Made by a program: the position numbers and the translations under genes. DNA of 64,000 bases from Minisyncoccota bacterium. Its GTDB lineage: Bacteria > Patescibacteriota > Minisyncoccia > Phycocordibacterales > UBA9973. The stretch covers positions 81,973 through 145,972 of the forward strand of contig JBAZSZ010000001.1 in NCBI GenBank assembly GCA_041662205.1, in the 5' to 3' direction. Shown one piece after another: positions 1 through 64,000 of the stretch. The notes below the pieces were generated by a model, which saw only the letters and a list, made by a program, of their open reading frames with translations, had not been told where the DNA came from and made no database searches. The stretch's first letter is position 1. Each line of letters begins with the position of its first letter.

Positions 1-822
1 TGGGAATGCCGACACCGCTACGAACTTGACTGGTCTCACTGCTTCTATTACTAATTTGAATTCGGTAACGGGAGTGTTAGGATCAGCTGCTTTTACGGCT
101 AGTACTTCTTATGATGCTGCCGGCTCAGCCGCCGCAGTCACGCCCACTAGTTTAGGTTTAGTCATTGGTACTGATGTTCTTGCTTACCGTACCTTCGGCT
201 CAGCCGCCAACAGTGCGACGACGGATTTTGCTGCTGCCCTCGGAGCCGATGACAATTATGTCACCGATGCACAACTCGTTGTCCTCGGTAATACCTCCGG
301 CACCAACTCTGGCAACAATGCGGCGAACTCCACCTATGCCAATGATTACCGTGCTGCCAACTTTGTGGCTGGGACCAATTACTTGGCACCGAATGGCTCC
401 GCCGCTCTCCTCACTTCTTTCCCCACGCTCAACCAGAGTACGACTGGGAATGCCGACACCGCTACGAACTTGACTGGTCTCACTGCTTCTATTACTAATT
501 TGAATTCGGTAACGGGAGTGTTAGGATCAGCTGCTTTTACGGCTAGTACTTCTTATGATGCTGCCGGCTCAGCCGCCGCAGTCACGCCCACTAGTTTAGG
601 TTTAGTCATTGGTACTGATGTTCTTGCTTACCGTACCTTCGGCTCAGCCGCCAACAGTGCGACGACGGATTTTGCTGCTGCCCTCGGAGCCGATGACAAT
701 TATGTCACCGATGCACAACTCGTTGTCCTCGGTAATACCTCCGGCACCAACTCTGGCAACAATGCGGCGAACTCCACCTATGCCAATGATTACCGTGCTG
801 CCAACTTTGTGGCTGGGACCAA
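1..822. repeat. Tandem direct repeat with a 443-bp period. Copy 1 is 1-~379 and may extend upstream. Copy 2 is 444-~822 and appears identical before diverging at ~823.
   Basis: The sequence at 1-60 recurs at 444-503, and identity continues to about 379 versus 822. The alternative-frame ORFs 165..473 and 609..839 give identical translations. Confidence 0.85.
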
Positions 823-2554
823 TTATCAAGCTCCTTTAGTTTCAAATTCAAATATCAAAACTGTTAATGGCACTTCTCTTCTCGGTAGTGGAGATATTAC
901 TCAGACATCTGTTTCAGGTAACGCGGGGACCGTCACTAACGCTACCTTTACCACGGCGCTGACGGTCAATACTGGAACCCTCACTTTGACTGCCAACGCT
1001 GCCAACACTTCTGTTCTCACTATCGGAGCTGGAGCAGTTTCAGTTTCTGGAAGTAATACCGGGGATCAGACTTTAGCAGGCCTAGGTGCCGCTGCCGCTA
1101 ATGGTTCCAACTGGACTTTTGCTTCCCAAGCAATCGGAGATTTAGCTTACGCAACTAGCGCCACTGCTTATGGAAGACTAGCAGATGTAGCAACTGGAAG
1201 TGTCTTAATCTCTGGTGGTGTTGGGGTGGCCCCATCTTGGTCTACCACTCCGACTTTTACTGGTACTAATATTTCTGGTACGGCGGCTAACTTGACTGCT
1301 GGTCATGTCACCAACGGCACCTTTACTACGGCGTTGACGGTTAACGGCGGTACAGGTGGCACAATCACATGGCCAACTGGTGCACCGACTTTAACAATTC
1401 CAAGTGGCGGGGGAACGTTGGGTACAGGTGCTTTTGCGACAATTGCTAACTATGCCCCACTTGCTTCCCCGACTTTTACTGGTACAGTTACTCTGCCGAG
1501 TGGCACAACACTTACTGCGCCAAAGTTTGTCGATCTTGGTTTTATTGCGGATGCTAATGGTAACGAAATGATTATTTTTGATACAGTGACTTCTGCTGTT
1601 AATGAAATCACGCTAGCAAACGCAGCTACAACTGCCAGCCCAACAATTTCCGCTTCTGGTGAAACAAATGTATCTTTGAATATTAAAGCCAAAGGCACTG
1701 GTAGTGTAGATGTTGGTAATACTGCTGGTACATTAGCATTTTCTATAGATTCTTCTGGTAATGTTCTCATACTACCAACATATTCTGTAACAGTAGGTGC
1801 GACTAATCGTGATCTGTATATAGATAATACTGGTAAGATTGGTTATGTTTCTTCCGCCGAGCGTTATAAAAAAGATATTTCTAATATGGAAAATATTTCT
1901 TGGCTGTATGATTTGCGCCCAGTCAATTATGTGTATAAAAATGATTCGTTGGGACGAAAGCAATATGGACTTATTGCTGAAGAAGTAGACAAGGTCAATC
2001 CGCTGTTTGTGAGCTATAATGACCAAGGACAGCCAGAAACGGTGCAGTATTCAATGTTCGCACCGGTGTTGATTAAAGCAATTCAGGAACTAAATTTAAA
2101 TTTTGAAGCTGTTGCAGGTACCGTCACTCCACTTACTGGATCTGCTTCCGAATCTTTTGTGAATGTATTCTTTAGTAATATTAAAAATACCATCGGCACA
2201 TGGCTCGCAGATGCTACAAATGGAGTGACAGATGTTTTCGCAAATGTATTTAATGCTAAAGAAAAAATCTGTGTAGATGGGGAATGCTTAACGAAGGATG
2301 ATATTCACGCCTTGCTTTTACTCGCGCATCCGACGACCACCCCGCCTCCTGCTTCAGCGGGCGAGTCGGTACCTGTTCCAGCGCCAGAAATTCCGACGTG
2401 TGTCGATCCTCAAACTTTAGTAAATAATGTTTGCATGGATCCAGCAATCGAGTCTCCGGTAGTCACTTGTTCTGATGGCATTCAAAACCAAGATGAAACT
2501 GACATAGACACTGGAGGAGTTTGTGTTCCAATTCCAGCTGAAATAGTGCCGTAA
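1..2554 (+). CDS. Tail-fibre-like repeat protein with a C-terminal intramolecular chaperone (peptidase S74-like) domain and a Cys/Pro-rich tail. It is 5'-partial and its frame is open to the window edge.
   Basis: The ORF 26..2554 is in frame with position 2. It is rich in Thr, Ser, Ala, Gly and Asn with no TM segment. The region SSAERYKKDISNMENISWLYDLRPVNYVYKND...QYGLIAEEVDKVNPLFVSY resembles the auto-cleaving chaperone domain of phage tail-spike and endosialidase proteins. A 128-aa segment is repeated identically. Confidence 0.55.
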   Translation, partial: GNADTATNLTGLTASITNLNSVTGVLGSAAFTASTSYDAAGSAAAVTPTSLGLVIGTDVLAYRTFGSAANSATTDFAAALGADDNYVTDAQLVVLGNTSGTNSGNNAANSTYANDYRAANFVAGTNYLAPNGSAALLTSFPTLNQSTTGNADTATNLTGLTASITNLNSVTGVLGSAAFTASTSYDAAGSAAAVTPTSLGLVIGTDVLAYRTFGSAANSATTDFAAALGADDNYVTDAQLVVLGNTSGTNSGNNAANSTYANDYRAANFVAGTNYQAPLVSNSNIKTVNGTSLLGSGDITQTSVSGNAGTVTNATFTTALTVNTGTLTLTANAANTSVLTIGAGAVSVSGSNTGDQTLAGLGAAAANGSNWTFASQAIGDLAYATSATAYGRLADVATGSVLISGGVGVAPSWSTTPTFTGTNISGTAANLTAGHVTNGTFTTALTVNGGTGGTITWPTGAPTLTIPSGGGTLGTGAFATIANYAPLASPTFTGTVTLPSGTTLTAPKFVDLGFIADANGNEMIIFDTVTSAVNEITLANAATTASPTISASGETNVSLNIKAKGTGSVDVGNTAGTLAFSIDSSGNVLILPTYSVTVGATNRDLYIDNTGKIGYVSSAERYKKDISNMENISWLYDLRPVNYVYKNDSLGRKQYGLIAEEVDKVNPLFVSYNDQGQPETVQYSMFAPVLIKAIQELNLNFEAVAGTVTPLTGSASESFVNVFFSNIKNTIGTWLADATNGVTDVFANVFNAKEKICVDGECLTKDDIHALLLLAHPTTTPPPASAGESVPVPAPEIPTCVDPQTLVNNVCMDPAIESPVVTCSDGIQNQDETDIDTGGVCVPIPAEIVP

Positions 2555-2595
2555 AAATGAAAATACGTTGTATCTGTGTTTATGAAAGTGCATGA

Positions 2596-2601
2596 TATAA
2601 T
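2596..2601 (+). promoter_or_regulatory. Extended -10 element (tgaTATAAT) upstream of the Gly-rich protein gene
   Basis: gcaTGaTATAAT lies about 40 nt upstream of the ATG at 2644. Confidence 0.3.
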
Positions 2602-2643
2602 ATTGAGTAGATAGTAATTAATTTTTTTTAATTAAAAAAGCAA

Positions 2644-3420
2644 ATGAAACACATAAAAAAAATAGTCTTTATCTTAACGTGTGTATTTTCTTTCCTTATT
2701 ATTTTTGGTGGTACTTTGACAGCGCAAGCTTATTCGTGTACTGGCACCAGCACGATCACTTGCACTTTTTCTTTTACTGGAAGTTTAGAAAATTGGACGG
2801 TTCCGGCGGGAGTTAATTCGATTAGCGTGACTGCAAAAGGAGCTGGCGGAGGCGGTGGTGGCAGTGATAATTCAGGCAATCAAACCGTTGGCATTAACGG
2901 TGATTTGGCTACAACCACAGTCAGTGTTACGCCCTTAGAAACACTGACAATTATTGTTGCTGGTGGCGGGATAAAAGGTGTTAATGATGGTTCTGGTAGT
3001 GCCGGAGGAGCAGGATATACAAATGGCGGTACTGGTGGAAACGGGGAATACTATGGGTATTGTGGAGATTCTGATGCAGATGAATGGGCATATGGTGGCG
3101 CAGGCGCAGGCGGATCCAGTGGAATAAAAAGAAACACCACTAGGCTTGTTGAGGCAAAAGGAGGAGATGGGGGAAAATCATCAGATTATGGTGGAGCTTG
3201 TGCTTATAATAATGGTGGATCAGGGGGCATAGGAGGGGGTAGTAATTATCCCGCTCTTACAACACAATATGGCGGTGGAACTGGTGGTGCTTTTGATACT
3301 GACGGTGGGAATGGTTCACTTATTCTAACTTATACGGGAGCCCCTTCCTCTTCTATATTTTCTTTTTATGCCGGTTCGTCGGGTTTTCGTATTTTTAGCC
3401 CCTTTCGCATTTTTTACTAA
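2644..3420 (+). CDS. Secreted glycine-rich protein with a signal peptide (hypothetical)
   Basis: An N-terminal hydrophobic segment ends in TAQA. Poly-Gly and GGxGG tracts occur throughout. No catalytic motif was recognised. Confidence 0.5.
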   Translation: MKHIKKIVFILTCVFSFLIIFGGTLTAQAYSCTGTSTITCTFSFTGSLENWTVPAGVNSISVTAKGAGGGGGGSDNSGNQTVGINGDLATTTVSVTPLETLTIIVAGGGIKGVNDGSGSAGGAGYTNGGTGGNGEYYGYCGDSDADEWAYGGAGAGGSSGIKRNTTRLVEAKGGDGGKSSDYGGACAYNNGGSGGIGGGSNYPALTTQYGGGTGGAFDTDGGNGSLILTYTGAPSSSIFSFYAGSSGFRIFSPFRIFY

Positions 3421-3459
3421 AAATAGCATTAAGACTTACCGATAGAAGTATAGAATTTC

Positions 3460-4779
3460 TTATTTAGTCTTTGTTTCTTTAGGATCCTTACTATTAGTAT
3501 CTTTTGATATTAAATGATGAAGTGATTTGTGTTCGTCGGTATTTAAGATTCCGCAATCTTTGAATTTTTTGCTACTCCCGCAGGAACAGAGTTCATCTGG
3601 AGCGCATTTATTTATCGAAACAATTCTTGTAGGTTTGAATCCATTAAAGAAAGAAGAAGAAGCGGTAGTATAAGCACCGATATTTTCGGCATAAAGCAAA
3701 TCATCTATTTCTAAATCCTCTGGTAATTCATCTGCTAGGGAAATAGTGTCAAAAGCATCACAAGTAGGGCCGAAAGTAGCACAAACTTTTTTTTCTCCAT
3801 CTTTAAATGAATGAAGAGGATAGCTTTGATGGTCGTAAATTTGTCCAGAAAAAGTATTGTAAACTCCGTCATCTAGATAGTAGCAAGTCTTTCCATCACG
3901 GATGGATTTACCGATAATTTTTGTTACTAAAGTGCAGGTGTTCGCTACCATGAATCTTCCTGGCTCAGCGATAACATCTACATCTCCATTAAACATTCTT
4001 TTGATTTCTGAGTTTATTTTTCTAGCTAACATCGGAAAAGGTTTTACGTCCGGTGTATATTTGACAGGGAACCCACCACCGATATCGAGGACTTTCATTT
4101 TCTTGCCGTCTTTATCTATGAAGCCTATGTCGAGACCTCTCAATTTTGCTTCTTTAAAAATTGAAGAAGCTAAAGAAAGAGCTAAAACGTAATTTTCAAA
4201 ATTATTACATTGGCTACCGACATGAAAGCTGATGCCTTCCACACCTAGCCCCATACCTATTGCCTCGCTCATCAAGTCTACTGCTTCTCCTGGGTGAACA
4301 CCGAATTTACTTGAAAGCTCCACCATGGAGCCAGTGTTAGGTACGCGAATTCGAAGTACTAAACGCACATCTGGAGCATTTTTCTTTATTTTTTTTAATT
4401 CTTCAATGTTATCAAAAGTAACTAAGGGTTTGTAAATATTCAACTTTTTTAAAATTGAAGCCGGCTTAATAGTATTGGCATAAATAATATTATCCCAGAT
4501 ATATTGTTGTCTTTCTTTTTCTCCCAAGTGTTTGATATTGTTGTAAACTTTCATAAATTCCTGAAAAGAAGCCACATCAAAACTAGCCCCCATGTCATAC
4601 ATGGTTTTTATGATATCAGTGTCAGAGTTAGATTTGACGGCAAAATACGCTTGAACTGTTGGCAATTTTTCCTTGAATTCTAAATAGTTCTGTCTCAGTT
4701 TTTCATGATCCACCACTAAAAGCGGAGTACCATGTTTGGCTGCGAGTTCTTGTAATTGTTTTTTTTGTTGGGTGTTCAT
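3460..4779 (-). CDS. PLP-dependent ornithine/lysine/arginine decarboxylase (alanine-racemase-fold, group IV) with a C-terminal SEC-C zinc-binding motif
   Basis: The motifs YFAVKSN, FDVASFQEF, HVGSQ and FGPTCDAFD are present, with K as the PLP lysine. The C-terminus CSCGSSKKFKDCG matches the SecA C-terminal SEC-C motif. Confidence 0.75.
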   Translation of the reverse strand: MNTQQKKQLQELAAKHGTPLLVVDHEKLRQNYLEFKEKLPTVQAYFAVKSNSDTDIIKTMYDMGASFDVASFQEFMKVYNNIKHLGEKERQQYIWDNIIYANTIKPASILKKLNIYKPLVTFDNIEELKKIKKNAPDVRLVLRIRVPNTGSMVELSSKFGVHPGEAVDLMSEAIGMGLGVEGISFHVGSQCNNFENYVLALSLASSIFKEAKLRGLDIGFIDKDGKKMKVLDIGGGFPVKYTPDVKPFPMLARKINSEIKRMFNGDVDVIAEPGRFMVANTCTLVTKIIGKSIRDGKTCYYLDDGVYNTFSGQIYDHQSYPLHSFKDGEKKVCATFGPTCDAFDTISLADELPEDLEIDDLLYAENIGAYTTASSSFFNGFKPTRIVSINKCAPDELCSCGSSKKFKDCGILNTDEHKSLHHLISKDTNSKDPKETKTK

Positions 4780-4861
4780 TTTTTTCTAACTGAAAAAATA
4801 TTATTTAAATAGTTCAGTTATTGTAGAGCAAATAGAAACTATGTCAAGCAAATACTACATA

Positions 4862-5950
4862 TTATTTTAAATAGTTTTTCTTGAATAGAAGTTCAGCGTT
4901 TAAAATTCCTCCACCAGCAGCTCCGCGAACAGTGTTATGGCTCAAAGACATGAATTTGTAATCAAAAATTTTGCATTTTCTTAAACGTCCTACAGTTACC
5001 GCCATCCCTTTATCATTATCTCTATCCTTTTTTGGCTGGGGACGATTTTCTTCTTCTTTATAAATAATAGGACAAATAGGAGCAGAAGGAAGTTTTAATT
5101 CCTGAGGTAATCCTTTAAATTTTCTCCAAATTTCTATAATTTTTTCTGCTGTTGGTTTTTTGTTTTTAAATAAAATATTAATACAAGCCAAGTGCCCATC
5201 AGTTACCGGCACTCTGGTGCAGTGAGCAGATATTTCTAGATCTTTTTTTTGAATAAATTTTCCATTTTTGATACTACCTAAAATTTTTAAGGGTTCTATT
5301 TCTGTTTTTTCTTCTTCGCCTCCAATATAAGGAACGACATTATCGATCATATCCAAGCTGGGGACTCCGGGGTAGCCTGCTCCAGAGACAGCTTGGAGCG
5401 TAGTGATAAATATTTTTTTAATTGGATAGCCTGCTTTTTCTAAAGCAAAAATAGGAGTCAGGTAGCTTTGTAGACTACAGTTTGGCTTCACCACGATAAA
5501 ACCTTTTTTCCAATTGTGGTTTTTCTTTTGTATCTCAATCATTTCTAAATGTTCTCCATTAATTTCTGGAATAAGCATTGGTACATCTAAAGTAGGGCGA
5601 TTGGCGGAAGCATTAGAAACCACTGGGATTCCGGCTTCGGCATATTTTTCTTCTATTTCCTTAATTGCTTCTTTATTAGGAATTTCAAATGCTGAAAAAA
5701 CAAAATCACATGTTTTTTTAGCTTTTTCTATATCAGCCACATCAGCCACTAAAATATTTTTTACATTTTCCGGAATTGCGGAATTCATCTGCCAGCGATT
5801 TTTGACAGCTGTGCTGTAATTTTTATTAGCAGAATTAGCCGAAGCTGCTAAATATACCACTTCAAAATAAGGATGATTTTCCAATAAGCGAATATAATTT
5901 TGACCCACCATCCCGGTGGCGCCCAGAATTCCAACTTTTAATTTCTTCAT
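4862..5950 (-). CDS. asd: Aspartate-semialdehyde dehydrogenase
   Basis: The N-terminal MKKLKVGILGATGMVGQ Rossmann motif is present. The length is 362 aa and the overall pattern fits ASD. Confidence 0.85.
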   Translation of the reverse strand: MKKLKVGILGATGMVGQNYIRLLENHPYFEVVYLAASANSANKNYSTAVKNRWQMNSAIPENVKNILVADVADIEKAKKTCDFVFSAFEIPNKEAIKEIEEKYAEAGIPVVSNASANRPTLDVPMLIPEINGEHLEMIEIQKKNHNWKKGFIVVKPNCSLQSYLTPIFALEKAGYPIKKIFITTLQAVSGAGYPGVPSLDMIDNVVPYIGGEEEKTEIEPLKILGSIKNGKFIQKKDLEISAHCTRVPVTDGHLACINILFKNKKPTAEKIIEIWRKFKGLPQELKLPSAPICPIIYKEEENRPQPKKDRDNDKGMAVTVGRLRKCKIFDYKFMSLSHNTVRGAAGGGILNAELLFKKNYLK

Positions 5951-5978
5951 AGTTTTTTTTATTTATTTATTTAATAAA

Positions 5979-6842
5979 TTAATTATACACGATTTTACCA
6001 ACTTTTGTCTTTAATTTGGGATTTATAAGAGAAGTTATTTCTAGTGGAGTATTGAATAATTTAGCATATTGAATTGCTTTATCGTGGATTATTCTTCCAG
6101 CCTTTTCTGCCTCTCGATAGCTAATAGTTGGGAGATTCTTTGCTTCTGGAGCAATTTTGGGATCAGCAGAAAAAACTCCACCGACATCTTTCCAAAGAAT
6201 TATTTTTTTTGCTCGCAAAGCAGAACCGACAAAGCAAGCCGTAGTATCTGTACCACCTCTTCCTAGAGTTGTGGTTTTACCTTCTTTTGTTTTACCGGTA
6301 AAGCCGGGAATGACTGGAATTTCTTTTAGATCATTAATTTTTTCTTGAACATTTTTTTGGGAGATTTTGTAAATAATATTGGCATTTCTAAAATTATCAT
6401 CAGTCATTATAGGGATTTCTTCTGCCAAGAATCTTCTGGCTGGCAATCCAAGCATCTCTAGATAAAAGGTAAAAATAGTGGCAGACAATTTTTCTCCATA
6501 AGCTACAATTTTATCCTCGTTTGCGGATATAGTTTTGTCCAATTCAAGATCTTTTTCCATATTGTCAAATAATTTATTTAATTCATTTTTGGCCTTTTTC
6601 TGCCATTCTTTTTTGAATCCTAGATCTATCATTACTTGAAAATTTGTCTTTTTGAATTTTCTTAAAAAAGCTCTATCTTTAATTGTTAAAAGTTCATTCG
6701 TGACTCCGGGTAAGGCTGAAATTACCACGACTGGTTGATAGCCATCTTTTATTTGTTCACGTAAACGTTCCACCATTAGAGGAATAAAATTTTTAATTAA
6801 AATACCTCCTCCGAATTTATTAACGATTATTTTTTTGGGCAT
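5979..6842 (-). CDS. Aspartokinase, catalytic domain only, with no ACT regulatory domains
   Basis: It belongs to the amino-acid kinase family (KFGGG). TLGRGGTDTTA resembles the aspartokinase GRGGSDxTA motif. At 287 aa it is too short to carry ACT domains. Confidence 0.65.
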   Translation of the reverse strand: MPKKIIVNKFGGGILIKNFIPLMVERLREQIKDGYQPVVVISALPGVTNELLTIKDRAFLRKFKKTNFQVMIDLGFKKEWQKKAKNELNKLFDNMEKDLELDKTISANEDKIVAYGEKLSATIFTFYLEMLGLPARRFLAEEIPIMTDDNFRNANIIYKISQKNVQEKINDLKEIPVIPGFTGKTKEGKTTTLGRGGTDTTACFVGSALRAKKIILWKDVGGVFSADPKIAPEAKNLPTISYREAEKAGRIIHDKAIQYAKLFNTPLEITSLINPKLKTKVGKIVYN

Positions 6843-6974
6843 TTATTTGAAATAAAACTAAGTTTTTTCAATATACCTTATTTTCTTCAAAAAACAAAGA
6901 AAAAAAAGATTGACTTTAAGGTGGTAAGTAGTAAACTATTCTTATTATAATTTTATTATTTTTTTAAAAAAAAT

Positions 6975-8225
6975 ATGGCTAAAATACTTGTAATAGGTTC
7001 TGGGAATGTGGGCAGAGTGGGTTTGCATAAGATGGCTCAATATCCTGAAATTTTTTCTGATATTCATGTAGTCAGTCGTACCACTAAAAACTCTGAAGCA
7101 GTGAAGGCTTCAATTTTAAAAAAGACACGCGGGAAAGTAAAAATAAATGTACACCAAGGAGACGCTGGGGACAAGAAATTTTTACTAGAGCTTTTTAAAA
7201 AAGTGAAGCCTGATATCTTGGTGCATTTTGGGCTGTCCTATGACAATTTAGTCATTATGGATGTTTGCTTGGAAATGGGTGTGAATTATATCGATACCTG
7301 TTGTTATGAAGATCCTAAAAAATACGGTTTTTCTTACAAATTGCAATTAGCCAAAGACAAAGATTTTAAGAAAAAAGGATTGCTAGCAGTTACTGGTTTA
7401 GGATTTGCTCCGGGGGTAACAAATATTTTTGCTGCTTACGCGCGAGATTATCTTTTTGATAAAATAGACACCATTGATATCATTGATTGCAATGGTGGTT
7501 CGAAAGATAAAAAAATAAAATTTGCTCCGAATTTTAATCCAGAAATTAATTTACGAGAATTAATTTTACCGATTTCTTTTTGGGAAAAAGGGAAGTGGCA
7601 GAAACGCGGACGTTTGATCGACGAAGACGCATCTTTTTTTGAATTTGATTTTCCAGAGACTGGCAAGTTTACTCCCTATTTGATGTATCATGAGGAATTG
7701 GAAACTTTGGTTTCTCGCATTCCACATCTAAAAAGAGCAAGATTTTGGATGACCTTTTCACCGGTTTATCTTTCTTACTTGCGAGTATTGTTTGATGTTG
7801 GTATGACCAGAATTGATCCAGTTAAATATAATGGTTGCGAAGTTGTCCCAGTAAAATTCTTGAAAGCTCTCTTGCCTACGGGGGACGATTTCAATGAAGG
7901 TTATAAAGGCAAAACTATTGCCGGTGATATTATTTCTGGAGTTAAGGATGGTAAGAAAAAAGTAGTTTATGTTTATAATGTTACCGATCATCATAAGGCA
8001 TTTTTAGAAACTGGTGGCAATGGAATAGGATACAATACAGCTGTCCCTACAGTCGCATGCGCCAAGCTGATGCTAGAGGGTAAGTGGGGTGGTAGCGGCG
8101 TAAAGGTTCCCGAGGACAAAACTCTCGATTCAAAGGTATTTTTAGAAGAGATGGATAAAATGGGTTTGCCTTGGGTCGTTAAAAAACTAAAAGATCTTCC
8201 TCTCCAACTGAAGAAAAATTATTAA
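6975..8225 (+). CDS. Carboxynorspermidine/carboxyspermidine dehydrogenase (saccharopine-dehydrogenase family)
   Basis: ILVIGSGNVGRVG is an NAD(P)-binding motif. IDTIDIIDCNGGSKDKKIKFAPNFNPEIN, RARFWMTF and LKALLP match CANSDH-type enzymes as I remember them. This is from memory, not a search. Confidence 0.7.
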   Translation: MAKILVIGSGNVGRVGLHKMAQYPEIFSDIHVVSRTTKNSEAVKASILKKTRGKVKINVHQGDAGDKKFLLELFKKVKPDILVHFGLSYDNLVIMDVCLEMGVNYIDTCCYEDPKKYGFSYKLQLAKDKDFKKKGLLAVTGLGFAPGVTNIFAAYARDYLFDKIDTIDIIDCNGGSKDKKIKFAPNFNPEINLRELILPISFWEKGKWQKRGRLIDEDASFFEFDFPETGKFTPYLMYHEELETLVSRIPHLKRARFWMTFSPVYLSYLRVLFDVGMTRIDPVKYNGCEVVPVKFLKALLPTGDDFNEGYKGKTIAGDIISGVKDGKKKVVYVYNVTDHHKAFLETGGNGIGYNTAVPTVACAKLMLEGKWGGSGVKVPEDKTLDSKVFLEEMDKMGLPWVVKKLKDLPLQLKKNY

Positions 8226-8245
8226 TCAAGTTGCTAATATTGTAA

Positions 8246-9496
8246 ATGGCTAATCAAACATGTCTAATAAAGACAGAGAATCATCTGGGTCACGGAGAGC
8301 CAACAACCGAACCTTGGAGTACTGGTAAAGGATGGAAAGCAGAAGATTTTGTAAATCTAGAAACTCCTTGTTTTGTGGTAGACGAAAAGAAGATAGAACA
8401 CAACCTAAAGATACTAAGCAGAGTCCAGAAACAAGCTGGCTGTAAAATTCTGCTCGCCTTGAAAGGATTTTCAATGTTTAGTGTTTCTCCACTAGTAAAA
8501 AAATATTTATCCGGAACTGAAGCTAGCTCTATTGATGAAGCACGATTAGGCTGTGAAGAATTTAGCGGTGAAACGCATACTTTTTCGCCTGCTTACACAG
8601 AAAAAAATATTGCTGATTATATAAAATATTCTGATCATCTTATTTTTAATTCTTTCTCTCAGTGGAAAAGAATCCGACCGATAATTTTAAAAAGTAAAAA
8701 CCTGCCTGCCGGTAGGCATGGGAAGGTTTCTTGTGGCTTGCGGGTCAATCCCGAGCATTGCGAAACAGGCACACCCATGTATGATCCCTGCGGACCGAAT
8801 TCTCGATTAGGCATAATTAGAAAAAATTTTGAAGAACAGGAATTGGGTGGCATAGAAGGTTTGCATTACCACAATCTTTGTCAGCTGAATGCTGATGCGA
8901 TGGTACGAACCCTTGAAGCATTTGAAGAAAAATTTGGGGAATTTTTACCGAGAATGAAATGGGTGAACTTCGGTGGCGGACACCATATTACCCGCCGTGA
9001 TTATGATGTTGATCTTTTAATTAAAACAATTAAAGCTTTTAAAAAGCGACATCCTCATTTGCAAGTTTATTTGGAACCAGGTGAAGCCGTAGGGTTAAAT
9101 GCTGGGGTTTTGGTAACCTCAGTGGAAGATATTATTGATAATGACATGAATATAGCTATTCTTGATTTTTCGGCTGCTGCGCATGTGCCAGATATTCTCG
9201 AGATGCCATACAAGCCGACTATCCTAGGAGCTGATACGGGAAAAAAATATCCTCATCTTTATCGTCTTGGTGGCCCTTCTTGTCTAGCTGGAGATGTTAT
9301 CGGTAATTATACTTTTAAAAAGAAATTAGCTATCGGTGATAAAATGATATTTTTAAATATGGCGATTTACACTATGGTTAAAACCAATACTTTTAACGGT
9401 ATCAGGCTGCCATCAATTTTTCTTAGAAAATTATCAGGGAAATTTAAACTTGTAAAAAAATTTGGATATCAAGATTTTAAGGAAAGACTCTCCTGA
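8246..9496 (+). CDS. nspC: Carboxynorspermidine/carboxyspermidine decarboxylase
   Basis: The pattern is that of a group IV PLP decarboxylase. ETPCFVVDEKKIEHNLKIL and ALKGFS fit the NspC N-terminus. The gene lies immediately downstream of the dehydrogenase. Confidence 0.7.
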   Translation: MANQTCLIKTENHLGHGEPTTEPWSTGKGWKAEDFVNLETPCFVVDEKKIEHNLKILSRVQKQAGCKILLALKGFSMFSVSPLVKKYLSGTEASSIDEARLGCEEFSGETHTFSPAYTEKNIADYIKYSDHLIFNSFSQWKRIRPIILKSKNLPAGRHGKVSCGLRVNPEHCETGTPMYDPCGPNSRLGIIRKNFEEQELGGIEGLHYHNLCQLNADAMVRTLEAFEEKFGEFLPRMKWVNFGGGHHITRRDYDVDLLIKTIKAFKKRHPHLQVYLEPGEAVGLNAGVLVTSVEDIIDNDMNIAILDFSAAAHVPDILEMPYKPTILGADTGKKYPHLYRLGGPSCLAGDVIGNYTFKKKLAIGDKMIFLNMAIYTMVKTNTFNGIRLPSIFLRKLSGKFKLVKKFGYQDFKERLS

Positions 9497-9509
9497 AAAA
9501 TATAAGTAA

Positions 9510-9550
9510 TAGAAAATCCCCCGCTTGTAGGCAGGGGACTCTCATTTTTT
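9510..9550. terminator. Bidirectional hairpin plus T/A tracts between convergent nspC (+) and rnpB (-)
   Basis: The hairpin is tcccccgc-ttgtag-gcagggga. T8 follows on the plus strand and TTTTCTATT follows on the minus strand. Confidence 0.4.
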
Positions 9551-9552
9551 TT

Positions 9553-9843
9553 GTAGGTATCTATAAGCCGAATTTTGTTCTCCGACCAAGGTCGGAGTGA
9601 CAGCAATTTGTCTAGGCCTCTCATTACTGACAGGCTCAAGCGATTCTATCCGACCTAAGTCGGATCACGATCTTGCACAAGAGTAAGTATTTAGCCGTTT
9701 CACCCGAACTAAATCGGTTCGTCACTGTTCGCAACTCCATATCACTATGGGAGGGAATTACCCTCTACTTTTCCAGATTAAACTGGTTTGTGTTCGGACT
9801 TTCCTCTCTATCCTAAAGGTTAGAGTAGCTATCCGATACCTAC
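9553..9843 (-). ncRNA. rnpB: RNase P RNA, bacterial type, compact (~290 nt)
   Basis: The minus strand reads AGGTATCGGATAG...GAGAGGAAAGTCCGAACAC (the P4 5' strand GGAAAGUCCG), then ...CGGGTGAAACGGC... and ...ACAAAATTCGGCTTATAGATACCT. The last segment is the P4 3' strand ACAnAAnnCGGCUUA plus a P1 closing helix aggtatc/gatacct. The region is ORF-free. Confidence 0.7.
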
Positions 9844-9849
9844 CTTTTT

Positions 9850-9855
9850 ATTATA
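9850..9855 (-). promoter_or_regulatory. -10 box TATAAT about 7-8 nt upstream of the predicted rnpB 5' end
   Basis: The minus strand reads ...GTATGATATAATAAAAAGGT|AGGTATCGG. Confidence 0.3.
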
Positions 9856-9950
9856 TCATACTTGCTTATTGCTTGCATTTTTTTTGCAAGTATGCTATGA
9901 TTTCTTTGTGAGTGTAAGTTTACCTTACATTAATCGTAAACAACATAAGT

Positions 9951-9990
9951 GCCGCAAAAAAACACCGCAAGGTGTTTTTTTGTTTTGATT
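9951..9990. terminator. GNRA-loop hairpin (caccGCAAggtg) flanked by A7 and T7, a bidirectional terminator-like element
   Basis: The sequence is aaaaaaacaccgcaaggtgttttttt. Confidence 0.4.
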
Positions 9991-10105
9991 GTTTTTTTTG
10001 TTGAGATTCGGCTACCACGTAGCCAGGTGATTTTCTAGCTACGCAAAGAAAATCCTTTCTCGTCTCCACGTGAAGCAAGCAGTTGCTTCACTTTGGGTCC
10101 ACGCA

Positions 10106-10143
10106 AGAAAAAAGCCGTCCAAAGGACGACTCATTTTTCTACG
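10106..10143 (-). terminator. Hairpin plus T6 immediately after tRNA-Ala on the minus strand. It is nested in a 10-bp inverted repeat (gggtccacgc/gcgtggaccc) that reuses the tRNA 3' end.
   Basis: The minus strand reads CGCGTAGAAAAATGA-GTCGTCC-TTTG-GACGGC-TTTTTT-CTTGCGTGGACCC. Confidence 0.45.
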
Positions 10144-10145
10144 CG

Positions 10146-10218
10146 TGGACCCAAGGAGACTCGAACTCCTTACCTCCTCATTGCAAATGAGGCGCTCTAC
10201 CAGATGAGCTATGGGCCC
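10146..10218 (-). tRNA. tRNA-Ala (anticodon TGC)
   Basis: The minus strand reads GGGCCCATAGCTCATCTGGTAGAGCGCCTCATTTGCAATGAGGAGGTAAGGAGTTCGAGTCTCCTTGGGTCCA. The cloverleaf is complete, with the G3:U70 Ala identity pair and A73. CCA is not encoded. Confidence 0.9.
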
Positions 10219-10259
10219 AATATTTATTGTTGAGCTATGGGTACTTACTCAATAAAACT

Positions 10260-10287
10260 ATTCTATCTTATTTTACCAATAATGCAA
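10260..10287 (-). promoter_or_regulatory. Sigma70-like promoter for tRNA-Ala: TTGCAT, a 16-nt spacer, then TAGAAT
   Basis: The minus strand reads aatTTGCATtattggtaaaataagaTAGAATag, about 40 nt upstream of tRNA position 1. Confidence 0.35.
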
Positions 10288-10362
10288 ATTTTATATTTGA
10301 AATAGTTGACGGTTTAGGAAGATGGTGTATGATTAGAGATTATATCTCAAATGTAATTATAT

Positions 10363-11037
10363 ATGAAGATTCTGATTGTTGAAGATGAAGAAAATATTGC
10401 TAAACTTTTAAAAAAGGGTCTCGAATCTGAGGGTTATGCTGTTGATTACTTGACGGATGGGGAGTCTGGGCAAAATCGTATTTTAATGCATCATCAAGAT
10501 TATGATTTAATAATTTTGGATTTGATGCTTCCTTTGAAATCTGGAAAGGAGATTTGCCACAGTATGAGAGAGATGGATATTTCTACTCCGGTTTTAGTGT
10601 TAACTGCGAAATGTGATTCAGTCAGCAAAGTATCTTTGCTCGATATCGGAGCCGATGACTATATGTCAAAACCGTTCGAACTTGCAGAATTATTTGCCAG
10701 AATCAGAGCTTTGACTCGACGACCCAAAGTTTCTCTGCCGGTAGAATTGAAAATAAGTGATCTGGTTTTATCTGCGAAAGATAAAAAGGTTTTTAGAAAC
10801 AAAAAAGATTTAAATCTTACTTTAAAAGAATTCAGACTCTTAGAATATTTTATGCGTCGTCCCAACCAAGTAGTAGAGAGAGTTGACTTGGTGGATAACC
10901 TTTGGGATTTTGATCAAGATTCATTTTCTAATACGGTGGATGTGTATATAAATCGCTTAAGGAATAAAGTAGATAAAGGCAGAAAAGAAAAAATGATTCA
11001 AACAATTCGCGGAGTAGGATACAAATTAAAAGTTTAA
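10363..11037 (+). CDS. OmpR-family response regulator (receiver plus winged-helix DNA-binding domain)
   Basis: MKILIVEDEENIAKLL, the IILDLMLP Asp pocket and the C-terminal pattern YINRLRNKVD...IRGVGYKL are present. No kinase is adjacent. Confidence 0.85.
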   Translation: MKILIVEDEENIAKLLKKGLESEGYAVDYLTDGESGQNRILMHHQDYDLIILDLMLPLKSGKEICHSMREMDISTPVLVLTAKCDSVSKVSLLDIGADDYMSKPFELAELFARIRALTRRPKVSLPVELKISDLVLSAKDKKVFRNKKDLNLTLKEFRLLEYFMRRPNQVVERVDLVDNLWDFDQDSFSNTVDVYINRLRNKVDKGRKEKMIQTIRGVGYKLKV

Positions 11038-11289
11038 ATTTATTTTTACCACGAATCACTCTTTTAATAATAGAGAAATCTTCTTTTTTTTGATGTGGGG
11101 AACAGTTATATTTCCTTCATAAAATACAAGCTTTTTTTGGAAATTAATAAGATGTCCCTTAGGTTTTTGATGTCCTTTATGCTCTTTCTTTATGTCTTTA
11201 ATACTAAATTTAATTTTTCTTGTCAATATTTGCCTATTATTAAAAGTCGATTTTTTTATTAGTATTTATTATTAAATATATTTAAATAT

Positions 11290-14200
11290 ATGGAAACTAG
11301 TTATAGTTATTTAAAAAACTTAGGAAAAATTTTTATAATTCTATCTGTTCTCATTTTTCCACTCGAAAATATTAGTAGTGTAGAAGCGGCCATACTAACA
11401 CCGGATGCCAGCGTGGTAGATGGTGTGGAAAATAAAAATGTAACTTCTATTTTAGATAAGAGAAAAAATCGGGTGACGCAAGAACAAAGACAAGCGGCAG
11501 CCGATGCTCAAAATACAGGCGTAAGCATTTCCAGTTCTTCCAAGGTTCTTGGTGGAATCATAGCTCCGATGATGACTATAACCGCTCCGCTCGTAGCTGC
11601 GGTGACTGTACCAGCGCCAGGGGGAACCCCAAATTATTTTGGTCCGGAACCTAACTGGGCTTATACTCCGCTTTTAAGAAAATTCGTTGATACCCTCCCT
11701 GGTCTTGGTTCAGCTAATACAAATAATTTAGGACAATATATTCCAATTGCTGCTGCGGATACTGCTACATATCCAGGATCAGATTATTATGAAATAGGAT
11801 TAGTGCAATACACGGAAAAAATGCATTCAGATTTACCGGTGACAACTTTGCGAGGATATGTTCAGCTAGAGACATCTGTTAACGCTTCTGCCAGCAAACA
11901 TATCGCTTTGAAATATCCTAATGGTAATCCGATTTTAAATTCTAGCGGAGCTCAAGTTTTTGGTTTTGACAATCCTCATTATCTTGGGCCTACAATTGTA
12001 GCTCAAAAAGATAAACCTACGCGCATTAAATTTACAAATTTTCTTCCTACTGGGACAGGAGGCAATCTTTTTATACCAGTTGATACTTCGGTGATGGGAG
12101 CTGGCATGGGTCCTTTAGATATGCCAGGAATGCCAGGAATGAAAGAAGATTATACTCAAAATAGAGCAACTCTCCATCTTCATGGAGGAAATACTCCGTG
12201 GATTTCCGATGGTACTCCGCATCAATGGACTACTCCAGCCGGAGAAAACACCCAATATCCAGAGGGGGTGAGTGTGTCTAATGTGCCAGATATGCCAGAC
12301 CCAGGAGTAGGATCTCTAACATTTTTTTATAGCAATCAGCAAAGCGCGCGTTTGATGTTTTATCATGACCATGCGTTTGGTATCACTCGACTTAATGTTT
12401 ATGCTGGTGAAGCGGCTGGATATTTATTAACAGATGCTACGGAACAAAATTTAATTTCAACTGGAGTAATACCATCTGATCAAATTCCTCTAATTATTCA
12501 GGATAAAACTTTTGTTGATGCCACAACAATTAGAGCAACCGATCCAACATGGAACTGGGGTCCAACTCCAGGTACACCTCATTCTGGTGATCTTTGGATT
12601 CCACATGTTTATATGCCTAATCAGAATCCTAATAGTAATAACGGTGTAAATCCTTTTGGACGTTGGGATTATGGTCCTTGGTTCTGGCCTCCTTGGCCGG
12701 CTGTGAATGCTCCAATTACGAAAGCAGATGGAACAGAAGTTCCCAATGTCCCAGATGTTTCGATGGGTATGGAAGCATTCAATGACACTCCACTTGTAAA
12801 TGGGACGGCTTATCCAAGTTTAACACTTCAACCGAAAGCTTATAGATTCCGTATTTTAAATGCTGCTAATGACAGATTTTGGAATTTACAACTCATTCAA
12901 GCAGACCCAACTGTTATTTCTTCAGATGGTCGCGCTAATACTGATGTAAAAGTGGTGCCATTTACGACCAGTACGACTTGGCCAGCTGGATATCCGACAC
13001 CAGATACTAGAGATGGGGGAGTGCCTGATCCGACGACTAGGGGTCCGGTCATGACTCAGATCGGTACAGAAGGCGGATTTCTACCAGCTCCTGTGACTCA
13101 CAATAATATTCCTATTGGATTTGATATGGATGGGAAAAGTATTACAGTGGGTAATGTCAAAGAACATAATTTACTATTAGGCCCAGCCGAAAGAGCAGAT
13201 GTCATAGTTGATTTTTCTGCTTACGCTGGAAAAACTTTGATTCTTTATAATGACGCTCCGGCTGCTTTTCCTGCTAGTGACCCGCGATTGGATTATTATA
13301 CTGGTAATCCTGATATGACAACCACTGGTGGAACGACTTCTACTTTGGCTGGTTTTGGACCAAATACTAGGACTATCATGCAAATCAAAATAGCTGCAGG
13401 TACTCCCATTCCTTTTAATCTAACTCCTTTAAATACCGCTTTACCAGCAGCATTCGCATCATCACAAGATCAAATCATAGTACCTCAGGAAGGATATAAT
13501 GCTGTATATAACGGAAATTTCCCAAATAATAGGAATGCTTATGCTAGAATTCAAGACACTTCATTAACTTTCACTCCGCTTGGCGGAACAACACCAGTAA
13601 CAATTCCTTTTGCGCCTAAAGCTATCGCTGAAGAATTCGAAAGTGTCTATGGGCGTATGAGCGGATTCCTAGGGCTCGAACTTCCATTTACTAATGGTGG
13701 AAATCAGACAACAATTTTTTACGATTATCAAGATCCGACTTCTGAAATTATAAATGATACTAATAATATATCAACGGCACAAATAGGAACACTTGGCGAT
13801 GGTACCCAGATATGGAAAATAACACATAACGGAGTAGATACTCATCCTATACATTTCCACTTATTTAATGTCCAGCTCGTAAATCGGGTGGATTGGGCTG
13901 GTGTAGTAAAACCACCAGAACCTAATGAGCTCGGCTGGAAAGAAACAGTGCGGATGAATCCCCTTGAAGACGCCATAGTTGCTCTAAGACCGGTTTCACC
14001 AAAACAACCTTTTGGAATACCAGAAAGTGTAAGACCGCTTGATCCAACAATGCCACTTGGAACAACTGCTCAGTTTAAAGGAGTAGACGCAAACGGCAAT
14101 CCGATAACAGTTACAAATGAGCTAGCGAACTTTGGGTGGGAATATGTTTGGCACTGCCATATTTTGAGCCATGAAGAAATGGATATGATGCGTCCGATTA

Positions 14201-14685
14201 AATTTAACGTTGCAAGTACGCTTCCAATTACACCTGGTTTAAATGCTACTAAAGTAGGAAATCAAGTAAATCTAACATGGACAGATGGAACTCCTGTAAG
14301 TAATCCAACTACCCTCGGTAATCCTGCTAATGAAGTTGGTTTTCGTGTTGAGAGAGCTATTGTGACTGGTGGTAACCCTGGCATATACACAGAGATCGGA
14401 AAAGGTATCGCCAATTCTACAACTTTTACAGACACTGCTATAGCATCTAGTACAACTTATAGCTATCGAGTGGTTGCATTCAATGCAGCAGGAGATGCAT
14501 CTTCAGCACCAAGAACAGTATCTATAACCGGCACAGTTTGCCAAACTGGAGCCGATACTAGTGGAAACGGAATTATCACCATAGCAGAATTACTAGCCTA
14601 CATAAGTAGGTGGAAAGCAGGAAATGTCACAATGCAACTTCTTATGCAAGCAATCAGTTTTTGGAAAATAGGAACAGGTTGTTAA
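11290..14685 (+). CDS. Large secreted multicopper oxidase (laccase/CotA-like) with an Fn3-like region and a C-terminal Cys-bracketed EF-hand/dockerin-like module
   Basis: All four Cu-ligand motifs are present: HLHGG, HDHAFG, HPIHFHLFNVQ and WHCHILSHEEMDMM. An N-terminal hydrophobic anchor is present. The C-terminus reads CQTGADTSGNGIITIAELLAYISRWKAGNV...FWKIGTGC and ends at the stop. Confidence 0.8.
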   Translation: METSYSYLKNLGKIFIILSVLIFPLENISSVEAAILTPDASVVDGVENKNVTSILDKRKNRVTQEQRQAAADAQNTGVSISSSSKVLGGIIAPMMTITAPLVAAVTVPAPGGTPNYFGPEPNWAYTPLLRKFVDTLPGLGSANTNNLGQYIPIAAADTATYPGSDYYEIGLVQYTEKMHSDLPVTTLRGYVQLETSVNASASKHIALKYPNGNPILNSSGAQVFGFDNPHYLGPTIVAQKDKPTRIKFTNFLPTGTGGNLFIPVDTSVMGAGMGPLDMPGMPGMKEDYTQNRATLHLHGGNTPWISDGTPHQWTTPAGENTQYPEGVSVSNVPDMPDPGVGSLTFFYSNQQSARLMFYHDHAFGITRLNVYAGEAAGYLLTDATEQNLISTGVIPSDQIPLIIQDKTFVDATTIRATDPTWNWGPTPGTPHSGDLWIPHVYMPNQNPNSNNGVNPFGRWDYGPWFWPPWPAVNAPITKADGTEVPNVPDVSMGMEAFNDTPLVNGTAYPSLTLQPKAYRFRILNAANDRFWNLQLIQADPTVISSDGRANTDVKVVPFTTSTTWPAGYPTPDTRDGGVPDPTTRGPVMTQIGTEGGFLPAPVTHNNIPIGFDMDGKSITVGNVKEHNLLLGPAERADVIVDFSAYAGKTLILYNDAPAAFPASDPRLDYYTGNPDMTTTGGTTSTLAGFGPNTRTIMQIKIAAGTPIPFNLTPLNTALPAAFASSQDQIIVPQEGYNAVYNGNFPNNRNAYARIQDTSLTFTPLGGTTPVTIPFAPKAIAEEFESVYGRMSGFLGLELPFTNGGNQTTIFYDYQDPTSEIINDTNNISTAQIGTLGDGTQIWKITHNGVDTHPIHFHLFNVQLVNRVDWAGVVKPPEPNELGWKETVRMNPLEDAIVALRPVSPKQPFGIPESVRPLDPTMPLGTTAQFKGVDANGNPITVTNELANFGWEYVWHCHILSHEEMDMMRPIKFNVASTLPITPGLNATKVGNQVNLTWTDGTPVSNPTTLGNPANEVGFRVERAIVTGGNPGIYTEIGKGIANSTTFTDTAIASSTTYSYRVVAFNAAGDASSAPRTVSITGTVCQTGADTSGNGIITIAELLAYISRWKAGNVTMQLLMQAISFWKIGTGC

Positions 14686-14849
14686 AAAAATTAAAAAGCA
14701 GGCCTTACTTCATTTGTTTAGTTTTTAATAATAAATTTAACTTTAACTTTTAACATGTAAGTATAATTTTATTATAAGGATTTGAGTGAAGCGAAGGGTC
14801 GAATAGTTAGTCGAATATAAAAATATTATAAAAATAAAGAATAAAAATT

Positions 14850-16829
14850 ATGAATAAAAAAAGTATTAAAGCGTTATATGTGTTGTTGTTTGCAAAAATG
14901 AATAGAAAAGTTAAATATAAATTTAGCGCGTCTCTGTTGACAGGTGTTTTTATGTTTACTTTAGTATTTAGCGCTGGAGTGGCACAAGCTGCGTTGCAAG
15001 CTGTCGGGCCAATAGGAGATCCTGTAAATAATGGATATCCTACATATTTCCAAGATCAAACAGGATTAGCTTTGGAATTATGTCTGGTACAAAATTTACC
15101 AACCGACCTATTCCAACCATGTCTCTTGACTGCGGAATTTGATCCAGACCCATTAATAACACCTGGCATTCCAGCAATTCCAATTGGAACAGTTCTTAGC
15201 GGGGATTTTCCAGATGAATCATTTTACTTTGCCGCTAGCGCAGACTTAAGTCCTGACAATGTTAGACTTCCTGGAAGAAATCAGGATATCAAAATTTTGT
15301 GGGGGGCTGCTTTAGAGCAAGCCTTTTTGGCCGGAATAACTCCTGGAGCACAAAGCATGTTTTTAAGAACTCAAGTTGATATAGCTGGTTTAATCCCCGG
15401 AGAAACTTATACTGTCAATACTCCTTACGGACCGATTAGTGTGGTTGCTGATGATATCGGTGGAGGGAGAACAAGATTTGAGGACATAGTAGTCTGCAAC
15501 GTTGGAACTCTATGTAATTTTTCATTAATCTTACCGGGGACTCAAACAAATATGGGGCCATTTCTAAAATGGGATCCTGCGGTTTTACCTCTTGCCCCAG
15601 CTGGATTTATCGGTGATCCTAATGTAACACACACAATTATCGGTGGACCAATTAGGAATAATATTTCTGTTACAGGAACAAGTGTTGGGGGAGTCGGCAT
15701 AGATGAAATGTCCACTGATCAATTTTCAATTTCTGGGAAAATAGCAATCATTGACACTGTCGCACCAGTAATTGTTTCAACTACTCCTGCCTCTGTACCA
15801 GTAAATTCTTCTAATGTTGTTTTAAGCGCAAACATTACTGACGACTTAGGAGTGACTGGAGTTACAGCTGATTTAGGAGCATTAAGCAACACTTTTTCTG
15901 CTACTCTTAATAATACACAGGAAGTTCCTGCAACCGTAAGTACTGCAACAGGAACTGGAGCATTTACTATTGATGCAAATGCAAATACATTAACTTATAA
16001 TATTAGTGCTTCAGGTTTGCAAGGTGGAGCAATCACCGGAATGCATATTCACGGATCTGCTGTTCCTCCAGATGGAGCTATAGGTCAAAATTCAGCAATT
16101 GCTTTTAGCTTAGGTACGACTCTTCCGGCAAGTGGAACCTGGAATTATCCTGAAGCAATGGAACCAGAAATTTTAGCAGGAAGGACTTATGTAAATATTC
16201 ACACAACTTTATTTCCTAACGGTGAAATTCGCGGACAAATAATTCCTACCCCAAACACAGTAACTATGATCAGGAATGCCGGTACAGCAACAGACGGCAC
16301 ATGGGCACTTATTCTACCAAATTTGAATAGAGCAGGATTATTTAATATTCCTATTACAGCTACCGATGGAAGCAATCCTGTAACAACTAATCATTCTCTC
16401 GCTGTCACTGTTTTATCTGGAGTGAATGTCACTCCACCAACTGCTTCAATAAATACAGGATTAACTCAACAACTCTCAGCATCAGCTCTCGATCAATTTA
16501 ATAATCCACTAACTACCCAACCAACTTTTACTTGGTCTTCTAGTAATAACAATATTGCAACAGTTAATAGTTCAGGCCTAGTTACTGCAGTCGCTCTCGG
16601 TACTGCCACGATTACAGCCACAACTGATGGATTAATAAATGTTGCAGGTACTTCGGCAATCACAGTGACGGCAGCTTCAGTTTGCCAGACAGCAGCTGAT
16701 ATAGATGGTAGCGGAACTATAAGCTTTGCGGAAGTTCTAAGCTATATTACAAGCTGGAAAGCCGGCAACGTAGTTTTTTCAACTTTATTACAAGCAATAG
16801 GTTTTTGGAAAGCTGCAGTAGGTTGTTAA
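14850..16829 (+). CDS. Secreted CHRD-domain plus Big2-domain protein with the same C-terminal Cys-bracketed module
   Basis: A signal peptide is present. The CHRD-like segment reads GAFTIDANANTLTYNISASGLQGGAITGMHIHGS...YVNIHTTLFPNGEIRGQI. The Big2-like segment reads TQQLSASALDQFNNPLT...ATVNSSGLVTAVALGTATITATT. The C-terminus reads CQTAADIDGSGTISFAEVLSYITSWKAGNV...FWKAAVGC and ends at the stop. Confidence 0.65.
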   Translation: MNKKSIKALYVLLFAKMNRKVKYKFSASLLTGVFMFTLVFSAGVAQAALQAVGPIGDPVNNGYPTYFQDQTGLALELCLVQNLPTDLFQPCLLTAEFDPDPLITPGIPAIPIGTVLSGDFPDESFYFAASADLSPDNVRLPGRNQDIKILWGAALEQAFLAGITPGAQSMFLRTQVDIAGLIPGETYTVNTPYGPISVVADDIGGGRTRFEDIVVCNVGTLCNFSLILPGTQTNMGPFLKWDPAVLPLAPAGFIGDPNVTHTIIGGPIRNNISVTGTSVGGVGIDEMSTDQFSISGKIAIIDTVAPVIVSTTPASVPVNSSNVVLSANITDDLGVTGVTADLGALSNTFSATLNNTQEVPATVSTATGTGAFTIDANANTLTYNISASGLQGGAITGMHIHGSAVPPDGAIGQNSAIAFSLGTTLPASGTWNYPEAMEPEILAGRTYVNIHTTLFPNGEIRGQIIPTPNTVTMIRNAGTATDGTWALILPNLNRAGLFNIPITATDGSNPVTTNHSLAVTVLSGVNVTPPTASINTGLTQQLSASALDQFNNPLTTQPTFTWSSSNNNIATVNSSGLVTAVALGTATITATTDGLINVAGTSAITVTAASVCQTAADIDGSGTISFAEVLSYITSWKAGNVVFSTLLQAIGFWKAAVGC

Positions 16830-16875
16830 AAGTGTCGAAAAATTATTAGAATTACAAATTTTAAAATAAAAAATT

Positions 16876-19800
16876 ATGAAATACTTTAAATCAATAATCA
16901 AAGCGGGAATGTTCATAGCTGTGCTGACATTCTTTGTGGGAATAGGTGCTCAAGCAGCTTCTGCCGCCACCGTCACACGTAGCTTCTCCACTCTCACGCC
17001 AGCAGCAGGAACATCTTTAACAGTTTCTCTGGCTGTAGCAATGAATCCTGCAGACATTCTAACATTGATTGAAGAAACAGCTCCTGTGGGCTGGGTCATC
17101 ACAAATCCTGGAACAGGAACAGTAGGAGCAGACGGTATTTTGAGACTGAATGTAGCTGCAACCGGAACAGAGCAATATACAATCTCTGTACCAGCTTCAG
17201 CATCAGGAATAAATAATTTCTCAGGAGTATTTGCCACATTAGCAAACCCAGTATCCTCTCCAATAACAGGAAGCACATCGGTAACGGTAGCACCTGCTCC
17301 GGTAGTTGACATAACTCCACCTACAATCAACTTACTCGGAACTTCTCCAATAGATGTAACCCAAAACACAACCTACACTGATGCAGGAGCTACTGCTTCA
17401 GATAATGTTGACGGAAACATCACAGCCAACATTACAACAGTAAACCCTGTAAATACTGCAATTTTAGGAACATACACAGTCACTTACAATGTATCTGACG
17501 CAGCTGGAAATCCTGCAACTCAAGTAACAAGAACAGTTAATGTAGTAGCAGTAGTTGTTCCACCAGTAACCGCCACCGTCACACGTAGCTTCTCCACTCT
17601 CACGCCAGCAGCAGGAACATCTTTAACAGTTTCTCTGGCTGTAGCAATGAATCCTGCAGACATTCTAACATTGATTGAAGAAACAGCTCCTGTGGGCTGG
17701 GTCATCACAAATCCTGGAACAGGAACAGTAGGAGCAGACGGTATTTTGAGACTGAATGTAGCTGCAACCGGAACAGAGCAATATACAATCTCTGTACCAG
17801 CTTCAGCATCAGGAATAAATAATTTCTCAGGAGTATTTGCCACATTAGCAAACCCAGTATCCTCTCCAATAACAGGAAGCACATCGGTAACGGTAGCACC
17901 TGCTCCGGTAGTTCCAGTCCTCACCACCATCAACGTTACTTCCGTCACCCCATCCGTAGTAGTAGGCAATACTCAACAAATGACAGCAACTACTTTAGAT
18001 CAAAACGGAGCACCGATTGCAGCAACTGTAACTTGGTCTAGTTCAAATACAGCAGTTGGCACTATTGATGTTACTACCGGAATGTTTACCGCGGTTTCTG
18101 CTGGAACTACAACTGTAATGGCAATGAACGGAGCAGTTATGGGAACAACTTTGGTAACAGTAACCGCAACACCTGTAACGTTTACAATAAATGTAACTTC
18201 CGGAGCAAATGGTACCATTACACCAACAGGTACAGCAGGAGTAGTTACTTTAAATTCTGGAGCGAACCAAACATTTACCATCACACCAAATGCAGGATTT
18301 AATATTCAGGATGTTTTAGTTGATGGATCTTCAGTTGGAGCTGTTGCTACTTTCACATTTACAAACGTAACAGCTAACCATACTATTTCAGCTAGTTTCG
18401 CATCAATTCCGGTAGGTTCATTCACGATAACTTCTTCTGCAGGAATAAATGGTAACATAGCTCCTCTTGGCGCCCTAAGTTTTGCCGGAGGCACCAATGC
18501 AACATACACAATTTCTCCAAGTGCAGGTTTTCAAGTATTAGATGTTTTAGTTGATGGATTTTCAGTTGGAGCCGTCACTACTTTCACCTTCACAAATATC
18601 ACTGCTAACCATACAATCGCTGCCAGCTTTATTGCAACTCCAGTCCTCACAACTATCACCGTTACACCATCAGCACCATCAATACAGGCTGGAACTACCC
18701 AACAATTTACCGCAGTTGCTAAGGATCAAAATGGAATTGCCTTAGTCACTCAACCGGTTTTCACATGGACATCAGGAAATAATATAGTTACCACCATAGA
18801 TGCATCAGGCCTTGCTCAGGGCATCGTCGCAGGTGGACCAGTTCTCATTACTGCTACCTCTGGAGCAGTTTCTGGTACAGCTACCTTAACAGTTACAGCA
18901 GTTCCAGTTTTGACTTCGGTCACAGTAGCTCCACCTACACCATCAATTATAGTTGGAGCAACTCAGCAACTAACAGCAAATCCTTTAGATCAAAATGGAA
19001 TTGCCTTTAACGGTGCTGCAATAGCCTGGTCTTCAAGTGATTCTACAATTGCCACAGTTGATAATAACGGCTTAGTAACAGGTGTCGCAGTTGGAACAAC
19101 AACAATCACAGCAACAGCGACTTCAGGAGCTATTACTGTAACAGGAACCGCGACAATCACAATAACCGCTAATCCAGTAACTCCTGTCCTCACTACCATC
19201 AACGTTACTCCCGTCACCCCATCCGTAGTAGTAGGAAATACTCAACAAATGACAGCAACTACTTTAGATCAAAACGGAGCACCGATTGCAGCAACTGTAA
19301 CTTGGTCTAGTTCAAATACAGCAGTTGGCACTATTGATGTTACTACCGGAATGTTTACCGCGGTCGCAGTAGGCACTACCACAATTACTGCTACGAGTGG
19401 CGCGGTGACAGGAACAACTTTAGTAACAGTAACTCCTGCTCCTGTCCTCACTACCATCAACGTTACTCCCGTCACCCCATCCGTAGTAGTAGGCAATACT
19501 CAACAAATGACAGCAACTACTTTAGATCAAAACGGAGCACCGATTGCAGCAACTGTAACTTGGTCTAGTTCAAATACAGCAGTTGGCACTATTGATGTTA
19601 CTACCGGAATGTTTACCGCGGTCGCAGTAGGCACTACCACAATTACTGCTACGAGTGGCGCGGTGACAGGAACAACTTTGGTGACGGTGACAGCGGTGCC
19701 TCAATCTAGTGGAGGTGGTGGTAGTTTTATAAGACCCATTATTGTTGGTCAAGTATTAGGTGCTTTCACGGGACCAATTGCAGGATGTGGCAATAGAACA

Positions 19801-20175
19801 ACTGGATTTAGTGTAACTTCTGGTCAGTCTTGTGTTGGAAACACTGGATCAGAGGGTCAAATTCTCGGATGTGGCAATAGAACAACTGGATTTAGTATAA
19901 CTACTGGTCAATCTTGTATTGGAAATACTGGAGCAGATGAACAAGTGCTCGGTGCTGAAAAATTTATTTTCACACTATTCCTAAAGCAAGGTTCAAAAGG
20001 AGATGAAGTTATGGAGCTTCAGAAATTCTTAAACACTACTAAATATGGTCCATTAGTAATTGATGGAAAATTTGGGAAAAAGACTAAAGAAGCTGTTCTT
20101 AAATTCCAAATAGCAAACGGGCTAAAAGGGGATGGAATCGTAGGACCTCTAACCCGCGCAGTTCTCAATCAATAA
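16876..20175 (+). CDS. Cell-surface protein with a duplicated 114-aa domain, a HYR/DUF5011-like Ig domain, at least five Big2 repeats, a Cys repeat pair and a C-terminal peptidoglycan-binding domain
   Basis: A signal peptide is present. DITPPTINLLGTSPIDV...NVDGNITANITTV...TYNVSDAAGNP is the Ig-like domain. VGNTQQMTATTLDQNGAPIAATVTWSSSNTAVGTIDVTTGMFTAV recurs as the Big2 repeat. The C-terminus GSKGDEVMELQKFLN...IDGKFGKKTKEAVLKFQ is PG_binding_1-like. Confidence 0.7.
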   Translation: MKYFKSIIKAGMFIAVLTFFVGIGAQAASAATVTRSFSTLTPAAGTSLTVSLAVAMNPADILTLIEETAPVGWVITNPGTGTVGADGILRLNVAATGTEQYTISVPASASGINNFSGVFATLANPVSSPITGSTSVTVAPAPVVDITPPTINLLGTSPIDVTQNTTYTDAGATASDNVDGNITANITTVNPVNTAILGTYTVTYNVSDAAGNPATQVTRTVNVVAVVVPPVTATVTRSFSTLTPAAGTSLTVSLAVAMNPADILTLIEETAPVGWVITNPGTGTVGADGILRLNVAATGTEQYTISVPASASGINNFSGVFATLANPVSSPITGSTSVTVAPAPVVPVLTTINVTSVTPSVVVGNTQQMTATTLDQNGAPIAATVTWSSSNTAVGTIDVTTGMFTAVSAGTTTVMAMNGAVMGTTLVTVTATPVTFTINVTSGANGTITPTGTAGVVTLNSGANQTFTITPNAGFNIQDVLVDGSSVGAVATFTFTNVTANHTISASFASIPVGSFTITSSAGINGNIAPLGALSFAGGTNATYTISPSAGFQVLDVLVDGFSVGAVTTFTFTNITANHTIAASFIATPVLTTITVTPSAPSIQAGTTQQFTAVAKDQNGIALVTQPVFTWTSGNNIVTTIDASGLAQGIVAGGPVLITATSGAVSGTATLTVTAVPVLTSVTVAPPTPSIIVGATQQLTANPLDQNGIAFNGAAIAWSSSDSTIATVDNNGLVTGVAVGTTTITATATSGAITVTGTATITITANPVTPVLTTINVTPVTPSVVVGNTQQMTATTLDQNGAPIAATVTWSSSNTAVGTIDVTTGMFTAVAVGTTTITATSGAVTGTTLVTVTPAPVLTTINVTPVTPSVVVGNTQQMTATTLDQNGAPIAATVTWSSSNTAVGTIDVTTGMFTAVAVGTTTITATSGAVTGTTLVTVTAVPQSSGGGGSFIRPIIVGQVLGAFTGPIAGCGNRTTGFSVTSGQSCVGNTGSEGQILGCGNRTTGFSITTGQSCIGNTGADEQVLGAEKFIFTLFLKQGSKGDEVMELQKFLNTTKYGPLVIDGKFGKKTKEAVLKFQIANGLKGDGIVGPLTRAVLNQ
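16964..17913. repeat. Two apparently identical 344-bp direct repeats (16964-17307 and 17570-17913), 606 bp apart, inside the surface-protein gene
   Basis: Both copies start at ccgccaccgtcacacgtagcttctcc and end at cacctgctccggtagtt. The protein segments ATVTRSF...APAPVV are identical. The minus-strand ORFs 16950..17369 and 17520..17969 translate identically. Confidence 0.85.
19183..19698. repeat. Tandem near-identical 258-bp (86-aa Big2) repeats, with a more diverged copy at ~17914-18100
   Basis: cctgtcctcactaccatcaacgttactcccgtcaccccatccgtagtagtagg... recurs at 19183 and 19441. Confidence 0.8.
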
Positions 20176-20203
20176 GTAAATTATCAGCTTCTTTAAGCTA
20201 AAC

Positions 20204-20240
20204 AAAAAAACCGGATTAGTCCTCCGGTTTTTTTGTTTTT
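20204..20240 (+). terminator. Rho-independent terminator after the surface-protein gene
   Basis: The sequence is aaaaaaaccgga-ttagtcc-tccggttttttt. Confidence 0.6.
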
Positions 20241-20288
20241 TTCTTTGTTTTCTGCTAATATAAAAAAAGTTCTTTGAAGAAAATAAAT

Positions 20289-20602
20289 TCCGGGGTAGCT
20301 CAGCGGTAGAGCGGTCGCCTGTGTCAGCATTACGCAGCTTCCTAAGAAAACTTAGGTTGAAAAACAAGGTGAATTCGGGGAAGCCCTTATGGGGTAATCC
20401 CGAGCCAAGCCTCAATATAATATTGAGGAAGGTGTAGAGACTATCCATTTATTGGAGTACATCGGCAAATCGTCGGTGGAAGCGCCTTGCTCCTAAGTTC
20501 TTAAAATCATTTTAAGAATATGGAGATGATATAGTCCACACTTCTAGTAATAGGAGACAAAGTGTAAGCGATTGGTCGTAGGTTCGATCCCTACCCCCGG
20601 AG
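20289..20602 (+). tRNA. tRNA-Asn (anticodon GTT), interrupted. Exon 1 is 20289-20322 (positions 1-35), exon 2 is 20565-20602 (positions 36-73) and the intron is 20323-20564.
   Basis: The exons read TCCGGGGTAGCTCAGCGGTAGAGCGGTCGCCTGT|TAAGCGATTGGTCGTAGGTTCGATCCCTACCCCCGGAG. The acceptor is UCCGGGG/CCCCGGA with U1-A72 and G73. The anticodon loop CUGUUAA matches bacterial tRNA-Asn. Confidence 0.8.
20323..20564 (+). ncRNA. Group I self-splicing intron (242 nt) in the tRNA-Asn anticodon loop, between U35 and U36
   Basis: P1 forms between exon CUGU plus intron GU and the internal guide ACGCAG, placing a U:G wobble at the 5' splice site. The intron ends in G (omega G). The candidate P7 strands are AGACUA and UAGUC. 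Hairpins at cctaagAAAActtagg, cctcaataTAAtattgagg and ttcttaaaATCAttttaagaa fit P2, P6 and P9. Confidence 0.7.
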
Positions 20603-20668
20603 CATTTTTTTAATTCTTATAAATAGATAAGATTTTGATTGTTTTATTTTATTTGATAAAATTAAAAT

Positions 20669-20890
20669 ATGGAAAAAGAAACAACAATTGTTAGTTCAAT
20701 TAATAATAAATGTAAAAATAAAAACGTGTGTGGAACACCTGGGACTATATATGGTTTAGGTTTTATTGGTGCACTTGTTTATTTTATACAACACGCAGAT
20801 AACTTCTGGGTCGGGGCATTGGGAGTTCTGAAGGCCATAACTTGGCCAGCTTTTTTGATATACAAATTGTTTGAATTTTTTAAATTTTAA
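20669..20890 (+). CDS. Small membrane protein (hypothetical)
   Basis: The ORF has one or two hydrophobic helices and no recognisable motif. Confidence 0.35.
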   Translation: MEKETTIVSSINNKCKNKNVCGTPGTIYGLGFIGALVYFIQHADNFWVGALGVLKAITWPAFLIYKLFEFFKF

Positions 20891-20914
20891 AATTTCTATA
20901 GATTTAAAAACAAT

Positions 20915-21307
20915 ATGCTAAATCTTAAATGGGCGAAAAGAGGAGTGGTTTGGTCTATCGTCATAATTTTAATTCTCACAATATTAGAATTTCCATCTCC
21001 TATTGGTTTTGAAACTAGGCCACAAGACAATGTTTCTATACTTTGGTTGATTTTTTTTCTTATTATTTTAATAACTGAGATAGTAACTGTCTCACTAATT
21101 TTAAAACATCCCAGACTTGGTGTGAAATTCGCCATCTGTGCAGCTATTTTAAATATTTTACAAATCTTTGCTGACCAATTACACCTTATGCAACCTGAAA
21201 TTGCATCCTTTGGTTATACCTTACTTGAGTATTCTGTTGGGATTGTGGCTTTATTTCTTGCCTATTTTGCATTTAAAATTTATAGATTTATTTCTCCAGC
21301 AGTTTAA
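20915..21307 (+). CDS. Integral membrane protein, about 4 TM (hypothetical)
   Basis: Four hydrophobic segments are present. Confidence 0.45.
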   Translation: MLNLKWAKRGVVWSIVIILILTILEFPSPIGFETRPQDNVSILWLIFFLIILITEIVTVSLILKHPRLGVKFAICAAILNILQIFADQLHLMQPEIASFGYTLLEYSVGIVALFLAYFAFKIYRFISPAV

Positions 21308-21406
21308 TTTTTTTAATCCTTATTTTCCATAATAGTTATGTGATCTTCATCCCATTGAAAATTTATTTGAAAAAAGTACAAAAGGTATACTGTTCCTGCA
21401 AGGAAA

Positions 21407-21428
21407 GATCACCCTACCCCCGGAGCCA
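21407..21428 (+). repeat. Direct repeat of the tRNA-Asn 3' end (gatcaccctacccccggagcca versus gatccctacccccggagca at 20585-20603)
   Basis: The 19-20 nt match has one inserted base and lies about 0.8 kb downstream of the tRNA. The two membrane-protein ORFs sit between the copies. Confidence 0.6.
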
Positions 21429-21513
21429 GAGATTTTTCTAATTTATTTTAGCTTATTTTGTTTTATGTTAAAATTAGTAGGTGGTTGATTATTAATTTTT
21501 TAACAAAAATAAT

Positions 21514-21894
21514 ATGAAAACAAATAGTAAAAAATATGTTGATGGGTTTGTGATACCAATAAAAAAGAAGGATTTAGTAGCTTACAAGAAGATGGCAGAA
21601 TGGGGAGCTCGTATGTGGAAGAAGAATGGCGCCTTGGAATATTTTGAGTGCATAGGAGATGATCTAAAAGTTAAAAAAGGTATGCCACAGAAAGGCTTTA
21701 TTAAACTTGCAGGGCTGAAGGCTGATGAAATTGTTGTGTTCTCTTGGATTATATATAAATCTCGTGCCCATAGAGATCAAGTGAATAAAAAAGTAATGAG
21801 TGACCCAAGCATGAATAATTTTGATCCTTCTACTATGCCCTTTGATATGAGGCGTTTTGCTTCTGGAGGTTTTAAGCCGATAGTTGAAGCCTAG
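21514..21894 (+). CDS. DUF1428-like small protein
   Basis: The N-terminal YVDGFVIPIKKKDLVAYKKMAEWGARMWKKNGALEYFECIGDD resembles the DUF1428 family. This is from memory. Confidence 0.45.
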   Translation: MKTNSKKYVDGFVIPIKKKDLVAYKKMAEWGARMWKKNGALEYFECIGDDLKVKKGMPQKGFIKLAGLKADEIVVFSWIIYKSRAHRDQVNKKVMSDPSMNNFDPSTMPFDMRRFASGGFKPIVEA

Positions 21895-21976
21895 TCTATT
21901 AAAGAAATTCTAAAATCTTTCAAAGTTTTTTAGTAAAATTTTAATAAAATAAATTAGATTGTGATATACTATAACT

Positions 21977-22186
21977 ATGCAAAAAATAGCCACACGTGTT
22001 TTTATTTATTCATCAATTGCTTTTGGGGTTATAGGAATTTTATTAATTTTGGTCGGAGGACCTGATGGAAATAACCCTACATTGTTGAACCAGAGGTTGC
22101 ACCAACTTCTTTTGATAACTGTTTGTATCATATTACCCTCATTTGCATTAAGTGTTGCTGGTAAATACTTGAACGATAAATCTTAA
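21977..22186 (+). CDS. Small membrane protein (hypothetical)
   Basis: Two hydrophobic helices are present. Confidence 0.3.
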   Translation: MQKIATRVFIYSSIAFGVIGILLILVGGPDGNNPTLLNQRLHQLLLITVCIILPSFALSVAGKYLNDKS

Positions 22187-22231
22187 TTCTTTTTAAAAAA
22201 ATATTACAATATAAGTATTAAGAAACAGCGT

Positions 22232-22268
22232 AAAAATCACCAAAAAGACGATTTTTACGCTGTTTTAG
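22232..22268. terminator. Bidirectional hairpin between convergent genes
   Basis: The hairpin is cagcgtaaaaatc-accaaaaagac-gatttttacgctg, followed by TTT. Confidence 0.5.
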
Positions 22269-22283
22269 ACTTTACAAATGTTT

Positions 22284-22961
22284 TTATAATGCGAAACAAT
22301 AAAAAAGACCAGCACCACCGGTACTTTTTAGATTTTCTAAGCTACAACCACGTGAGAGGTGAGAGGAGTTCCAAGATTTTGAAGGAATATCATTTTGCAG
22401 TCCCACTCTATCGTGATGCCCGAGCATAGCAGATCCTTCGTTGCTTGATGTCCAATTTTTACATGTTGCATCAGTATCAGAAATAATCGCACTACCTTCA
22501 GGGTCTGAACCTGTGAGCATGTCATGCATATTCGGCGTATCTCCTCGCCCATTAATAATTTCTCCTTTTTCAGTTAAGGCAGTTTGTTTATTTAGATTAT
22601 TATTCTCATGTAATTCTGTGAGATTGTTTGCGATAACGATTCCAGCGAAATTAACCCATGGACCATTCCCAATACGATCTCGGGCATTAATGGCTGGTGT
22701 GCCGTCAGTGGTATTCGTACTTAAATAGGCATGCCAAGTTAGACCAGCAGACCCTGCATTTTCAGCCAGGGTTTGGCAGTATTTGTCCGCTCCCGCTATG
22801 CCTCCTAAATCAGCCCCAGAGCCAGGGTTAACACTCGTGACAAAAAAAGTCATTTTCTTTTGGGATTTTAGGGTAGAATTATTGGTTATGATATACCAAC
22901 TTCCTACGATAACGACTAAAAGAAAAATTACACTAACTACTACTGTGATATTTTTATTCAT
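22284..22961 (-). CDS. Secreted or membrane-anchored protein of unknown function
   Basis: An N-terminal TM anchor is present. The rest is Gly/Asn/Thr-rich with 4 Cys. No motif was recognised. Confidence 0.45.
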   Translation of the reverse strand: MNKNITVVVSVIFLLVVIVGSWYIITNNSTLKSQKKMTFFVTSVNPGSGADLGGIAGADKYCQTLAENAGSAGLTWHAYLSTNTTDGTPAINARDRIGNGPWVNFAGIVIANNLTELHENNNLNKQTALTEKGEIINGRGDTPNMHDMLTGSDPEGSAIISDTDATCKNWTSSNEGSAMLGHHDRVGLQNDIPSKSWNSSHLSRGCSLENLKSTGGAGLFYCFAL

Positions 22962-23211
22962 ATTTATATTTTAAATTTAAAAAAATATTAATAATTTATA
23001 ATATTTAATATATACATTTGTTTTCTTAATTTAAGATTAAAATAAACAGATTCAAACGTAAGTGATATCAAGCTATTGAACCCATTACAGCAATATTGAC
23101 AATTCAGCTTTGAATGGTAATATATCGATGGATGCACTTTGTGATATCCAAAACCGATAAATTAAAATGTCGGAATAAATAATATAAAATAGCCTAGGGC
23201 GAGGAGGAGTT

Positions 23212-24144
23212 ATGGAATTGGAACTGAAACTGCATTATATTGCACTAATCCTGCTTTTGAACGCAAAAGGGGAAGTTTTACTTGCCCGGATGGGGAATAT
23301 CTGGGGGCTTCTTGGTGGGCATGTTGAACCCACTGATGGAAGTAGGGAGGGTGCTGCTACCCGGGAAGTTGAGGAAGAGGCTCAACTGAAAGAAATAACC
23401 GGAAAAAAGAGACTTTTTAGAGCCGATGAAGTAAGACAAAAGGGGTTATATATGTTCGACGTCGATGTCGGACATTGCTATGACGAGAGACCCCCAGGCT
23501 TTCTCTTAAAGGAGAAAATTTCTGAGACTAGATGGTGGAGTATCGAGGCTACCAGTAGTCTTATTTTGACACCGATGGCCATTCGAGCTATCGACTCTTT
23601 GAGGGAAAAAAAAGACCGGTCATTCTTTACGAAATGCCAATACCACTTTGAGTCAATACTGTATGAAGCAGCCCTGCGAGGCTGCGATCGGTTTACTCTC
23701 CTTGACCTAAAGAAGGGACTAGAAAAAAATAACCCCCTCCTTGATTTAATTAACAAGATCCCTGACTCTGACAAACTCTCTAATCAACAGGTGGAGTTTG
23801 AAAAAATCATTGTTATGGTTGATGACGATGAATACACAATACTCACCGTCAGAAAGATGCTTTTAGCTGAGGGGTATCGGGTCTTTATATTCTCAGACCC
23901 AAGAGAGGCTTTGAGATGGTTGGAGAACTCAACCATATACGTTCATGCTTTGATCACCGACCAGAACATGCCCTACATCTCGGGATCAGGGCTCCTCAAG
24001 AAAGTACAGGTGTTAGAGTCTGTTAAGTATTCAAAATTTATTTTAATCAGCGGTGCGGAGGTTTTCCCCGCTGAAAAAGAGGGGTTTGACAATTTTTTCG
24101 TCAGACCAGTCTTGCCCGAAGAATTAATTAGGGCAATATCTTAG
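23212..24144 (+). CDS. Nudix hydrolase domain fused to a response-regulator receiver (REC) domain
   Basis: The Nudix box reads GGHVEPTDGSREGAATREVEEEAQL, matching Gx5Ex7REUxEExGU. The C-terminal REC domain reads IIVMVDDDEYT...ALITDQNMPYISG...ILISGAE. Local GC is visibly higher. Confidence 0.7.
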   Translation: MELELKLHYIALILLLNAKGEVLLARMGNIWGLLGGHVEPTDGSREGAATREVEEEAQLKEITGKKRLFRADEVRQKGLYMFDVDVGHCYDERPPGFLLKEKISETRWWSIEATSSLILTPMAIRAIDSLREKKDRSFFTKCQYHFESILYEAALRGCDRFTLLDLKKGLEKNNPLLDLINKIPDSDKLSNQQVEFEKIIVMVDDDEYTILTVRKMLLAEGYRVFIFSDPREALRWLENSTIYVHALITDQNMPYISGSGLLKKVQVLESVKYSKFILISGAEVFPAEKEGFDNFFVRPVLPEELIRAIS

Positions 24145-24168
24145 ATCAAATAATCCCCGTTTCGACCT

Positions 24169-25782
24169 ATGTCGGAGCGGGGATTTGCTATTTTTATAGA
24201 ACTATTCATAATAATTAACATGGCGCGCATACTATATAAAAAAATACTTTCGAGAATCGGAAGGATTCTCACTACAATCTGGCAATATATCTTTGCCCTT
24301 GAGTATGTCCGGTTGCATCAATTAGAAATCACCGAGAGCGAACAAAAGTTCCGCTTGATAGCGGAATCGGTAAATAACGCGATCATCATGTTTGACGACG
24401 CTGGACTCGTGGTGTACTGGAATAAGAGCGCCAAACGAATATTCGGTTATGACGAAAGTGAGGTCCTCGGAAAACCATTTATTCTTGGTATGGATAAAAA
24501 TAAAAATGACTGGAACATAGAGAAAAATACGTCAGTCGAGATGCGAGGGGTGCGGAAAAACGGTAAAGAATTCCCCTTGAAAGTGTCGTATTCATCATGG
24601 AAAGTTGGTGAGAAACAATTTCACACAGCCATCGCCCGAGATGTTGGCCCTTATCGAGCTACAGAACAAAAGCTCCGTGATTATGCTCAAAAAATGGAGG
24701 AAGGCAAAGCATTCGACGACGCACTTCTCTTGAGTATCGCTGATGGCATTTTGGTAACCGACACGTTCGGTAAAATTACTTACATCAACAAAGCGCTTGA
24801 AGAGCTTTGCGGTGTGAAGTCCTGGGAATTGTTGTACCATGATTTGGATGAAAAGATTCCATTTTTCGATGAGCTTGGGAGACGCGTGCCGAAAGAGAAA
24901 CGGCCACTTTATATTGCACTAGATGCCGATAAAAAAAATAATGTATCCTTGGTCTCAACTGCGACGACCTTTCATCTTATCAATAAGAAAGATAAACGAA
25001 TGGTCCCACTCTCGATCAGCTCAGCACCGCTCGTGATTAATGGCGAGATTAAAGGAGCGGTGGTTGTCTGGCGTGATATAACCCATGAAAAGGAAGTCGA
25101 TAAAGCGAAAAGCGAGTTTATTTCTTTTGCTTCACATCAACTTCGCACGCCACTCACCACTATTTCTCTTACCACAGAAATGTTAATGAGGAGTATGGTG
25201 GGCAATATGAGCAAGGAGAATAAAAAATATTTAAAAAATATTTTAAAAGAAGTAAAAGGTATGACAGAAACAATCCAAACGTTTTTGAATATTTCCCGTA
25301 TCGAACTGGACAAATTCGAAATAGAGCTAGAGCCGGTAAAATTATTCGGGATAATAGACGAAATAGCGGAAGAAATACTGCCACAGATCGATAAGAAGAA
25401 AATCCGTTTCAAGAAACAATATAATAAAAATCTACCAACTATGAATTTAGACAGAAGAATTATCAGAATTATCTTAGAAAATTTCCTTTCGAATGCTATA
25501 AAATATTCAAAAATAGGTGGCCAGATAATGCTCCTAGCAAAAGAAACTACCAATAATATTATCATCGAAGTTACAGACAATGGTATTGGTATTCCCAAAA
25601 AAGATCAAGATAAGATATTTACAAAAATGTTTCGGGCGAGAAATGTTTCAGAGCATGCCAATGTAAGTTCAGGACTAGGTCTTTATCTAGTTAAAAATTT
25701 AGCGGAACAAAGTGGCTATAAAATCTCTGTTAAATCAAAAGAAGATAAAGGCAGCACTTTCTCAATTTCCTTACCTCTCTAA
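24169..25782 (+). CDS. Soluble sensor histidine kinase (two PAS-like domains, HisKA, HATPase_c). The start may be at 24219.
   Basis: FASHQLRTPL is the H-box. The N box and the G boxes DNGIGIP and GLGLYLV are present. No TM segments are present. PAS-like segments read ESVNNAIIMFDDAGLVVYWN and IADGILVTDTFGKITYIN. Confidence 0.8.
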   Translation: MSERGFAIFIELFIIINMARILYKKILSRIGRILTTIWQYIFALEYVRLHQLEITESEQKFRLIAESVNNAIIMFDDAGLVVYWNKSAKRIFGYDESEVLGKPFILGMDKNKNDWNIEKNTSVEMRGVRKNGKEFPLKVSYSSWKVGEKQFHTAIARDVGPYRATEQKLRDYAQKMEEGKAFDDALLLSIADGILVTDTFGKITYINKALEELCGVKSWELLYHDLDEKIPFFDELGRRVPKEKRPLYIALDADKKNNVSLVSTATTFHLINKKDKRMVPLSISSAPLVINGEIKGAVVVWRDITHEKEVDKAKSEFISFASHQLRTPLTTISLTTEMLMRSMVGNMSKENKKYLKNILKEVKGMTETIQTFLNISRIELDKFEIELEPVKLFGIIDEIAEEILPQIDKKKIRFKKQYNKNLPTMNLDRRIIRIILENFLSNAIKYSKIGGQIMLLAKETTNNIIIEVTDNGIGIPKKDQDKIFTKMFRARNVSEHANVSSGLGLYLVKNLAEQSGYKISVKSKEDKGSTFSISLPL

Positions 25783-25870
25783 ATTTTAATCTTAAATTAA
25801 TTTATCTATTTTATAATCTATGGGTGTCCATAGGTCAATATTTATATTTTATTTTTAAAGTGAATAATTA

Positions 25871-26203
25871 ATGAAATTTATAATGTTTGTAAAATGCAAA
25901 GAGGATGTTGAGAGAGATGCTTTGCTTGATGCGAAGGTCTTTGCTGATATGACAAAATTTAATAATAAGCTAGAAAAAGCTAAAGTGTTGGTCACGTTAG
26001 ATGGTCTTCAGCCGAGTTCAAAGGGTGTGCGACTTTCTTATTTAAGCAATAAAGAGCCTATCGCAATGGAAGATCCATGCTCAAATCCAGAGGATTTAAT
26101 CGAAGGTTTTTGGATTATCGATGTTAAATCAAAAGAGGAAGCGATAAATTGGGCGAAACGTGTTCCTTTTAGTGGCGGTGTGGTTGAGGTTCGACCGATA
26201 TAA
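25871..26203 (+). CDS. Small conserved protein (YciI/Dabb-like fold?) of unknown function
   Basis: The ORF is 110 aa with no TM segment. The assignment is weak. Confidence 0.3.
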   Translation: MKFIMFVKCKEDVERDALLDAKVFADMTKFNNKLEKAKVLVTLDGLQPSSKGVRLSYLSNKEPIAMEDPCSNPEDLIEGFWIIDVKSKEEAINWAKRVPFSGGVVEVRPI

Positions 26204-26289
26204 GACATATCAGATTTTCCACTAGATAATGTGATATGATATAAAAGTGGTTGTATTAACTTTATTAAAAATTAATTATTAAAATTTAT

Positions 26290-26706
26290 ATGGCAATTCA
26301 TTTTGAATGGACAAAAAGTATGTCAGTTGGGGAAAATCATATCGACGAACAGCACAAGAAATTGCTGTCGCAACTTAATAAAATTATTGATGCTATAACC
26401 ATAGGAGTAAAATCTAAAGAAACATCTGAAGCTATTGGTTTTTTTGATGAATACATAAAAGAACATTTTTCTTATGAAGAATACTATATGCATGAATATA
26501 GTTATCCTCACGTAGAAGAGCATATAAAAAAACACGATGAATTTATAAAAAGTTACGTTGCTTTTTTGGGTAAATTAAATAGTGGAGAAAATGCGAATGA
26601 TTTGATCATGGAAGTGGAAACCTATCTCGGAGAATGGTGGATAAATCACATTGGAAAAGAAGATCAAAAATATCATTATTTTATTGACAGTATTTCCAAA
26701 AAATAG
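26290..26706 (+). CDS. Bacteriohemerythrin
   Basis: WTKSMSVGENHIDEQHKKLLSQLN is the hemerythrin cation-binding signature. Further His/Glu ligands occur at HEYSYPHVEEHIKKHDEF. Confidence 0.8.
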   Translation: MAIHFEWTKSMSVGENHIDEQHKKLLSQLNKIIDAITIGVKSKETSEAIGFFDEYIKEHFSYEEYYMHEYSYPHVEEHIKKHDEFIKSYVAFLGKLNSGENANDLIMEVETYLGEWWINHIGKEDQKYHYFIDSISKK

Positions 26707-26712
26707 CAACAG

Positions 26713-27432
26713 ATGAATCCTCAAAATTCTATAAAACAGATTGAGCCACATACGAAAAAATTGGGGCAAAAATTAAATCGATTAAGAGCAGCTGTTTTGG
26801 GTGCAAATGATGGTATCGTGTCTACTGCTGCTTTGGTGGTCGGTGTTGCTGGAGCTTCTAATTCTTCTAGTTTTATTTTGACTGCCGGAGTGGCTGGTCT
26901 AGTAGCTGGTGCGATCTCAATGGGAGTAGGTGAATATGTCTCTGTCAGCTCTCAGTGTGACAGTGAAAAAGCTCTCATAGAAAAAGAACGCCAAGAGCAT
27001 ATTGATAGTCCGACAATTGAATTTAAGGAACTTGTAGAAATTTATATTCACAAAGGATTGTCTTCCGAGACTGCTCATAAAGTAGCGGAAGAACTCACTA
27101 ACCATGGAGCATTAATAGCGCATCTTGATGCAGAGCTTGGTATTGACCCGCATGATCTCGTCGATCCGTGGCACGCAGCTTATGTGTCTGTTATCGCTTT
27201 TGTTTGTGGGGGTATTATTCCTCTTGCCATGATTCTCATTCCTTCTGTCACTTGGCGTATCCCCGTTACTTTTTTTGGTGTTTTAGTTGCTTTAATTATT
27301 ACTGGAGCGCTTAGCGCTTATGTTGGGGGAGCAAATAAAAAGACAGCAGTCTTTCGTTTAGTATTTGGTGGTATGTTGGCGATGGCTGTGACATTCGGTA
27401 TTGGAAAACTTCTCGGAGTGGTTGGGATATAA
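26713..27432 (+). CDS. VIT1/CCC1-family iron/manganese transporter
   Basis: LRAAVLGANDGIVSTAALVVGVAGA is the VIT-family motif. About 5 TM segments are present. Confidence 0.75.
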   Translation: MNPQNSIKQIEPHTKKLGQKLNRLRAAVLGANDGIVSTAALVVGVAGASNSSSFILTAGVAGLVAGAISMGVGEYVSVSSQCDSEKALIEKERQEHIDSPTIEFKELVEIYIHKGLSSETAHKVAEELTNHGALIAHLDAELGIDPHDLVDPWHAAYVSVIAFVCGGIIPLAMILIPSVTWRIPVTFFGVLVALIITGALSAYVGGANKKTAVFRLVFGGMLAMAVTFGIGKLLGVVGI

Positions 27433-27502
27433 TCATATTGTTTTTTAAGAAAAATTAAAGTATACTAAAAAACAGTTTATTAATAATAAAAATATAAAAT
27501 AT

Positions 27503-27634
27503 ATGGCAAAAAGAGGAACCACACTTAGTCCAAAAAATAAATCAAGACGTTCACACAAAACAGCAAAACGTTTAGCTGTGAAGAGAGTAATGATTGCGAA
27601 AAGGGCCCTCAGAAAAACTTCCAACAAAGGTTAA
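27503..27634 (+). CDS. Small, very basic 43-aa protein (MAKRGTTLSPKNKSRRSHKTAKRLAVKRVMIAKRALRKTSNKG), possibly ribosomal-protein-like or a leader peptide
   Basis: The ORF is uninterrupted, Lys/Arg-rich and lies in an otherwise empty 240-bp intergenic region. It falls below the ORF-track cutoff. Confidence 0.25.
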   Translation: MAKRGTTLSPKNKSRRSHKTAKRLAVKRVMIAKRALRKTSNKG

Positions 27635-27669
27635 CATTTCGCAAGAACTTTTCTTGTGAAATTAAATAT

Positions 27670-28851
27670 ATGGAAAAAAGATTCTTAAATGTAGACTCGG
27701 ATGTTCTCAAGCTGGGTTTCGTAAGTTTTCTTACTGATATTAGCTCTGAAGCAATTTTTTCAGTTTTCTCTATATTCTTTACTGTATTTACTGGTGCTTC
27801 CGCAACACTGCTTGGTATCGTAGAAGGTTTTTCAGATTTTTCTGCATCTTCTTTGGATTATTTTTCCGGCTGGCTGTCAGATAAGTTTGGAAAAAGGAAA
27901 GATTTGGCTTTGATGGGTTATGGGTTTTCTACTTTAGCGAAGTTTATGCTTTTATTAGGTACCTCGGTAGTAACTCTTTCTTTTTTTAGAATTATTGAAC
28001 GTGTGGGAAAAAGTTTTCGTGGTCCGCCGAGAGATGCTTGGCTCTCTTCTGTCGCGGAAAAAGGTACGAGGGGGTACATTTTTGGTTTGCACAAAGCGAT
28101 GGATAAAATGGGAGCTGTCTTAGGTCCACTCGTTGCATACTTTTTTCTTATTTATTTCGGACAGAGTCTAAGTACTTTTCGTCTGATTTTTTTCATTTCA
28201 GTGATTGGGGCAGTGGGGGCGGTGTTAGTGCTTTCCTTGATGAAAGATCGTCCAGGGACTCCACATGAAAGAGAAAATATTTTCAAAGCTTGGGGGACAC
28301 TGTGTCCAGAATTTAAAAAGTTTCTTATTCCCGCTGGAATTTTTTCTTTGGCATATTTTAGCTTTGGATTTTTATTGCTTCGAGCTTATGTTCTCGGTTT
28401 TGCTATAACTGATGTGGTATTACTCTATGCACTTTTTAATGTTTCTTTTGTTGTGATGTCTATACCCATAGGTAAACTTGGGGATTTTATCGGCCGAAGG
28501 TATATTATCATTTTAGAATATTTAATTTATATCTTTATGACTCTTGGTTTTATTTTTGTAAAAGAAAAATGGGAGGTAGTCATTTTGTTTATTTTATTTG
28601 GTATCTTTTACAGTATAGATGAAGCTCAGAGCAAAGCATTTATTACCGATCTAGAAAAAGATCGAAGAGCCACAGCTATCGGAGCTTATAATTTTATTAC
28701 AGGCTTAATTTATCTTTTAGCTTCAGTTTTTGCAGGCATACTTTGGGTTTTAAACCCAATATATGCCTTTGTTTTTGCAGCATTTGTAGCTCTTGTCGCT
28801 TTGGTTGTTTTCGTTTATCTTTTTCCATCAAAGGCGGGCGGGCTTTTTTAA
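27670..28851 (+). CDS. MFS transporter
   Basis: About 12 hydrophobic helices are present. The loop GKRKD falls between TM2 and TM3. Confidence 0.7.
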   Translation: MEKRFLNVDSDVLKLGFVSFLTDISSEAIFSVFSIFFTVFTGASATLLGIVEGFSDFSASSLDYFSGWLSDKFGKRKDLALMGYGFSTLAKFMLLLGTSVVTLSFFRIIERVGKSFRGPPRDAWLSSVAEKGTRGYIFGLHKAMDKMGAVLGPLVAYFFLIYFGQSLSTFRLIFFISVIGAVGAVLVLSLMKDRPGTPHERENIFKAWGTLCPEFKKFLIPAGIFSLAYFSFGFLLLRAYVLGFAITDVVLLYALFNVSFVVMSIPIGKLGDFIGRRYIIILEYLIYIFMTLGFIFVKEKWEVVILFILFGIFYSIDEAQSKAFITDLEKDRRATAIGAYNFITGLIYLLASVFAGILWVLNPIYAFVFAAFVALVALVVFVYLFPSKAGGLF

Positions 28852-28873
28852 AAAGTGGTATAATATTTGCACC

Positions 28874-29548
28874 ATGGAAAACATAAAAAATAACTGGGTT
28901 TTGATTATTGGGGGAGTATTTTTAGTTTTTTCTATTCTTTGTTTTTTTGCTGCGAGGAATTTTTCTAAACAACAGTCTTACGTTGAAGTTAAAGGTTTGT
29001 CGGAAAAAATAGTCAAAGCGGATGTAGCTATTTGGTCAATCAATTTTGATGTTAAATCCAATGATGTTGATTCACTGTATGCTAGCATTCAGACGAATAT
29101 CGATACCATTAAATCATTTCTCACAAGTAAAGGTTTTGAAGATTCTGAAATAAATGTCGCTCCAGTGAATATTTATCAAGATACATTCAGGGATTCATTA
29201 TTTAGATATAATTCCAGTACACAATTATCTGTTTATACCAAAAAAGTTGATTTAGTTAAATCCACATCCAAAGATACTTTATTTTTAGTAAAAAAGGGAA
29301 TTACGATGAGTCAAAACTCAATTGTTTTTCAATTTTCAGATATCAATAGTGTGAAGCCAGAAATGCTAGCTGAAGCTATTAAGAATGCGAAAGACACCGC
29401 TGCCCAATTTGCGAAAGAGTCCGGTGCTCGTTTAGGGAGTGTGGCACGGGGCAATCAAGGCGTATTTGATATCTCTGACAAAGACCCCGGTTCTCCTGAA
29501 TTTAAAAAGATACGCGTAGTTTCTACGCTTAGGTTTCTGTTAAATTAA
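28874..29548 (+). CDS. SIMPL/DUF541-family protein (26-kDa periplasmic immunogenic protein-like). The start is taken at the internal ATG.
   Basis: An N-terminal TM segment is followed by VKGLSEKIVKADVAIWSINF...AIKNAKDTAAQFAKESGARLGSV. The upstream part of ORF 28793.. overlaps the MFS gene. Confidence 0.6.
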   Translation: MENIKNNWVLIIGGVFLVFSILCFFAARNFSKQQSYVEVKGLSEKIVKADVAIWSINFDVKSNDVDSLYASIQTNIDTIKSFLTSKGFEDSEINVAPVNIYQDTFRDSLFRYNSSTQLSVYTKKVDLVKSTSKDTLFLVKKGITMSQNSIVFQFSDINSVKPEMLAEAIKNAKDTAAQFAKESGARLGSVARGNQGVFDISDKDPGSPEFKKIRVVSTLRFLLN

Positions 29549-30075
29549 TGTCAAAGAAATTAAAAAAACAAAAGAAAATCCTGCCTGCGCAGATAGGAAA
29601 TAAAAAAATTGTCATGGTTAGTGGGGGATTTGATCCTGTGCATATTGGTCATGTGCGGATGTTTAATGAAGCCAAAAAATTAGGTGATGAGCTGGTGGTT
29701 GTTATGAACAATGATAATTGGTTAAATTTTAAAAAAGGCTATGCTTTTATGCCAGAGCAGGAACGCAAAGAAATCATTGAGGCTATCGGTGCTGTGGATA
29801 AAGTAGTATTAACAAGGCATTCAAAAAATACAAAAGACATAAGTATTTGCGAAGAGTTACGTAAAATCAAACCACATATTTTTGCTAATGGAGGAGACAG
29901 AAAACCAGATTGGGATCCAGTGCCAGAAGTGGCAGTATGCGAAGAACTTGGCATAAAAATGGTATACAATATTGGACACGGGGGAAAAGTCAGAAGCTCG
30001 TCTGATTTAGTAAAACAAGTACAAAAAAAGAAATTAAAAATAAAAAAGCCAGTCCGACGTGATGGAAAAAAATAA
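29548..30075 (+). CDS. Cytidylyltransferase-like nucleotidyltransferase (TagD/RfaE-II-like)
   Basis: GGFDPVHIGHVRMF is an HxGH motif. Both termini are basic. Confidence 0.6.
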   Translation: MSKKLKKQKKILPAQIGNKKIVMVSGGFDPVHIGHVRMFNEAKKLGDELVVVMNNDNWLNFKKGYAFMPEQERKEIIEAIGAVDKVVLTRHSKNTKDISICEELRKIKPHIFANGGDRKPDWDPVPEVAVCEELGIKMVYNIGHGGKVRSSSDLVKQVQKKKLKIKKPVRRDGKK

Positions 30076-30077
30076 AA

Positions 30078-30833
30078 ATGAAACCTTTGAATGAGATGTC
30101 AACAAAAGATATCAGTAAGATTAAATTAGTTGTTTTTGATGTTGATGGGGTAATAGTGCCAAGAGGAACTAAAATAAAACAGGTTGGAAATACAACCACT
30201 CTAGAGACGAAAGTTATCGCACCCAAGCAAATAAAACAAATTGAAGAACTTTATAAACAAGGATTTTTAATAAATATTAGTTCTGGTAGAGGCTTGTATA
30301 TGTTGCAAGAAATGTTCCGAGATATTTTGCCTTTTATTAGTCTTACTTATGAATGTGGTAGTGCTACTTGGTATAAAGGAAAAATTTATCAACATATAAA
30401 CAGTTTCGATCGCTTGAAAGATATCTTGCCGAAATTAAAGAAAGTAGCAATTAAAAATAAAAATTTTAAAGGGTTTGAACCCAAAGAGTTTATCATAACA
30501 ATTCATTGTAAAAAACAGATCAAAGAAATTGAGGATATGGTAAAGAGAAAGAAGGACCTTGTAACTTATTGGAACGGTGAAGCGTATGATGTTTTGATAA
30601 AAAAAGACCAGACAAAAGCTCTCGGTCTAAGACATACCATGAAACTTTTTAAATTAAAGAAAGAAAATGTGCTGGCCATAGGGGATAATTATAATGACCA
30701 AGAATTATTGGAAGAAAGCGGAATGCCTATATCAGCTGATAAAACAAGAGTTCAAGGAAAATTCTATGTTCCATTAAAAGGTAAGTTTCTTCCTGCAGAC
30801 GAACTAATGCAGAAGATTTTAGAACTCTCATGA
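30078..30833 (+). CDS. HAD-superfamily sugar-phosphate phosphatase (KdsC/YrbI-like motif I)
   Basis: LVVFDVDGVIV is motif I. GDNYNDQELLEESGMPISA is motif IV. Confidence 0.6.
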   Translation: MKPLNEMSTKDISKIKLVVFDVDGVIVPRGTKIKQVGNTTTLETKVIAPKQIKQIEELYKQGFLINISSGRGLYMLQEMFRDILPFISLTYECGSATWYKGKIYQHINSFDRLKDILPKLKKVAIKNKNFKGFEPKEFIITIHCKKQIKEIEDMVKRKKDLVTYWNGEAYDVLIKKDQTKALGLRHTMKLFKLKKENVLAIGDNYNDQELLEESGMPISADKTRVQGKFYVPLKGKFLPADELMQKILELS

Positions 30834-31177
30834 AATCATTTATTGTAGAAAGATGTTGGGGTAAATTTGAACAATTTACAAAGAGTGAGACAACTACGGT
30901 TAAAATTATTTCAATTAATCCAAATAGCACTTTAAGTTTGCAATATCATAATCACCGAGCAGAATTTTGGCGAGTACTTTCAGGTCATCCTTTAGTAACA
31001 ATTGGAGAAAATGTTATAAGAGCAAATCCAGGTGATGAGTTTATAGTGAAAATTAAACAGATTCATCGTCTTGCAACTGAAGATGATGCTGTGCAAATTC
31101 TAGAAATTGCTTACGATAATAACTTTGACGAAGAGGACATTGTTAGGTTAGAAGATAAATATGGCCGTGTTAAATAA
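30830..31177 (+). CDS. Cupin-domain protein (mannose-6-phosphate-isomerase-type cupin)
   Basis: SLQYHNHRAEFWRVLSG is a cupin motif. The ORF is 115 aa. Confidence 0.45.
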   Translation: MKSFIVERCWGKFEQFTKSETTTVKIISINPNSTLSLQYHNHRAEFWRVLSGHPLVTIGENVIRANPGDEFIVKIKQIHRLATEDDAVQILEIAYDNNFDEEDIVRLEDKYGRVK

Positions 31178-32393
31178 CAAAAAAATAATAAAAAAGCCTG
31201 CCCACCGTGGCGGGAAAGTAGTAAAAAAGTTTTCTATAAAAAAGAAGATATTAAAAACTGTTAAGAAAAAGACATTAGTGAAAAAAACAGTTCAAAAAAG
31301 AAAAAAAATATCTATTAAATCTAAATTATTAAGAAAAAAATCCTTATCTTTACTTAAAAAATATGAAGGCAATCCAATAATAGGTCCTACCAGCAATTCA
31401 ACTTGGGAATCACAAGCAGTTTTTAATCCCGCTGCGGTGGTGCAAGATGGGCGGGTGCATCTTTTTTATCGCGCTCTTGGAAATGATGGTATGTCTCGTA
31501 TTGGATATATGTCGAGCAAAGACGGTATCTCTTTTGAAGAAAGAATTCCTTATCCAGTTTTTGTTGCAGAAAATATAAAAGAAGCAAAAGATCATTTTTC
31601 TTTTACTTCTCCTGCGCGTCTTGTTTATAACACTGTTTTATTTGCCTCTGGTGGTGGTTGGGGTGGATGTGAAGACCCACGAGCCGTAAAGATAGGTGAT
31701 CGAATATATTTAACCTTTAATATGTTTAATGGGTGGGAATCAATGCGAGTCGCTTTTACTTCTATTGATGGAGAAGATTTAAAGAATAAGAAATGGAATT
31801 GGAGTAAATTTGCTTATCTTACTCGTCCTGGAGATAGGCAAAAGAATTGGGTTTTATTTCCTGAAAAGTTTAACGGCAAGTTTGCTATTTTTCATAATTT
31901 AGATAAAGGAGTTCCTTCGAGAGTTCACATAGCATATGTGGACGAGCTCGATATGTATAAAACTCCTTCAATGAAAGAAGCTCCAGATCCTCAAATGTTA
32001 CCAGATCATGAAGTGGCCTGGCACAATCGTACTCGTAGTGCTTCCGCTCCACCCATAAAAACCCCAGATGGCTGGCTTCTTTTTTATCATGCGATGGAAA
32101 AAGGTGAACATCATCGATATAAAGTTGGAGCACTTTTGCTTGATTTAAAAGATCCTACGAAAGTTCTTTATAGGTCCGCTTATCCATTATTACAACCAGA
32201 TGAATGGTATGAAAATGATTGGAAACCTGGTATTGTGTATGCGAGTGGTGCAGTCGTAAAAGACGGAGTCCTTTTCCTTTATTATGGCGCAGGGGACAAA
32301 CACATCGCTGTAGCTTATACGAATTTTGAGGATTTTATTCAAAAGCTCAAAAATAAGGAGCATGCAATTTTTTCAAAAAAAATAATCAAATAA
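31161..32393 (+). CDS. GH130-family glycoside phosphorylase/hydrolase with a Lys-rich N-terminal extension of about 70 aa
   Basis: AVFNPAAVVQDGRVHLFYRA and GCEDPRAVKIGDRIYLTF are present. The N-terminus reads KKIIKKPAHRGGKVVKKFSIKKKILKTVKKK... Confidence 0.7.
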   Translation: MAVLNNKKIIKKPAHRGGKVVKKFSIKKKILKTVKKKTLVKKTVQKRKKISIKSKLLRKKSLSLLKKYEGNPIIGPTSNSTWESQAVFNPAAVVQDGRVHLFYRALGNDGMSRIGYMSSKDGISFEERIPYPVFVAENIKEAKDHFSFTSPARLVYNTVLFASGGGWGGCEDPRAVKIGDRIYLTFNMFNGWESMRVAFTSIDGEDLKNKKWNWSKFAYLTRPGDRQKNWVLFPEKFNGKFAIFHNLDKGVPSRVHIAYVDELDMYKTPSMKEAPDPQMLPDHEVAWHNRTRSASAPPIKTPDGWLLFYHAMEKGEHHRYKVGALLLDLKDPTKVLYRSAYPLLQPDEWYENDWKPGIVYASGAVVKDGVLFLYYGAGDKHIAVAYTNFEDFIQKLKNKEHAIFSKKIIK

Positions 32394-32403
32394 AATAAAT
32401 TTT

Positions 32404-34350
32404 ATGTACGCAACAAAAAGATCACATCATAATCCTATTCTTGTTCCATATCGAGATCATTACTGGGAATCTTTTGCGACCTTTAATATGAGTGTAATAA
32501 AAAAAGGTAATATTTTTTATGGCGCTTACCGTGCTATCGGAGCCGTTGATAAACTGCGTATACCAGAGCAGATTTCTATTATTGGTTTAGGTACCAGTAA
32601 GGACAAGACTCATTTTGAAAAGTGTACGCCATTTATTGAACCTATCGAAGAATGGGAAAAATACGGTTGTGAAGATCCTCGCATTACTTTTTTTGAAGGA
32701 AATTACTACACATTTTATACAGCACTTTCCAAATACCCATTTGAAGCCAGTGGAATCAAGGTAGCGGTAGCAATTTCGAAGGATCTTAAAAAAGTTGATG
32801 AGCGTCATTTGGTAACACCTTTTAATGCTAAAGCTATGACACTTTTTTCAAAACGTATAAATGGTAAAATTACTGTGATTGTGACAGTGAATACAGATAT
32901 GCCTCCGTCTAAAATTGCAGTTGCACAGTTGGAAAAAATAGAAGATTTATGGAATCAAAAATTTTGGGAAAAATGGTATGCGAATTTAGATAAAAATGTT
33001 CTTGATTTGAAAAGATTTTCGACTGACCATACTGAGGTTGGGACTGCGCCAATCAAAACTCCTTATGGATGGCTTTTTTTATATTCCCATATTCAAAATT
33101 ATTTTGGTGGAGGTGATCGTGTATTTGGTATTGAGGCGATACTTCTTGATCTAAATAATCCTTTTAAAATTGTCGGACGAACAAAAGGTCCTATCTTAGT
33201 TCCTAGAGAGCCATATGAACTTATGGGACATGTTCCTAATATAGTTTTTCCTTCTGGGGCAATTTTAGAAAAAGATACTCTTTTTATTTATTACGGAGCA
33301 ACTGACACTACTACTTGCATGGCACATGTGAATATAATAGATCTTGTGGGTACTATGCGTCCGACGACATCCGCTAAATGGCATTTTAAACGCTATGTAA
33401 AAAATCCTATTATTACCAGAAATGAAACACATCCATGGGAAGCAAAAGCCACATTTAATCCAGCTGCTTTACGGATAAAAAATACAATTCATATATTATA
33501 TCGGGCACTCTCAGATGATAATACTTCTTCTATAGGCTATGCTTCTTCTAAAGATGGTATTTCCATAGACGAAAGAGATCCTGACCCAATATATATTCCT
33601 AGAGAAAGTTTTGAATTAAAAAAAATAGCTGGAGGAAATTCTGGTTGTGAAGATCCACGATTAACAAAAATAGGTAAGACTATTTATATGTGTTACACGG
33701 CCTTTGATGGTATCGGTCCACCAAGAGTTGCCGTTACTTCTATAACAGAAAAAAACTTTTTAAAAAAAAATTGGCAATGGGAAAAGCCTATTTTAATCAC
33801 TCCGAAAGGTTTTGATGATAAAGACACCTGTATTTTTCCTGAAAAAACTAATGGGAAATATTTTGTTTTACACCGAGTGGGAAATGAAATATGTGGAGAT
33901 TATTTAAAATCACTTAATTTTAAAACTGAAACTATCCGAAAATGTATTAGGATTATAGGACCAAGAATAAACAAGTGGGATAATGCTAAAGTTGGAATTT
34001 CGGCGCCTCCCATCAAAACAAAATACGGATGGTTGCTCCTCTACCATGGTATTTCAAAAAATCACAATACTTATCGTATTGGAGCGGTCTTGCTTGATCT
34101 CAAAGATCCAGCCACGGTTCTTTCTCGTATTTCAGATCCTATTTTTGAACCAGAAGAACCTTATGAAAAAGTTGGCATTGTTAATAATGTTGTTTTTCCG
34201 TGTGGAATGGTAGAGAAAGATGGGACACTCTTTATATATTATGGAGGAGCGGATACTGTAGTGGGGGTAGCGACAATGGAAATTGATATTATACTTAAAG
34301 CCCTTACTCGAGACACCAAACTTACAGATAGAGGTGGAAAGAAAAAATAA
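32404..34350 (+). CDS. Tandem double GH130-domain protein
   Basis: GCEDPR occurs twice, as GCEDPRITFFEGNYYTFYTA and GCEDPRLTKIGKTIYMCYTA. FNPAALRIKNTIHILYRA is also present. Confidence 0.7.
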   Translation: MYATKRSHHNPILVPYRDHYWESFATFNMSVIKKGNIFYGAYRAIGAVDKLRIPEQISIIGLGTSKDKTHFEKCTPFIEPIEEWEKYGCEDPRITFFEGNYYTFYTALSKYPFEASGIKVAVAISKDLKKVDERHLVTPFNAKAMTLFSKRINGKITVIVTVNTDMPPSKIAVAQLEKIEDLWNQKFWEKWYANLDKNVLDLKRFSTDHTEVGTAPIKTPYGWLFLYSHIQNYFGGGDRVFGIEAILLDLNNPFKIVGRTKGPILVPREPYELMGHVPNIVFPSGAILEKDTLFIYYGATDTTTCMAHVNIIDLVGTMRPTTSAKWHFKRYVKNPIITRNETHPWEAKATFNPAALRIKNTIHILYRALSDDNTSSIGYASSKDGISIDERDPDPIYIPRESFELKKIAGGNSGCEDPRLTKIGKTIYMCYTAFDGIGPPRVAVTSITEKNFLKKNWQWEKPILITPKGFDDKDTCIFPEKTNGKYFVLHRVGNEICGDYLKSLNFKTETIRKCIRIIGPRINKWDNAKVGISAPPIKTKYGWLLLYHGISKNHNTYRIGAVLLDLKDPATVLSRISDPIFEPEEPYEKVGIVNNVVFPCGMVEKDGTLFIYYGGADTVVGVATMEIDIILKALTRDTKLTDRGGKKK

Positions 34351-34371
34351 AATATATCCCTTACAGGACTG

Positions 34372-34414
34372 CGATTTTTTAGCTTTTGCAAAGCTAAAAA
34401 ATCGAGAGTATAAT
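34372..34414 (+). promoter_or_regulatory. Perfect 15-bp inverted repeat with a -35-like TTGCAA in its loop, a 17-nt spacer and TATAAT 7 nt before the hpf ATG. This is a promoter/operator that could give a leaderless hpf mRNA.
   Basis: The sequence is cgattttttagcttt-tgc-aaagctaaaaaatcg, then agag, then TATAAT, then aaagat, then ATG. Confidence 0.4.
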
Positions 34415-34420
34415 AAAGAT

Positions 34421-34819
34421 ATGCAAATAAATTTACAAGGAAAGGGAATCGAATTAACAGAATCAATTAAAGATTATGTTCTCAAGAGGGTTACCAACCT
34501 AGAGAAATTACTTTCTAGGATTGAGGCAGAAAAAGGAGAAGCGATGGTAAATTTTGAAGTGGTAAAGACTACGAATCACCACAAGGCAGGGGAGATTTTT
34601 CATGCTAGCTGTATTCTTAGAGTAGATGGTAAAAAGTTTTATAGTGAAAGCAATAATGAGGATTTGTATGGCGCGATAGATGAAGTGAAAGAAACTCTTT
34701 TTAACGAAATTAGTAAAAGTAAAGATCGTGATCAAACTCTCTATAAACGTGGGGCAGCCAGCGTGAAAAAAATGCTCAAAGGTCTTTCTAAGAGAAATCC
34801 TTTTACTTCGAAATATTAG
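34421..34819 (+). CDS. hpf: Ribosome hibernation promoting factor (RaiA/HPF family)
   Basis: MQINLQGKGIELTESIKDYV...KLLSRI.... matches the YfiA/HPF N-terminus. The upstream part of ORF 34283.. is treated as noncoding. Confidence 0.8.
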   Translation: MQINLQGKGIELTESIKDYVLKRVTNLEKLLSRIEAEKGEAMVNFEVVKTTNHHKAGEIFHASCILRVDGKKFYSESNNEDLYGAIDEVKETLFNEISKSKDRDQTLYKRGAASVKKMLKGLSKRNPFTSKY

Positions 34820-34821
34820 TT

Positions 34822-35676
34822 TCAAGAAATTCTCAAGAAGTCCTCATATTTTATTTCTTTTTTGCCCTCAGGGAGAACTTTTTTGATAAATAATTTCCCT
34901 TTAGAGAAATTTACTTCGGTGATTTTTATTCTTTTTCCATTTTTTATAAAATATATTCCAGGCCAGCCATAGAGAGCGCAATATTTAGTATAAGTTTCTT
35001 TTGGTGAATCATTTAACAAATCTACTAAACCGTCTTCTTTCTTAATTTTTTCACAGTAAGTCGTTTTTGTTTCATCTTGAGGTTTTAGGGTGATTTTTCC
35101 TTTCATGTAATCTTCTATTGCTTGCACTAATAACTTTCCACCTTTACGGAAAAGTTTTTCCTCTAAAATTGGCAAAAGGGGAGGCCAATCTATGTCATTT
35201 ATCTCAACACTTTCCTGTGTGACAATAGGACCGTGATCCATTTTTTCATCCAAAACTATTATCGTTGTTCCTGTATTTCTTTCATTGTTTAGTATTGCTG
35301 ATCTCACTGGGGAAGGACCACGAAGTCGCGGGAGTAAGGAAGGATGGATGTTCAAGATTCCATGTTTAGGTATGCTTAGAATTTTTTTTGGTAACATCTT
35401 TCCATAAGCCGTTAAGATAAAAACATCATATTCTTCTTCTTGTAAAATTTTTATAAAAGATTCATCGATGATTTTTGGCTGGAGAACAGGTACGTCGTGA
35501 GCCGCCGCCCATTTTTTAACTGGGGGAGCTTCAAAATGATTTCCCCGTCCAACTTTTAAGTCTGGAGCTGTTACAACAAGAGAAGGGAAATAATGAGCTT
35601 CTGCTAGCTCTTCAAGCACATACACAGCCAGCTCTGGTGTTCCCAAAAATACGAATTTTAAATCTTTATTTTGCAT
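34822..35676 (-). CDS. fmt: Methionyl-tRNA formyltransferase
   Basis: FVFLGTPELAVYVLEEL and the HPSLLP motif are present. Confidence 0.85.
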   Translation of the reverse strand: MQNKDLKFVFLGTPELAVYVLEELAEAHYFPSLVVTAPDLKVGRGNHFEAPPVKKWAAAHDVPVLQPKIIDESFIKILQEEEYDVFILTAYGKMLPKKILSIPKHGILNIHPSLLPRLRGPSPVRSAILNNERNTGTTIIVLDEKMDHGPIVTQESVEINDIDWPPLLPILEEKLFRKGGKLLVQAIEDYMKGKITLKPQDETKTTYCEKIKKEDGLVDLLNDSPKETYTKYCALYGWPGIYFIKNGKRIKITEVNFSKGKLFIKKVLPEGKKEIKYEDFLRIS

Positions 35677-35723
35677 GAATTTATCTTATATTGCTTATCG
35701 GATTAATTATACATTATTTATAT

Positions 35724-35758
35724 AAAAAAATTACCCTGCTGATTTGTGGTCAGCAGGG
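35724..35758 (-). terminator. Intrinsic terminator on the minus strand between the small ORF/def and fmt
   Basis: The hairpin is ccctgctga-tttgtgg-tcagcaggg. TAATTTTTTT follows on the minus strand. Confidence 0.5.
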
Positions 35759-35771
35759 CGAGTGGGCTCTA

Positions 35772-36062
35772 TTAATCGAGTTCGTAGGCAACAACAATGT
35801 CTTTTCCGGCAATAACATCAGAAACAAAATGATGATTGCCGTAGCATCCTCGAAACACTGTTAGGAGTGTGTCATGGACTTTTTCCTGTGTTTCTTCCTC
35901 ACTGTCGTAAAGTATACCTCCGATAACAAATACTTTATTATCGGGACCTATTCCTAAGTCTTTCATAATAATTTCTTCAAGGGACTTTAGGGTAAGTGCT
36001 TTACACAGCTTCAAGATTTGATCAGCTCCCCATAAAATTTTCATACCTTCACCTCCCTTCAT
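35772..36062 (-). CDS. Hypothetical 96-aa protein between def and fmt
   Basis: The ORF is intact with no motif recognised. Confidence 0.35.
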   Translation of the reverse strand: MKGGEGMKILWGADQILKLCKALTLKSLEEIIMKDLGIGPDNKVFVIGGILYDSEEETQEKVHDTLLTVFRGCYGNHHFVSDVIAGKDIVVAYELD

Positions 36063-36160
36063 GCATAATTTTAGTTTTGTACAAAATTTTTATCTTTAAG
36101 CAAATTAACAGGAAAATAATAACCTGTCAACCTCAAATACCAAGGGGAAATCTTGGTATT

Positions 36161-36700
36161 TTACCTAGGTAATTCTTCTCTTATGTCCTTTGCATGATCG
36201 ATAAATAGAATACCGTTTAGGTGGTCTGTTTCGTGTTGGAAGATTTGGGCTAGGAGTCCTGAGGCTCCCCGAGTAAATTTCTTGCCTTTTTCATCATAGG
36301 CTGTAATGGTAGCCTTTTTAGATCTAAAAGTATTGCCATAGAGCCAGCGGACCGAGAGGCACCCTTCGGGTAGCCATTCTTTATCTCGAGAAAGTTTTGA
36401 AATTTTTGGATTGATAAAAATTAGGTCTTTAATTTTTACCTCCTCTTTTTGAGGGGGTATTTTTTCTTTAAGTTTTTCTTTCCCAAAATCTGCCCGAAAT
36501 ATTTTTCCAGATACAATAAAGATTCGCAAATTATATCCGATCTGAGGTGCTGCTATGGCGACACCATCATCTTGGCTACCAAGGGCAAGAGACATTTCTT
36601 TTAAAACTTTTTTTATTTTGGGAGTTGTAATTTCTTGTGTCGGTATTTCTTTTGCGTGCTCACGTAGAACTTTTTCTTTTATTTGAAGAATTTTCTTCAT
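36161..36700 (-). CDS. def: Peptide deformylase
   Basis: GVAIAAPQIG, EGCLSV and QHETDHLNG are present. Confidence 0.85.
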   Translation of the reverse strand: MKKILQIKEKVLREHAKEIPTQEITTPKIKKVLKEMSLALGSQDDGVAIAAPQIGYNLRIFIVSGKIFRADFGKEKLKEKIPPQKEEVKIKDLIFINPKISKLSRDKEWLPEGCLSVRWLYGNTFRSKKATITAYDEKGKKFTRGASGLLAQIFQHETDHLNGILFIDHAKDIREELPR

Positions 36701-36708
36701 TTCGTTTT

Positions 36709-38007
36709 TTATTTTAGTTCTTTTAAATATTCTAGAAGTTTAGCGAGCTTCACTGTTTCCTGTGATCTGTTGGACATATCTCGTACAATAACAGAATTAT
36801 CCAGAGCTTCTTTTAGTCCGAAAATTATAGCATGGGGGATAGAGAGCTTTTCAGCAATGGCTAATTGAGATCCCAAGCTATCTTTCGAGAGTGATTGGGC
36901 GATAGGAATACGCGCCTTACGTAGGATTTCGATTATATTTAGACTTTTTAGTTTTGCTTCAGGGCCTAATTGGATAAAATAAATTTTTGGTTTCTTTAAA
37001 ATACGAGGTGAAAGTTTTTTGTACCAAGGAGAAGCAACAATTCGATCTACTCCGATAGATATTCCAACAGCTGGCACATCGCGTTTGCTGCCTATCTGGC
37101 GAGCCAAGTAATCATAGCGTCCACCAGCGACCAATGTGAGGGGGGTGCCGTCTTCACTCCCTGTCTGTTCGATGATTTCAAAAACAGTACGAGTGTAATA
37201 AGATATTCCGCGTACTAAATTTTTATTTACATTGTAAGGTATGCCCATTTCTTCTAAATATTCTAATACTTCTTTGAAATGTTTTTTACAAGAAGCACAA
37301 AGAAAAGAAACTGAATCTGGAGCATTTTCATTTATTTCTTTTGTTTTTGGATCTTTTGAATCTAAAATCCGAAGCGGGTTTGTTTTTAAGCGTTCCCTAT
37401 CTATTGTTCCTAAATTGTTTATATGTTTTTTGTAATAATTTGTAAGTTCTTTTAAGTATGTATTTCTGCACTCTTTGTCACCAATTGAATTTATATCAAT
37501 TGATAAATTCGTTGCCCCTGCTTCTTCCAAGATACTCATTCCTACTTTTATGACTAAAGCATCCATAATACTTTTATCGTTACCAAGACAATCTAAATCA
37601 AATTGCCAAAACTGTCTGTACCGTCCTTTTTGAGGTTTATCATGTCTAAAGACTGGTCCATATTGATAAAACATTACAGGTTGAGGCATGGTTTGCATTC
37701 CATGTTCGATATAAGCGCGCATTAGGGGAGCGGTGTGTTCAGGTCGAAGCGCTAAATGATCTCCACCTTTGGTTTTGAGTGTGTACATTTCTTTGTCTAC
37801 GATATCTGTTCCGAGACCAATTGTTCTAGAAAAAATTTCTTCATTTTCCAAGATTGGAGTATCTATTGGCTTGAAACCATAATGCACTGCCACTTCCTGT
37901 GCTTTTTCAAAAAATCCTTGGAAAGAATAATATTCTTCATTCATTAAATCTCTCATCCCCTTAGAGGAGGACACTTCCATTGTTTTATTTTTATTTATTT
38001 TTTTCAT
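36709..38007 (-). CDS. hisS: Histidyl-tRNA synthetase
   Basis: Class II aaRS motifs and GGRYDYLARQIG are present. Confidence 0.85.
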   Translation of the reverse strand: MKKINKNKTMEVSSSKGMRDLMNEEYYSFQGFFEKAQEVAVHYGFKPIDTPILENEEIFSRTIGLGTDIVDKEMYTLKTKGGDHLALRPEHTAPLMRAYIEHGMQTMPQPVMFYQYGPVFRHDKPQKGRYRQFWQFDLDCLGNDKSIMDALVIKVGMSILEEAGATNLSIDINSIGDKECRNTYLKELTNYYKKHINNLGTIDRERLKTNPLRILDSKDPKTKEINENAPDSVSFLCASCKKHFKEVLEYLEEMGIPYNVNKNLVRGISYYTRTVFEIIEQTGSEDGTPLTLVAGGRYDYLARQIGSKRDVPAVGISIGVDRIVASPWYKKLSPRILKKPKIYFIQLGPEAKLKSLNIIEILRKARIPIAQSLSKDSLGSQLAIAEKLSIPHAIIFGLKEALDNSVIVRDMSNRSQETVKLAKLLEYLKELK

Positions 38008-38015
38008 TTTCAGTT

Positions 38016-38606
38016 TTATTCTGCTTGTTTATAATTCCCTGGTAGTAAGTCTATTTTATTTAGTGGCAATAATCGTAAAAATGCTTTTCCTGTAAATAGT
38101 TCTCTTTTTACTGGTCCCCAAGCTCTCGAATCAGAGCTTGCGCTTCTATTGTCACCCATCACAAAATATTCATCACTTTTTAACACTATATGCTCTTCGT
38201 TGTTGGAAATATTTTTTACGAAAGGCTGATCCAATTTGAAAGATTCTGGATGTTCGTTATTTGTGATAGTTACATCATTTCCTTTTATGTCTACTGTTTC
38301 ATTTGGCAAACCTATGACTCTCTTAATAAAAAATTTTGTGGTGTCACCAGGATATCGAAAAACTACTACGTCATCTCTTTTTGGATTACTTAATTCATAA
38401 GATATTTTATCTATTATTAAATAATCTCCGTTTGTAAATGTCGGAATCATAGAACCTCCTGAGACTATAAATGGCTCAGCGACAAAAGCCCTAATGGGAA
38501 CGACTATAATTAATGCAATAAAGGCAAAACGTAAAAGCTCCTTAAACGATTGCCATTTAGTTTTTTTCTCCTCAGTTTCTTTTTGATCCATTATTTGTTC
38601 TTTCAT
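38016..38606 (-). CDS. lepB: Signal peptidase I
   Basis: GGSMIPTF (Ser box) and VMGDNRSASSDSRAWG are present. Confidence 0.85.
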   Translation of the reverse strand: MKEQIMDQKETEEKKTKWQSFKELLRFAFIALIIVVPIRAFVAEPFIVSGGSMIPTFTNGDYLIIDKISYELSNPKRDDVVVFRYPGDTTKFFIKRVIGLPNETVDIKGNDVTITNNEHPESFKLDQPFVKNISNNEEHIVLKSDEYFVMGDNRSASSDSRAWGPVKRELFTGKAFLRLLPLNKIDLLPGNYKQAE

Positions 38607-38669
38607 TGTTATAATATAACATAAAAAATCCTTGACATGTTGGTAAAATTTGTTGGGTAATATGTTTTT

Positions 38670-38715
38670 CCCCTACACCAGGAGAAGGGGAATTCCCCTT
38701 CTCCTGGTGTAGGGG
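38670..38715. repeat. 46-bp GC-rich perfect palindrome: cccctacaccaggagaaggggaa|ttccccttctcctggtgtagggg
   Basis: It lies in the divergent lepB/pth intergenic region. Both arms are perfect and the centre is GGGGAATTCCCC. A second element of related type lies at 53310-53355. Confidence 0.85.
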
Positions 38716-38727
38716 ATATGATATTAT

Positions 38728-39261
38728 GTGTTTATGAAATTAGTTGTTGGTTTAGGAAATCCAGGCAAAGAATATGAAAATACTAGGCACAATACTGGGC
38801 GCATTTTGATTAATCTTATTGAGAAAAAATTAACAGACAGTAAGATAAAATTTCTTACACCAGATACTTTTATGAATAATTCTGGAAAAGCTGTCGTTTC
38901 TTTGATAAAAAGTAAAAAAGATTTAAAAGACTTAGTAGTAATTTATGATGATATTGATTTACCACTTGGGAAAATTAAAATTTCTTTTAACCGTTCTTCT
39001 GGTGGACATAATGGTCTCGAATCTGTTATTAAGAAATTAAAATCACAAGAATTTATAAGAATCAGAGTTGGTATTTCGGGATCGACTCCAAAGGGTGTAG
39101 TAAAAAAACCAAAAGGAGAGAAGGCTGTTTTAAATTTTCTACTTGGTGAATTTAAAAAGCCAGAACTGGAAATAATCAAAAAGCTTTCCAAAAAAGTCGC
39201 CGAAGCAGTAGAAATGATTTTCACCGAAAGCAAAGAAAAAGCGATGTCAATTTATAATTAA
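38728..39261 (+). CDS. pth: Peptidyl-tRNA hydrolase
   Basis: LVVGLGNPGKEYENTRHNTG is present. Confidence 0.85.
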   Translation: MFMKLVVGLGNPGKEYENTRHNTGRILINLIEKKLTDSKIKFLTPDTFMNNSGKAVVSLIKSKKDLKDLVVIYDDIDLPLGKIKISFNRSSGGHNGLESVIKKLKSQEFIRIRVGISGSTPKGVVKKPKGEKAVLNFLLGEFKKPELEIIKKLSKKVAEAVEMIFTESKEKAMSIYN

Positions 39262-42200
39262 ATTTCCTTCACTGCTTCGATGATGATGCTTTTTTCACCG
39301 TTTTTGTTTGAGACTTTTCCTGTAAGGGCGATACATTTTTCAGCAACAAGGATATCGATAGATTCTTTAAAGAGAGAAGGAAAAGCGACAGCTTCTATTG
39401 AATCTGTCAGGTCAGCAATTTTAAGAAAAGCCATACGTTCATTATTTTTTGTCACTACTTGTCTTGAGGCTTCTATAATGCCAGCAATTGTGATCTGCAT
39501 ACCGTTACCGAATTCTTCTTTTATTTTTTTTATATTTACAGTTCTTTTTTCGAGTTTTTCTCGTAAACGGTCAAGTGGATGCCCTGAAATATAAAGCCCT
39601 AATAATTCTTTTTCCCAAAGTAATTTTTCTGCTTGATTGGCGACTTTCCCAGTTTGTAATTTAAATTCTGGAGTTTTAATAGAAGCAACTCCGCCAAAAA
39701 GAGAAATTTGATTTTCATTTTGCTTAGAATTTTCATGGTTGTATTCCAGCATTCCTTCTAGATTAGCAAGAAGCATTCCACGATCTTCCCAATCATCCAT
39801 ACATCCAGATTTGATTAAGGCTTCCATTGATTTTTTATTTAAATTTTTATGTTTGATTCTATTTAAGAAGTCAGTAATTGATTTAAATTTTCCATTTTTT
39901 CTTTCTGCAATAATTGCATCAGAAATATCAGTTCCTAAATTTTTAATAGTATAAAATCCGAATCTGATTTTCTCACTTTTGTTTTCATTATTTATTTCAG
40001 TATTTTTTTCATGTGGCAGGCAGGTAAACCCCCCATAGCTTTCATTGATGTTTGGTGGAAGAATCGGAATATTCATTTTTTTACATTCTTCTATTATTTC
40101 TCCTATTTTTTCTACGTCACCGGATTCAGCAGTAAGGATGGAGGCCATATATTCGACAGGGTAATGCGCTTTCATATAAGCTGTTTGATAAGCGACTTTT
40201 CCATATGAAGCTGCGTGTGCTTTATTGAAACCATATGCCTGAAATGGTTCAAAAAGTCTCCATAATTTTTCGGCAAATTCTGGTGTTTGGCCGTTATCGA
40301 TTATGCCTTTGGTAAATTTCTCTCTCTGTTCTGCCATTTCTTTTGGAATTTTTTTACCGACAGCCTTACGAAACTTATCTACTTCTTCCCAGTTATAGCC
40401 AGCGAGTTCGATGGCCGAGAAAAGTAAATCATCTTGATAAACGATGAGCCCGTAGGACTCACTCAAAAATTTCTTCATTCTTGGATCTAAATATTTTACG
40501 AGTTGGGGATTATGTTTACGTTTTATGTATTCTGGAATTGATTCCATAGGTCCTGGACGATAAAGTGCGACCATTGCATTGATGTCATGGATAGAAGTAG
40601 GTTTTAATTCTTTAAGATATCTGGTCATACCGCTACCGTTTAATTGGAATAAACCTTCTGTTTGCCCCGACGCAAGGAGGGAAAAAGTTTTTTTATCATC
40701 AAGCGGGATACGATCTATATCTATATCTATGTTGTAGAATTTTTTTACTAAATTTATTGCATCAGAAAGAATGGCTAAATTGCGAATTCCTAGGAAATCG
40801 AATTTCAGTAATCCCGCATCTTCAGCACTATACATGTCATATTGGGTAATTATTTTTCCATTATCTCTCGCACCCTTCGGGTCAAATTGAGTCGGCATGT
40901 ATTCATAGATCGGATGCGGAGCAATGACTACTCCAGCAGCATGCACAGAAATGTGTCTAACACAGCCTTCTAATTTTTTTGCTAGATCTATTATTTCTTT
41001 TGTATCTTTTTCTTTTTCGTAGGCTTCTTTTAATTCTGGTACTATCTCCATCGCATGATCTATGGTCATGGGCATACCTTGGGAACCGAGCGGAATCATT
41101 TTTGAAATTCTATCCCCAATAGTGTAAGGGTGGGCGAGTGCTCGAGCGACATCTCGGATAGCTCCTTTGGCCATCATCGTACCAAAAGTTCCAATTTGAG
41201 CAACTTTATCTTCTCCATATTTTATTTTTACATACTCAATCATTTCATCGCGTCTGTTGTCGGCATAATCCATATCAATATCAGGAGGCGAAGGACGAAA
41301 TGGATTCAAGAATCTTTCAAAGGGAAGTTTGTATTCAATGGGGTTTATATTGGTAATGCCTAAAAGATAAGTGACCATAGAGCCTGCGACGGAACCTCGG
41401 ATAGCGCTCAAAATACCATTTTCTTTAGCGTAATTTAAGAGGTCACCAACCACTAGGAAATAAGGGGAGTAGCCTTTATCACGAATAACTTTTAATTCAT
41501 ACTCTACTCGTTCTTTAATTTCTGGAGTTTCTTTTAGATTTAATCTTTCAAAACCAAGGTAAGTGAGTTCCCGAAGTTTTTCGTCGGGAGTTTTTCCATC
41601 CTCAATTTTAAAATCGGGGAATACCCAACGTCCTAATTCTAATTCTACACTACACATTTCCGCTATTTTCATAGTATTGGTTACAGCTTCCGGCGTCTCT
41701 TTAAAAAGCTCTTTTGCTTGTTCAGTGTCTACAAAAAAATAATCATCTTCACCAAAAGAAAATTTATTTTCATCTTTTATATCAGAGTTTGTTTGAATGG
41801 CGAGCAAAGTTTCGTGCGCTTTGCGATCATCATTACAAGGGTAGTGTGAATCAATCGTCCCCACTAAGGGAATATTAAATTTTTTTCCAAGAGCAATAAT
41901 TTTTTTGTGAACTTCTTCATCGTTGGGGGACTTTGGATGTCTTTGAACTTCTAGAAAATAATTTTCTTTACCAAAAATTTCTTGGTACTCTTGTATTATT
42001 TTTTCCGCTTTCTCTTCGTCTTTATTTATTAGTGACTGAGCAAGTTCTCCACCGAGACATCCAGAAAGAGCAATTACCCCTTCAGAATACTGTCTCAGTA
42101 TTTCTTTATCCATTCGAGGCTTGTAATAATATCCTTCCAAATTTGAAATAGTCACGAGCCGCATCAAATTTTTATAACCTTGCAAGTTTTTTGCTAGAAG

Positions 42201-42488
42201 AGTGAGGTGATAATAGCGTTTTGTCCCGTTTTGCGTTGTTTTGTCTTTTCGTGAACCAGCAGTCATATAAGCTTCTACTCCTAGGATGGGTTTGATTCCA
42301 GCTTTTTTAGCTAATTTATAGAATTCAATTGCGCCGTACATATTGCCATGGTCGGTGATAGCCAGAGCTGGCATTCCATTTTTTTTTGCTATATCCACTA
42401 AATCTTCGAGCTTGGAAAGCCCATCTAAAAGTGAATAGTGAGAGTGAGTGTGGAGGTGTACGAATTTAGTTTCGGTTTCTTTTTCCAT
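39258..42488 (-). CDS. dnaE: DNA polymerase III alpha subunit
   Basis: The N-terminal PHP domain reads HLHTHSHYSLLDG. The length is 1076 aa. Confidence 0.9.
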   Translation of the reverse strand: MEKETETKFVHLHTHSHYSLLDGLSKLEDLVDIAKKNGMPALAITDHGNMYGAIEFYKLAKKAGIKPILGVEAYMTAGSRKDKTTQNGTKRYYHLTLLAKNLQGYKNLMRLVTISNLEGYYYKPRMDKEILRQYSEGVIALSGCLGGELAQSLINKDEEKAEKIIQEYQEIFGKENYFLEVQRHPKSPNDEEVHKKIIALGKKFNIPLVGTIDSHYPCNDDRKAHETLLAIQTNSDIKDENKFSFGEDDYFFVDTEQAKELFKETPEAVTNTMKIAEMCSVELELGRWVFPDFKIEDGKTPDEKLRELTYLGFERLNLKETPEIKERVEYELKVIRDKGYSPYFLVVGDLLNYAKENGILSAIRGSVAGSMVTYLLGITNINPIEYKLPFERFLNPFRPSPPDIDMDYADNRRDEMIEYVKIKYGEDKVAQIGTFGTMMAKGAIRDVARALAHPYTIGDRISKMIPLGSQGMPMTIDHAMEIVPELKEAYEKEKDTKEIIDLAKKLEGCVRHISVHAAGVVIAPHPIYEYMPTQFDPKGARDNGKIITQYDMYSAEDAGLLKFDFLGIRNLAILSDAINLVKKFYNIDIDIDRIPLDDKKTFSLLASGQTEGLFQLNGSGMTRYLKELKPTSIHDINAMVALYRPGPMESIPEYIKRKHNPQLVKYLDPRMKKFLSESYGLIVYQDDLLFSAIELAGYNWEEVDKFRKAVGKKIPKEMAEQREKFTKGIIDNGQTPEFAEKLWRLFEPFQAYGFNKAHAASYGKVAYQTAYMKAHYPVEYMASILTAESGDVEKIGEIIEECKKMNIPILPPNINESYGGFTCLPHEKNTEINNENKSEKIRFGFYTIKNLGTDISDAIIAERKNGKFKSITDFLNRIKHKNLNKKSMEALIKSGCMDDWEDRGMLLANLEGMLEYNHENSKQNENQISLFGGVASIKTPEFKLQTGKVANQAEKLLWEKELLGLYISGHPLDRLREKLEKRTVNIKKIKEEFGNGMQITIAGIIEASRQVVTKNNERMAFLKIADLTDSIEAVAFPSLFKESIDILVAEKCIALTGKVSNKNGEKSIIIEAVKEI

Positions 42489-42558
42489 TTTTCAATAATA
42501 ACATGAATTTTCAAAATTTGAGTTTTGTTGTTTTGTTTGTTTTTGGTACAATATAATT

Positions 42559-43584
42559 ATGAAAAAAATACGAGTTGGGATTAATGGTTTTGGGAGAATT
42601 GGTAGGGCTTTTTTGAAACTTGCTTGGGAGAGACCTGAGATTGAGATTGTGGCAGTGAATGATTTAGGGTCTCTTGAAAGTCTTTCTTATTTATTAAAAT
42701 ATGACACTGTTTACAAGACCTGGGACCATGAGGTGAAGCATGACGCTGGAAATATTATTATCGATGGCAGGATGGTCAAATTTTTGTCTTTGAAAGATAC
42801 CTCAAAGCTTCCTTGGAAAGAACTTGAAATTGATTTAGTAGTAGAGTCTACGGGGCTTTTTACTTCTTTTGAAAAAGCAAAGTTTCATCTTGATCAAGGA
42901 GCAAAGAAGGTGGTGATTACGGCGCCATCCAAAGGAGAAGTTGGTTCGGCTCATGGCGAGACTATTTTAATGGGTGTGAATGAAGAGAAATTCGGTACTT
43001 GTGATATTACCTCAAACGCTTCCTGCACAACCAATGCAGCCAGCCCCCTAATTGCAATTCTTTTTGAAGAGATTGGTATAGAGAAAGCAATTTTAAATAC
43101 TGTGCATGGATATACTGCCTCGCAAGCACTTGTCGATGGACCAAGTAAAAAAGATTTACGTGAAGGGAGAGCAGCTGCGGAAAATATTATTCCTTCTTCT
43201 ACAGGCGCGGCTGTCGCGGTGACGGAAGCATTCCCTGCCTTGACGGGTTTATTTGACGGCATTTCTATTCGTGTTCCGGTGCCAGCTGGATCAATCGTAG
43301 ACGTTACGTTTATTGCAAAGAAAAATACTAGTGTGGAAGAAATAAATACAATATTAAAAAAAGCATCGAGTTTAGATAGGTGGAAAAATATTTTTTCAGT
43401 AACAGACGAGCCTCTCGTGTCTTCTGATATTTTAGGAAGTAAGTATGCTTCAATTGCGGACCTTGCCATGACACGTGTGGTAGGAGGTAATTTGGTAAAA
43501 GTAATGGCATGGTACGATAATGAAATGGGGTACACACATACTTTAGTAGATCACGTAATTAAAACAGGAAGTACGATATTATAA
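42559..43584 (+). CDS. gap: Glyceraldehyde-3-phosphate dehydrogenase
   Basis: INGFGRIGR and the catalytic-Cys motif SNASCTTN are present. Confidence 0.9.
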   Translation: MKKIRVGINGFGRIGRAFLKLAWERPEIEIVAVNDLGSLESLSYLLKYDTVYKTWDHEVKHDAGNIIIDGRMVKFLSLKDTSKLPWKELEIDLVVESTGLFTSFEKAKFHLDQGAKKVVITAPSKGEVGSAHGETILMGVNEEKFGTCDITSNASCTTNAASPLIAILFEEIGIEKAILNTVHGYTASQALVDGPSKKDLREGRAAAENIIPSSTGAAVAVTEAFPALTGLFDGISIRVPVPAGSIVDVTFIAKKNTSVEEINTILKKASSLDRWKNIFSVTDEPLVSSDILGSKYASIADLAMTRVVGGNLVKVMAWYDNEMGYTHTLVDHVIKTGSTIL

Positions 43585-43600
43585 ATAATAAAATTAGAAT

Positions 43601-44092
43601 ATGAAAATATATATTGGGACAGATCACGCGGGGTATGTATTAAAGGAGGCACTGGTGGGTTTCTTAAAAGCTCAAGGACATGAAGTTATAGACGAGGGTG
43701 CATATACTTATGATGAGGATGATGATTATCCAGATTTTATCTCAAAAGTTGCTCGAGCTGTTTCCGAAGATGTACATGATTCTACAAAAGTTAGAGGTAT
43801 CATTCTCGGTGGTACTGGACAAGGGGAGGCGATAGTAGCGAATAGATTTCCTCACGTTAGAGCTATTGTTTATTATGGAAAAGCAACTCCAATAGTGGAA
43901 GCCGAGTCTGGTATTCTACACAGATCAAGAGAGCACAATGATGCAAATATTCTTTCTTTGGGTGCTAGATATTTTACTGAGGCAGACCTAGCAGAAATCG
44001 TTAATTTTTGGTTGAACGCTCCTTATAGTGGTGGAGAAAGACATATACGTCGTTTGGCAAAAATAGACGCAATAAAAATAGATTCCCAGTAG
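43601..44092 (+). CDS. rpiB: Ribose-5-phosphate isomerase B
   Basis: MKIYIGTDHAGY is present and the size is 163 aa, as expected for RpiB/LacAB. Confidence 0.8.
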   Translation: MKIYIGTDHAGYVLKEALVGFLKAQGHEVIDEGAYTYDEDDDYPDFISKVARAVSEDVHDSTKVRGIILGGTGQGEAIVANRFPHVRAIVYYGKATPIVEAESGILHRSREHNDANILSLGARYFTEADLAEIVNFWLNAPYSGGERHIRRLAKIDAIKIDSQ

Positions 44093-44125
44093 TAGAGCAA
44101 AGCTCACTACCGGATAAATAAAATT

Positions 44126-44821
44126 ATGGCAGAAATAATTCCCGCAATTTTAGAAAAAGATTACGAAGATTTGAAGGACAAAATTGCATTAGTGCGAGGG
44201 GTGGTGCCCATCGTGCAAATAGATTTTTGTGATGGAATTTTTGTACCCACTCGTACTTGGCCGTTTTCTTCAGGCGGAGGAGCAGATGAACATTTAGGGA
44301 GAATTTTAAGTGAAGAAGAAGGAATGCCTTTTTGGGAAGATATTGATTTTGAGTTTGACCTAATGGTGGCTGATGCTGTGGAGAATTTTAATATTTACAC
44401 TAAACTCGGACCAAAGAGAATAATATTTCATATTGAAGCTGTGGGGGAGCTTGAAAGTTTCCATCATTTTTTAGAAGGAATAGATATGTATGTTAGAGAT
44501 AGTATTGAAATAGGTGTTGCCATAAATCCATCTACGCCATCTGAACAGATTTTTCCAATTATTTCTTCTATAGATTTTGTGCAATGTATGGGGAATGATA
44601 AGATTGGACACAAAGGGATGCTGCTCGATGAACAAGTTTATAAAAAAATTGTAATTTTGAGAGAAAAATATCCTGATTTACCGATTGCAGTCGATATTGG
44701 TGTCAATGAGACAACAGCGCCATTGTTAATTGAAAGAGGGGCAACGAAACTTGTTGCTGGCTCTGCTATTTTTAAAACTGATGATATTATTGGAACGATA
44801 GAAGAATTTGAAAGCTTATAG
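44126..44821 (+). CDS. Ribulose-phosphate 3-epimerase-like TIM-barrel protein
   Basis: IPAIL...IVQIDFCDGIFVP resembles the RPE motif HxDxMDGxFVPN with substitutions. Confidence 0.5.
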   Translation: MAEIIPAILEKDYEDLKDKIALVRGVVPIVQIDFCDGIFVPTRTWPFSSGGGADEHLGRILSEEEGMPFWEDIDFEFDLMVADAVENFNIYTKLGPKRIIFHIEAVGELESFHHFLEGIDMYVRDSIEIGVAINPSTPSEQIFPIISSIDFVQCMGNDKIGHKGMLLDEQVYKKIVILREKYPDLPIAVDIGVNETTAPLLIERGATKLVAGSAIFKTDDIIGTIEEFESL

Positions 44822-45055
44822 TTTCTTAACGAGACTTTTTATTTTTAAAAAATTAAATAATTTTTTACCTAGGATTTCTTTAAAAAAATATGAAGTTCTT
44901 TTTTTTCCTATTAACCAAATAAAACCCAAGACGATCAGTAATGTAGATCCTGGTATTGGAGTTAGATACGTTATTATTCCAATAATTATAAGAATAATAC
45001 CAAATATTTTATGAAAATATTCCCAATTTTTCATGATATTTTTATTGTAACACAA
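44816..45055 (-). CDS. Small membrane protein (DUF454/YbaN-like?)
   Basis: Two hydrophobic helices are present. LTPIPGSTLLIVLG is also present. Confidence 0.35.
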   Translation of the reverse strand: MCYNKNIMKNWEYFHKIFGIILIIIGIITYLTPIPGSTLLIVLGFIWLIGKKRTSYFFKEILGKKLFNFLKIKSLVKKL

Positions 45056-45072
45056 AAACTTGTTTATACTCT

Positions 45073-45939
45073 TTGTTTATTGTTATAATTAAATTAATGA
45101 TTCTCACTGAAGAAAAAATTTTAGAGTTGGCGAAGAAGGCAAATGAGATTCGTATCTCTATTATTGAGATGTTAGTAGAGGCGGGGAGTGGACATACTGC
45201 AGGCCCTCTCGGTATGGCTGATATTTTTACACTTTTTTATTTTCATATTTTAAAACATGACCCCAAAAATCCAGCCTGGGAAGAAAGGGACAGACTCATA
45301 CTTTCTAATGGTCATATTTGTCCAGTATTATATTCAACGATGGCGCATGCTGGATATTTTCCAGTTGAAGAATTAAAAACTTTAAGAAAATTTGGTACTA
45401 GACTTCAGGGGCACCCGCATCGGGAATATTTGCCTTATGTTGAAAATTCATCTGGTCCGCTTGGCTCTGGTCTTTCGCAAGCTGTAGGTATGGCGCTCGC
45501 AGACAAAATAGACAAGAAAGATAAAGATAGATTTATTTATTGTTTTATGTCTGATGGAGAGATGGATGAAGGGAACACTTGGGAGGCAATTATGCTTGCT
45601 GGAAAACATAAATTAAGAAACTTAATAGCTGTTGTTGATAGAAATAATATTCAGATTGAAGGATTCACTGAAGATGTGATGCCCCTTGAACCTTTTCATA
45701 GTAAATGGAAAAGTTTTAATTGGCATGTGATCGAAGTTTCTGGGCATGATTTTAGATCTTTAAATGAAGTAGTCGAGGAAGCGCAAGCTATCTTTGAAAA
45801 ACCTACGGTCATTATTGCGCATACGATACCAGGCAAAGGGGTGAAAGAATTTGAAAGAAATTATAAATGGCACGGGAAACCTCCTTCTAAAGAAGAAGGA
45901 GAGATGGCGTTAAAAGAATTACAGGCAAAAAGATTTTAA
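45073..45939 (+). CDS. Transketolase, N-terminal (TPP-binding) subunit
   Basis: GSGHTAGPLGMADI and GPLGSGLSQAVGMA are present. Confidence 0.85.
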   Translation: MFIVIIKLMILTEEKILELAKKANEIRISIIEMLVEAGSGHTAGPLGMADIFTLFYFHILKHDPKNPAWEERDRLILSNGHICPVLYSTMAHAGYFPVEELKTLRKFGTRLQGHPHREYLPYVENSSGPLGSGLSQAVGMALADKIDKKDKDRFIYCFMSDGEMDEGNTWEAIMLAGKHKLRNLIAVVDRNNIQIEGFTEDVMPLEPFHSKWKSFNWHVIEVSGHDFRSLNEVVEEAQAIFEKPTVIIAHTIPGKGVKEFERNYKWHGKPPSKEEGEMALKELQAKRF

Positions 45940-45984
45940 AATAAAAAATGAACATTAATTATTATTAATTTATATTGAAAATAT

Positions 45985-46179
45985 ATGTCTAATACATTTA
46001 AAATTATTATCTATTGGATTGCTATCATATTCTTTGGGATAAGTTTCTTTGGTTCTATGGGAGCTAGTCTGTTGGGGGCAGCGTGGGGAGATCCTTTACC
46101 ACTCCTCATTTGTGTTATATTACTTGCTTTAATTATTTTTTTAATCATTCGTGTTGTAAAACTTATGCGTCATAAATAA
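45985..46179 (+). CDS. Tiny 2-TM membrane protein between the two transketolase halves (hypothetical)
   Basis: The 64-aa ORF is hydrophobic. Confidence 0.3.
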   Translation: MSNTFKIIIYWIAIIFFGISFFGSMGASLLGAAWGDPLPLLICVILLALIIFLIIRVVKLMRHK

Positions 46180-46188
46180 GATGTATTT

Positions 46189-47187
46189 ATGTTAAATCCT
46201 AAACTAAAACTTAATCCAAAAATTTTCAACGACGATGTCGAACAGGTACCTATTCGAAAAGGTTTCGGGCAGGGATTGTTGCTTGCGGGCGAGGCGGATG
46301 AAAATGTCGTGGGACTTTGCGCTGACTTAACAGAAAGTACCCAGATGAATTTATTTGCTGATAAGTTTCCGAATAGATTTATACAAATTGGAGTCGCTGA
46401 GCAGAATTTAGTAACAGTGGCTTCAGGTATGGCAGCGATGGGCAAGATTCCTTTTTGTTCTTCTTATGCGATGTTTTCCCCTGGTAGAAACTGGGAGCAA
46501 ATAAGAACTACGATTGCTTATAATGATAGACCAGTGAAAATTGTGGGTTCACATTCAGGTATTTCTGTAGGTCCTGATGGTGGTACGCATCAAGCCCTTG
46601 AAGATATTGCTTTGATGAGAGTGATGCCAAATATGGATGTTTTTTCTCCTTGTGATGCTATCGAAGCAAAAAAAATTACATTTCTATTGGCAAGAACAAA
46701 AAGACCAGTATATTTACGTTTGGTTCGGGAGAAAACCCCAATCATTACCACAGAGGAAACCCCTTTGCAAATAGGCAAAGCTGAAATTTACTGGATGCCA
46801 GAGATAGGACTGGCGCAAGTAGGAATAATTTCTACTGGTGGACTCGTGTATCAAGCGCTTTTGGCTGCTAAAGAATTAGAACAAGAAGGAGTAAAAACAA
46901 AAGTGATGAATTTATCAAGTATTAAACCCATAGATTCTGAAGCAATTATCGCTCTGGCAAAAGAATGCAAGGCAATAGTAACAGTAGAAGAACATCAAAT
47001 AGCTGGAGGAATGGGTGGAGCCGTGGCAGAAGTGTTAGCCCAAAATTTTCCGGTACCAATGGAATTCATCGGAGTCCATGACCGCTTTGGTCAGTCTGGC
47101 ACACCCAGAGAGCTCATTGAGCATTATGGTATGAGTAAAAATTCTATCAAAGAAGCGGTAAAAAAAGTATTAGAAAGAAAAATATAG
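46189..47187 (+). CDS. Transketolase, C-terminal (pyrimidine-binding) subunit
   Basis: The transketolase pyrimidine-binding and C-terminal domain pattern is present. Confidence 0.85.
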   Translation: MLNPKLKLNPKIFNDDVEQVPIRKGFGQGLLLAGEADENVVGLCADLTESTQMNLFADKFPNRFIQIGVAEQNLVTVASGMAAMGKIPFCSSYAMFSPGRNWEQIRTTIAYNDRPVKIVGSHSGISVGPDGGTHQALEDIALMRVMPNMDVFSPCDAIEAKKITFLLARTKRPVYLRLVREKTPIITTEETPLQIGKAEIYWMPEIGLAQVGIISTGGLVYQALLAAKELEQEGVKTKVMNLSSIKPIDSEAIIALAKECKAIVTVEEHQIAGGMGGAVAEVLAQNFPVPMEFIGVHDRFGQSGTPRELIEHYGMSKNSIKEAVKKVLERKI

Positions 47188-47219
47188 AAAAAGTAATAAA
47201 AACATTCTAAAACTATTTT

Positions 47220-48221
47220 TTATATTTTGCTAGCTTTATAACTTTCTGGTGCGTTTTTGAGATATTCTTCTAATTTTTCTTTAGAAAGGAGTCCACTTTG
47301 GGCGCCGACTTCTTGGACTACTGACATTGAATTTATTCCTGCCCAAGCTAGGCCTTCGGTCATAGTTTTATTTAAAATATTTGCTATTACTATAGTAGCA
47401 GAAAAAGCATCTCCGGCGCCAGTGCGTTCATATGGAGGTTTTGGGTCAGGATAGGGGGGCATGAATAAATATTCTGTACCATCATAAGTGTAAGCACCCT
47501 TGGGTCCGTCTGTGATTACTACAGTTTTAGGGCCTAAACTATGGATTTTTTCGAGTAGTTCCTTTATTTCTCCACTTTCAAGCCCTAATATTTTTCTAGC
47601 TTCTTCAACATTACAGAAAAACATGTCTGTATGTTCATAAAGTCTTTGTAATTTTTCTTTTCCTAATTTTATTTCAAATTTACCCGGTTCGAAAGCAAAT
47701 TTTGTTTCTGGATGAGCATCTAAGTAGTCGGCGATAGTGTAATGAAAAGGGAAGGCTGTTTCGTTAACGGAACTAAAATAAATCCATTTTGGTTCATCAA
47801 ATTCTGGTAGGCTATATGGATAAACCTCATGTTTTATTAAAATAGTTCTTTCTGCTTCGTACCACAATACAAAATGCTGATTAGTTTTTATTCCGGTATT
47901 TATTTTTATTAACTCAGTGCCAACATTATCCTTTTTCAAGGAATTCAAACAATCTTTGCCTGCTTGATCATCACCAATATTAGAAACGAGTTTAGTTTGA
48001 AGTCCAAGCCGAGCAGCTGCGACAGCGACATTGCCTGCATTACCTACAGCTGGAAGAACGTAAACTTCTTCGTACGGAACTTTGTCAGCAAAAGGCAGAC
48101 ATATTTTGTAATCTTTTTCATCTGGAGTACCGACGATACTTGCATCTTTTAATTTTATAAAAACATCTATTACAATATCCCCAATCGCCAAGAAATCTAT
48201 TTTATTATTATTTTCACTCAT
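47220..48221 (-). CDS. PfkB-family carbohydrate kinase (ribokinase-like)
   Basis: TGAGDAFSATIV is present. Confidence 0.75.
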   Translation of the reverse strand: MSENNNKIDFLAIGDIVIDVFIKLKDASIVGTPDEKDYKICLPFADKVPYEEVYVLPAVGNAGNVAVAAARLGLQTKLVSNIGDDQAGKDCLNSLKKDNVGTELIKINTGIKTNQHFVLWYEAERTILIKHEVYPYSLPEFDEPKWIYFSSVNETAFPFHYTIADYLDAHPETKFAFEPGKFEIKLGKEKLQRLYEHTDMFFCNVEEARKILGLESGEIKELLEKIHSLGPKTVVITDGPKGAYTYDGTEYLFMPPYPDPKPPYERTGAGDAFSATIVIANILNKTMTEGLAWAGINSMSVVQEVGAQSGLLSKEKLEEYLKNAPESYKASKI

Positions 48222-48251
48222 GATACTATTCTAACATATTATAAAAAATTT

Positions 48252-49634
48252 ATGAAAAAACTAATTTTAACTCTTTCGAGTTTTATCTTTTTATTTTTAG
48301 GATGTAAATTAGTAAATGCTAATGTAATTATAAACGAAGTAAAAATATCACCGACCGAAGATAGATTTATTAAGCTTTACAATCAAGACAATACTGAAGT
48401 TGATTTAACAAATTGGTATATACAAAGAAAAACACAAACTGGAACCAGTTTTAATTCTTTAGTTACAAAGACTTATTTTGAAAACAAAAAAATTAGTGCA
48501 AATGGTTATTTTTTAATTTCTCGTACCCAAATAGAGAATTCTGATATTGTTATTGATGGTTTGACACTTACTGAATCAAATGTCATCCAACTTAAAAACT
48601 CAAACGGTGAAGTCGTTGATAAAGTTTGTTGGGGAGAGGTGGATAGTTGTAGTAATCTTAATCCAGCTTCAGGTGAAAGTATCCTTATGGCTGATCATAC
48701 TTCATCTTCTGTGCCGGCAATTGAAACTTCTTCTTCAGATTCCGATATTACAGCGTCCAACGATGATTCTCCTGCAATGCAATCAAAACCCAAAGTATAT
48801 GAAAATCCCACCATGAAAGTAAAAATTTTAGCCAATGCTTTAGCTTTTACTGGGCAACCTCTTGAAATAAAAACTAATGTTTTTGGATTTTCAAATGAAA
48901 ATGTTGTTCTTGGTAGGGCTTCTTGGAATTTTGGTGATGGTGGTTCATTTGATCAAATAAATAATTTTGTAAAGTTTTCTCATATTTATTATTATCCAGG
49001 TGAGTATGTTTTATTTTTGGAATATTATCAAAATAGTTTTTCAAAAACTCCTGAGGCTATAAGTAAAATGATAATAAAAGTACTTCCCACGACTGTTACT
49101 ATTTCCAAGGTGGGGGATGTAAAAGATTTTTTTATCGAACTTTCAAATAATGCCAGTTCAGATATAGATATTTCAAGTTGGGTTATAAATGCAAATGGAA
49201 AAATTTTTATTTTGCCTAAAAATAGTGTGATTATGTCTAAAAAACAAATGACTATTTCTGGTAGGATAACTGGATTTAATTATGGAGATCAAAATAATTT
49301 AAAACTTTATTCTGGAACGGGTGAATTAATATATGACTACAACATAGGAATACAACCCCCTAAATCTCCCTTATCGAGGGGACTTTCTACTGGAATTTCC
49401 TCCTCTGATAAGGGGAGGTTGGGAGGGGTTATTTCTCCAGCATTTGAACCGCTGGGAGCTGAGGTTTTGCAGAGTAACGTTATAAATAGTGAAAGTACAA
49501 GCACATCATCTATGCCTATTATTCCTATTGCTTCTTTTATTTTTATCGGAGCTTCGGCTTCTGCAGTTTATTTTATTCGTCGAAAAAAAGTTATAAGAGA
49601 GAGTGGAGATGATTTTGAAATTTTAGATGAATAA
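48252..49634 (+). CDS. Secreted lamin-tail-domain (LTD) protein with a C-terminal TM anchor
   Basis: A signal peptide is present. VIINEVKISPTEDRFIKLYNQDNTEVDLTNWYIQRK is LTD-like. The C-terminus is hydrophobic and followed by RRKK. Confidence 0.55.
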   Translation: MKKLILTLSSFIFLFLGCKLVNANVIINEVKISPTEDRFIKLYNQDNTEVDLTNWYIQRKTQTGTSFNSLVTKTYFENKKISANGYFLISRTQIENSDIVIDGLTLTESNVIQLKNSNGEVVDKVCWGEVDSCSNLNPASGESILMADHTSSSVPAIETSSSDSDITASNDDSPAMQSKPKVYENPTMKVKILANALAFTGQPLEIKTNVFGFSNENVVLGRASWNFGDGGSFDQINNFVKFSHIYYYPGEYVLFLEYYQNSFSKTPEAISKMIIKVLPTTVTISKVGDVKDFFIELSNNASSDIDISSWVINANGKIFILPKNSVIMSKKQMTISGRITGFNYGDQNNLKLYSGTGELIYDYNIGIQPPKSPLSRGLSTGISSSDKGRLGGVISPAFEPLGAEVLQSNVINSESTSTSSMPIIPIASFIFIGASASAVYFIRRKKVIRESGDDFEILDE

Positions 49635-49696
49635 GGCTTTGAAATAAGGGTTTTTTTTGTTAGAATCATTATAGGACATAAATTGTCCTTTTTTAT

Positions 49697-51466
49697 ATGG
49701 AAAGAGATTATTCAAATTTGCACATCGGACTAGTGCTTAAATATTATTGGCAAGTAATTAGGAATTTTAAATTTTCCTTTTTTTGTGTTTTTATATTTAC
49801 GACACTTTATTCTATTCTTGATATTTATATACCACTTCAATTTTTAAAGCTTTGGAATGTTTTAAGTACTAATAATTTTGCTGTCATTTCAACAGCTAAG
49901 TCAATAATTATTTTAATCCTGATTTTAGGATTAGTCCGTTGGGCTCTTGCTAGATCTTCTGGATTTTGTTTATCTTATTTTGAGGCTGGAGTAATGGCAG
50001 GTTTACGAGAACAAGCATTTTCTTATATGATTGGCCATTCTCATTCTTTTTTTGCCAATAATTTTGCAGGTTCATTAACCAGAAAAATAAACAAATATGC
50101 CGGTGCTTTTGAAAGATTAACAGATAAAATGGCCGCTGATGGGTTGCCACTTTTTGTTCGTGGTATTGGTACATTTTTTGCAGTTTACTCTTTAATTCCG
50201 AAATATGCTTATATATTAGGAATATTTTGCTTAGTTTTTTTAATAACCGCTTTTATTTATATTCGATTTAAAATTAAATATGATGTGATTGCTGCTTTGG
50301 CTGATACTAAAACCACTGGAGTTTTAGCTGATGCTGTTGGCAATCATTCTTCAATCCAAATTTTCACTGGTCATTTATATGAAGAAAATCGCACTAAAGA
50401 CATAATACAAAAACAACGCAAAGCCACTGTTTTTAATTGGTATTTATGGGAAGGACTTAATGCTATTCAGGGCTTTTATACAGTTATTATTAATTTCATT
50501 ATTTTTTGGGTTGCGCTTGGTGACTGGATGCTTTCTATTGTTACTTTACCTTTTATCGTGTTACTTCAAAGTTACTTAGTACGTTTGGTTGATAGCTTAT
50601 GGAGCTTTGGAGGCATCGTTCGTACTTTTTATAATAGTTTTGCTGATGCCCAAGAAATGGCTCTTGTGTTAAATAAACCATATGATATCAGTGATAATGT
50701 GGAAAAAGTTGCCGAAAATATAAAAGGAGAAATTGTTTTTAATAATGTGACATACTCATACAAGAATAATGATAATAAGGTATTGGATAATTTTTCTTTA
50801 ACTATACCGAGAGGGCAGAAGATTGCTGTTGTTGGTTCTTCGGGGGCAGGGAAAACGACACTCGTTCGTCTTCTTATGAGATTATTTAATATTTCTTCTG
50901 GAGAGATTATGATCGACGGAATTAATATTAGTAAAATTTCTCAAGAAAATCTTCGAGAACAAATATCTTTTGTTCCGCAAGACCCCGTTCTTTTTCATCG
51001 CACTTTAATGGAAAATATACGTTATGGCAGACGAGACGCTACAGATGAAGAAGTTTTAAAAGCTGCCACACTTGCGCATTGTGATGAGTTTATCGAATCT
51101 TTGCCCTTTCGCTATGAGACATATGTAGGGGAACGGGGGATAAAACTTTCTGGTGGAGAGCGTCAGCGGGTAGCCATCGCTCGCGCCATTATTAAAAATG
51201 CCCCGATTCTTATTTTAGATGAAGCGACATCTTCTCTGGATTCTCATTCTGAATCCTTAATTCAAGATGCTCTTACAAAACTTATTGATAATAAAACTAC
51301 TATCGTTATTGCCCATCGACTTTCCACCATTAGACAAATGGATAGGATTATTGTGTTAGAGAATGGGAAAATAGTCGAAGATGGGGTTCACGATGAGCTA
51401 ATAAATAAAAAAGATGGATTTTATAAAAAATTGTGGGATCTTCAAGCGGGGGGATTTTTAGATTAA
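49697..51466 (+). CDS. ABC exporter, fused permease and ATPase (MsbA-like)
   Basis: A 6-TM N-terminus is present. The Walker A motif reads GSSGAGKTT. The signature reads LSGGERQR. Confidence 0.8.
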   Translation: MERDYSNLHIGLVLKYYWQVIRNFKFSFFCVFIFTTLYSILDIYIPLQFLKLWNVLSTNNFAVISTAKSIIILILILGLVRWALARSSGFCLSYFEAGVMAGLREQAFSYMIGHSHSFFANNFAGSLTRKINKYAGAFERLTDKMAADGLPLFVRGIGTFFAVYSLIPKYAYILGIFCLVFLITAFIYIRFKIKYDVIAALADTKTTGVLADAVGNHSSIQIFTGHLYEENRTKDIIQKQRKATVFNWYLWEGLNAIQGFYTVIINFIIFWVALGDWMLSIVTLPFIVLLQSYLVRLVDSLWSFGGIVRTFYNSFADAQEMALVLNKPYDISDNVEKVAENIKGEIVFNNVTYSYKNNDNKVLDNFSLTIPRGQKIAVVGSSGAGKTTLVRLLMRLFNISSGEIMIDGINISKISQENLREQISFVPQDPVLFHRTLMENIRYGRRDATDEEVLKAATLAHCDEFIESLPFRYETYVGERGIKLSGGERQRVAIARAIIKNAPILILDEATSSLDSHSESLIQDALTKLIDNKTTIVIAHRLSTIRQMDRIIVLENGKIVEDGVHDELINKKDGFYKKLWDLQAGGFLD

Positions 51467-51478
51467 ATAATTTTATTT

Positions 51479-53308
51479 ATGGATTTAAAACACATTCGAA
51501 ATTTTAGTATCATCGCTCACATTGACCACGGCAAAAGTACTTTGGCTGATAGAATGTTGGAGATCACACATACGATAGAAACACGTAAAATGCGGGATCA
51601 GGTTTTAGATTCTATGGATCTTGAGCGTGAAAGAGGAATTACTATCAAAATGCAACCAGTTCGCATGGAGTATGAGCTGGAAGGTCAAAAATACATTTTA
51701 AACCTTATCGACACTCCAGGCCACATTGATTTTTCCTATGAAGTATCCCGAGCCTTGAAGGCTGTGGAGGGATCAATCTTGCTCGTCGACTCGACTCAAG
51801 GAGTACAAGCGCAAACACTCACCACGCTCGCTATGGCTCGCGACAGCGGACTCAAGCTTATCCCTGTACTTTCTAAAATTGATTCACCACTATCTAGAGT
51901 TTCCGAGGTGAAAGAGGAAGTAGTGGAGCTTTTGAATTGTGACCCAGATGAGATTTTATTAGTTTCCGGACGCACTGGTGCAGGAGTACCCGAGCTTTTA
52001 CAAGAAGTTATCAAGCGAATCCCAGAACCAAAAGAAACTATTCTGTTTGGACATCCGGACTCTGGACGCGGGGCATCTGAAATAGTTCGTGCATTAGTTT
52101 TTGATTTTAAATATTCAAATCATCGAGGGGTGATAGTTTTTGTGCGAATTTTTGATGGAAAAGTTGCAAAGGGTGACAGCCTAATGTTTGCAGTTTCCGG
52201 TGAGAAATTTACTGCTCTTGAAGTTGGAACTTTTTCTCCAGAGGAAACCTCTCGTGATTTTCTTTCTTCTGGAGATACGGGTTATATTGTTACTGGTATA
52301 AAGAAGCCCGGCATAGCCTCCGTTGGGGATACTATTACTATGTCTAAAAATCCTCTGTTGGCCTTCGAGGGCTATATGCAACCCTTACCTGTAGTGTGGG
52401 CGAGCGTTTTTCCAGAAGATGCAGATGATTTTGCGGAATTAAAACTTGCTTTAGGGAAATTAAAACTTTCTGATTCAGCATTTTCATATGAAGAAGAATC
52501 TTCTGGCTCTTTAGGCCGTGGATTTAGATGTGGTTTTTTAGGGATGCTCCATTTGGAAATAATTACTGAAAGACTCAAAAGAGAATTTAATTTAGAACTT
52601 GTCGTTACAACCCCATCTATTACTTATGAAGTAACTAATAAGCAAGGTAAAAAAGAAAAAATATATTCTCCTTATTTTTTTCCAGATGATGGAAATATTG
52701 AAGATGTGCAAGAGCCTTGGGTGGATATAAAAATAATTAGTCCTTCTCCATACATTGGAGCCATTATGCAACTTTTATTTGAGCACGAAGCAGAGGTAGG
52801 GGAGACGGATAATTTTGGAGATAATAGGTCGTCAATCAGTGTTAAAATGCCTTTGCGTGAACTGATGCGTAATTTTTTTGATGAATTGAAAAGTGCTTCC
52901 TCAGGTTATGCTTCAATTTCTTATAAATTAAATGAAAACAGGAGAGCTGATGTGACTAGATTAGATATTTTAGTAGCAGATGAAATAGTTCCGGCCTTTT
53001 CTAGGGTTGTTTCTAAAAAGAGGGCTGAGATTGAGGCGGAAAATGCAGTTTTGAAATTAGAAGAGTTGCTACCAAGACAGATGTTCACTTTGAAAATTCA
53101 AGGTAAGGCATTAGGGCGCATTATTTCTTCTCGCACACTTTCTGGTATGAAAAAAGATGTAACTCAACATATGTATGGAGGAGATATCACTCGAAAAATG
53201 AAACTTCGAGAAAAACAAAAGAAAGGTAAAAAGAAAATGAAGGAAAGAGGACGAGTAAATATTCCTCAGGATGTATTTTTGAAGATGATGCGATCCGGAG
53301 AAAAATAA
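51479..53308 (+). CDS. lepA: Translation elongation factor 4
   Basis: IRNFSIIAHIDHGKSTLADR is present. The length is 609 aa. Confidence 0.9.
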   Translation: MDLKHIRNFSIIAHIDHGKSTLADRMLEITHTIETRKMRDQVLDSMDLERERGITIKMQPVRMEYELEGQKYILNLIDTPGHIDFSYEVSRALKAVEGSILLVDSTQGVQAQTLTTLAMARDSGLKLIPVLSKIDSPLSRVSEVKEEVVELLNCDPDEILLVSGRTGAGVPELLQEVIKRIPEPKETILFGHPDSGRGASEIVRALVFDFKYSNHRGVIVFVRIFDGKVAKGDSLMFAVSGEKFTALEVGTFSPEETSRDFLSSGDTGYIVTGIKKPGIASVGDTITMSKNPLLAFEGYMQPLPVVWASVFPEDADDFAELKLALGKLKLSDSAFSYEEESSGSLGRGFRCGFLGMLHLEIITERLKREFNLELVVTTPSITYEVTNKQGKKEKIYSPYFFPDDGNIEDVQEPWVDIKIISPSPYIGAIMQLLFEHEAEVGETDNFGDNRSSISVKMPLRELMRNFFDELKSASSGYASISYKLNENRRADVTRLDILVADEIVPAFSRVVSKKRAEIEAENAVLKLEELLPRQMFTLKIQGKALGRIISSRTLSGMKKDVTQHMYGGDITRKMKLREKQKKGKKKMKERGRVNIPQDVFLKMMRSGEK

Positions 53309-53309
53309 A

Positions 53310-53355
53310 CCCCCACCCCAGGGATAGGGGAATTCCCCTATCCCTGGGGTGGGGG
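53310..53355. repeat. 46-bp GC-rich perfect palindrome: cccccaccccagggataggggaa|ttcccctatccctggggtggggg
   Basis: It lies immediately after the lepA stop. Eighteen of 23 positions per arm match the element at 38670, with matching changes in the opposite arm. Confidence 0.85.
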
Positions 53356-53489
53356 GAAGAATTTATCTAAAAATTGGCGAGTAGAGCAATATCATACTGA
53401 TTATAATGAGGATGCTCACGACTGCCCAAGCTATTTGTATTTTCTTTTGATGTTTTTTGTTGAAAAGCATATACTGAATATATCATATT

Positions 53490-53864
53490 ATGAGAAATTT
53501 TCAAGAAAAAAGAGGTTGGAGAAATATAGTCCAATCAAAACCGTTTTTGATACTTTTTGGTATTGTGATACTATTTTTTTCTTGGAATGTTTTTACTTTT
53601 TGGAATAAAATGCAAGAAACGGTAAAAAATAAAAAAATAGTTGAAGATAAAATTGCTTTATTAGAAAAACAAAAAGGAGAAATATCTTCTGAAATAAATA
53701 GTTTAAATACAATAGAAGGTAAAGAGAAGTTTTTTCGTGAAAATTTAGGTTTAGTAAAGGAAGGAGAAGGTGTGACCGTAGTAGTTGAAGATAAAAACCC
53801 ACCCATTACTTCAAAACCAATATCTTCAGGATTTTGGTCCTTTTTTACAAATTTGTTTAAATAA
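53490..53864 (+). CDS. FtsB/DivIC-like septum formation initiator
   Basis: A single N-terminal TM segment and a coiled coil are present. EKFFRENLGLVKEGEGVTVV is also present. Confidence 0.5.
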   Translation: MRNFQEKRGWRNIVQSKPFLILFGIVILFFSWNVFTFWNKMQETVKNKKIVEDKIALLEKQKGEISSEINSLNTIEGKEKFFRENLGLVKEGEGVTVVVEDKNPPITSKPISSGFWSFFTNLFK

Positions 53865-53885
53865 TATTCATGATATAATAAAGTT

Positions 53886-54893
53886 ATGAAAATAATATTT
53901 TTTGAAGTACCGAAGATAGATCAGGCTTTTTTTTCTCAATCTTTTAGTGGGATGGAGGTTTCTTTTTTTGAAGAAAAATTAAATGAAAATAGTATTGAAA
54001 AAGCAAAAGAGGCGGATATTATCTCTGTTTTTGTTGCTTCTACTGTAAATAAAAATGTCATAGATGCAATACCAAATTTAAAGTTTATTGCTACTCGTTC
54101 GACAGGATTTGACCACATAGATTGTGCCTATGCGGAAACTAAAGGAATAAAGGTTTCTAATGTGTCTGCTTACGGTTCTCACACTGTGGCAGAGTTTGCT
54201 TTCACTTTAATGCTAGGTCTTTCGAGAAATATTATAAAAGCAAATAACTACATCACAGAATCTTTAGATTTTAATTATTTTCCATATATGGAAGGTTTTG
54301 ATTTAAATGAAAAGACGCTTGGTATAATCGGTACAGGAAAGATAGGAAAAAATGTAGCAAAAATCGCCAAAGGTTTTAATATGAATGTCGTTGCTTATGA
54401 CGTATATCCAGACTTAGCTTTTGCTAAAGAAAATAATTTTACTTATAAAAGTTTAAGAGAAGTCGTCTCTCTCTCTGATATCATAACCTTACACACTCCT
54501 TATAGTAAAGGTGCTGGTTATTTAATAAATAAAGAAAATATTTCTTTGATGAAAAAAGGAGTGTTTTTAATCAATACAGCTCGTGGGGAACTCGTAGATA
54601 CTGAGGCACTTGTCTCTGGTTTAAAAGAGGGAATCATTGCTGGTTTTGGGGCAGATGTATTAGAAGACGAGAAGCCGATGAAAGAAGGGTTAGGTTTTTT
54701 GACAAGTGGCAAAGCAACAGAGGAAGAAAAAAAGATAATTAATTTTAATCATGAATTGATGAAAATGCCTAATGTAATTATCACTCCTCATGTTGCTTTT
54801 TATACTCGTGAAGCTGTGGCTTCAATAAAACAAACGACCATAGATAATATCAAAAGTTTTTTGGCAGGGAGTCCAATAAATTTGGTAAAATAA
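53886..54893 (+). CDS. D-isomer-specific 2-hydroxyacid dehydrogenase (glycerate/lactate/phosphoglycerate DH family)
   Basis: GIIGTGKIGKNVAKIA is an NAD-binding motif. A catalytic His lies near the C-terminus. Confidence 0.8.
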   Translation: MKIIFFEVPKIDQAFFSQSFSGMEVSFFEEKLNENSIEKAKEADIISVFVASTVNKNVIDAIPNLKFIATRSTGFDHIDCAYAETKGIKVSNVSAYGSHTVAEFAFTLMLGLSRNIIKANNYITESLDFNYFPYMEGFDLNEKTLGIIGTGKIGKNVAKIAKGFNMNVVAYDVYPDLAFAKENNFTYKSLREVVSLSDIITLHTPYSKGAGYLINKENISLMKKGVFLINTARGELVDTEALVSGLKEGIIAGFGADVLEDEKPMKEGLGFLTSGKATEEEKKIINFNHELMKMPNVIITPHVAFYTREAVASIKQTTIDNIKSFLAGSPINLVK

Positions 54894-54898
54894 ACCCT

Positions 54899-56248
54899 AT
54901 GACTAATCATTGGATTAAAAATTTTGATCAGTTAGCAATGACTGAAAATAGGAAAAATGCGCTAGAGATAATGGAAGCTGGTCTTGATGCTATCAATACA
55001 AGGAAAGTGATAAAAAACAAAATAAAACTTGAAAATAATATTTTAACTGTAAATGGTGAGAATTTTGATTTAAATAAATTCAAAAATATAAAAATTGTTG
55101 GTTTCGGTAAATCCTCTTGCGATGGGGCTCTGGCATTAGAAGAAATTTTAGGATCTAGGATAAAAGAAGGAGCAGTTATAGGGCTTTGCAAAGTGAACAC
55201 TCTGCATATCGAGACTTTTGTGGGGACACATCCTAGGCCGAGTGAGGTAAATGTTTCTGCTGGAAAAAAAATATATGAAATAATAAAAGATTCGAATGTT
55301 GATGATTTGATCATTGTCCTTGTTTCTGGCGGCGGTTCAGCTCTTCTTTGTTATCCTGAGAGTGAATATACAGAAGGGGCAAAGCTTTATGATTCATTTT
55401 TAGAATGCGGGAAAACAATAAAAGAGATGAACACAATCAGAAAGCATTTATCTCTTTTAAAGGGTGGTGGTTTAGCAAAGTTAGCTTATCCTGCGACAGT
55501 TATCGGTCTTATCTTTTCTGATGTTCCTGGGGATGATTTTAGTGATGTGGCTTCGGGGGCAACCTATAAAGATGAAACTACCATAGAGGATGTAAAAAAA
55601 ATTATTAACGAAAATAATTTAGGAGAATTTATTTTAATTGAAACTCCAAAAGAAGATAAATATTTTGAGAAAGTTCATAATTTTGTTTTAGTTTCAAATA
55701 AAACTGCCGTGGAAGCCATGGCTAAAGCTGCGCAAGAATTTAATTTTAAAACTAATATTATTTCAACTAATTTGTATGATGAAGATGAAAAAGCGATAAA
55801 AAAAATATTTTCCAATCAAGACAAAACCAATGAAGGGTTTTCTCAGGTCCTCGGTTTTCAGGGTCCCTATCCCGGCCAGACCATTCAAAAACCCTTCATT
55901 GGTTTTGTCCAACTTGCTGCTGGCGAGCCGAGTATCAAAATTTCTTCTTGTGGAGGCAAAGGAGGCAGGAATCTACATATGGGATTGGAAGTTATTAAAA
56001 TGAAAACGGTGAACGATGACTCTGTTTTTATCTCTTTTGCGAGTGATGGTATGGACAATAGCGATGTCGCTGGAGCCATAGTGGATGTAGAAACCATTAA
56101 AAAAGCTGAAAAGCTAGGTTTAAATGTTGATGATTATTTAAAAAGGTTTGATTCTTATGATTTTTTCCAAAAAACTGGTGATATGATTATTACTGGTCCG
56201 ACAGGGGCGAATGTTTCTGATTTAATGATTTTGTTAAATAAAAAATGA
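54899..56248 (+). CDS. Glycerate 2-kinase (MOFRL family)
   Basis: DDLIIVLVSGGGSALL is present, with a C-terminal MOFRL-like region. Confidence 0.7.
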   Translation: MTNHWIKNFDQLAMTENRKNALEIMEAGLDAINTRKVIKNKIKLENNILTVNGENFDLNKFKNIKIVGFGKSSCDGALALEEILGSRIKEGAVIGLCKVNTLHIETFVGTHPRPSEVNVSAGKKIYEIIKDSNVDDLIIVLVSGGGSALLCYPESEYTEGAKLYDSFLECGKTIKEMNTIRKHLSLLKGGGLAKLAYPATVIGLIFSDVPGDDFSDVASGATYKDETTIEDVKKIINENNLGEFILIETPKEDKYFEKVHNFVLVSNKTAVEAMAKAAQEFNFKTNIISTNLYDEDEKAIKKIFSNQDKTNEGFSQVLGFQGPYPGQTIQKPFIGFVQLAAGEPSIKISSCGGKGGRNLHMGLEVIKMKTVNDDSVFISFASDGMDNSDVAGAIVDVETIKKAEKLGLNVDDYLKRFDSYDFFQKTGDMIITGPTGANVSDLMILLNKK

Positions 56249-56249
56249 A

Positions 56250-57491
56250 ATGGAAAATAAAATTACAAAAATAATAGCTGAAGAAATAAAAGATTCGAGA
56301 GGGAATCCGACTTTGAAGGTTAAGGTATTTGTAGGCAATACGGAAGATGATTTTTCTGACCCATCTGGAGCTTCGACAGGCATTCATGAAGCTCATGAAT
56401 TACGTGATTTAGATGGTAAGGGTGTACAGAATGCTTTAGAGCAAGTAAATAATGTAATCGCTCCAGCTTTGGTTGGTCAAGATGTTTCAAATCAAAAAGA
56501 AATAGACAGAATCATGATTGAATTAGATGGTACACCTAATAAAGACAAATTAGGCGGAAACTCAATGATTGGAGTTTCTATTGCTTGTGCTAAGGTTGCA
56601 GCGAAAGTTTCTGGTTTAGAAACTTTTGAATATTTGAGAACCCTTAGACTGAGCTTGGGGCAGGCACAAGCAGAAATAAAACCTTCCCGCAAAACGCCGT
56701 ATTTGTATATGAATTTAATTAATGGTGGGAAACACGCAAAAAATAATTTAGCCTTCCAAGAATATCATATTGTACCTAATACAGAAAATATAAAAGAGGC
56801 TATAGAAATCGGAAAAAACATAGACAATACGTTAAAGGAAATAATCTTGAAAGATTTAGGGGAAGGATCTTTGGTCATGGGTGACGAGGGAGGTTTCGCC
56901 CCGCAAATTTCAGATATTAGAAAACCACTTTTTTATTTAAGAGAGGCGATCAAACAAAATAATTTAGAAGAAAAAGTAAGACTGGCTTTAGATGTGGCTT
57001 CTTCTTCTTTTTACAAAAATAATTTTTATAAAATTGATGGTAAGGATGTATTAAAAGAAGAATTATTGGATATTTATATTTCTCTTTTTAAAGAATTTAA
57101 TTTACTTTCGATTGAAGATCCATTCAATGAAGAAGATTTTGAAAGTTTCGCAAAATTAAAAGAACAAAATGATGATCTTTATGTAGTGGGGGATGATTTA
57201 ACTGTGACAAATGTTTTACTTCTTAAAAAAGCGATAGAGCATAAAAGCATTAATGCTATGATTATTAAGCCGAATCAGATCGGAACACTTTCAGAGACAT
57301 TAGAAACCATGAAATTAGCTCGAGAACATGATGTAGAATTGATTATTAGTCACCGAAGCGGGGAAACAAATGATGACTTTATTGCAGATTTGGCTTTTGC
57401 TTTTCATTGTTTTGGTTTAAAATCTGGCGCTCCCACAAAAATAGAAAGAATGGTAAAATATGAGAGATTAATAAAGATTATAAATTATTAG
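56250..57491 (+). CDS. eno: Enolase
   Basis: IISHRSGETNDDFIADLA and the IKPNQIGT-type motif are present. Confidence 0.9.
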   Translation: MENKITKIIAEEIKDSRGNPTLKVKVFVGNTEDDFSDPSGASTGIHEAHELRDLDGKGVQNALEQVNNVIAPALVGQDVSNQKEIDRIMIELDGTPNKDKLGGNSMIGVSIACAKVAAKVSGLETFEYLRTLRLSLGQAQAEIKPSRKTPYLYMNLINGGKHAKNNLAFQEYHIVPNTENIKEAIEIGKNIDNTLKEIILKDLGEGSLVMGDEGGFAPQISDIRKPLFYLREAIKQNNLEEKVRLALDVASSSFYKNNFYKIDGKDVLKEELLDIYISLFKEFNLLSIEDPFNEEDFESFAKLKEQNDDLYVVGDDLTVTNVLLLKKAIEHKSINAMIIKPNQIGTLSETLETMKLAREHDVELIISHRSGETNDDFIADLAFAFHCFGLKSGAPTKIERMVKYERLIKIINY

Positions 57492-57510
57492 TAGTAAATA
57501 AGAATTATTT

Positions 57511-59931
57511 ATGGCAGAAGTTAAAAAAGAAGTTTTTATAAAGTGGTTTAATGAGGTAGGAATTGATGATATCGGAAGTGTCGGTGGTAAAAATGCTGCT
57601 CTGGGAGAAATGTATTCTAATCTTGTGCCACTTGGCATAAATATACCGGATGGTTTTGCACTGACAGCAGACGCTTATCGTCATTTTTTCAAGGATACAG
57701 GACTAGATGAAAAAATAAAGGAAATTCTTTCTGATTTGAACACAAAAGATATTCGCAACCTTCAAGTTCGGGGTAAAAAAGTTCGTGAAGTTATTTTGAA
57801 AGCAAATTTACCACAGGACTTGCAAGATGCAATTGCTAAGTCATATAAGGAGATGGGAGAAAAATATGGGAAAAATAATGATGTGGCAGTTCGTTCTTCT
57901 GCTACAGCCGAGGACCTTCCTGGTGCTTCTTTTGCTGGTCAGCAGGAGACGTATTTAAACGTACACGGTATTGAAAATATTCTTATTTCAACAAAAAAGT
58001 GTATTGCTTCGCTTTTTACTGATCGAGCTATTTCTTACAGAGCGGATAAAGGATTTTCACATTTTGATGCTGCTCTTTCTGTAGGTATTCAGTGTATGGT
58101 TCGTTCTGACCTTTCTTCCTCGGGAGTAGCTTTTACCATAGATACCGAAACAGGTTTTGATAAAGTAGTAGTAATAAATGGTATTTACGGTCTTGGTGAA
58201 TTTATCGTGCAAGGAAAAGTTATCCCAGATGAATTTATAATTTTTAAACCCAGTTTAGAAAATAATTGTAAAAATCCTATTATTGGAAAAAATATTGGTA
58301 AGAAAAATATTAAACTTATTTATGCTAAAGACGGCACAAAACAGGAAAAAGTTTCAGCACAAGAAGAGCAGAAATTTTCTATTACAGACGAAGAGGCTGT
58401 AAAGCTTGCAAAATGGTGTTTTCAAATAGAAAAATATTTTTCCAAAAAACATAGTCATTATCAGCCGATGGATATCGAATGGGCAAAGGATGGAAAAACT
58501 GGTGAACTTTTTATTGTGCAGGCACGCCCAGAGACGGTTGTGTCAGGACAAGATAGAAATGTATTAAAAGAATATCGATTAGAAAAAACTAGTAAAGTTT
58601 TAATTGAAGGAATTGCTGTAGGTTCAAAAATTGGAGCAGGAAGCGTTCGTGTTTTGAGTAGCGCAAAAAATATTAATTCTTTTAAAAAAGGAGAAGTGTT
58701 AGTAACCCAAATTACTGATCCGGATTGGGAGCCAATTATGAAAATCGCTAGTGCTATTGTTACAGATAAGGGTGGACGTACATCGCATGCTGCTATTGTT
58801 TCTCGTGAGCTCGGCATTCCTTGTATAGTGGGGTCAAATAATGCAACAAAGATATTAAAGAATGGGCAAGATGTGACTGTTGATTCTTCTTCTGGTCAAG
58901 TAGGAAAAGTTTACGATGGAATTCTTCCATTTAAAGTAAATGAACAGCGTTTAGATAATATGCCAAAGATAGAAACGAAAATCATGGTGAATATCGGTTC
59001 TCCTGATGAGGCATTCAAGAGTTGCCATTTACCAGCACAAGGGGTTGGGTTAGGTAGGCTTGAATTTATTATTGCTTCGCATGTTCGTATTCATCCAAAT
59101 GCATTAATCAATTATAAAAAATTAAAAACTGAAAAGAAGACCCCGTATATTGCAAAACTCATAAAAGAAATTGATAATTTAGCATATGCATACGAAGACA
59201 AAACACAATTTTATGTAGATGAACTTGCGCGAGGTATCGGGAAAATTGGTGCTACGTTTTTTCCTCATCCAGTCATTATTCGTTTTTCTGATTTTAAAAC
59301 GAATGAATACAGAACTCTCATAGGAGGAGAATTATATGAACCAGCAGAAGAGAATCCAATGCTTGGTTGGCGTGGAGCATCACGTTATTATGATCCAAAA
59401 TTTAAAGAAGCTTTTGGTCTTGAGTGTAAGGCAATGAAAATTGTTCGCGAAGACATGGGTCTTTCAAATGTTATTCCAATGATTCCATTTTGTCGAACAC
59501 CCGAAGAAGGGAAAAAGGTCATAGAAGTTATGAAAGAAAATAACTTAGATCGAGCAAAAGATAAAGAATTGAAAGTTTATGTAATGTGTGAAATTCCTTC
59601 AAATATTCTTTTAGCTGATGAATTTCTTGATATTTTTGATGGTATGTCGATTGGTTCTAATGATTTGACTCAGCTTACTCTTGGGCTCGATCGTGATTCT
59701 GGTATAGTTACTCATATTTCAAATGAAAATAGTCCGGCAGTTAAAAAGCTTGTAGCTCAAATTATTAAGAAATGTAAAGAAAGAGGGAAGTATATCGGTA
59801 TTTGTGGTCAAGCTCCGTCAGATTATCCAGATTTTGCTCAATTTTTAGTAGATGAAGGAATAGAAAGTATGTCACTTAATCCTGACACAATTATTAAAAT
59901 AATTATGGCGCTAGGAAAAGGAAATAAATAA
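57511..59931 (+). CDS. ppsA: Phosphoenolpyruvate synthase (pyruvate, water dikinase)
   Basis: GGRTSHAAIVSRELGIPCIVG is the phospho-His domain. The length is 806 aa. Confidence 0.85.
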   Translation: MAEVKKEVFIKWFNEVGIDDIGSVGGKNAALGEMYSNLVPLGINIPDGFALTADAYRHFFKDTGLDEKIKEILSDLNTKDIRNLQVRGKKVREVILKANLPQDLQDAIAKSYKEMGEKYGKNNDVAVRSSATAEDLPGASFAGQQETYLNVHGIENILISTKKCIASLFTDRAISYRADKGFSHFDAALSVGIQCMVRSDLSSSGVAFTIDTETGFDKVVVINGIYGLGEFIVQGKVIPDEFIIFKPSLENNCKNPIIGKNIGKKNIKLIYAKDGTKQEKVSAQEEQKFSITDEEAVKLAKWCFQIEKYFSKKHSHYQPMDIEWAKDGKTGELFIVQARPETVVSGQDRNVLKEYRLEKTSKVLIEGIAVGSKIGAGSVRVLSSAKNINSFKKGEVLVTQITDPDWEPIMKIASAIVTDKGGRTSHAAIVSRELGIPCIVGSNNATKILKNGQDVTVDSSSGQVGKVYDGILPFKVNEQRLDNMPKIETKIMVNIGSPDEAFKSCHLPAQGVGLGRLEFIIASHVRIHPNALINYKKLKTEKKTPYIAKLIKEIDNLAYAYEDKTQFYVDELARGIGKIGATFFPHPVIIRFSDFKTNEYRTLIGGELYEPAEENPMLGWRGASRYYDPKFKEAFGLECKAMKIVREDMGLSNVIPMIPFCRTPEEGKKVIEVMKENNLDRAKDKELKVYVMCEIPSNILLADEFLDIFDGMSIGSNDLTQLTLGLDRDSGIVTHISNENSPAVKKLVAQIIKKCKERGKYIGICGQAPSDYPDFAQFLVDEGIESMSLNPDTIIKIIMALGKGNK

Positions 59932-59934
59932 TCT

Positions 59935-60008
59935 TGGTGCGGGATGCGAGAATCGAACTCGCGTCTAATCCTTGGGAAGGACTCATTCTACCACTAAACC
60001 AATCCCGC
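59935..60008 (-). tRNA. tRNA-Gly (anticodon CCC), CCA encoded
   Basis: The minus strand reads GCGGGATTGGTTTAGTGGTAGAATGAGTCCTTCCCAAGGATTAGACGCGAGTTCGATTCTCGCATCCCGCACCA. Confidence 0.8.
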
Positions 60009-60046
60009 ATATTATGTTTTCAAAATATCTTAGTAGACTTAGAAAT

Positions 60047-60076
60047 ACTCATTTTACCACTAAACCAATCCCGCAT
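60047..60076. repeat. Direct repeat of the 5' portion (acceptor/D-arm) of tRNA-Gly, 29 of 30 nt identical to 59979-60008
   Basis: actcattttaccactaaaccaatcccgcat matches actcattctaccactaaaccaatcccgcat. Confidence 0.7.
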
Positions 60077-60155
60077 ATAAGAAAATATAGCTTTATTTTA
60101 GATGCTTGACAAGTGTGCTATAATTGAAATATTAGAAATTAATTATAAAAATATT

Positions 60156-60389
60156 ATGAAAAATGTAACAATTTATTCAACCGATACCTGTCATTTTTGC
60201 CACTTGGCAAAAGATTTCTTTACTGCAAATAGTGTAGTTTTTACTGAATACAATGTAGGAACTGATATAGAAAAAAGAAAAGAAATGATGGAAAAAAGCG
60301 GACAAATGGGTGTGCCGGTTATTATGATTGGTGATGAAATCATCGTAGGTTTTGATAAACCTAAAATCTCTCAATTATTAGGTCTCTAG
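60156..60389 (+). CDS. Glutaredoxin/NrdH-like thioredoxin-fold protein (CxxC)
   Basis: MKNVTIYSTDTCHFCHLAKDF...GQMGVPVIMIGDEIIVGFD is present. Confidence 0.6.
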   Translation: MKNVTIYSTDTCHFCHLAKDFFTANSVVFTEYNVGTDIEKRKEMMEKSGQMGVPVIMIGDEIIVGFDKPKISQLLGL

Positions 60390-60499
60390 TTTGTGTGGCT
60401 ACAAATAATTTCTCGCCGTCGCTCGAAATTTTCGCAGCCCACCCCTCGCAATTTTGTGTTCTCACAAAATATCGTTGCGGTCGGCACACTAACGTAAAA

Positions 60500-60527
60500 A
60501 CATGCAGCAGTGCATGTTTTATACTTG
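60500..60527 (-). terminator. Hairpin plus T-tract after tRNA-Arg on the minus strand
   Basis: The hairpin is aaaacatgca-gcag-tgcatgtttt. Confidence 0.5.
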
Positions 60528-60529
60528 TG

Positions 60530-60601
60530 TGCCCTCGGTACGAATCGAACGTGCATCTATTCCTTAGGACGGAACTGTTCTATCCATTGAACTACGAGGG
60601 C
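60530..60601 (-). tRNA. tRNA-Arg (anticodon CCT), atypical: G32, an A:C mismatch in the T-stem and no CCA
   Basis: The minus strand reads GCCCTCGTAGTTCAATGGATAGAACAGTTCCGTCCTAAGGAATAGATGCACGTTCGATTCGTACCGAGGGCA. The acceptor and D stems are perfect. Confidence 0.55.
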
Positions 60602-60674
60602 AGTGTTTATAATCTATCATATAAAGAGTTTTTTTGGAATTGGGTTTCAAAAATAGATGTGATATTATAGTATT

Positions 60675-61364
60675 ATGGAGAGTATATCAATAAAAGATGA
60701 TCAAGAACCAGAAAAAACTTTAATGGAAGTTAAGGCAGAGATGGAGGTGATAGGCAAGGAAACCAAAGCAGAGATAGAAAAACTAAGGGCCGAAAACGAA
60801 GAGCTAAAAAATATTATTGAAAATTTAGATCATAGACTCAATATTGATTCCCTGACTGGTCTTTTAAAAGATGTAGAGCCAAGATTGGGAAGATTAATAA
60901 AAAGACTAGAATTTTCCAAAGAATTAAAACCTGAACAATTTGCCTTACGTTCAGTTATGGTAGTTACTATGGATTTAAATCGTTTCAAAACTTTAAATGA
61001 TACTTATGGTCATGCTGCTGGAGATGAGGCGTTAACTCTTTTTGCTGAGCGTCTTCAAACAGTTTCAAAAGAGGGAAAGGATATTTTATTTCGACCTCAT
61101 GGTGATGAGTTTGTGATGGTACTTCCTATTGAAAATACAGAAGACGCTATTACTCAAGAACTTTATGAAACAATTTTTCAAAGACTTCATAAAAAAGTGA
61201 ATGATAATTTATTTGTTAAAGTTTCTAATGGAACTAAATTCTCGTTTTCTGCTTCAATGGGATATGTAGTGGTAGAAAGAGGTAATACTAAAAATGTAAA
61301 AGAACTGCTTCACGATGCTGATTTAGAAATGTATAAAGATAAAGAACTATTAAAGAGTAAATAA
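60675..61364 (+). CDS. GGDEF-domain protein with an N-terminal coiled coil. The signature reads HGDEF rather than GGDEF.
   Basis: RFKTLNDTYGHAAGDEAL and RPHGDEFVMVLP are present. Confidence 0.6.
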   Translation: MESISIKDDQEPEKTLMEVKAEMEVIGKETKAEIEKLRAENEELKNIIENLDHRLNIDSLTGLLKDVEPRLGRLIKRLEFSKELKPEQFALRSVMVVTMDLNRFKTLNDTYGHAAGDEALTLFAERLQTVSKEGKDILFRPHGDEFVMVLPIENTEDAITQELYETIFQRLHKKVNDNLFVKVSNGTKFSFSASMGYVVVERGNTKNVKELLHDADLEMYKDKELLKSK

Positions 61365-61416
61365 TATTCTAAGTTTTTTACTTTTATTTTTTTAAATTTT
61401 ATGCTAAATTATACCT

Positions 61417-61674
61417 ATGGATTCTGAATCCAAAAAGTTATTAGAAGACACTTTTGCTCTTGCGGAAGAGAATAATAAAATGCTTCATTCTGTAGTACGC
61501 TCTATGCGTATTTCTCGTATTATGAGCATTATGTATTGGTTACTCATTATTGGCTCTGCTTTGGGTGCTTATTATCTTATTCAGCCTTATGTCGATCAAT
61601 TGATGGGTATATACGGTGGAGCAAAAAGTGGTTTGGATAATTTTGGTTCTATATTAGATAATTTTTCAAATTAA
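61417..61674 (+). CDS. Small membrane protein (hypothetical)
   Basis: One TM helix is present. Confidence 0.3.
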   Translation: MDSESKKLLEDTFALAEENNKMLHSVVRSMRISRIMSIMYWLLIIGSALGAYYLIQPYVDQLMGIYGGAKSGLDNFGSILDNFSN

Positions 61675-61679
61675 ATATT

Positions 61680-61753
61680 GCCTGGGTAGCTCAGTAGTAG
61701 AGCGTTCCCCTGAAGAGGGACAGGTCGGGTGTGCGATCCACCCCCCAGGCACC
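61680..61753 (+). tRNA. tRNA-Phe (anticodon GAA)
   Basis: The sequence is GCCTGGGTAGCTCAGTAGTAGAGCGTTCCCCTGAAGAGGGACAGGTCGGGTGTGCGATCCACCCCCCAGGCACC. The anticodon loop is CUGAAGA. Base 27-43 is mismatched and the T-loop reads TGCGATC. Confidence 0.75.
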
Positions 61754-61755
61754 TA

Positions 61756-61800
61756 GAAAAACAAAACCTGCTTTTTTAAGCGGGTTTTGTTTTTCTAGAT
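61756..61800. terminator. Bidirectional terminator between tRNA-Phe (+) and hsp20 (-)
   Basis: The sequence is aaaaacaaaacctgc-ttttttaa-gcgggttttgttttt. Confidence 0.6.
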
Positions 61801-62280
61801 TGATTTTACTTTGACAGTATTTTTCTTTTCTTTGTCTACCTTTTTGATTTTGACAGTAACGAGGCCGTGTTTTTCTGTTGCCTCAACTTCTTCTGGTTCT
61901 ACTTCTACGGGGAGGGAGATTGTGCGTGAAAATTTACCCCAATAGAGTTCTCTAGTAAAGTAATTTTCTTCATCTATATTTCTATTTTCTTCACGTTTGC
62001 CTGATATAGTGATAATATCTCGAGCAACTGATAATTCTAAATCTTCTGGCCTGACTCCAGCTATCATTGTTTGTATGACAATATCAGTTGGTGTTTGATA
62101 AACATCGACTGATAATTCTGCTTCCTCATTTTCTTCTTCAATCCAATTACTATTTTTTTTGTCTCCGTTATTTTCTTTTAAATTTTTACCCAAATAATTT
62201 TTCTTAAACGTTATTTCTTCTTCATCATTATTGACACTTCCGGTTAGTCTTTCAAAAAAACTTCTTTTTCTATTTTCCAT
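61795..62280 (-). CDS. Hsp20/alpha-crystallin small heat-shock protein
   Basis: The alpha-crystallin domain pattern runs from VDVYQTPTDIVIQ to GKFSRTISLP. Confidence 0.8.
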   Translation of the reverse strand: MENRKRSFFERLTGSVNNDEEEITFKKNYLGKNLKENNGDKKNSNWIEEENEEAELSVDVYQTPTDIVIQTMIAGVRPEDLELSVARDIITISGKREENRNIDEENYFTRELYWGKFSRTISLPVEVEPEEVEATEKHGLVTVKIKKVDKEKKNTVKVKSI

Positions 62281-62299
62281 AATTGATTATGTTTAATTA

Positions 62300-63004
62300 T
62301 TAATAATTTTTACTCATTCTTCTTACTTTTTCAAAAAGTAACATAATTATAATTGTAACGACCCATAAAAATCCCAATACTTTCAAGAAATCATTTCCAT
62401 CATTTCTTATTATAAAAAAATTAAAGGCGCTATGCAAGGTAATAGCAACCAAAAAACCAACAAAAAGAAAACTATTTCTCTCCCATCTCTTCATGAAAAA
62501 AGAGATTCCAATTGAGATACCTATTACTCCACTAGAGATAGTATGAAGGAGATTAGCTCCAAGAAATCTTAGATTGCCTGTATTTAAACCTACAAAAGTT
62601 CCTATTGATGAGGGAAGAACTTTAAGAAGAAATAACATATTTTCAAGAGCAGCAAAACCTAAAGCTGCGGTAACCATATAAATAGGCCAATCTATTGGTT
62701 CATCAGTATTATCTGTTTTACACAAGATTATTAATACCGCAAGATACTTTAATATTTCTTCTACACTAGCCCACAATATAAGCTTTCCCTCATATGAGCT
62801 TATATTGTCCTGAATAAATTTTTGAACTGGAAGTACGAAGACGACCGCTATCATGCCCATAATAAATACTATTGTGATTAATCCTTTTGGTTCAGGGTGT
62901 TCTTCGTCTTCTTTCAACCAAAACCAAAGCCAGAAAAGAGAAGGAATAATGCCTCCTAAAAATGCCACAATTAAAGTTTTTGGATCACTCGTTAAGATGG
63001 CCAT
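62300..63004 (-). CDS. PrsW-like intramembrane protease family protein
   Basis: A multi-TM fold is present. EExxK (SVEEILKYLA) and FAALEN motifs are present. Confidence 0.5.
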   Translation of the reverse strand: MAILTSDPKTLIVAFLGGIIPSLFWLWFWLKEDEEHPEPKGLITIVFIMGMIAVVFVLPVQKFIQDNISSYEGKLILWASVEEILKYLAVLIILCKTDNTDEPIDWPIYMVTAALGFAALENMLFLLKVLPSSIGTFVGLNTGNLRFLGANLLHTISSGVIGISIGISFFMKRWERNSFLFVGFLVAITLHSAFNFFIIRNDGNDFLKVLGFLWVVTIIIMLLFEKVRRMSKNY

Positions 63005-64000
63005 TTTTCAACCATTAATAGTCCCGACTTCTGTCGGGAATTTATAATTTGCCATATTTCTTCTGAGACAAAAGGCATAAAAGGGTGGAGTATTTTTAGA
63101 CAATCAATCCAAATCAAAACTAACGCTATTTTCCTTTCTTCTGCCTTTTCTCCTTTTGTTTTAATTATTTCTTTTGATTCTTCTATTATTTCATCTGCGA
63201 ATCTATGCCAAATGTATTGATAAATTTTCTCTGAAGCTAAATGAAAACGATAATTTTCCATATCACTTGTTATATCTTCAACAGTCTCGTCAAATTCTTT
63301 TGTTAGTTTATTTTTCACATTTTTCCCAAAACTATTTTCATCTGTATTGTCTAAAATAAAACGAGTGATATTCCAAATTTTATTTGCAAAATTTTTATAG
63401 CCCTTTATTTTATCTTCAGAAATTTTACTATCGGTGCCGGGAGCTGTGCCGACAATAAGCGCCATACGTCCAGCATCAGCACCGAATTTGTCTGCAATAT
63501 CTATCGGATCCAGTCCATTATTTAAAGATTTAGACATTTTTCTTCCTTTGGCATCACGAACAGTTCCATGCAGGAAGATATTTTTAAATGGTATTTCTCC
63601 TAAAGCGTATTCTGACATCAATATCATCCTTGCTACCCAAAATGGGAGTATGTCATATCCTGTTTCTAGGACATCAGTAGGATGATAGGTTTCCATATCT
63701 TTTGTTTTTTCAGGCCAACCTAATGCAGAAAAAGTCCAAAGACCAGAAGAAAACCAAGTATCTAAAGTGTCTTCATCTTGAACCCATCCTTCATCTTTTG
63801 GAGCTTCAATATCACAATAAATTTCCTTGCCTTTATACCAAACTGGGACCCTGTGACCATACCAAATTTGTCTTGAAATACACCAATCATGTAGATTTTC
63901 TATCCAATGGAAATATGTTTTTGAAAAATAATCTGGAATGATTTTTATCTCACCTTTCTCAAATGGTTCACGCATTAAGTCTTTGAGAGTTTTATCGCCA
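62992..64000 (-). CDS. valS: Valyl-tRNA synthetase, C-terminal part. The N-terminus lies beyond the window end.
   Basis: KMSKSLNNGLDPIDI, WCISRQIWYGHRVPVWY and LDTWFSSGLW are present. Confidence 0.8.
   Translation of the reverse strand, partial: GDKTLKDLMREPFEKGEIKIIPDYFSKTYFHWIENLHDWCISRQIWYGHRVPVWYKGKEIYCDIEAPKDEGWVQDEDTLDTWFSSGLWTFSALGWPEKTKDMETYHPTDVLETGYDILPFWVARMILMSEYALGEIPFKNIFLHGTVRDAKGRKMSKSLNNGLDPIDIADKFGADAGRMALIVGTAPGTDSKISEDKIKGYKNFANKIWNITRFILDNTDENSFGKNVKNKLTKEFDETVEDITSDMENYRFHLASEKIYQYIWHRFADEIIEESKEIIKTKGEKAEERKIALVLIWIDCLKILHPFMPFVSEEIWQIINSRQKSGLLMVEKWPS

Follow-up and report, generated by a model that had tools for sequence, protein, structure and literature searches.

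The closest described counterpart of the system proposed here is the cohesin-dockerin pair of Type I and Type II, which has both cellulosomal and non-cellulosomal forms. The dockerin domain (Dockerin_1, PF00404) is a duplicated F-hand, made of two tandem segments that each hold a Ca2+ loop and a helix, with a repeat offset of about 22-24 residues. Its partner is the cohesin domain (PF00963). Anchoring scaffoldins, which combine cohesin with SLH, place the receptor-like domain first and the anchor last. Other C-terminal modules include the GC-type dockerin (NF041540), a dockerin-like anchor with two loops that is typical of Planctomycetota, and the T9SS CTD (PF18962), a beta-sandwich of about 80 residues. 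For CPR bacteria and DPANN archaea, surface organization and host attachment are largely unknown, and most of the large surface proteins are without annotation.

We analyzed a 64-kb stretch of DNA (hereafter the window) that contains an array of three genes (Table 1). In a Pfam search, the product of gene 1 matches Cu-oxidase_2 with 34.1 bits and, weakly, Cu-oxidase and Cu-oxidase_3, while a PhsA/CueO-like match in NCBIfam falls under its cutoff. Gene 2 encodes CHRD (81.8 bits) and Big_2 domains, and its product is 100% identical to a protein (P0001) of a Candidatus Paceibacterota MAG. The product of gene 3 is composed, in this order, of a signal peptide, a domain that we call VTRSFS, a Bact_surface_Ig-like domain, a second VTRSFS domain, five Big_2 domains, Cys-loop repeats and PG_binding_1. 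The annotations given in an earlier note on this DNA, Cu-oxidase for gene 1, CHRD and Big_2 for gene 2 and PG_binding_1 for gene 3, thus hold in the Pfam search.

Table 1. Positions in the 64-kb window of the array, its upstream regulator and the domains discussed in the text.
Feature	Position	Strand	Details
OmpR-type response regulator, 5' of the array	10363..11037	+	
Gene 1, secreted multicopper-oxidase-like protein, 1131 aa	11290..14685	+	Signal-peptide-like N-terminal segment; tag at C-terminus
Tag copy 1, 48 aa, Cys1…Gly47-Cys48	14539..14682	+	Stop codon 14683-14685; EF-hand loop 14554..14589; family HMM E 2e-23
Gene 2, secreted CHRD + Big_2 protein, 659 aa	14850..16829	+	Tag at C-terminus
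Tag copy 2, 48 aa	16683..16826	+	Stop codon 16827-16829; EF-hand loop 16698..16733; family HMM E 7e-22
Gene 3, candidate wall-anchored scaffold, 1099 aa	16876..20175	+	
VTRSFS copy 1, candidate receptor	16963..17295	+	Local HMM E 3e-49; right after predicted signal-peptide cleavage site …AQAASA|ATVTRSFS
VTRSFS copy 2	17569..17901	+	Inside a recent tandem duplication, 97.6% DNA identity over 374 nt
PG_binding_1, peptidoglycan anchor of gene 3	19999..20166	+	PF01471, 54.5 bits vs cutoff 23, aa 1042-1097

The same note had described a module of about 48 residues at the ends of genes 1 and 2, running from a Cys to a Gly-Cys at the stop codon and holding a canonical EF-hand loop. Translation confirms this module, which we refer to as the tag: positions 14539-14685 read CQTGADTSGNGIITIAELLAYISRWKAGNVTMQLLMQAISFWKIGTGC followed by the stop codon (C-terminus of gene 1) and positions 16683-16829 read CQTAADIDGSGTISFAEVLSYITSWKAGNVVFSTLLQAIGFWKAAVGC followed by the stop codon (C-terminus of gene 2). 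The two copies align over 48 columns without gaps at 58% identity, with both Cys, the Ca2+ loop and the WKAGNV and FWK motifs kept, so that the sharing of these two motifs was also correctly noted. At the DNA level the likeness of the copies extends from the first Cys codon to the stop codon and no further, and neither a domain search nor a DNA comparison finds anything in common between genes 1 and 2 outside the tag. By a motif scan in all six frames and by an HMM scan, the window has exactly two copies, each far above chance against the family profile (E about 1e-22 to 1e-24).

The tag defines a family that is clearly not confined to these two proteins, as a profile search among 1.84 billion proteins returned 627 cluster representatives at E<=1e-3. 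Of 162 instances of the tag, 146 end no more than three residues before the C-terminus of their hosts, which are 49-1231 aa long. These hosts are unrelated secreted proteins, with Peptidase_S8, CBM96, Laminin_G_3/DUF2341, metallophosphoesterase, MopE repeats or Big_2 arrays. Carriers of the tag belong to several CPR lineages and to DPANN archaea, a range that is a lower bound, with two related-locus searches giving only 4 and 7 loci. One protein of 119 aa (P0121) has two tags in tandem, and in two others (P0137 and P0138) the tag shares a chain with a Pfam Cohesin domain. On the tag, all Pfam-A and NCBIfam models stay below their cutoffs, in whole proteins and in 14 modules, and no description of the module was found in the searchable literature, which supports the view that it is not a named sorting signal. 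PF26918, which is annotated on several homologues, was considered as a model of the tag and rejected: it is Ig_Eae, and it is missing from the tagged proteins P0002, P0005 and P0012.

The tag consists of a single Ca2+ loop and a 17-residue helix unit that is duplicated internally, the loop being confined to the first of the two units. The internal repeat is detected by hhalign with a probability of 95.5% (E 1.6e-8), and identity within sequences is 44% at an offset of 17 residues vs 5-9% at neighboring offsets. Within the loop, D1, [DNS]3, [DNS]5, G6, I8 and E12 are conserved, as expected of a canonical 12-residue EF-hand loop. Of the 162 instances, 155 have a recognizable EF-type loop, and position 12 is Glu in every one of these; the PDB sequence matches of the tag are all EF loops. 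Both Cys are found in 146 instances and neither in 9, leaving 7 discordant. The first Cys is sometimes shifted into the Ca2+ loop and is still paired with the last Cys; this shift and the covariation of the two residues fit an intramolecular bond. In an AF2 model the tag is helical, with residues 1-14 non-helical and the entering helix absent. We infer from these features that the tag would fold as a two-helix hairpin built from the duplicated unit [IV]-s-x-x-[EL]-[IL]-L-x-[YA]-I-x-x-W-K-x-G, in which the single EF-hand loop, probably binding Ca2+, precedes helix 1 and a putative disulfide between first and last Cys joins the termini.

These features set the tag apart from known modules. Compared with Dockerin_1, it has one Ca2+ loop in place of two and an offset of 17 residues between its repeats; PF00404 gives no match at E<=1 in 14 modules or in whole proteins. 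Position 12 of the loop is Glu in the tag and Asp in the dockerin tails of CHRD orthologues, and the termini of the tag are bracketed by Cys, unlike those of Type I and Type II dockerins. Like the tag, the GC-type dockerin ends in Gly-Cys; NF041540 matches 1 of 14 members with 15.2 bits against a cutoff of 29, aligning the first tag unit on the second repeat of the model. With the EF-hand (PF00036, PF13405 and PF13499) the tag shares the loop D-x-[DNS]-x-[DNS]-G-x-I-x-x-x-E and the exiting helix, but it is extracellular and Cys-bracketed and has neither the entering helix, according to the AF2 model, nor a paired second EF-hand. No EF-hand model attains its gathering score, the best match giving 19.2 bits vs 25.4. 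LPXTG, PEP-CTERM and PGF-CTERM signals have no Pfam or NCBIfam match in the tag, which ends in Gly-Cys and contains no TM-like segment or basic tail (19-aa Kyte-Doolittle mean, maximum 1.58 and median 0.82). PF18962 does not match either, and the tag differs from the T9SS CTD in its length of 48 residues and in being helical in the model.

Dockerins occupy the position of the tag in related proteins. Among CHRD homologues, 13 carry the tag and 6 others a two-repeat dockerin in the same position, while more distant homologues have a T9SS CTD or other tags where the module would stand (PF18962 in those of Bacteroidota). Comparison by hhalign of the tag with the dockerin tails of CHRD orthologues gives a probability of 62% (E 7.5e-5) and spans the loop and helix 1. 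In an archaeal-type metagenome assembly, CHRD orthologues have a classical dockerin in the tag position, near a Cohesin/S-layer/PGF-CTERM protein. At locus L012, a CHRD-dockerin and an S8-dockerin gene are followed by a gene coding for Cohesin (aa 31-161, 34 bits), S-layer and PGF-CTERM domains. This layout is that of the window, where the MCO-tag and CHRD-tag genes are followed by a gene with two VTRSFS domains, Big_2 and PG_binding_1. The earlier proposal of a C-terminal tag dedicated to docking or targeting is therefore strengthened by the C-terminal position of the module on unrelated hosts and by its exchange with dockerins, T9SS CTDs and other tags.

The VTRSFS domain is a putative beta-sandwich of about 110 residues without a name. 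Local HMMs place it immediately 3' of the tag, or fused to it, in all 12 tag loci with enough flank, which are not 12 independent events because several are orthologous CHRD operons. In the window and in L001-L005, L008 and L016-L019, VTRSFS is the first domain encoded by the gene that follows the tag gene; for L001-L004 and L016-L019, the N-terminal domain of that gene product is homologous to VTRSFS copy 1 of gene 3. In L005 and L006, VTRSFS and tag are in one chain. The adjacency extends over various host proteins, in bacteria as well as in archaea, and the VTRSFS gene is the only conserved neighbor across loci with differing hosts. Among about 146 tagged representatives, 10 have VTRSFS and tag in a single chain, and P0171 and P0184 consist of a signal peptide, VTRSFS and tag and nothing else; single-sequence AF2 gave no confident fold of the natural fusion P0171 (pLDDT 35). 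The numbers of VTRSFS domains and tag genes vary, with at least three domains for one tag gene in view in L016 and one for two in L018. A fixed ratio of one receptor domain to one tag gene, which the window, L001, L002 and L003 would fit, is contradicted by these two loci.

The C-terminus of the VTRSFS carrier was inspected in six loci, and an envelope anchor is present in each: PG_binding_1 in four proteins of CPR and a C-terminal TM helix in the archaeal-type loci L002 and L019. The type of anchor thus matches the type of envelope. Gene 3 and its homologues share with anchoring scaffoldins and the L012 protein the order of receptor-like domain first and anchor last; their candidate receptor is a putative beta-sandwich without a name and their anchor PG_binding_1 or a TM helix, whereas scaffoldins use SLH. 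Adjacency, fusion and anchors support the idea, put forward in the earlier note, that gene 3 is a wall-bound scaffold. The note had proposed to screen for a cohesin-like partner, the Big2 protein included; within gene 3, the N-terminal VTRSFS domain is a likelier receptor than the Big_2 domains. This domain is no Pfam cohesin: nine members gave no match to PF00963 at E<=1, with the same library detecting Cohesin in P0138 and L012. It has no significant match among solved structures. Four of the nine members match DUF11 (PF01345) below threshold (best E 1.6e-3), and BatD is also sub-threshold. Conversely, no VTRSFS domain was found in the dockerin-type loci L012-L015.

We propose, with a probability of roughly 60%, that these genes encode a cohesin-dockerin-like surface-display system built from different parts, in which the C-terminal tag serves as a minimal, dockerin-like domain for docking on VTRSFS. 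N-terminal signal peptides would export the tagged hosts, and the tag, perhaps in a Ca2+-dependent manner, would dock non-covalently on the VTRSFS domain with which the mature product of the following gene begins. In the window this carrier would be gene 3, with its two copies. With PG_binding_1 as its envelope anchor in CPR bacteria, and a C-terminal TM helix taking that role in the two archaeal-type loci, the VTRSFS protein would display enzymes and adhesins on the cell surface, among them the multicopper oxidase, S8 proteases and the CHRD, CBM96 and LamG proteins. Proteins with both VTRSFS and tag would act as adaptors, as adaptor scaffoldins do.

The two copies adjoin in the window, which might suggest a mere local duplication between neighboring paralogues. 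We give this explanation practically no credit: it is refuted by the spread of the family over unrelated proteins, several CPR lineages and DPANN archaea, and by host proteins that share nothing but the tag. It also seems improbable that an enzyme reads the tag as a signal for sorting or processing, or that the terminal Cys of the tag serves covalent attachment through an intermolecular disulfide, a lipid or another modification. The last Cys is invariant and lies at or beside the C-terminus in 142 of 162 instances, and many known C-terminal signals undergo processing. Yet the tag lacks a basic tail and anything resembling a TM segment, the loci share no conserved sortase, exosortase or protease gene, and the first Cys covaries with the last and stays paired even inside the Ca2+ loop. 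A folded, internally repeated Ca2+-loop architecture is moreover unlike cleaved signals.

We likewise see little prospect for Ca2+-dependent self-association or a stabilizing cap, for example in dimers of surface proteins, with no dedicated receptor. Such pairing could draw on the pseudo-symmetry of the duplicated helix unit and would suit the two-tag protein P0121, but it leaves unexplained both the adjacency and fusion to VTRSFS and the exchange with dockerins in the same position. A docking or adhesion domain for some other ligand, such as a host-cell surface molecule, the S-layer, a glycan or peptidoglycan, with the VTRSFS protein as a co-expressed surface partner, is conceivable but unlikely. 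CPR and DPANN organisms are episymbionts rich in adhesin-like proteins, the tag is present without a visible VTRSFS on short contigs, the stoichiometry of VTRSFS to tag is not fixed, and the proteins joining Cohesin to the tag imply that other receptor systems coexist. Another ligand would, however, hardly account for VTRSFS as the sole neighbor conserved across differing hosts and both domains of life, for its fusion to the tag, or for a dockerin/cohesin locus with the same layout.

If the tag does dock on VTRSFS, the multicopper oxidase and the CHRD protein of the window would be held on the wall, and the structure of the operon would be explained. The case is evenly poised for the wider view that CPR and DPANN share a previously undescribed two-part surface-assembly system, which pairs a disulfide-stapled tag of 45-48 aa and a single Ca2+ loop with a beta-sandwich receptor without a name. 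Such a system would include adaptors with two receptor domains and a tag as well as hybrids with true cohesins, and would have spread across the boundary between bacteria and archaea among ultra-small episymbionts, with the anchor swapped according to the envelope. The displayed surface proteome of these organisms could then be read from genomes through tag and receptor, and gene exchange between ultra-small bacteria and archaea would be indicated. Protein engineering, too, could profit: a 48-residue tag, possibly Ca2+-switchable and stabilized by a disulfide, and its partner of about 110 residues would be attractive as an orthogonal docking pair.

The OmpR-type response regulator encoded 5' of the array may control it, because related loci also have a regulator and/or a PAS histidine kinase 5' of the gene for the CHRD-tag protein: a MASE3/PAS kinase in L001, a regulator and a MASE3/PAS kinase in L016, and a regulator and a PAS kinase in L017.

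Translation confirmed that the multicopper oxidase (MCO, 1131 aa) and the adjacent CHRD/Big_2 protein (659 aa) both end in a 48-residue module that begins with Cys and finishes with Gly-Cys at the stop codon. The host annotations proposed in the earlier note were also recovered, with multicopper-oxidase domains in the first protein and CHRD plus Big_2 in the second. Aligned without gaps, the modules share 58% identity, and the DNA similarity of the two copies runs from the first Cys codon to the stop codon. Within the 64-kb window (36% G+C), neither a motif scan nor an HMM scan detects a third copy. A Candidatus Paceibacterota MAG protein on a 377,753-bp contig is 100% identical to the CHRD protein, which places the window in a CPR/Patescibacteria genome. 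The module also terminates 13 further homologues of the CHRD protein, with overall identities of 41-57%. A profile made from 14 modules was run exhaustively against 1.84 billion cluster representatives; 627 matched at E<=1e-3, of which 63 reached E<=1e-10. A local duplication confined to the two window paralogues is thus refuted, and on its sequence distribution the module is best described as a family-wide C-terminal tag.

Statistics were computed on 162 instances, comprising the 150 best matches of the 627 and the CHRD homologues. The tag lies at most three residues from the C-terminus in 146 of them, on hosts of 49 to 1231 aa that are otherwise unrelated: Big_2 arrays, a subtilase, CBM96, Laminin_G_3/DUF2341, a metallophosphoesterase, and MopE-repeat and cohesin-containing proteins. 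An N-terminal hydrophobic segment compatible with a signal peptide is present in 83 of the 117 hosts longer than 200 aa. The subtypes are the 48-aa form of the window (ending …FWKxGxGC), a 45-aa form (…WKxGC), a form with the first Cys shifted into the Ca loop and a Cys-less form. Named sources include the CPR groups Paceibacterota, Moranbacteria, Kaiserbacteria and Minisyncoccia and, among DPANN, one Woesearchaeota and one Nanoarchaeota archaeon, the archaeal assignments being subject to the caveat of MAG binning.

At least nine tagged proteins (P0200, P0205, P0207, P0215, P0220, P0227, P0240, P0251 and P0271), each from another 90%-identity cluster and all of the …WKxGC subtype, are encoded on one 1,838,930-bp contig, a large repertoire in a genome exceeding typical CPR or DPANN size; their pre-tag sequence resembles the Laminin_G_3 protein P0186. 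The small secreted protein P0121 (119 aa) has nothing but two tandem tags behind its signal peptide and might act as a crosslinker or compete for receptor domains. Two metagenomic proteins, P0137 and P0138, have a C-terminal Cys…GC tag as well as a Pfam Cohesin domain (26.6 and 23.7 bits) and could be adaptors between a true cohesin-dockerin system and the new one.

The tag contains a canonical EF-hand Ca2+ loop motif, D6-x-[DNS]8-x-[DNS]10-G11-x-I13-x-x-x-E17, in which D6 and E17 are invariant among 60 diverse modules; 155 of the 162 instances have an EF-type loop, always with Glu at loop position 12. The rest is an internal duplication of the unit [IV]-s-x-x-[EL]-[IL]-L-x-[YA]-I-x-x-W-K-x-G, residues 13-29 aligning with 30-46 (hhalign probability 95.5%, E 1.6e-8) and within-sequence identity reaching 44% at offset 17 but only 5-9% at the offsets on either side. 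An AF2 model from the 14-sequence alignment predicts a two-helix hairpin (helices 15-26 and 32-44, pLDDT 79.8). The two Cys occur together in 146 instances and are both absent from 9, while 7 are discordant; where the N-terminal Cys is absent, a Cys within the Ca loop often takes its place. This paired presence or absence, together with the relocation, suggests an intramolecular disulfide that would staple the C-terminus to the loop region.

As the earlier note suspected, the tag corresponds to no named sorting signal: no Pfam-A or NCBIfam model matched the 14 modules at cutoff. The highest scores were 19.2 bits for EF-hand_1 (cutoff 25.4) and 15.2 bits for dockerin_GC NF041540 (cutoff 29), Dockerin_1 gave zero matches, and newer precomputed Pfam annotation of the tagged homologues leaves the tail uncovered. 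PF26918, considered as a model for the tag, is Ig_Eae. The tag resembles dockerins in its logic, and perhaps through distant ancestry, but has one loop where Dockerin_1 has two, with Glu rather than Asp at loop position 12. In the literature searched, whose coverage is incomplete so that an earlier description is possible, neither the tag nor a cohesin-dockerin analogue from CPR or DPANN organisms is described.

In six CHRD homologues a two-repeat dockerin replaces the module at exactly the same position, which is occupied in others by a T9SS CTD, FlgD-Ig or planctomycete-type Cys-dockerins. In L001, the MCO has an orthologue with 50% identity that carries no module at all. The C-terminus therefore behaves as a swappable address label. 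In L012, an archaeal-type contig, genes for a CHRD-dockerin and an S8-protease-dockerin protein precede one whose 909-aa product combines Cohesin at aa 31-161 with a pair of S-layer domains and PGF-CTERM. The third gene of the window's array has the same layout, a receptor-like domain at the N-terminus and an anchor at the end. The CHRD homologues P0018-P0053, from different phyla, neatly illustrate tag swapping, with lineage-specific C-terminal tags that include Cys-rich planctomycete-type dockerin-like repeats.

The third gene encodes a signal peptide, two copies of an unnamed ~110-aa predicted beta-sandwich domain (called VTRSFS here after its first residues), Ig-like domains (among them five Big_2 matches) and, at the C-terminus, PG_binding_1, the peptidoglycan-binding domain the earlier note had reported. 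The VTRSFS domain opens the gene directly 3' of the tag gene in the window, L001-L005, L008 and L016-L019, whether loci are sought from the tag or from VTRSFS, and across CHRD, Big_2-array and CBM96 hosts and a host of ~1340 aa; no other gene is conserved across the tag loci compared. The two are fused in one chain in L005 and L006 and in 10 of ~146 tagged representatives, of which P0171 and P0184 consist solely of signal peptide, VTRSFS and tag. L005 encodes a protein with two VTRSFS domains and a tag followed by a VTRSFS protein, as would be expected of adaptor scaffoldins. The domain has no match to Cohesin, only sub-threshold DUF11/BatD/bMG10 similarity, and is absent from the dockerin-type loci L012-L015. 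The anchor follows envelope type: at the end of the VTRSFS protein stands PG_binding_1 in CPR loci (window, L001, L003) but a hydrophobic TM helix in L002 (Woesearchaeota), where a short basic tail follows, and L019 (HTH_10 neighbour). The binning caveat notwithstanding, these two archaeal-type loci thus differ in anchoring as well.

Taken together, the tag swap, the L012 layout, the adjacency, the fusions and the match of anchor to envelope argue for a mechanism in which secreted proteins would dock through the Ca-loop tag on VTRSFS domains of an envelope-anchored scaffold. We consider this full mechanism the most economical and give it a probability of roughly 0.6; tag-VTRSFS binding, Ca2+ binding and the disulfide are its predicted parts. 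By analogy the display logic is that of cohesin and dockerin, with both parts outside curated families. The docking or targeting role first proposed for the module fits its C-terminal place on unrelated secreted hosts and its exchange with dockerins, and the scaffold role proposed for the third gene is supported, with the N-terminal VTRSFS domain rather than Big_2 as the likely partner.

That the tag binds a different ligand, the VTRSFS protein being merely co-functional, is a less likely possibility. A sorting signal read by an enzyme, or covalent attachment through the terminal Cys, is disfavoured: no segment of the tag instances is hydrophobic enough for a TM helix, a basic tail is missing, the tag loci have no conserved processing enzyme and the two Cys behave as a pair. 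Self-association of the tag as a cap does not explain the VTRSFS adjacency and fusion.

Features of the window and of related loci
Feature	Coordinates	Strand	Basis or remark
MCO gene	11290..14685		ends in tag
CHRD/Big_2 gene	14850..16829		ends in tag
Candidate scaffold gene	16876..20175		PG_binding_1 C-terminal
Tandem duplication, scaffold gene	16964..17336; 17570..17940	+	97.6% DNA identity over 374 nt
Cys-bracketed motif, two copies	19783..19932	+	between last Big_2 and PG_binding_1
Scaffold orthologue, L001	10193..12604		same motif at C-terminus
Regulator/kinase upstream of CHRD-tag gene, window	10363..11037	+	neighbourhood comparison
Same, L001	6033..8024		neighbourhood comparison
Same, L016	4694..7802		neighbourhood comparison
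Same, L017	5668..7820		neighbourhood comparison
Group I intron RF00028	20252..20557	+	Rfam, 67 bits; just downstream of scaffold gene
tRNA, reported as Ile (anticodon aat), intron 228 nt	~20289..20603	+	ARAGORN, introns allowed
Peptidase_S74 (tail-fibre intramolecular chaperone) ORF, 842 aa	26..2554	+	domain match
Gly_rich_2 protein, after Peptidase_S74 ORF	2644..3420	+	domain match

The tandem duplication within the scaffold gene doubles the candidate receptor domain; it is probably either very recent or homogenised, but may be an assembly artefact. A VTRSFS subgroup (P0261, P0155 from a Nanoarchaeota archaeon, P0171 and P0196) has paired Cys at alignment columns ~15 and ~90, where the CPR (window, L001, L003) and Woesearchaeota (L002) copies have Gly/Ala/Pro and Ala/Gly/Leu. 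Cys gained or lost in pairs, seen here for the second time, suggest lineage-dependent use of extracellular disulfides. The Cys-bracketed motif of the scaffold gene, GCGNRTTGFS(V/I)T(S/T)GQSC(V/I)GNTG, matched no Pfam model.

Several CPR loci encode, directly upstream of their CHRD-tag gene, an OmpR-type response regulator, a PAS sensor histidine kinase, or both (regulator only in the window, kinase only in L001; MASE3-type kinase in L001 and L016); a two-component system may thus control the surface array. The region 20252..20603 (+) resembles a tRNA gene interrupted by an intron, here in a CPR genome, with a clear T-arm and 3' acceptor half after the intron; the Rfam and ARAGORN coordinates overlap imperfectly, and exon boundaries and anticodon are tentative. 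The Peptidase_S74 ORF and the Gly_rich_2 protein may form a pair of surface proteins that is phage-derived or resembles tail fibres.

Follow-up and report, generated by a model that had tools for sequence, protein, structure and literature searches.

A probable group I intron in the anticodon loop of a Patescibacteria tRNA-Asn(GUU) gene, with empty-site and endonuclease-bearing relatives

Within the stretch of DNA analyzed here (64,000 nucleotides, hereafter the window), positions 20289-20602 very probably represent an interrupted but functional tRNA-Asn(GUU) gene, whose anticodon loop is split by a group I intron of 242 nt, inserted at 35/36. This reading had been put forward in a preliminary description of the same DNA, and a match to the Rfam group I model, covariation among homologues, and the existence of empty-site alleles all agree with it. 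The features of the locus are as follows.

20200..20238, + strand: intrinsic terminator of the upstream gene
20289..20322, + strand: tRNA-Asn exon 1 (acceptor 5' strand, D arm, anticodon stem 5' strand, loop bases C32 U33 G34 U35)
20323..20564, + strand: predicted group I intron, 242 nt, subgroup IA-like, no endonuclease gene (Rfam RF00028; covariation in alignment A2, described below)
20565..20602, + strand: tRNA-Asn exon 2 (U36 A37 A38, anticodon stem 3' strand, variable loop, T arm, acceptor 3' strand, discriminator G73)

Exon 1 has the sequence TCCGGGGTAGCTCAGCGGTAGAGCGGTCGCCTGT, its 3' end reading ...GCCTGT, while exon 2, which starts with TAAGCGAT, has the sequence TAAGCGATTGGTCGTAGGTTCGATCCCTACCCCCGGAG; the exon coordinates given previously, with 242 nt between them, were borne out. 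A CCA is not encoded after exon 2, where the next bases are CAT TTT. When joined, the exons give a 72-nt tRNA-Asn(gtt) with a normal cloverleaf according to ARAGORN run on the ligated sequence, a call that upholds the CUGUUAA anticodon loop, U1-A72 pair, and G73 recognized earlier in the joined exons. The predicted ligated junction reads ...GGTCGCCTGT followed directly by TAAGCGATTGG..., or, with a slash marking the splice point, ...CCUGU/UAAGCG... in the RNA. At the native locus, ARAGORN called no gene in its default mode, and in its intron mode it miscalled a tRNA-Ile(aat) with a 228-nt intron; on the relatives, the intron mode returned a mixture of Asn, Thr, and other calls, and we replaced it with our own enumeration of U(-1)/omega-G junctions. 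A gene that is missed or mislabelled by standard tRNA finders would make its genome seem devoid of tRNA-Asn and lower the completeness score, and the same point on the annotation consequence of missed intron-bearing tRNA genes was made by Nakagawa et al. (mSystems 2026, PMC13011429).

A survey of related genomes for intron-less tRNA-Asn alleles had been suggested as a check, and it returned two such tRNA-Asn(GTT) genes, at positions 2193-2267 of locus L001 and 2058-2130 of locus L004, both 100% identical to the ligated exons over all 72 nt. These loci were reached through homologues of the neighbouring DUF1428 gene, with the intron-less tRNA-Asn lying a few kb away; the homologues are not syntenic with the window, and the window protein is not on record. 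L004 shares the upstream region of the window (84.6% over 104 nt), with an alignment that breaks exactly between 20322 and 20565, and is an empty-site allele of the tRNA-Asn locus; the empty-site sequence is GGTCGCCTGTTAAGCGATTGG. In a comparison with the 115 intron-less tRNAs found in the fetched loci, tRNA-Asn scored 63 and the next best isotype 31. No tRNA-Thr gene was among these 115, and a Thr identity is therefore excluded by the other arguments given below, and not by the isotype score. Homologues of neighbouring genes, together with the syntenic loci L016 and L058, place the host of the window as a putative Paceibacteria/Nomurabacteria-like member of the Patescibacteria. At L001 (1983-2267), there is an overlap between the 5' end of the intron-less tRNA-Asn and a 76-aa GIY-YIG ORF (Pfam E 5e-9); this ORF beside an empty site could be a free-standing or truncated nuclease, or a coincidence.

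The region located 3' of the upstream terminator (20224-20288) shows 84.6% conservation relative to the sequence preceding the intron-less L004 gene, and it likely is the promoter region of the tRNA-Asn gene. As a guess, TTGTTT (20233-20238) and TAATAT (20256-20261) might serve as -35 and -10 elements; a consensus promoter scan did not report this pair at these positions.

The intervening sequence begins with GT and ends with G. A search with the Rfam group I covariance model, also suggested beforehand, gave a significant match to Intron_gpI (RF00028) at 20252-20557, scoring 67.3 bits, where the gathering score is 50, with an E value of 6.6e-15. The resulting alignment is sensible only in the P3-P9 core, where the posterior probability is high; its P1/P2 part is misplaced onto A/T-rich upstream sequence (20252-20297), and exon 1, P1, and P2 are treated as an insertion. 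A second Rfam pass over the whole window, at E values up to 0.05, found no further introns or unexpected RNAs. The precursor has an MFE z-score of -5.4, with none of 100 shuffles folding equally well, and its unconstrained MFE fold already contains P2, P3, P4/P5, P6, two post-P7 hairpins, P8, and P9. A model built by hand comprises the following elements.

20319..20337, + strand: P1, CUGU/GU (20319-20324) with the internal guide ACGCAG (20332-20337); loop L1 at 20325-20331
20341..20356, + strand: P2 hairpin CCUAAG-AAAA-CUUAGG; 5 of 6 pairs changed on both sides, 98.5% paired
20365..20371, + strand: P3 5' strand CAAGGUG, pairing with 20483-20489; 100% paired, 2 pairs with double changes
20375..20403, + strand: P4 (20375-20380 with 20398-20403), J4/5 AA, and P5 hairpin (20383-20395); 99.2% paired (helix 7)
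20405..20432, + strand: P6 (CC/GG) and P6a hairpin (helix 9); 6 of 6 pairs changed on both sides, 100% paired
20437..20443, + strand: P7 5' strand G-A(bulge)-GACUA (GAGACTA in DNA); invariant in 11 of 11 sequences
20444..20456, + strand: P7.1 hairpin, from the MFE fold; compensatory changes such as UCCA/UGGA, UCUC/GAGA, and UCCC/GGGA in A2
20460..20478, + strand: P7.2 hairpin, from the MFE fold; 5 of 5 pairs changed on both sides
20483..20489, + strand: P3 3' strand CGCCUUG
20490..20525, + strand: P8 and its extension P8a (helices 15 and 16)
20532..20537, + strand: P7 3' strand UAGUCC, with J8/7 AUGAUA directly before it
20541..20556, + strand: P9 hairpin with a GUAA (GNRA) tetraloop; 4 of 6 pairs with double changes
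20564, + strand: omega-G, last intron base; invariant as G276 in A2, and the alignment with the intron-less allele resumes at 20565

Pairing was counted on alignment A2, which holds the window and ten clean Patescibacteria homologues and leaves out L057, whose large insertions allow no reliable alignment, and L026, which has an N-run and a duplicated core. At the latter locus (1476-1899), the homologous intron contains a run of N and a second P4-P7 core, most probably an artefact of scaffolding rather than a genuine tandem ribozyme. In A2, standard pairs make up 95.2% of the cells; the figure is 85.2% for shuffles and 36-47% for slid controls. Changes on both sides are seen in 47 of 97 pairs, compared to 22.7 ± 2.9 in shuffles; none of 500 shuffles reached any of the observed pairing measures. 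Covariation is heavy in P2, P6a, P7.2, P8a, and P9, and present at some pairs of P3, P5 (two covarying pairs), P7.1, and P8. P4, the short P6, and P7 are invariant among the homologues, so that their support comes from the match to the Rfam consensus rather than from covariation. Overall, the P3-P8 core with its P3/P7 pseudoknot, which characterizes group I introns, is found with compensatory changes in P3, P5, P6a, P8, and P9, and G20439-C20536 in P7 occupies the position of the guanosine-binding pair. The loop of P9 is GUAA in nine sequences and GCAA in two.

The preliminary description had also read, directly from the letters, a 6-bp P1 placing a U:G wobble at the 5' splice site, and this helix withstood the comparison: the U35·G wobble, formed by the last exon base (20322) with 20334, is U·G in 11 of 11 sequences, and the pair involving the first intron base covaries (GC in six, GU in three, and AU in two), which fixes the P1 register. 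The terminal intron G was likewise confirmed at 20564, the P7-like strands correspond to GAGACTA (20437-20443) and TAGTCC (20532-20537), and the hairpins expected for P2, P6, and P9 were recovered at 20341-20356, 20405-20432, and 20541-20556, respectively. For P10, the pairing of the guide with the 3' exon, A2 offers at most U-A, A-U, A-U with one skipped base, and this is not conserved in relatives; P10 does not form part of the model.

With regard to subgroup, both MFE folding and covariation place P7.1 and P7.2 between P7 and the 3' strand of P3, as expected of subgroup IA, and the 39 nt (20444-20482) that separate P7 from P3' differ from the direct P7-P3' succession that defines IC3. Based on these two hairpins and the published classification of its relatives, the intron appears to be IA-like; in the classification by Nakagawa et al., 25 of the 28 introns located at 35/36 fell into IA, and no tRNA intron from Patescibacteria was placed in IC (PMC13011429).

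No sense-strand ORF of 60 aa or more was found in 20323-20564. The only ORF of at least 60 aa overlapping the intron is an antisense ORF of 99 aa (20149-20448), which has no Pfam match and also spans the upstream terminator and exon 1. The endonuclease ORF of a mobile intron is hence absent from the window copy, as 242 nt are too short to accommodate such a gene and no suitable sense ORF exists.

The lack of an endonuclease gene would also fit a late stage of a homing cycle, and one could therefore picture the intervening sequence as a decayed intron that no longer self-splices, leaving either a tRNA pseudogene or a gene whose splicing needs a protein cofactor. The weak P10 would be in line with such decay, as would the scope of our analysis, which covered 64 kb of the genome and leaves room for further tRNA-Asn genes beyond the window. 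We nonetheless hold decay to be very improbable. In the window copy, all pairs of every proposed helix are standard and no core helix is disrupted; its conserved junction sequences agree with those of homologues whose structure is maintained through compensatory changes; the exons are identical to functional-looking intron-less alleles; and a HEG-less homologue self-spliced without protein (PMC13011429).

A second alternative keeps the intron but moves its boundaries 2 nt upstream, so that exon 1 would end at 20320, the intron would span 20321-20562, and the product would be a tRNA-Thr(UGU) interrupted at 33/34. This shift predicts a mature tRNA with CCUUGUAAGC and a junction reading CCT/TGTAAGC. 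Such a boundary also has a U(-1) and a terminal intron G, the joined sequence is accepted by ARAGORN as tRNA-Thr(tgt), and a Thr call is given by ARAGORN and tFind for many of the published homologues (PMC13011429, Table 1). The structure of P1 speaks against it, however, as the guide G wobbles with U35 in 11 of 11 sequences, whereas U33 would make a U-A Watson-Crick pair; furthermore, the homologous intron at L099 ends ...AAAACG, with no alternative omega-G, and only the Asn boundary is possible there. The U1-A72 pair and G73, which we take to be the state of bacterial tRNA-Asn as in E. coli tRNA-Asn, also count against a threonine identity. Moreover, joining at the Asn boundary exactly reproduces genuine tRNA-Asn genes that lack an intron, the L004 breakpoint falls at the Asn boundary, and the spliced products of a homologue, when sequenced, showed the 35/36 junction (PMC13011429). 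On these grounds we rejected the 33/34 boundary, which strikes us as very unlikely, and retained tRNA-Asn(GUU). That 20323-20564 might be an unrelated spacer between two separate genes or tRNA fragments, a reading raised in the preliminary description and compatible with standard tRNA finders calling nothing here, is scarcely credible and was ruled out, given that neither half alone is a tRNA, that what lies between them matches the group I model significantly and shows covariation, and that the halves abut exactly in the intron-less alleles.

With a group I intron in tRNA-Asn(GUU), maturation would be expected to proceed as follows. A precursor of about 314 nt plus leader would be transcribed, and the 242 nt between the exons would fold into a ribozyme with P1-P9 and the IA hairpins P7.1 and P7.2. 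The guide ACGCAG would pair with C32-U35 and the first two intron bases, creating the U35·G wobble at the 5' splice site. The first attack, after U35, would come from an external guanosine bound at the P7 G-C pair; the terminal intron G (20564) would next occupy the guanosine site, and the freed 3'-OH of U35 would attack before U36, ligating the exons into a 72-nt tRNA with anticodon GUU. RNase P would then trim the 5' end, and CCA would be added after transcription. Guanosine-dependent self-splicing of the window intron would be expected by homology to the validated precursor of GCA_016700035.1: over aligned columns, the window precursor is 81-83% identical to three published precursors, of which this is one. 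Catalysis by the window copy itself, the use of the promoter, RNase P processing, and CCA addition are steps that we infer. An RNase P RNA gene does lie within the same window (9548-9844, - strand); it is of bacterial class A, measures 297 nt against a model of 367 positions, and scores 107.5 bits, barely above the Rfam threshold of 100, with several helices shortened or deleted, and it looks like a reduced form.

To place the intron among its relatives, a core-pattern scan was performed on one genome per species, and it yielded at least 120 loci; the hosts among the matches listed include Leu, Met, Phe, Arg, and Thr tRNAs and come from many phyla. By our own enumeration of U(-1)/omega-G junctions, short Asn(GUU) introns at 35/36 occur in at least 12 loci, and the 12 listed are all Patescibacteria MAGs, labelled Nomurabacteria, Paceibacterota, Portnoybacteria, Berkelbacteria, 'Saccharibacteria', or unclassified. 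tRNA-Phe(GAA), a common group I host among the listed core-pattern Patescibacteria loci, is intron-free in the window, where it forms a cluster with tRNA-Gly(CCC) and tRNA-Arg(CCT) (59935-61753) whose genes are all uninterrupted.

Four relatives carry an HNH-like ORF in the P1 loop of the tRNA-Asn intron.

L016 341-691, - strand: HNH-like ORF in the P1 loop
L103 222-572, - strand: HNH-like ORF in the P1 loop
L115 1318-1650, + strand: HNH-like ORF in the P1 loop
L102 3519-3833, - strand: HNH-like ORF in the P1 loop

In these loci, exon 1 and the 5' splice site are as in the window, and the P1 loop contains about 330 inserted nt, which encode a protein of 104-116 aa. The intron starts with GTCAG or GTCGG in L016, L103, and L115, like the window copy, and with GAGAC in L102. 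The L016 ORF is above the Pfam HNH cut-off (22.7 bits vs 21.4), and that of L102 just under it (19.8 bits). A sequence similar to an extended -10 element, TGGTATAAT, stands just inside the intron of L016, L103, and L115, ahead of the ORF. The ORFs of L016 and L115 end ...GITQLP, so that translation runs through the internal guide ACGCAGCTTCC, whose bases double as ribozyme guide and coding sequence. Next to these relatives, with their HNH gene in the P1 loop, the window intron has the look of such an element at a stage without an endonuclease.

Metagenomes provided a further sample, though not a census, of 120 contigs (L127-L246) that contain the 17-nt end of exon 1, GTAGAGCGGTCGCCTGT. About 84 of the contigs sampled continue after this exon end into an uninterrupted anticodon loop, and at least 18 are interrupted at the tRNA-Asn intron site, with introns of 244-298 nt in eight, of 559-649 nt in five, and running off the contig in five. 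Since the same exon-1 end occurs both uninterrupted and interrupted, the intron is polymorphic for one tRNA allele. Taken together with the contigs that share parts of the window gene neighbourhood, one identical tRNA-Asn allele was found in three states, namely empty, with intron only, and with intron plus HNH gene. We tentatively raise the possibility, which we regard as less probable than its negation, that the window copy is a snapshot of a homing cycle of intron gain, endonuclease loss, and intron loss running in Paceibacteria-like lineages. If this were true, these tRNA introns would be more mobile than in the published view of limited horizontal transfer. A weaker idea is that a retained intron might gate tRNA-Asn maturation by the supply of guanosine nucleotides in reduced cells.

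The interval between tRNA-Ala(TGC) and tRNA-Asn also differs among loci. In L004 (1869-2130), 116 bp separate tRNA-Ala(TGC), on the - strand, from tRNA-Asn, on the + strand; in L016 (76-1989), one 347-aa gene lies between them; and in the window (10145-20289) they are 10 kb apart, with three very large surface-protein genes in between. This interval is a variable insertion hotspot.

11290-14685: surface-protein gene, Cu-oxidase-like domain
14850-16829: surface-protein gene, CHRD and Big_2
16876-20175: surface-protein gene, five Big_2 and PG-binding

The class of tRNA-Asn introns at 35/36 is already known: its description dates from 2020, and its splicing in vitro was demonstrated in 2026. Williams (bioRxiv 2020, 10.1101/2020.01.27.920355) raised the number of interrupted tRNA types in bacteria from the classical four to 21 cases, and the type name 'Asn.4Ug' is credited to that work by Nakagawa et al. 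These authors reported, in 95 complete Patescibacteria genomes, 15 tRNA-Asn(GUU) genes with group I introns at 35/36, described as IA, and three tRNA-Asp(GUC) genes whose group I introns sit at the same position; one Asn and one Asp intron self-spliced precisely in vitro, as seen by sequencing of the ligated exons and with an omega-G-to-C negative control (PMC13011429). The earlier suggestion that Asn(GUU) is not a standard host is correct insofar as it is not among the four classical ones, but such a host had already been published (Williams 2020; PMC13011429). The exact window sequence does not appear in the searched parts of the supplementary tables of PMC13011429, a study restricted to complete genomes. 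The only, and small, addition made here is the allele seen in its empty, intron-only, and HNH-bearing states.

The resemblance to phage group I introns, such as those interrupting the DNA polymerase gene in T7-like phages, does not extend beyond the conserved core: BLAST returned two pieces with 88-90% identity over about 25% of the query and one 74.5% match over P6 to P7.2, and no phage record covered 80% or more of the query. Unlike the window intron, those of phages reside within protein-coding genes, often with HNH genes in other loops. The classical IC3 tRNA introns, found in tRNA-Leu(UAA) at 34/35 in cyanobacteria, tRNA-fMet at 33/34, tRNA-Arg(CCU) at 36/37, and tRNA-Ile(CAU) in Azoarcus, resemble it in being small and usually without an ORF, and the IC3 examples of a published table share its J6/7-P7 sequence GAAGGTGTAGAGACTA. 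In those examples, however, P3' follows directly after P7 (agacta-gacggcagg), whereas the window intron has 39 nt of P7.1 and P7.2 inserted there, and host tRNA and position (35/36) differ as well.

The closest resemblance is to the introns of PMC13011429, from which no functional difference was found. Host tRNA, 35/36 site, phylum, and size range (184-894 nt, with a mean of 257, in the published set) are the same, as are the IA-type core and the hairpins between P7 and P3'. Also shared are the Asn/Thr boundary ambiguity noted in that study, the failure of annotation tools, with ARAGORN and tFind miscalling the intron-bearing Asn and Asp genes, and the HNH genes of some relatives, four of the published tRNA-Asn introns carrying HNH endonuclease genes. 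The window intron would thus be one more example of the IA-type tRNA introns enriched in Patescibacteria.

What the first reader, a model, noticed from the sequence alone, without database searches (positions are those of the whole stretch)
23212..25782. Nudix hydrolase-receiver fusion paired with a soluble dual-PAS histidine kinase in a GC-richer block
Gene 23212..24144 joins a complete Nudix box (GGHVEPTDGSREGAATREVEEEAQL) to a C-terminal REC domain in place of a DNA-binding output. Its Asp pocket reads ITDQNMP. The next gene is a cytoplasmic kinase with two PAS-like domains. The output of this two-component system would therefore be hydrolysis of a nucleoside-diphosphate-X compound (a signalling nucleotide, ADP-ribose, a capped RNA?) rather than transcription. 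The order, with Nudix at the N-terminus and REC at the C-terminus, is the reverse of typical response regulators. Base composition over about 23.2-25.8 kb looks clearly more GC-rich than the flanks, suggesting horizontal acquisition.
Basis: partly seen in the sequence, partly recalled or inferred. Interest (0 to 1): 0.6.

Follow-up and report, generated by a model that had tools for sequence, protein, structure and literature searches.

The report
Nudix hydrolase fused to a phospho-receiver
A tiny uncultivated (CPR) bacterium carries a real, conserved gene in which a nucleotide-cleaving Nudix enzyme is fused to a two-component receiver domain and sits next to its own sensor kinase, so a signal probably acts directly on a nucleotide pool; the family is rare and unstudied.

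Summary
The observation largely holds. ORF 23212..24144 encodes NUDIX (aa 8-114) plus a C-terminal receiver (aa 200-309). The next gene is a PAS-PAS-HisKA-HATPase_c kinase.

- **The fusion is real.** The same Nudix / three-helix linker / REC architecture recurs in about 15 clusters (50% identity), from independent assemblies. All named members are CPR bacteria.
- **Both halves keep their catalytic residues.** REx2EE and E101 in Nudix; the acidic pair, D250 and S/T in REC.
- **Corrections.**
  - The Nudix box is not fully canonical: D for E, one extra residue, Q for the last G.
  - The receiver Lys is Arg here.
  - The kinase most likely starts at 24220, after a conserved hairpin.
  - Only clade-A members have an adjacent kinase.
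  - An orphan OmpR-type regulator lies at 10363..11037.
- **Composition.** Bulk GC and tetranucleotides are not outliers. GC3 is (z = 4.9 and 3.3), and it persists in three diverged alleles, which argues against simple recent acquisition. The cassette does sit in different neighbourhoods and is bracketed here by a perfect 18-nt inverted repeat.
- **Substrate.** Unknown. Other clades sit beside guanylate kinase or pyruvate kinase, hinting at nucleoside polyphosphates.

Verdict: a new variant of an enzymatic response regulator, of moderate interest.

The parts
23026..23043 (+). Left arm of a perfect 18-nt inverted repeat (TTAATTTAAGATTAAAAT) that brackets the cassette
   Evidence: There are only two copies in the 64 kb window, and 0 of 100 shuffles give 2 matches. 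The repeat extends to 40 nt at 75% complementarity (23011-23050 / 25776-25815).
23096..23123 (+). Sigma-70-like promoter: TTGACA, 16 nt, TG-TAATAT. A conserved GCACTTTGT box follows at about 23136-23144.
   Evidence: Best promoter-like site in the scan, 10/12 matches plus TG. It is conserved in the window, L001 and L010 although the coding sequences are only 49-54% identical.
23201..23209 (+). Shine-Dalgarno sequence GAGGAGGAG, ending 2 nt before the ATG
   Evidence: Read from the sequence. The same AGGAGGAG precedes the conserved start in L001 and L010.
23212..24144 (+). Nudix-linker-REC response regulator gene (310 aa)
   Evidence: AF2 model: mean pLDDT 89.4, pTM 0.67.
23212..23616 (+). Minimal MutT-like Nudix domain (aa 1-135)
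   Evidence: Pfam NUDIX. Foldseek TM 0.7-0.8 to single-domain Nudix enzymes. Best PDB sequence match is Ndx1, E 3.7e-11.
23317..23388 (+). Nudix box, aa 36-59 (GHVEPTDGSREGAATREVEEEAQL). Core R51-E52-x2-E55-E56 is intact. Deviations: D42 for E, one extra residue, Q58 for G.
23512..23514 (+). E101, an invariant acidic residue outside the box; candidate extra metal ligand or catalytic base
   Evidence: Invariant in the 18-sequence alignment. The assigned role is inferred.
23617..23799 (+). Family-specific linker of three helices (aa 138-155, 160-171, 174-181) plus a loop
   Evidence: AF2 secondary structure. No Pfam hit. No Foldseek alignment extends into it. A linker+REC profile finds it only in this family.
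23800..24141 (+). Receiver (REC) domain, aa 197-310: D204/D205, D250 (23959-23961), S280, R298
   Evidence: Pfam Response_reg. PDB alignments to CheY-like receivers, rmsd 1.5-2.1. Residue conservation.
24152..24195 (+). Conserved 15-bp hairpin followed by TTGCTATTTTT: a terminator or attenuator between regulator and kinase
   Evidence: -25.9 kcal/mol, z about -5. The outer stem is identical and the inner stem differs but stays paired in L001/L002. L010 ends in the start of the same hairpin.
24220..25782 (+). Soluble histidine kinase (520 aa from the conserved start). Approximate domains: PAS1 24346-24678, PAS2 24730-25083, HisKA 25105-25305 (His 25135-25137), HATPase_c 25450-25779.
   Evidence: It is 84% identical to the L001 kinase.
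25783..25800 (-). Right arm of the 18-nt inverted repeat, starting right after the kinase stop codon
25816..25835 (+). Terminator-like hairpin after the kinase gene
   Evidence: This is a consensus match only.

Best explanation
This is a self-contained two-gene two-component cassette of a Candidatus Paceibacterota (CPR) bacterium.

**Shown from sequence**
- One conserved promoter drives a response regulator, a conserved hairpin follows it, and then comes a soluble PAS-PAS-HisKA-HATPase_c kinase.
- The regulator has a minimal MutT-like Nudix pyrophosphohydrolase at the N-terminus, a family-specific three-helix linker, and a canonical receiver at the C-terminus.
- Catalytic residues are intact in both halves.

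**Inferred**
- The kinase senses an intracellular cue through its PAS domains, autophosphorylates on the H-box His and transfers the phosphoryl group to D250.
- Phosphorylation changes the receiver's alpha4-beta5-alpha5 face. Through the helical linker, by dimerisation or by release of an inhibitory contact, this switches the Nudix active site on or off.
- The signal is thereby converted directly into hydrolysis of a nucleoside-diphosphate-X compound.

**Substrate (weakest step)**
- The most likely class is a nucleoside tri- or polyphosphate or a dinucleoside polyphosphate, possibly of the guanine pool: GTP, 8-oxo-GTP, (p)ppGpp or ApnA.
- ADP-ribose, NADH and CoA are less likely.
For: **Domains and motifs**
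- Both Pfam domains score above their cut-offs.
- REx2EE, E101, GGH and W108 are invariant or nearly so. The acidic pair, D250 and S/T are kept in every member.
- All kinase motifs are present.

**Structure**
- AF2 gives a confident three-part model, pLDDT 89.4.
- The Nudix part superposes on single-domain NTP/ApnA-type Nudix enzymes and the REC part on CheY-like receivers.
- The best PDB sequence relatives are the Ap6A hydrolase Ndx1 (E 3.7e-11), DIPP1-3 and an Ap4A hydrolase.

**Conservation as a unit**
- The fusion recurs in about 15 clusters at 50% identity.
- The RR-hairpin-HK unit with its own promoter is conserved in L001/L002, and partly in L010, in different neighbourhoods.

**Gene neighbourhood in other clades**
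- Guanylate kinase lies 1-35 nt upstream on the same strand in three clusters from two clades that are about 30% identical.
- Pyruvate kinase lies directly downstream in three clusters.

**Subfamily markers absent**
- Read against the sequence, the ADP-ribose (Pro +15/16), NADH (SQPWPFPxS) and CoA motifs are absent. The motif definitions are from memory of Dunn et al. 1999.
Against: - There is no experimental datum for any member and no paper describing the architecture.
- The receiver Lys is Arg in this protein and in P0002, which may alter switching.
- The Nudix box departs from the consensus at three places.
- A kinase is adjacent in only 2 of about 10 contexts examined, so for most members the phosphodonor is unknown.
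- Fold and sequence matches do not discriminate between Nudix specificities. The top hits mix NTPases, ApnA hydrolases, an 'ADP-ribose pyrophosphatase' and NUDT12.
- The Tyr marker of ApnA hydrolases is absent.
- Model coordinates and PAE were not available, so the inter-domain mechanism is pure inference.
- The gmk and pyruvate kinase adjacency could reflect conserved synteny rather than function.
Confidence: 0.6

Rival explanations
1. The receiver is not a working switch here. The protein would be a constitutive housekeeping MutT-like nucleotide-sanitising enzyme whose REC domain serves only as a structural or dimerisation module, or is phosphorylated non-specifically, for example by acetyl phosphate. 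The neighbouring kinase would signal mainly to the orphan OmpR-type regulator.
For: - The Lys is replaced by Arg at the conserved receiver position in this protein and in P0002.
- Most family members have no adjacent kinase.
- An orphan OmpR-type regulator lies at 10363..11037 and there is no second kinase in the window.
- A strong hairpin could uncouple expression of the two genes.
Against: - The acidic pair, the phospho-acceptor Asp and S/T are conserved in all members, and Lys in all but two. That is not expected for a decayed pseudo-receiver.
- The RR-HK pair, the promoter and the hairpin are kept together in two genomes in different neighbourhoods.
- Arg is a conservative replacement for Lys.
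Confidence: 0.15
2. The Nudix domain is an input rather than an output. It would bind a nucleotide ligand, as the Nudix domain of NrtR binds ADP-ribose, and so tune how well the attached receiver accepts or drains phosphate. The protein would then act as a metabolite-gated phosphate sink or connector for the kinase pathway.
For: - Having REC at the C-terminus is the order expected for 'sensor then receiver'.
- The Nudix box is non-canonical in three positions.
- A NrtR Nudix domain appears among the fold matches.
Against: - The catalytic core REx2EE and E101 are invariant across clades that are only about 25% identical. Non-catalytic Nudix domains normally lose these residues (general knowledge).
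- The nearest relatives are active hydrolases.
Confidence: 0.1
3. The cassette is a conflict or defence module of the Detocs type. A kinase would detect infection and activate a receiver-effector that depletes an essential nucleotide.
For: - It has a two-component layout with a nucleotide-degrading effector.
- The cassette occupies different neighbourhoods in three genomes and is bracketed here by an 18-nt inverted repeat.
- The effector protein diverges about five times faster than the kinase: dN 0.38 against 0.08.
Against: - There is no significant match to any PADLOC model.
- There are no relatives in phage or plasmid collections.
- There is no stand-alone buffer receiver gene, and the kinase has PAS rather than TPR sensors.
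- Neighbours are housekeeping genes, and other clades are embedded next to gmk or pyruvate kinase.
- Synonymous divergence of the regulator lies within the genome's background range.
Confidence: 0.07
4. The fusion is an artefact, that is, a frameshift or an assembly join of two separate genes.
For: None found.
Against: - The same uninterrupted architecture occurs in about 15 sequence clusters from independent JGI, ENA, Logan and NCBI assemblies.
- It includes a conserved linker found nowhere else.
Confidence: 0.01

Closest known systems
Response regulators with enzymatic outputs (CheB methylesterase, PleD/WspR GGDEF, RpfG HD-GYP, RsbU-type PP2C regulators)
   Same: A canonical receiver domain is covalently joined to an enzyme, so phosphorylation acts on catalysis rather than on DNA binding. 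It is encoded next to a HisKA-type kinase.
   Different: - The output is a Nudix pyrophosphohydrolase. No paper in the searchable library describes that.
- The order is output-linker-REC rather than REC-output.
- A family-specific three-helix linker joins the halves.
- All named members are CPR bacteria.
Thermus thermophilus Ndx1 (Ap6A hydrolase), DIPP/NUDT3-type and Aquifex Ap4A hydrolases
   Same: - They are the best sequence matches among solved structures (E 3.7e-11 for Ndx1, full-domain alignment).
- They share the compact single-domain Nudix fold and a GH-x-EP start to the box.
   Different: - Identity is only 20-29%.
- There is one extra residue in the box, D for E and Q for G.
- There is no Tyr marker downstream.
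- This protein carries a linker and a receiver, whereas those enzymes are stand-alone.
Mycobacterial MutT1 (Nudix domain plus histidine-phosphatase domain)
   Same: It is a two-domain Nudix protein linked to two-component signalling: MutT1 dephosphorylates sensor kinases (PMC12407098, abstract listed). Its Nudix domain is a fold match.
   Different: The second domain there is a histidine phosphatase acting on kinases, not a receiver that is phosphorylated. The two are not homologous outside the Nudix domain.
Detocs defence system (kinase, buffer receiver, receiver-PNP effector)
   Same: The logic is that of a two-component system whose effector degrades nucleotides.
   Different: - No PADLOC hit.
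- Two genes rather than three.
- PAS sensors.
- Receiver at the C-terminus.
- Housekeeping neighbourhood.
cRec domains (Rec-like cyclic-phosphate-processing domains in NAD/ADP-ribose conflict systems)
   Same: They are Rec-fold domains that co-occur with ADP-ribose-processing enzymes, including Nudix (PMC9503650 and PMC7824862).
   Different: cRec is reported never to occur with a histidine kinase. Here a kinase is adjacent, and the domain matches Pfam Response_reg end to end with the D-D-D-S/T-(K/R) set.

Membership tests
Nudix hydrolase superfamily (PF00293) | Nudix alpha/beta/alpha fold | tested here: met
   Pfam NUDIX scores 45.1 bits against a cut-off of 21.1. The AF2 model gives Foldseek TM 0.7-0.8 to many Nudix structures.
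Nudix hydrolase superfamily (PF00293) | Catalytic core REx2EE of the Nudix box | tested here: met
   R51, E52, E55 and E56 are invariant in 18 family sequences.
Nudix hydrolase superfamily (PF00293) | Full 23-residue consensus GX5EX7REUXEEXGU | tested here: not met
   The box reads G36-x5-D42, then 8 residues, then REVEEEAQL: E to D, one insertion, G to Q. The Q/K/T/N replacement of the last G is family-wide.
Nudix hydrolase superfamily (PF00293) | Mg/Mn-dependent hydrolysis of a nucleoside diphosphate-X bond | not testable with these tools
   This needs an enzyme assay.
Nudix specificity subfamilies (ADP-ribose, NADH, CoA, ApnA markers of Dunn et al. 1999; definitions from memory) | Pro 15-16 residues after the box (ADPRase); SQPWPFPxS (NADH); the upstream CoA motif; Tyr 16-18 residues after the box (ApnA) | tested here: not met
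   In the sequence, positions +15/+16 are V74/R75, there is no SQPWPFP and no CoA motif. The only nearby Tyr is Y80 (+21), which is not conserved.
Two-component receiver domain (PF00072) | Receiver fold and profile match | tested here: met
   Response_reg scores 39.8 bits against a cut-off of 30.2, covering profile positions 1-110 of 111. Foldseek gives rmsd 1.5-2.1 to CheY-like receivers.
Two-component receiver domain (PF00072) | Acidic pair, phospho-acceptor Asp and Ser/Thr | tested here: met
   D204/D205, D250 and S280 are present. The equivalents are present in all full-length members.
Two-component receiver domain (PF00072) | Conserved Lys at the end of beta5 | tested here: not met
   It is R298 in the window protein and in P0002, and Lys in all other members.
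Two-component receiver domain (PF00072) | Phosphotransfer from a cognate histidine kinase | not testable with these tools
   Genomic adjacency alone is shown, in the window and in L001-L004.
HisKA-type sensor histidine kinase | H-box His and the N, G1, F and G2 boxes | tested here: met
   HisKA E 1.6e-15 and HATPase_c E 1.2e-23. The motifs SHQLRTPL, NFLSNAIKYS, DNGIGI, IFTKMF and GLGLYL were located. No NCBIfam equivalog reaches its cut-off.
Detocs / known anti-phage systems | Match to the system's protein models and a three-gene layout | tested here: not met
   PADLOC gives only weak domain-level hits, with best E values of 3.8e-4 and 5.7e-8 to unrelated candidate families. The unit has two genes.
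cRec (cyclic-phosphate-processing Rec) | Never associated with a histidine kinase; found in RNA-repair or cADPr contexts | tested here: not met
   A kinase lies directly downstream in the window and in L001-L004. The definition is taken from PMC9503650.

The most novel reading that the evidence does not exclude
The family would be a signal-controlled brake on the nucleoside-triphosphate pool, most likely the guanine pool, of CPR bacteria.
- A receiver-gated Nudix pyrophosphatase would work against guanylate kinase and pyruvate kinase, next to which it is encoded in other clades.
- Its substrate would be GTP, (p)ppGpp, 8-oxo-GTP or ApnA.
- Organisms with minimal regulatory repertoires would thereby gain a direct route from a two-component signal to growth-rate or alarmone control, without transcription.

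That would be a new output class for two-component systems.
Probability: 0.2. Interest if true: 0.75.

Novelty: new variant of a known kind. Interest (0 to 1): 0.5.

Why it matters
- **A new enzymatic output.** Response regulators with enzymatic outputs are few and have each opened a field (chemotaxis adaptation, c-di-GMP turnover). A Nudix output would add direct, phosphorylation-gated control of a nucleotide or alarmone pool.
- **CPR biology.** CPR/Patescibacteria have tiny genomes, few regulators and salvage-dependent nucleotide metabolism. A dedicated signalling module aimed at nucleotides would be informative about how they regulate growth.
- **Tractability.** The family is small and the two proteins are soluble, so the hypothesis is cheap to test in vitro.
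- **Annotation.** Current names ('NUDIX domain-containing protein', 'CheY-like') each hide half of the protein.

Tried and rejected
1. **Ancient allele swapped between conserved flanks (withdrawn).**
   - First evidence: nucleotide identity steps from about 57% in the regulator gene to about 85% in the kinase gene, and NG86 dS was undefined for the regulator against 0.78 for the kinase.
   - Control: four-fold-site identity of the regulator (0.43 +/- 0.06; composition-corrected excess 0.23) lies within the background. PPDK is 0.48 (0.23), the tRNA-synthetase C-part 0.42 (0.17), and the kinase 0.59 (0.45).
   - Conclusion: the regulator is simply the fastest-evolving protein (dN 0.38 against 0.08).
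2. **Recent horizontal import from a GC-rich donor (not supported as stated).** Bulk GC and tetranucleotides are ordinary. High GC3 persists in three diverged alleles.
3. **Hpt-like phosphotransfer role for the linker (dropped).** The conserved Cys142/His145 of the close clade suggested it, but the His is absent in the other clades.
4. **Linker+REC as a module shared with other effectors (rejected).** After the family, the profile search finds only tandem REC-REC proteins.
5. **Defence system.** No PADLOC match and no phage or plasmid relatives.
6. **Riboswitch or known RNA in the 5' UTR or spacer.** No Rfam match.
7. **More loci.** Scans of GTDB representative genomes and JGI metagenomes returned only the P0002 contig.
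Full report
**1. What is in the sequence**

Pfam places a NUDIX domain at aa 8-114 (E 1.2e-11) and a Response_reg domain at aa 200-309 (E 5.5e-10) in the first protein. Both are above the curated cut-offs. The second protein has two PAS stretches, HisKA and HATPase_c. NCBIfam gives no equivalog for either. The kinase is merely PnpS/WalK/PhoR-like, below cut-off.

The quoted strings are at aa 35-59 and aa 248-254. A GAGGAGGAG Shine-Dalgarno sequence ends 2 nt before the ATG. An identical protein is on record from a 377-kb contig of a Candidatus Paceibacterota MAG.

**2. The fusion is real and defines a small family**

- A word-indexed search of 5.8 billion proteins found only two relatives. They are 54% and 49% identical and have the same two Pfam domains.
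- An exhaustive HMMER search of 1.84 billion cluster representatives found about 15 clusters that align end to end, plus fragments and a few stand-alone Nudix relatives. Everything else in the top 150 is a multi-receiver protein.
- A Nudix+linker profile separates the family (E at most 3e-47) from all other Nudix proteins (E at least 5e-13).
- Named members come from Candidatus Paceibacterota, Falkowbacteria and Portnoybacteria, all CPR.
- The sequences come from independent JGI, ENA, Logan and NCBI assemblies, so a frameshift or join is excluded.
- The pairwise identity matrix shows four clades that are only about 25-30% identical to each other.

**3. Conservation of functional residues**

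In the family alignment L33, G35, G36, H37, R51, E52, E55, E56, E101 and W108 are invariant or nearly so. The Nudix core REx2EE is therefore intact.

The box as a whole is not canonical in this protein:
- D42 replaces the first Glu.
- One extra residue precedes the Arg.
- Q58 replaces the last Gly. This last change is family-wide.

In the receiver, every full-length member keeps the conserved second Asp of the acidic pair, the phospho-acceptor Asp and a Ser/Thr. The first acidic position varies (D, E or G). The beta5 Lys is kept in all members except this protein and P0002, where it is Arg.

**4. Structure**

AlphaFold2 with the family alignment gives a confident model (mean pLDDT 89.4, pTM 0.67). 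It has a Nudix fold (aa 1-135), three helices (138-155, 160-171, 174-181) and a receiver (198-309). A second model of aa 1-190 agrees.

- Foldseek against the PDB matches the N-terminal part to compact single-domain Nudix enzymes. These include R. rubrum 3r03, E. coli NudG, NudI/YfaO, MutT, Aquifex Ap4A hydrolase, Ndx1 and the NUDT12/NudC catalytic domains.
- It matches the C-terminal part to CheY-like receivers (TM about 0.8, rmsd 1.5-2.1).
- No hit covers the linker or both domains.
- By sequence profile, the best solved relative is the Ap6A hydrolase Ndx1 (E 3.7e-11), followed by a mix that includes DIPP1-3 and an Ap4A hydrolase.
- A linker+REC profile finds the linker only in this family. 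The next hits are tandem REC-REC proteins.

**5. The operon**

- **Promoter.** The best promoter-like site is TTGACA-16-TG-TAATAT at 23096-23123. It is conserved, together with a downstream GCACTTTGT box, in the window, L001 and L010, although the coding sequences are only 49-54% identical.
- **Hairpin.** A 15-bp hairpin lies at 24152-24185 (-25.9 kcal/mol, z -5.1 to -5.7) between the two genes, followed by TTGCTATTTTT. In L001/L002 the outer stem is identical and the inner stem differs but still pairs (-28 kcal/mol, z -7.9). L010 breaks off inside the same hairpin. This looks like a terminator or attenuator that sets the regulator:kinase ratio.
- **Kinase start.** The ATG at 24169 lies inside the hairpin, and in L001 an in-frame stop lies upstream of the conserved start. 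The conserved start is ATG 24220 (MARILYKK / MVRLYEKM). From that start there is no hydrophobic segment, so the kinase is soluble.
- **Known RNAs.** Rfam finds nothing in the region.

**6. Comparative context**

In L001-L004 the same regulator-kinase pair lies between NTP_transferase/tRNA-Ser and Pyr_redox/FtsZ. In L010 the upstream neighbour is a TruB-like gene. In the window the neighbours are a DUF1554-like protein and YCII/hemerythrin/VIT1.

The window and L001 come from related genomes. Window 57.5-64 kb is syntenic with L001 1-7 kb, including the tRNA-Gly/Arg/Phe set. Even so, alignable DNA around the cassette starts just upstream of the -35 box and stops just after the kinase stop codon. 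The cassette has therefore been relocated as a unit.

In the window, and only there, the cassette is bracketed by a perfect 18-nt inverted repeat at 23026-23043 and 25783-25800. These are the only two copies in 64 kb, and 0 of 100 shuffles reach two copies.

Other clades lack an adjacent kinase:
- Guanylate kinase lies 1-35 nt upstream on the same strand in P0013, P0010 and P0032. These come from two clades about 30% identical to each other.
- Pyruvate kinase lies directly downstream in P0012, P0052 and P0091.
- MiaB lies downstream in P0005.
- The nearby kinase in L005 is only a 23%-identical, domain-level relative.

**7. Composition**

- Bulk GC of the block is 0.403 against 0.3635 for the window. 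Eleven per cent of equal-sized windows are as high, and several genes are higher because of amino-acid composition.
- Tetranucleotide distance is average.
- GC3 is different. At 0.466 and 0.398 these are the two highest of 50 ORFs (z = 4.9 and 3.3). GC3 declines along the kinase gene from 0.53 to 0.20.
- The same holds in L001 (0.482 and 0.43 against 0.19-0.32 for neighbours) and in L010 (0.531 against 0.217). It does not hold in the pyruvate-kinase clade.
- Synonymous sites of the regulator have largely turned over between the window and L001 (four-fold identity 0.43 against 0.26 expected at saturation), yet GC3 stays high in all three alleles. The bias therefore appears to be maintained rather than a fading import signature. 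The cause is unexplained.

**8. A lead that did not survive**

The step in nucleotide identity between the two genes (57% against 85%) and an undefined NG86 dS suggested allelic replacement of the regulator. Composition-corrected four-fold-site identity puts the regulator (excess 0.23) with PPDK (0.23) and a tRNA-synthetase fragment (0.17). It puts the kinase (0.45) with PrsW, HSP20 and GGDEF (0.39-0.56). The background is heterogeneous and the regulator is not an outlier. What remains is a roughly five-fold faster protein-level rate (dN 0.38 against 0.08).

**9. Interpretation**

The most economical reading is a phosphorylation-gated Nudix hydrolase, that is, a response regulator with a new enzymatic output and reversed domain order.
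- **Shown:** the architecture, the conserved catalytic residues, the operon elements and conservation of the unit.
- **Inferred:** phosphotransfer to D250, coupling through the helical linker, and the substrate.

The substrate guess is a nucleoside tri- or polyphosphate or a dinucleoside polyphosphate, perhaps of the guanine pool. It rests on three things:
- the minimal MutT-like fold;
- the nearest solved relatives;
- the gmk and pyruvate kinase neighbourhoods, together with the absence of the ADP-ribose, NADH and CoA markers (motif definitions from memory).

The window also holds an orphan OmpR-type regulator (10363..11037) and no second kinase. The kinase may therefore have a transcriptional branch as well.

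Rivals considered:
- a non-switching receiver;
- a ligand-sensing Nudix input domain;
- a Detocs-like defence module, for which there is no PADLOC, phage or plasmid support;
- cRec-type Rec domains, which are reported never to accompany a kinase.

**10. Novelty**

Full-text searches found no description of a Nudix-receiver regulator. The only Nudix/two-component link found is mycobacterial MutT1, whose second domain is a histidine phosphatase. The proteins are already in public databases under generic names.

I rate this a new variant of a known kind (an enzymatic response regulator). It is rare, all named members are CPR bacteria, it is of moderate interest, and it is directly testable in vitro.

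Noticed in passing
window 23026-23043 (+) and 25783-25800 (-): A perfect 18-nt inverted repeat (TTAATTTAAGATTAAAAT), extendable to 40 nt at 75% complementarity, brackets exactly promoter + regulator + kinase. There are only two copies in the window and none in L001 or the other loci. It is a possible footprint of cassette mobilisation.
   Followed up: partly
window 24152-24195; L001 10950-11000: A strong hairpin plus a U-rich tract lies between the regulator and kinase genes. It is conserved, with a different but still paired inner stem, in the orthologous locus. It is probably an attenuator that sets the RR:HK ratio, and it overlaps the mechanically called kinase start at 24169.
   Followed up: yes
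window 10363-11037 (+): An orphan OmpR-family response regulator (Response_reg + Trans_reg_C) has no kinase nearby. The PAS kinase at 24220 is the only kinase in the window and could serve it too.
   Followed up: partly
L005 7417-8936; L014 5393-7008; L018 4415-6014; L007, L011, L015: In other clades the Nudix-REC gene lies 1-35 nt downstream of guanylate kinase (three clusters) or directly upstream of pyruvate kinase (three clusters). This is a recurring link to nucleotide-phosphorylating enzymes.
   Followed up: partly
window 23212-25100; L001 10028-12000; L010 622-1530: GC3 stays at 0.47-0.53 in three alleles that are only 49-54% identical, in genomes with GC3 of about 0.22-0.27. It declines along the kinase gene from 0.53 to 0.20. 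The bias seems maintained and is unexplained.
   Followed up: partly
window 57511-64000 versus L001 1-7400: This is a syntenic block: PPDK, tRNA-Gly(ccc), tRNA-Arg(cct), GGDEF, tRNA-Phe, HSP20, PrsW and a tRNA synthetase. Synonymous divergence differs markedly between genes (four-fold-site identity 0.42-0.73). In L001 the cassette follows tRNA-Ser(cga) about 3 kb beyond this block, whereas in the window it lies about 35-40 kb away.
   Followed up: partly
L010 622-1530; L001 10001-10030: Two public gene calls are off. P0003 is called about 24 codons short: the real start MVHYIAL follows an AGGAGGAG. P0002 is called 9 codons long: the 'KGGV' codons are the Shine-Dalgarno sequence.
   Followed up: yes
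window 16876-20175 (+), and 11290-16829: A 1099-aa secreted protein has a long internal duplication: an N-terminal segment of about 110 aa recurs almost verbatim. It also has repeated Ig-like modules and a C-terminal segment that looks like a peptidoglycan-binding domain. This region has the most deviant tetranucleotide composition in the window. Neighbouring large proteins carry CHRD/Big_2 and multicopper-oxidase-like domains.
   Followed up: no
window 25871-27432 (+): Directly downstream of the cassette lie a YCII-family protein, a hemerythrin and a VIT1 iron transporter. This oxygen/iron-related set might hint at what the PAS kinase senses. It is not conserved in L001.
   Followed up: no
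window 23629-23650 (aa 140-147): A Cys-x2-His pair (C142, H145) on the first linker helix is conserved in the close clade (KCQYHF / ECRHHF / ECLHHL) but absent from the other clades. It could be a clade-specific metal or redox site.
   Followed up: partly
window 1-2554: The first kilobase has GC 0.51. ORF 26..2554 has GC 0.467, driven by codon positions 1 and 2. It is the most GC-rich gene in the window.
   Followed up: no

Follow-up and report, generated by a model that had tools for sequence, protein, structure and literature searches.

Two GC-rich perfect palindromes, E1 and E2, lying in a 64,000-nucleotide stretch of bacterial DNA (the window, by which we mean the whole stretch analysed), are probably copies of a dispersed, insertion-polymorphic palindrome family that is confined to AT-rich Paceibacterota/Nomurabacteria and behaves like REP/REPIN elements, Rickettsia palindromic elements (RPEs) and the GC clusters of yeast mitochondria. 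The family is previously undescribed, although of a known kind of small hairpin-forming repeat; a literature search returned no description of the family or its motif in bacteria, and matches to GGGGAATTCCCC were mostly NF-kB probe or primer sequences. The original prediction of a 46-bp perfect 23+23 palindrome was exact in both letters and symmetry: positions 38670-38715 read cccctacaccaggagaaggggaa followed directly by ttccccttctcctggtgtagggg, and pairing reaches 38669-38716, with one extra complementary base on each side (T...A). The related second element that it had placed at 53310-53355 was also found to be a perfect palindrome of the E1 family (Table 1). The arms of E1 and E2 differ at 5 of 23 positions, each change being mirrored in the opposite arm. 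E1 and E2 are the sole long GC-rich perfect palindromes of the window; GGGGAATTCCCC occurs exactly twice, once at the centre of each, and the seven matches to the arm pattern with three or fewer mismatches all fall within E1/E2 (0.19 expected from shuffles). Folded as RNA, E1 has a predicted energy of -53.9 kcal/mol (z = -9.4), equalled by 0 of 200 shuffles. The surroundings, claimed to be about 35% GC, measured 31.7% around E1 and roughly 32-38% over most of the window, and Pfam confirmed that E1 separates lepB on the minus strand from pth on the plus strand, as predicted.

Table 1. Positions of the palindromes, their copies in related genomes, and neighbouring features.
Feature	Locus	Position	Strand	Remarks
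E1	window	38670-38715	.	perfect 23+23 GC-rich palindrome, arm CCCCTACACCAGGAGAAGGGGAA
E2	window	53310-53355	.	perfect 23+23 palindrome, same family as E1, arm CCCCCACCCCAGGGATAGGGGAA
lepB (signal peptidase I)	window	38016-38606	-	Pfam signal peptidase S26; left neighbour of E1
pth (peptidyl-tRNA hydrolase)	window	38734-39261	+	Pfam; right neighbour of E1; ATG 38734, 18 nt past E1
lepA (EF4)	window	51479-53308	+	Pfam; E2 directly 3' of its stop
divIC/ftsB-like gene	window	53490-53864	+	Pfam (DivIC-like); downstream of E2
Promoter-like sequence	window	38632-38661	+	TTGACA 38632-38637, 18-nt spacer, GGTAAT 38656-38661; kept in relatives
Extended -10-like sequence	window	38719-38727	+	TGATATTAT; 6 nt upstream of pth ATG
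Family copy, lepB/pth spacer	window (E1), L048, L132			
Family copy, spacer from lepA stop to divIC	window (E2), L094			
Family copy, rpsJ/rplC spacer	L027, L119			
Family copy, rplD/rplW spacer	L122			
Family copy, rplN/rplX spacer	L028, L050			
Family copy, downstream of rpsR	L113			
Family copy, upstream of rpsP, tpiA and a dksA-like gene	L105, L110, L126			
Family copy, between folD and next gene	L118			decayed orthologue in L015
Family copy within lepA	L070			in frame; 51 nt: 50-nt palindrome plus one extra G in central G-run
Family copy within rsmH	L061			in frame; 48 nt; encodes SPEPGTGEFPCTWFRG
Family copy within ligA	L065, L137-L139			in frame; one arm mismatch; encodes SSHEPGTGEFPRTWFMGG
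Solo arm	L028	658-680		forms 3' end of rpmC
Y1 transposase	L129	5883-6551		
Y1 transposase	L137	10001-10699		
Y1 transposase	L140	10001-10714		
Y1 transposase	L142	10001-10693		
Y1 transposase	L144	10001-10717		
Second palindrome family	L129	9934-9980		upstream of pth
Second palindrome family	L144	12330-12352, 18138-18163, 20120-20144		other spacers
Second palindrome family	L137	14524-14548		in frame in ligA; encodes SPISLTRRGVGGEV

The range of the family was determined by two pattern scans. One genome from each of 185,579 species was scanned for CAGG-N2-6-GGGGAATTCCCC-N2-6-CCTG, and 87 stretches were returned. Full-length relatives, with arms of 23-25 nt that are perfect or nearly so, came only from Patescibacteria MAGs (perfect copies in L023, L027, L050, L061, L028, L048, L074 and L094; near-perfect copies in L015, L065 and L070), and the matches in other taxa were unrelated coding sequences or shorter unrelated hairpins. 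Metagenomes were scanned with one arm and the core only, CCC-N4-CCAGG-N4-GGGGAATTCCCC. Every match in contigs of 31-42% GC was a family member, the unconstrained arm being a perfect mirror in 13 copies and a near-perfect one in 4; matches in high-GC contigs showed no palindromy. Once duplicates were removed, about 22 distinct copies were obtained from public genomes and metagenomes, all in low-GC Patescibacteria (Paceibacterota/Nomurabacteria) contigs, and an nhmmer profile added one variant and one solo arm. E1 is thus far from unique, which answers the caution in the original prediction that a lone element might be a chance palindrome. The probability of one perfect 46-bp palindrome arising in 64 kb is ~1e-9, independent assemblies from NCBI, JGI and ENA place the same elements at identical loci, and some copies lie within intact reading frames. 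We therefore reject chance or an assembly artefact, whose likelihood is practically nil; nothing speaks for an artefact beyond the general tendency of assemblers to mishandle inverted repeats. A phage source received no support, since two pattern scans of viral contigs gave only short generic GGGGAATTCCCC-tipped terminator-like hairpins and a blastn search with E1 of 50,697 phage records gave no match.

Copy density is low. There are two copies in the 64-kb window and two in the 36-kb contig of H41-bin112, while H43-bin140 has four full-length copies and a solo arm on three short contigs (one further variant copy is on L112, a metagenome contig sampled at that site) and several 20-kb relatives have none. 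A separate repeat was also noted: in the Emcibacter MAG JAKIUQ01 (L033, L047, L051, L052, L060, L062, L067, L073, L078, L087, L093, L095 and L098), CACAGGGGATGGGGAATTCCCCATCCCCTGTG is found with the fixed flanks TTTACTCAAAAG and AAACAGAAACAG, some 15-45 nt from more than 10 contig ends, as a high-copy repeat that breaks the assembly. It is also present in other marine alphaproteobacterial MAGs.

Alignment of 21 copies, which are 46-54 bp long, gave the consensus (T)(T)CCC(C/T)-N4-CCAGG-N3-A-GGGG-AATT-CCCC-T-N3-CCTGG-N4-(G/A)GGG(A)(A), in which CC, CCAGG and AGGGGAATTCCCCT are blocks with little or no variation. Standard pairs make up 98.4% of cells. Double-sided changes were counted at 10 of 21 pairs (59 cells), a level that 0 of 500 shuffles and no slid control came near. 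Five cells are G-U and seven are other mismatches, so wobble is not favoured; because RNA tolerates wobble, this weakly suggests that the constraint acts on Watson–Crick symmetry – of a DNA hairpin, a cruciform or a copying process – rather than on RNA folding. The arms are quasi-symmetric in their own right (CCCCT-N3-CCWGG-N3-AGGGG), and TAC/GTA lies within the stem in 15-18 of the 21 copies, variably. A hairpin within the arm was considered and rejected: pairing of its CCCCT/AGGGG ends is possible, yet the N3 spacers neither pair nor co-vary.

The three blocks CCCC, CCAGG and GGGGAATTCCCC lie about 8-9 bp apart and are invariant across genera, as the contacts of a dimeric or tetrameric protein bound to duplex DNA might be, and E1 does sit in a divergent promoter region. 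An operator, one of the functions originally proposed, is nevertheless a very improbable reading. Duplex recognition does not require mirroring, yet 98% of the cells at non-conserved positions are mirrored, and this holds in nearly every copy. The copies show no preference for promoters, being found in operon spacers, past stop codons and in frame within genes, and the same genes in close relatives do without the site upstream.

The lepB/pth site was compared among relatives of the window. The window Pth is 100% identical to the protein of a 'Candidatus Paceibacterota' MAG, and homologues with 80-91% identity number in the hundreds, from MAGs of Paceibacterota, Nomurabacteria and Patescibacteria. 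A framework common to all relatives consists of TATAATATAAC beside lepB, TTGACA, 18 nt, (G/T)(G/A)TAAT, and a second TG-N-TAT(T/A)AT before the pth ATG; the first promoter-like element is conserved in the window, L048, L129, L130, L132 and L136. The content between the two promoter-like elements varies. L048 has a family copy that differs from E1 at three arm positions, all mirrored, and L132 one with an E2-type arm and the centre ATTT. In L129 an unrelated GC-rich palindrome takes the place of the family copy. The site is empty in L136 and L130/131, which have AT-rich sequence only, and in L127/128 and L133-135, where a 61-bp spacer contains a single promoter-like element that would yield a leaderless pth mRNA. 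Carriers of the element do not cluster by Pth identity, and the nearest relatives of the window (90-91%) are empty. This presence/absence polymorphism in a dispersed family supports the REP-like reading that had been offered among the alternatives for E1. Comparison of filled with empty sites at lepB/pth, ligA and lepA revealed no target-site duplication on both sides; the terminal 8-9 nt of the element are repeated on one side in some copies (L070, L065, L015b and L118).

Several further observations concern this region. The second palindrome family, CCTCACCC..CCCTCTCC-loop-GGAGAGGG..GGGTGAGG, is GC-rich and occurs in L129, L144 and L137 (Table 1); the LigA of L137 has three GC-rich in-frame inserts, none of which is present in L140. 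Pth homologues P0009, P0027, P0066, P0076, P0099 and P0104 are called at 195-216 aa. Their N-terminal extensions run through stop-free GC-rich palindromes (e.g. ...TPPTPGIGDFPYPWGGG...) and are a gene-calling artefact, one that can be used to find such inserts from protein databases; the extensions of P0076 and P0027, judged from their translations, suggest more unrelated inserts. In the window, pth (+) and dnaE (-) are convergent and overlap by 4 nt (39258-39261) without a terminator between them, so that read-through from dnaE would run antisense over pth towards E1 and lepB.

Copies within a genome resemble one another more than they resemble copies elsewhere. Mean arm differences are 2.6 within genomes and 4.6 between genomes (permutation p = 0.003), and the variable triplet is constant in each genome (GAT in H43-bin140, TTT in H41-bin112, TAC in PFRK01). 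Copies at orthologous sites in different genomes differ at 3-6 mirrored positions, and two copies, L015a and L121, are decayed. At the lepA/divIC site, E2 and the orthologous copy in L094 are identical at 46 of 46 positions, although third codon positions of lepA and divIC are just 57-60% identical between the two. This full identity points to purifying selection at the level of function. Neutral vertical decay could not yield such a pattern of copies, which calls for purifying selection on the perfect hairpin, replacement from genome-specific master copies, or both. The spacer between E2 and divIC (53356-53489) matches its L094 counterpart at 76% of positions, including long uninterrupted stretches; a conserved promoter or a small RNA missed by annotation may lie there.

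Most copies are intergenic, and many start 1-9 nt past a stop codon and end 5-26 nt before a co-oriented start codon. E2 itself begins 1 nt past the lepA stop; the other extragenic copies found 1-9 nt past a stop include L094, L028, L050, L027, L110, L113 and L122. Other copies lie in frame within lepA, rsmH and ligA, whose reading frames are intact (L070, L061 and L065/L137, respectively). In L070 the extra central G restores the frame, giving 17 codons, and 17 residues are accordingly added after VRME(Y/F) relative to the window LepA. The RsmH and LigA peptides appear as insertions in alignments to solved (PDB) structures, and the LigA of L140/L141, 80% identical, is without the insert. From these alignments, the in-frame copies are predicted to be translated as loop insertions, the peptide having the form xPxPGxGEFPxxW. 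RPEs are similarly palindromic repeats of a small AT-rich genome that lie in frame in unrelated housekeeping genes (PMC10969869). They are translated as surface-loop peptides, as is predicted of the present family, and like it they also have intergenic copies and no known transposase. The family shares with them the in-frame insertion into unrelated genes, with predicted translation as an extra peptide, seen as gaps against the window LepA, the PDB homologues and the L140 LigA. RPEs are, on the other hand, about 100-150 bp long, imperfect and restricted to Rickettsia, whereas the family is 46-54 bp long, perfect, mostly intergenic and found in Patescibacteria. The two are unrelated in sequence, and neither Rfam nor any other sequence match linked them.

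The positions of copies just past stop codons would also suit a host-selected RNA signal, in which a 21-23 bp hairpin acts as a terminator or insulator without a U-tract ('I-shaped'), a block to 3' exonucleases or an RNase III site. Such a signal would punctuate compact operons and shield lepB and pth from read-through, and its repetition would reflect reuse of a favoured structure. The extreme stability of the hairpin fits this reading, as does the complete conservation of E2 in L094 at near-saturation of synonymous sites; a perfect palindrome would also give the same hairpin from either transcribed strand, and different hairpin families at one pth-upstream position in different genomes are what functional convergence would give. 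We nevertheless regard it as doubtful. Close relatives have no hairpin at all at the pth site, copies are found in frame within lepA, rsmH and ligA, and G-U pairs are not preferred to other mismatches. Copies between co-oriented ribosomal-protein genes stop only 5-26 nt short of the following start codon, a place at which ending transcription would do harm. In Rfam, nothing at E1 or E2 reached the gathering threshold, and a permissive threshold gave only miRNA-precursor models far below it, i.e. noise.

Canonical intrinsic terminators are likewise GC-rich stem-loops directly 3' of genes, and GGGGAATTCCCC-tipped hairpins with T-runs exist in phages and other bacteria. The sequence downstream of E1, however, reads ATATGATA on the plus strand and AAAAACAT on the minus strand, with a U-tract on neither, and that downstream of E2 on the lepA strand reads GAAGAATT, again without a U-tract; the only T-run beside E2 is on the opposite strand, where none of the called genes is transcribed towards E2. 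With its 21-23 bp, the stem also greatly exceeds the usual length, and copies are found within ribosomal-protein (S10/spc) operons, in a 5' leader and in ORFs. A canonical terminator was rejected on these grounds, and the terminator or attenuator originally suggested for E1 finds no support. The intragenic copies alone cannot exclude termination by extragenic ones, because translating ribosomes suppress hairpin formation.

REP/REPIN elements of Enterobacteria and Pseudomonas, to which the family is alike in several respects, are short, GC-rich, hairpin-forming and mostly extragenic, often just past stop codons and within operons. They come in genome-specific types (compare the 2.6 and 4.6 arm differences above), form doublets that fold into one long hairpin, and occur as solo units. 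In two defining respects the family departs from them: REPs are imperfect palindromes with a tetranucleotide, and they have a cognate RAYT flanked by copies. The palindrome is instead perfect, without spacer or bulges, the 21-copy alignment contains no invariant GTAG-type tetranucleotide outside the stem, and no RAYT flanked by copies was found. Its in-frame genic copies and, in the contigs covered, its far lower copy number are further differences. REP/REPIN elements can secondarily stabilise mRNA.

A mobilising enzyme was sought in the window and in related genomes. No transposase for the family, nor a terminal inverted repeat distinct from the palindrome itself, was found at the loci compared, and the 64-kb window has no Y1 homologue. 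Relatives do encode a conserved Y1 (IS200/RAYT-like) transposase, which is common and syntenic in the clade and has 2,587 homologues at E ≤ 0.001, the closest of them annotated as Nomurabacteria/Paceibacterota. That of L129 scored 78.4 bits against the NCBIfam model REP_Tyr_transpos (cut-off 80). Each Y1 gene examined (L129, L137-L141, L142 and L144) is flanked by hairpins other than those of the E1/E2 family, so that among these genes a Y1/RAYT mobiliser of the family finds no support. In L137-L144 the gene has its own hairpin, TCGCAAGGAC-N-GTCCTTGCGA, on both sides (upstream and at the 3' end), of which L142 has the compensatory variant CTAGCAAGAAC-C-GTTCTTGCTAG, and in L129 it is bracketed by a different inverted repeat, GGGGTCAGGTACCTTT. 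The Y1 gene is often embedded in a type IV pilus cluster.

A true REP/REPIN system, in which each 23-nt arm is a REP, the 46-bp palindrome a REPIN doublet and the cognate RAYT encoded elsewhere in the genome, is accordingly unlikely. The quasi-symmetric arms, the single solo arm (L028), the genome-specific sequence types and the presence in the clade of Y1 transposases near the threshold of a RAYT model are consistent with it. Against it are the bracketing of every Y1 examined by hairpins of another kind, the window without a Y1 homologue, the missing tetranucleotide and the perfection of the palindromes.

Two other kinds of small repeat were compared with the family. Yeast mitochondrial GC clusters are dispersed GC-rich palindromes, about 30-50 bp long, of a genome that is otherwise very rich in AT. 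Strains differ in which clusters they carry, one such optional cluster lies in frame in var1, and dinucleotide duplications characteristically flank them. The family differs from them in being bacterial, in its sequence and in having no flanking dinucleotide duplications. MITEs (Correia, ERIC, RUP, BOX) are likewise small and dispersed, non-autonomous, inverted in symmetry and able to fuse with ORFs, but the family has no terminal inverted repeats around internal sequence, no target-site duplication and no known parent IS. The spacer-less perfect palindrome of 46-54 bp, the blocks invariant across genera, the lack of a known enzyme and of a target-site duplication, and the Patescibacteria host together set the family apart from REP/REPIN elements, RPEs and yeast GC clusters.

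For the dispersed palindrome family that we favour, we envisage that the element is propagated or replaced as DNA capable of hairpin or cruciform formation. Purifying selection on pairing might maintain the perfect symmetry, as might replacement from master copies specific to each genome, or the two together; hairpin-templated (template-switch) correction may mirror rare changes. E1 lies between the conserved promoter-like sequence, whose predicted transcription start is at the left edge of E1, and the pth start; if transcribed, it would place a hairpin of about 22 bp at the 5' end of the pth leader. The extended -10-like sequence may give a leaderless pth mRNA starting downstream of E1. Because relatives do without the element, it is probably either neutral in its local effect or a mild modulator (e.g. 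by protection of mRNA ends), and not a terminator.

Several observations sit less easily with a dispersed repeat. The density is low, as noted above, and the loci compared yielded no transposase, distinct terminal inverted repeat or target-site duplication. Copies recur at the same sites, and an unrelated hairpin family occupies the same pth-upstream site in L129, so that a hairpin could be functionally favoured there rather than selfishly inserted. The full identity of E2 and its L094 counterpart, and the bracketing of Y1 transposases in related genomes by a different hairpin, also count against it. It is conceivable, though we hold it to be rather unlikely, that the family is a hairpin replicator that maintains itself, or else a structural signal that has been domesticated, conserved throughout a class of CPR bacteria and served by a dedicated candidate hairpin/cruciform-specific enzyme. 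Much as in homing, such an enzyme would re-copy genome-specific masters into a constant set of AT-rich hot spots between genes. If true, this would account together for the perfect symmetry, the homogeneity within genomes and the 100% identity at orthologous sites despite synonymous saturation.

The small, streamlined genomes of CPR/Patescibacteria are regarded as repeat-poor. The family is conserved, GC-rich and perfectly symmetric, turns over at defined intergenic sites, and has in-frame copies that essential genes (EF4, DNA ligase and RsmH) have taken up; for these reasons it would represent selfish or semi-domesticated palindromic DNA that shapes even minimal genomes. It accounts for some loop insertions in CPR proteins and for spurious N-terminal ORF extensions in MAG annotation, such as the long Pth calls described above. 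It also provides a strain-typing marker and a way towards a hairpin-specific enzyme of an uncultivated phylum, and its mirrored substitutions form a clean natural data set on how a palindrome is kept, whether by selection, template-switch correction or copy replacement.

Other structured sequences were noted in the window. A group I intron was detected at 20252-20557 (+), with 67.3 bits for Rfam RF00028, whose gathering score is 50. It is situated in the spacer that follows a Big_2/PG_binding surface-protein gene (16876-20175), and no tRNA, rRNA or ORF that might host it was recognised. Between that gene and the intron is a bidirectional terminator-like hairpin (20200-20238). A perfect 22-nt inverted repeat, GACAAAACCAATGAAGGGTTTT and its reverse complement at 55820-55841 and 55888-55909, 46 nt apart, sits within a DUF4147/MOFRL (glycerate-kinase-like) gene (54899-56248).
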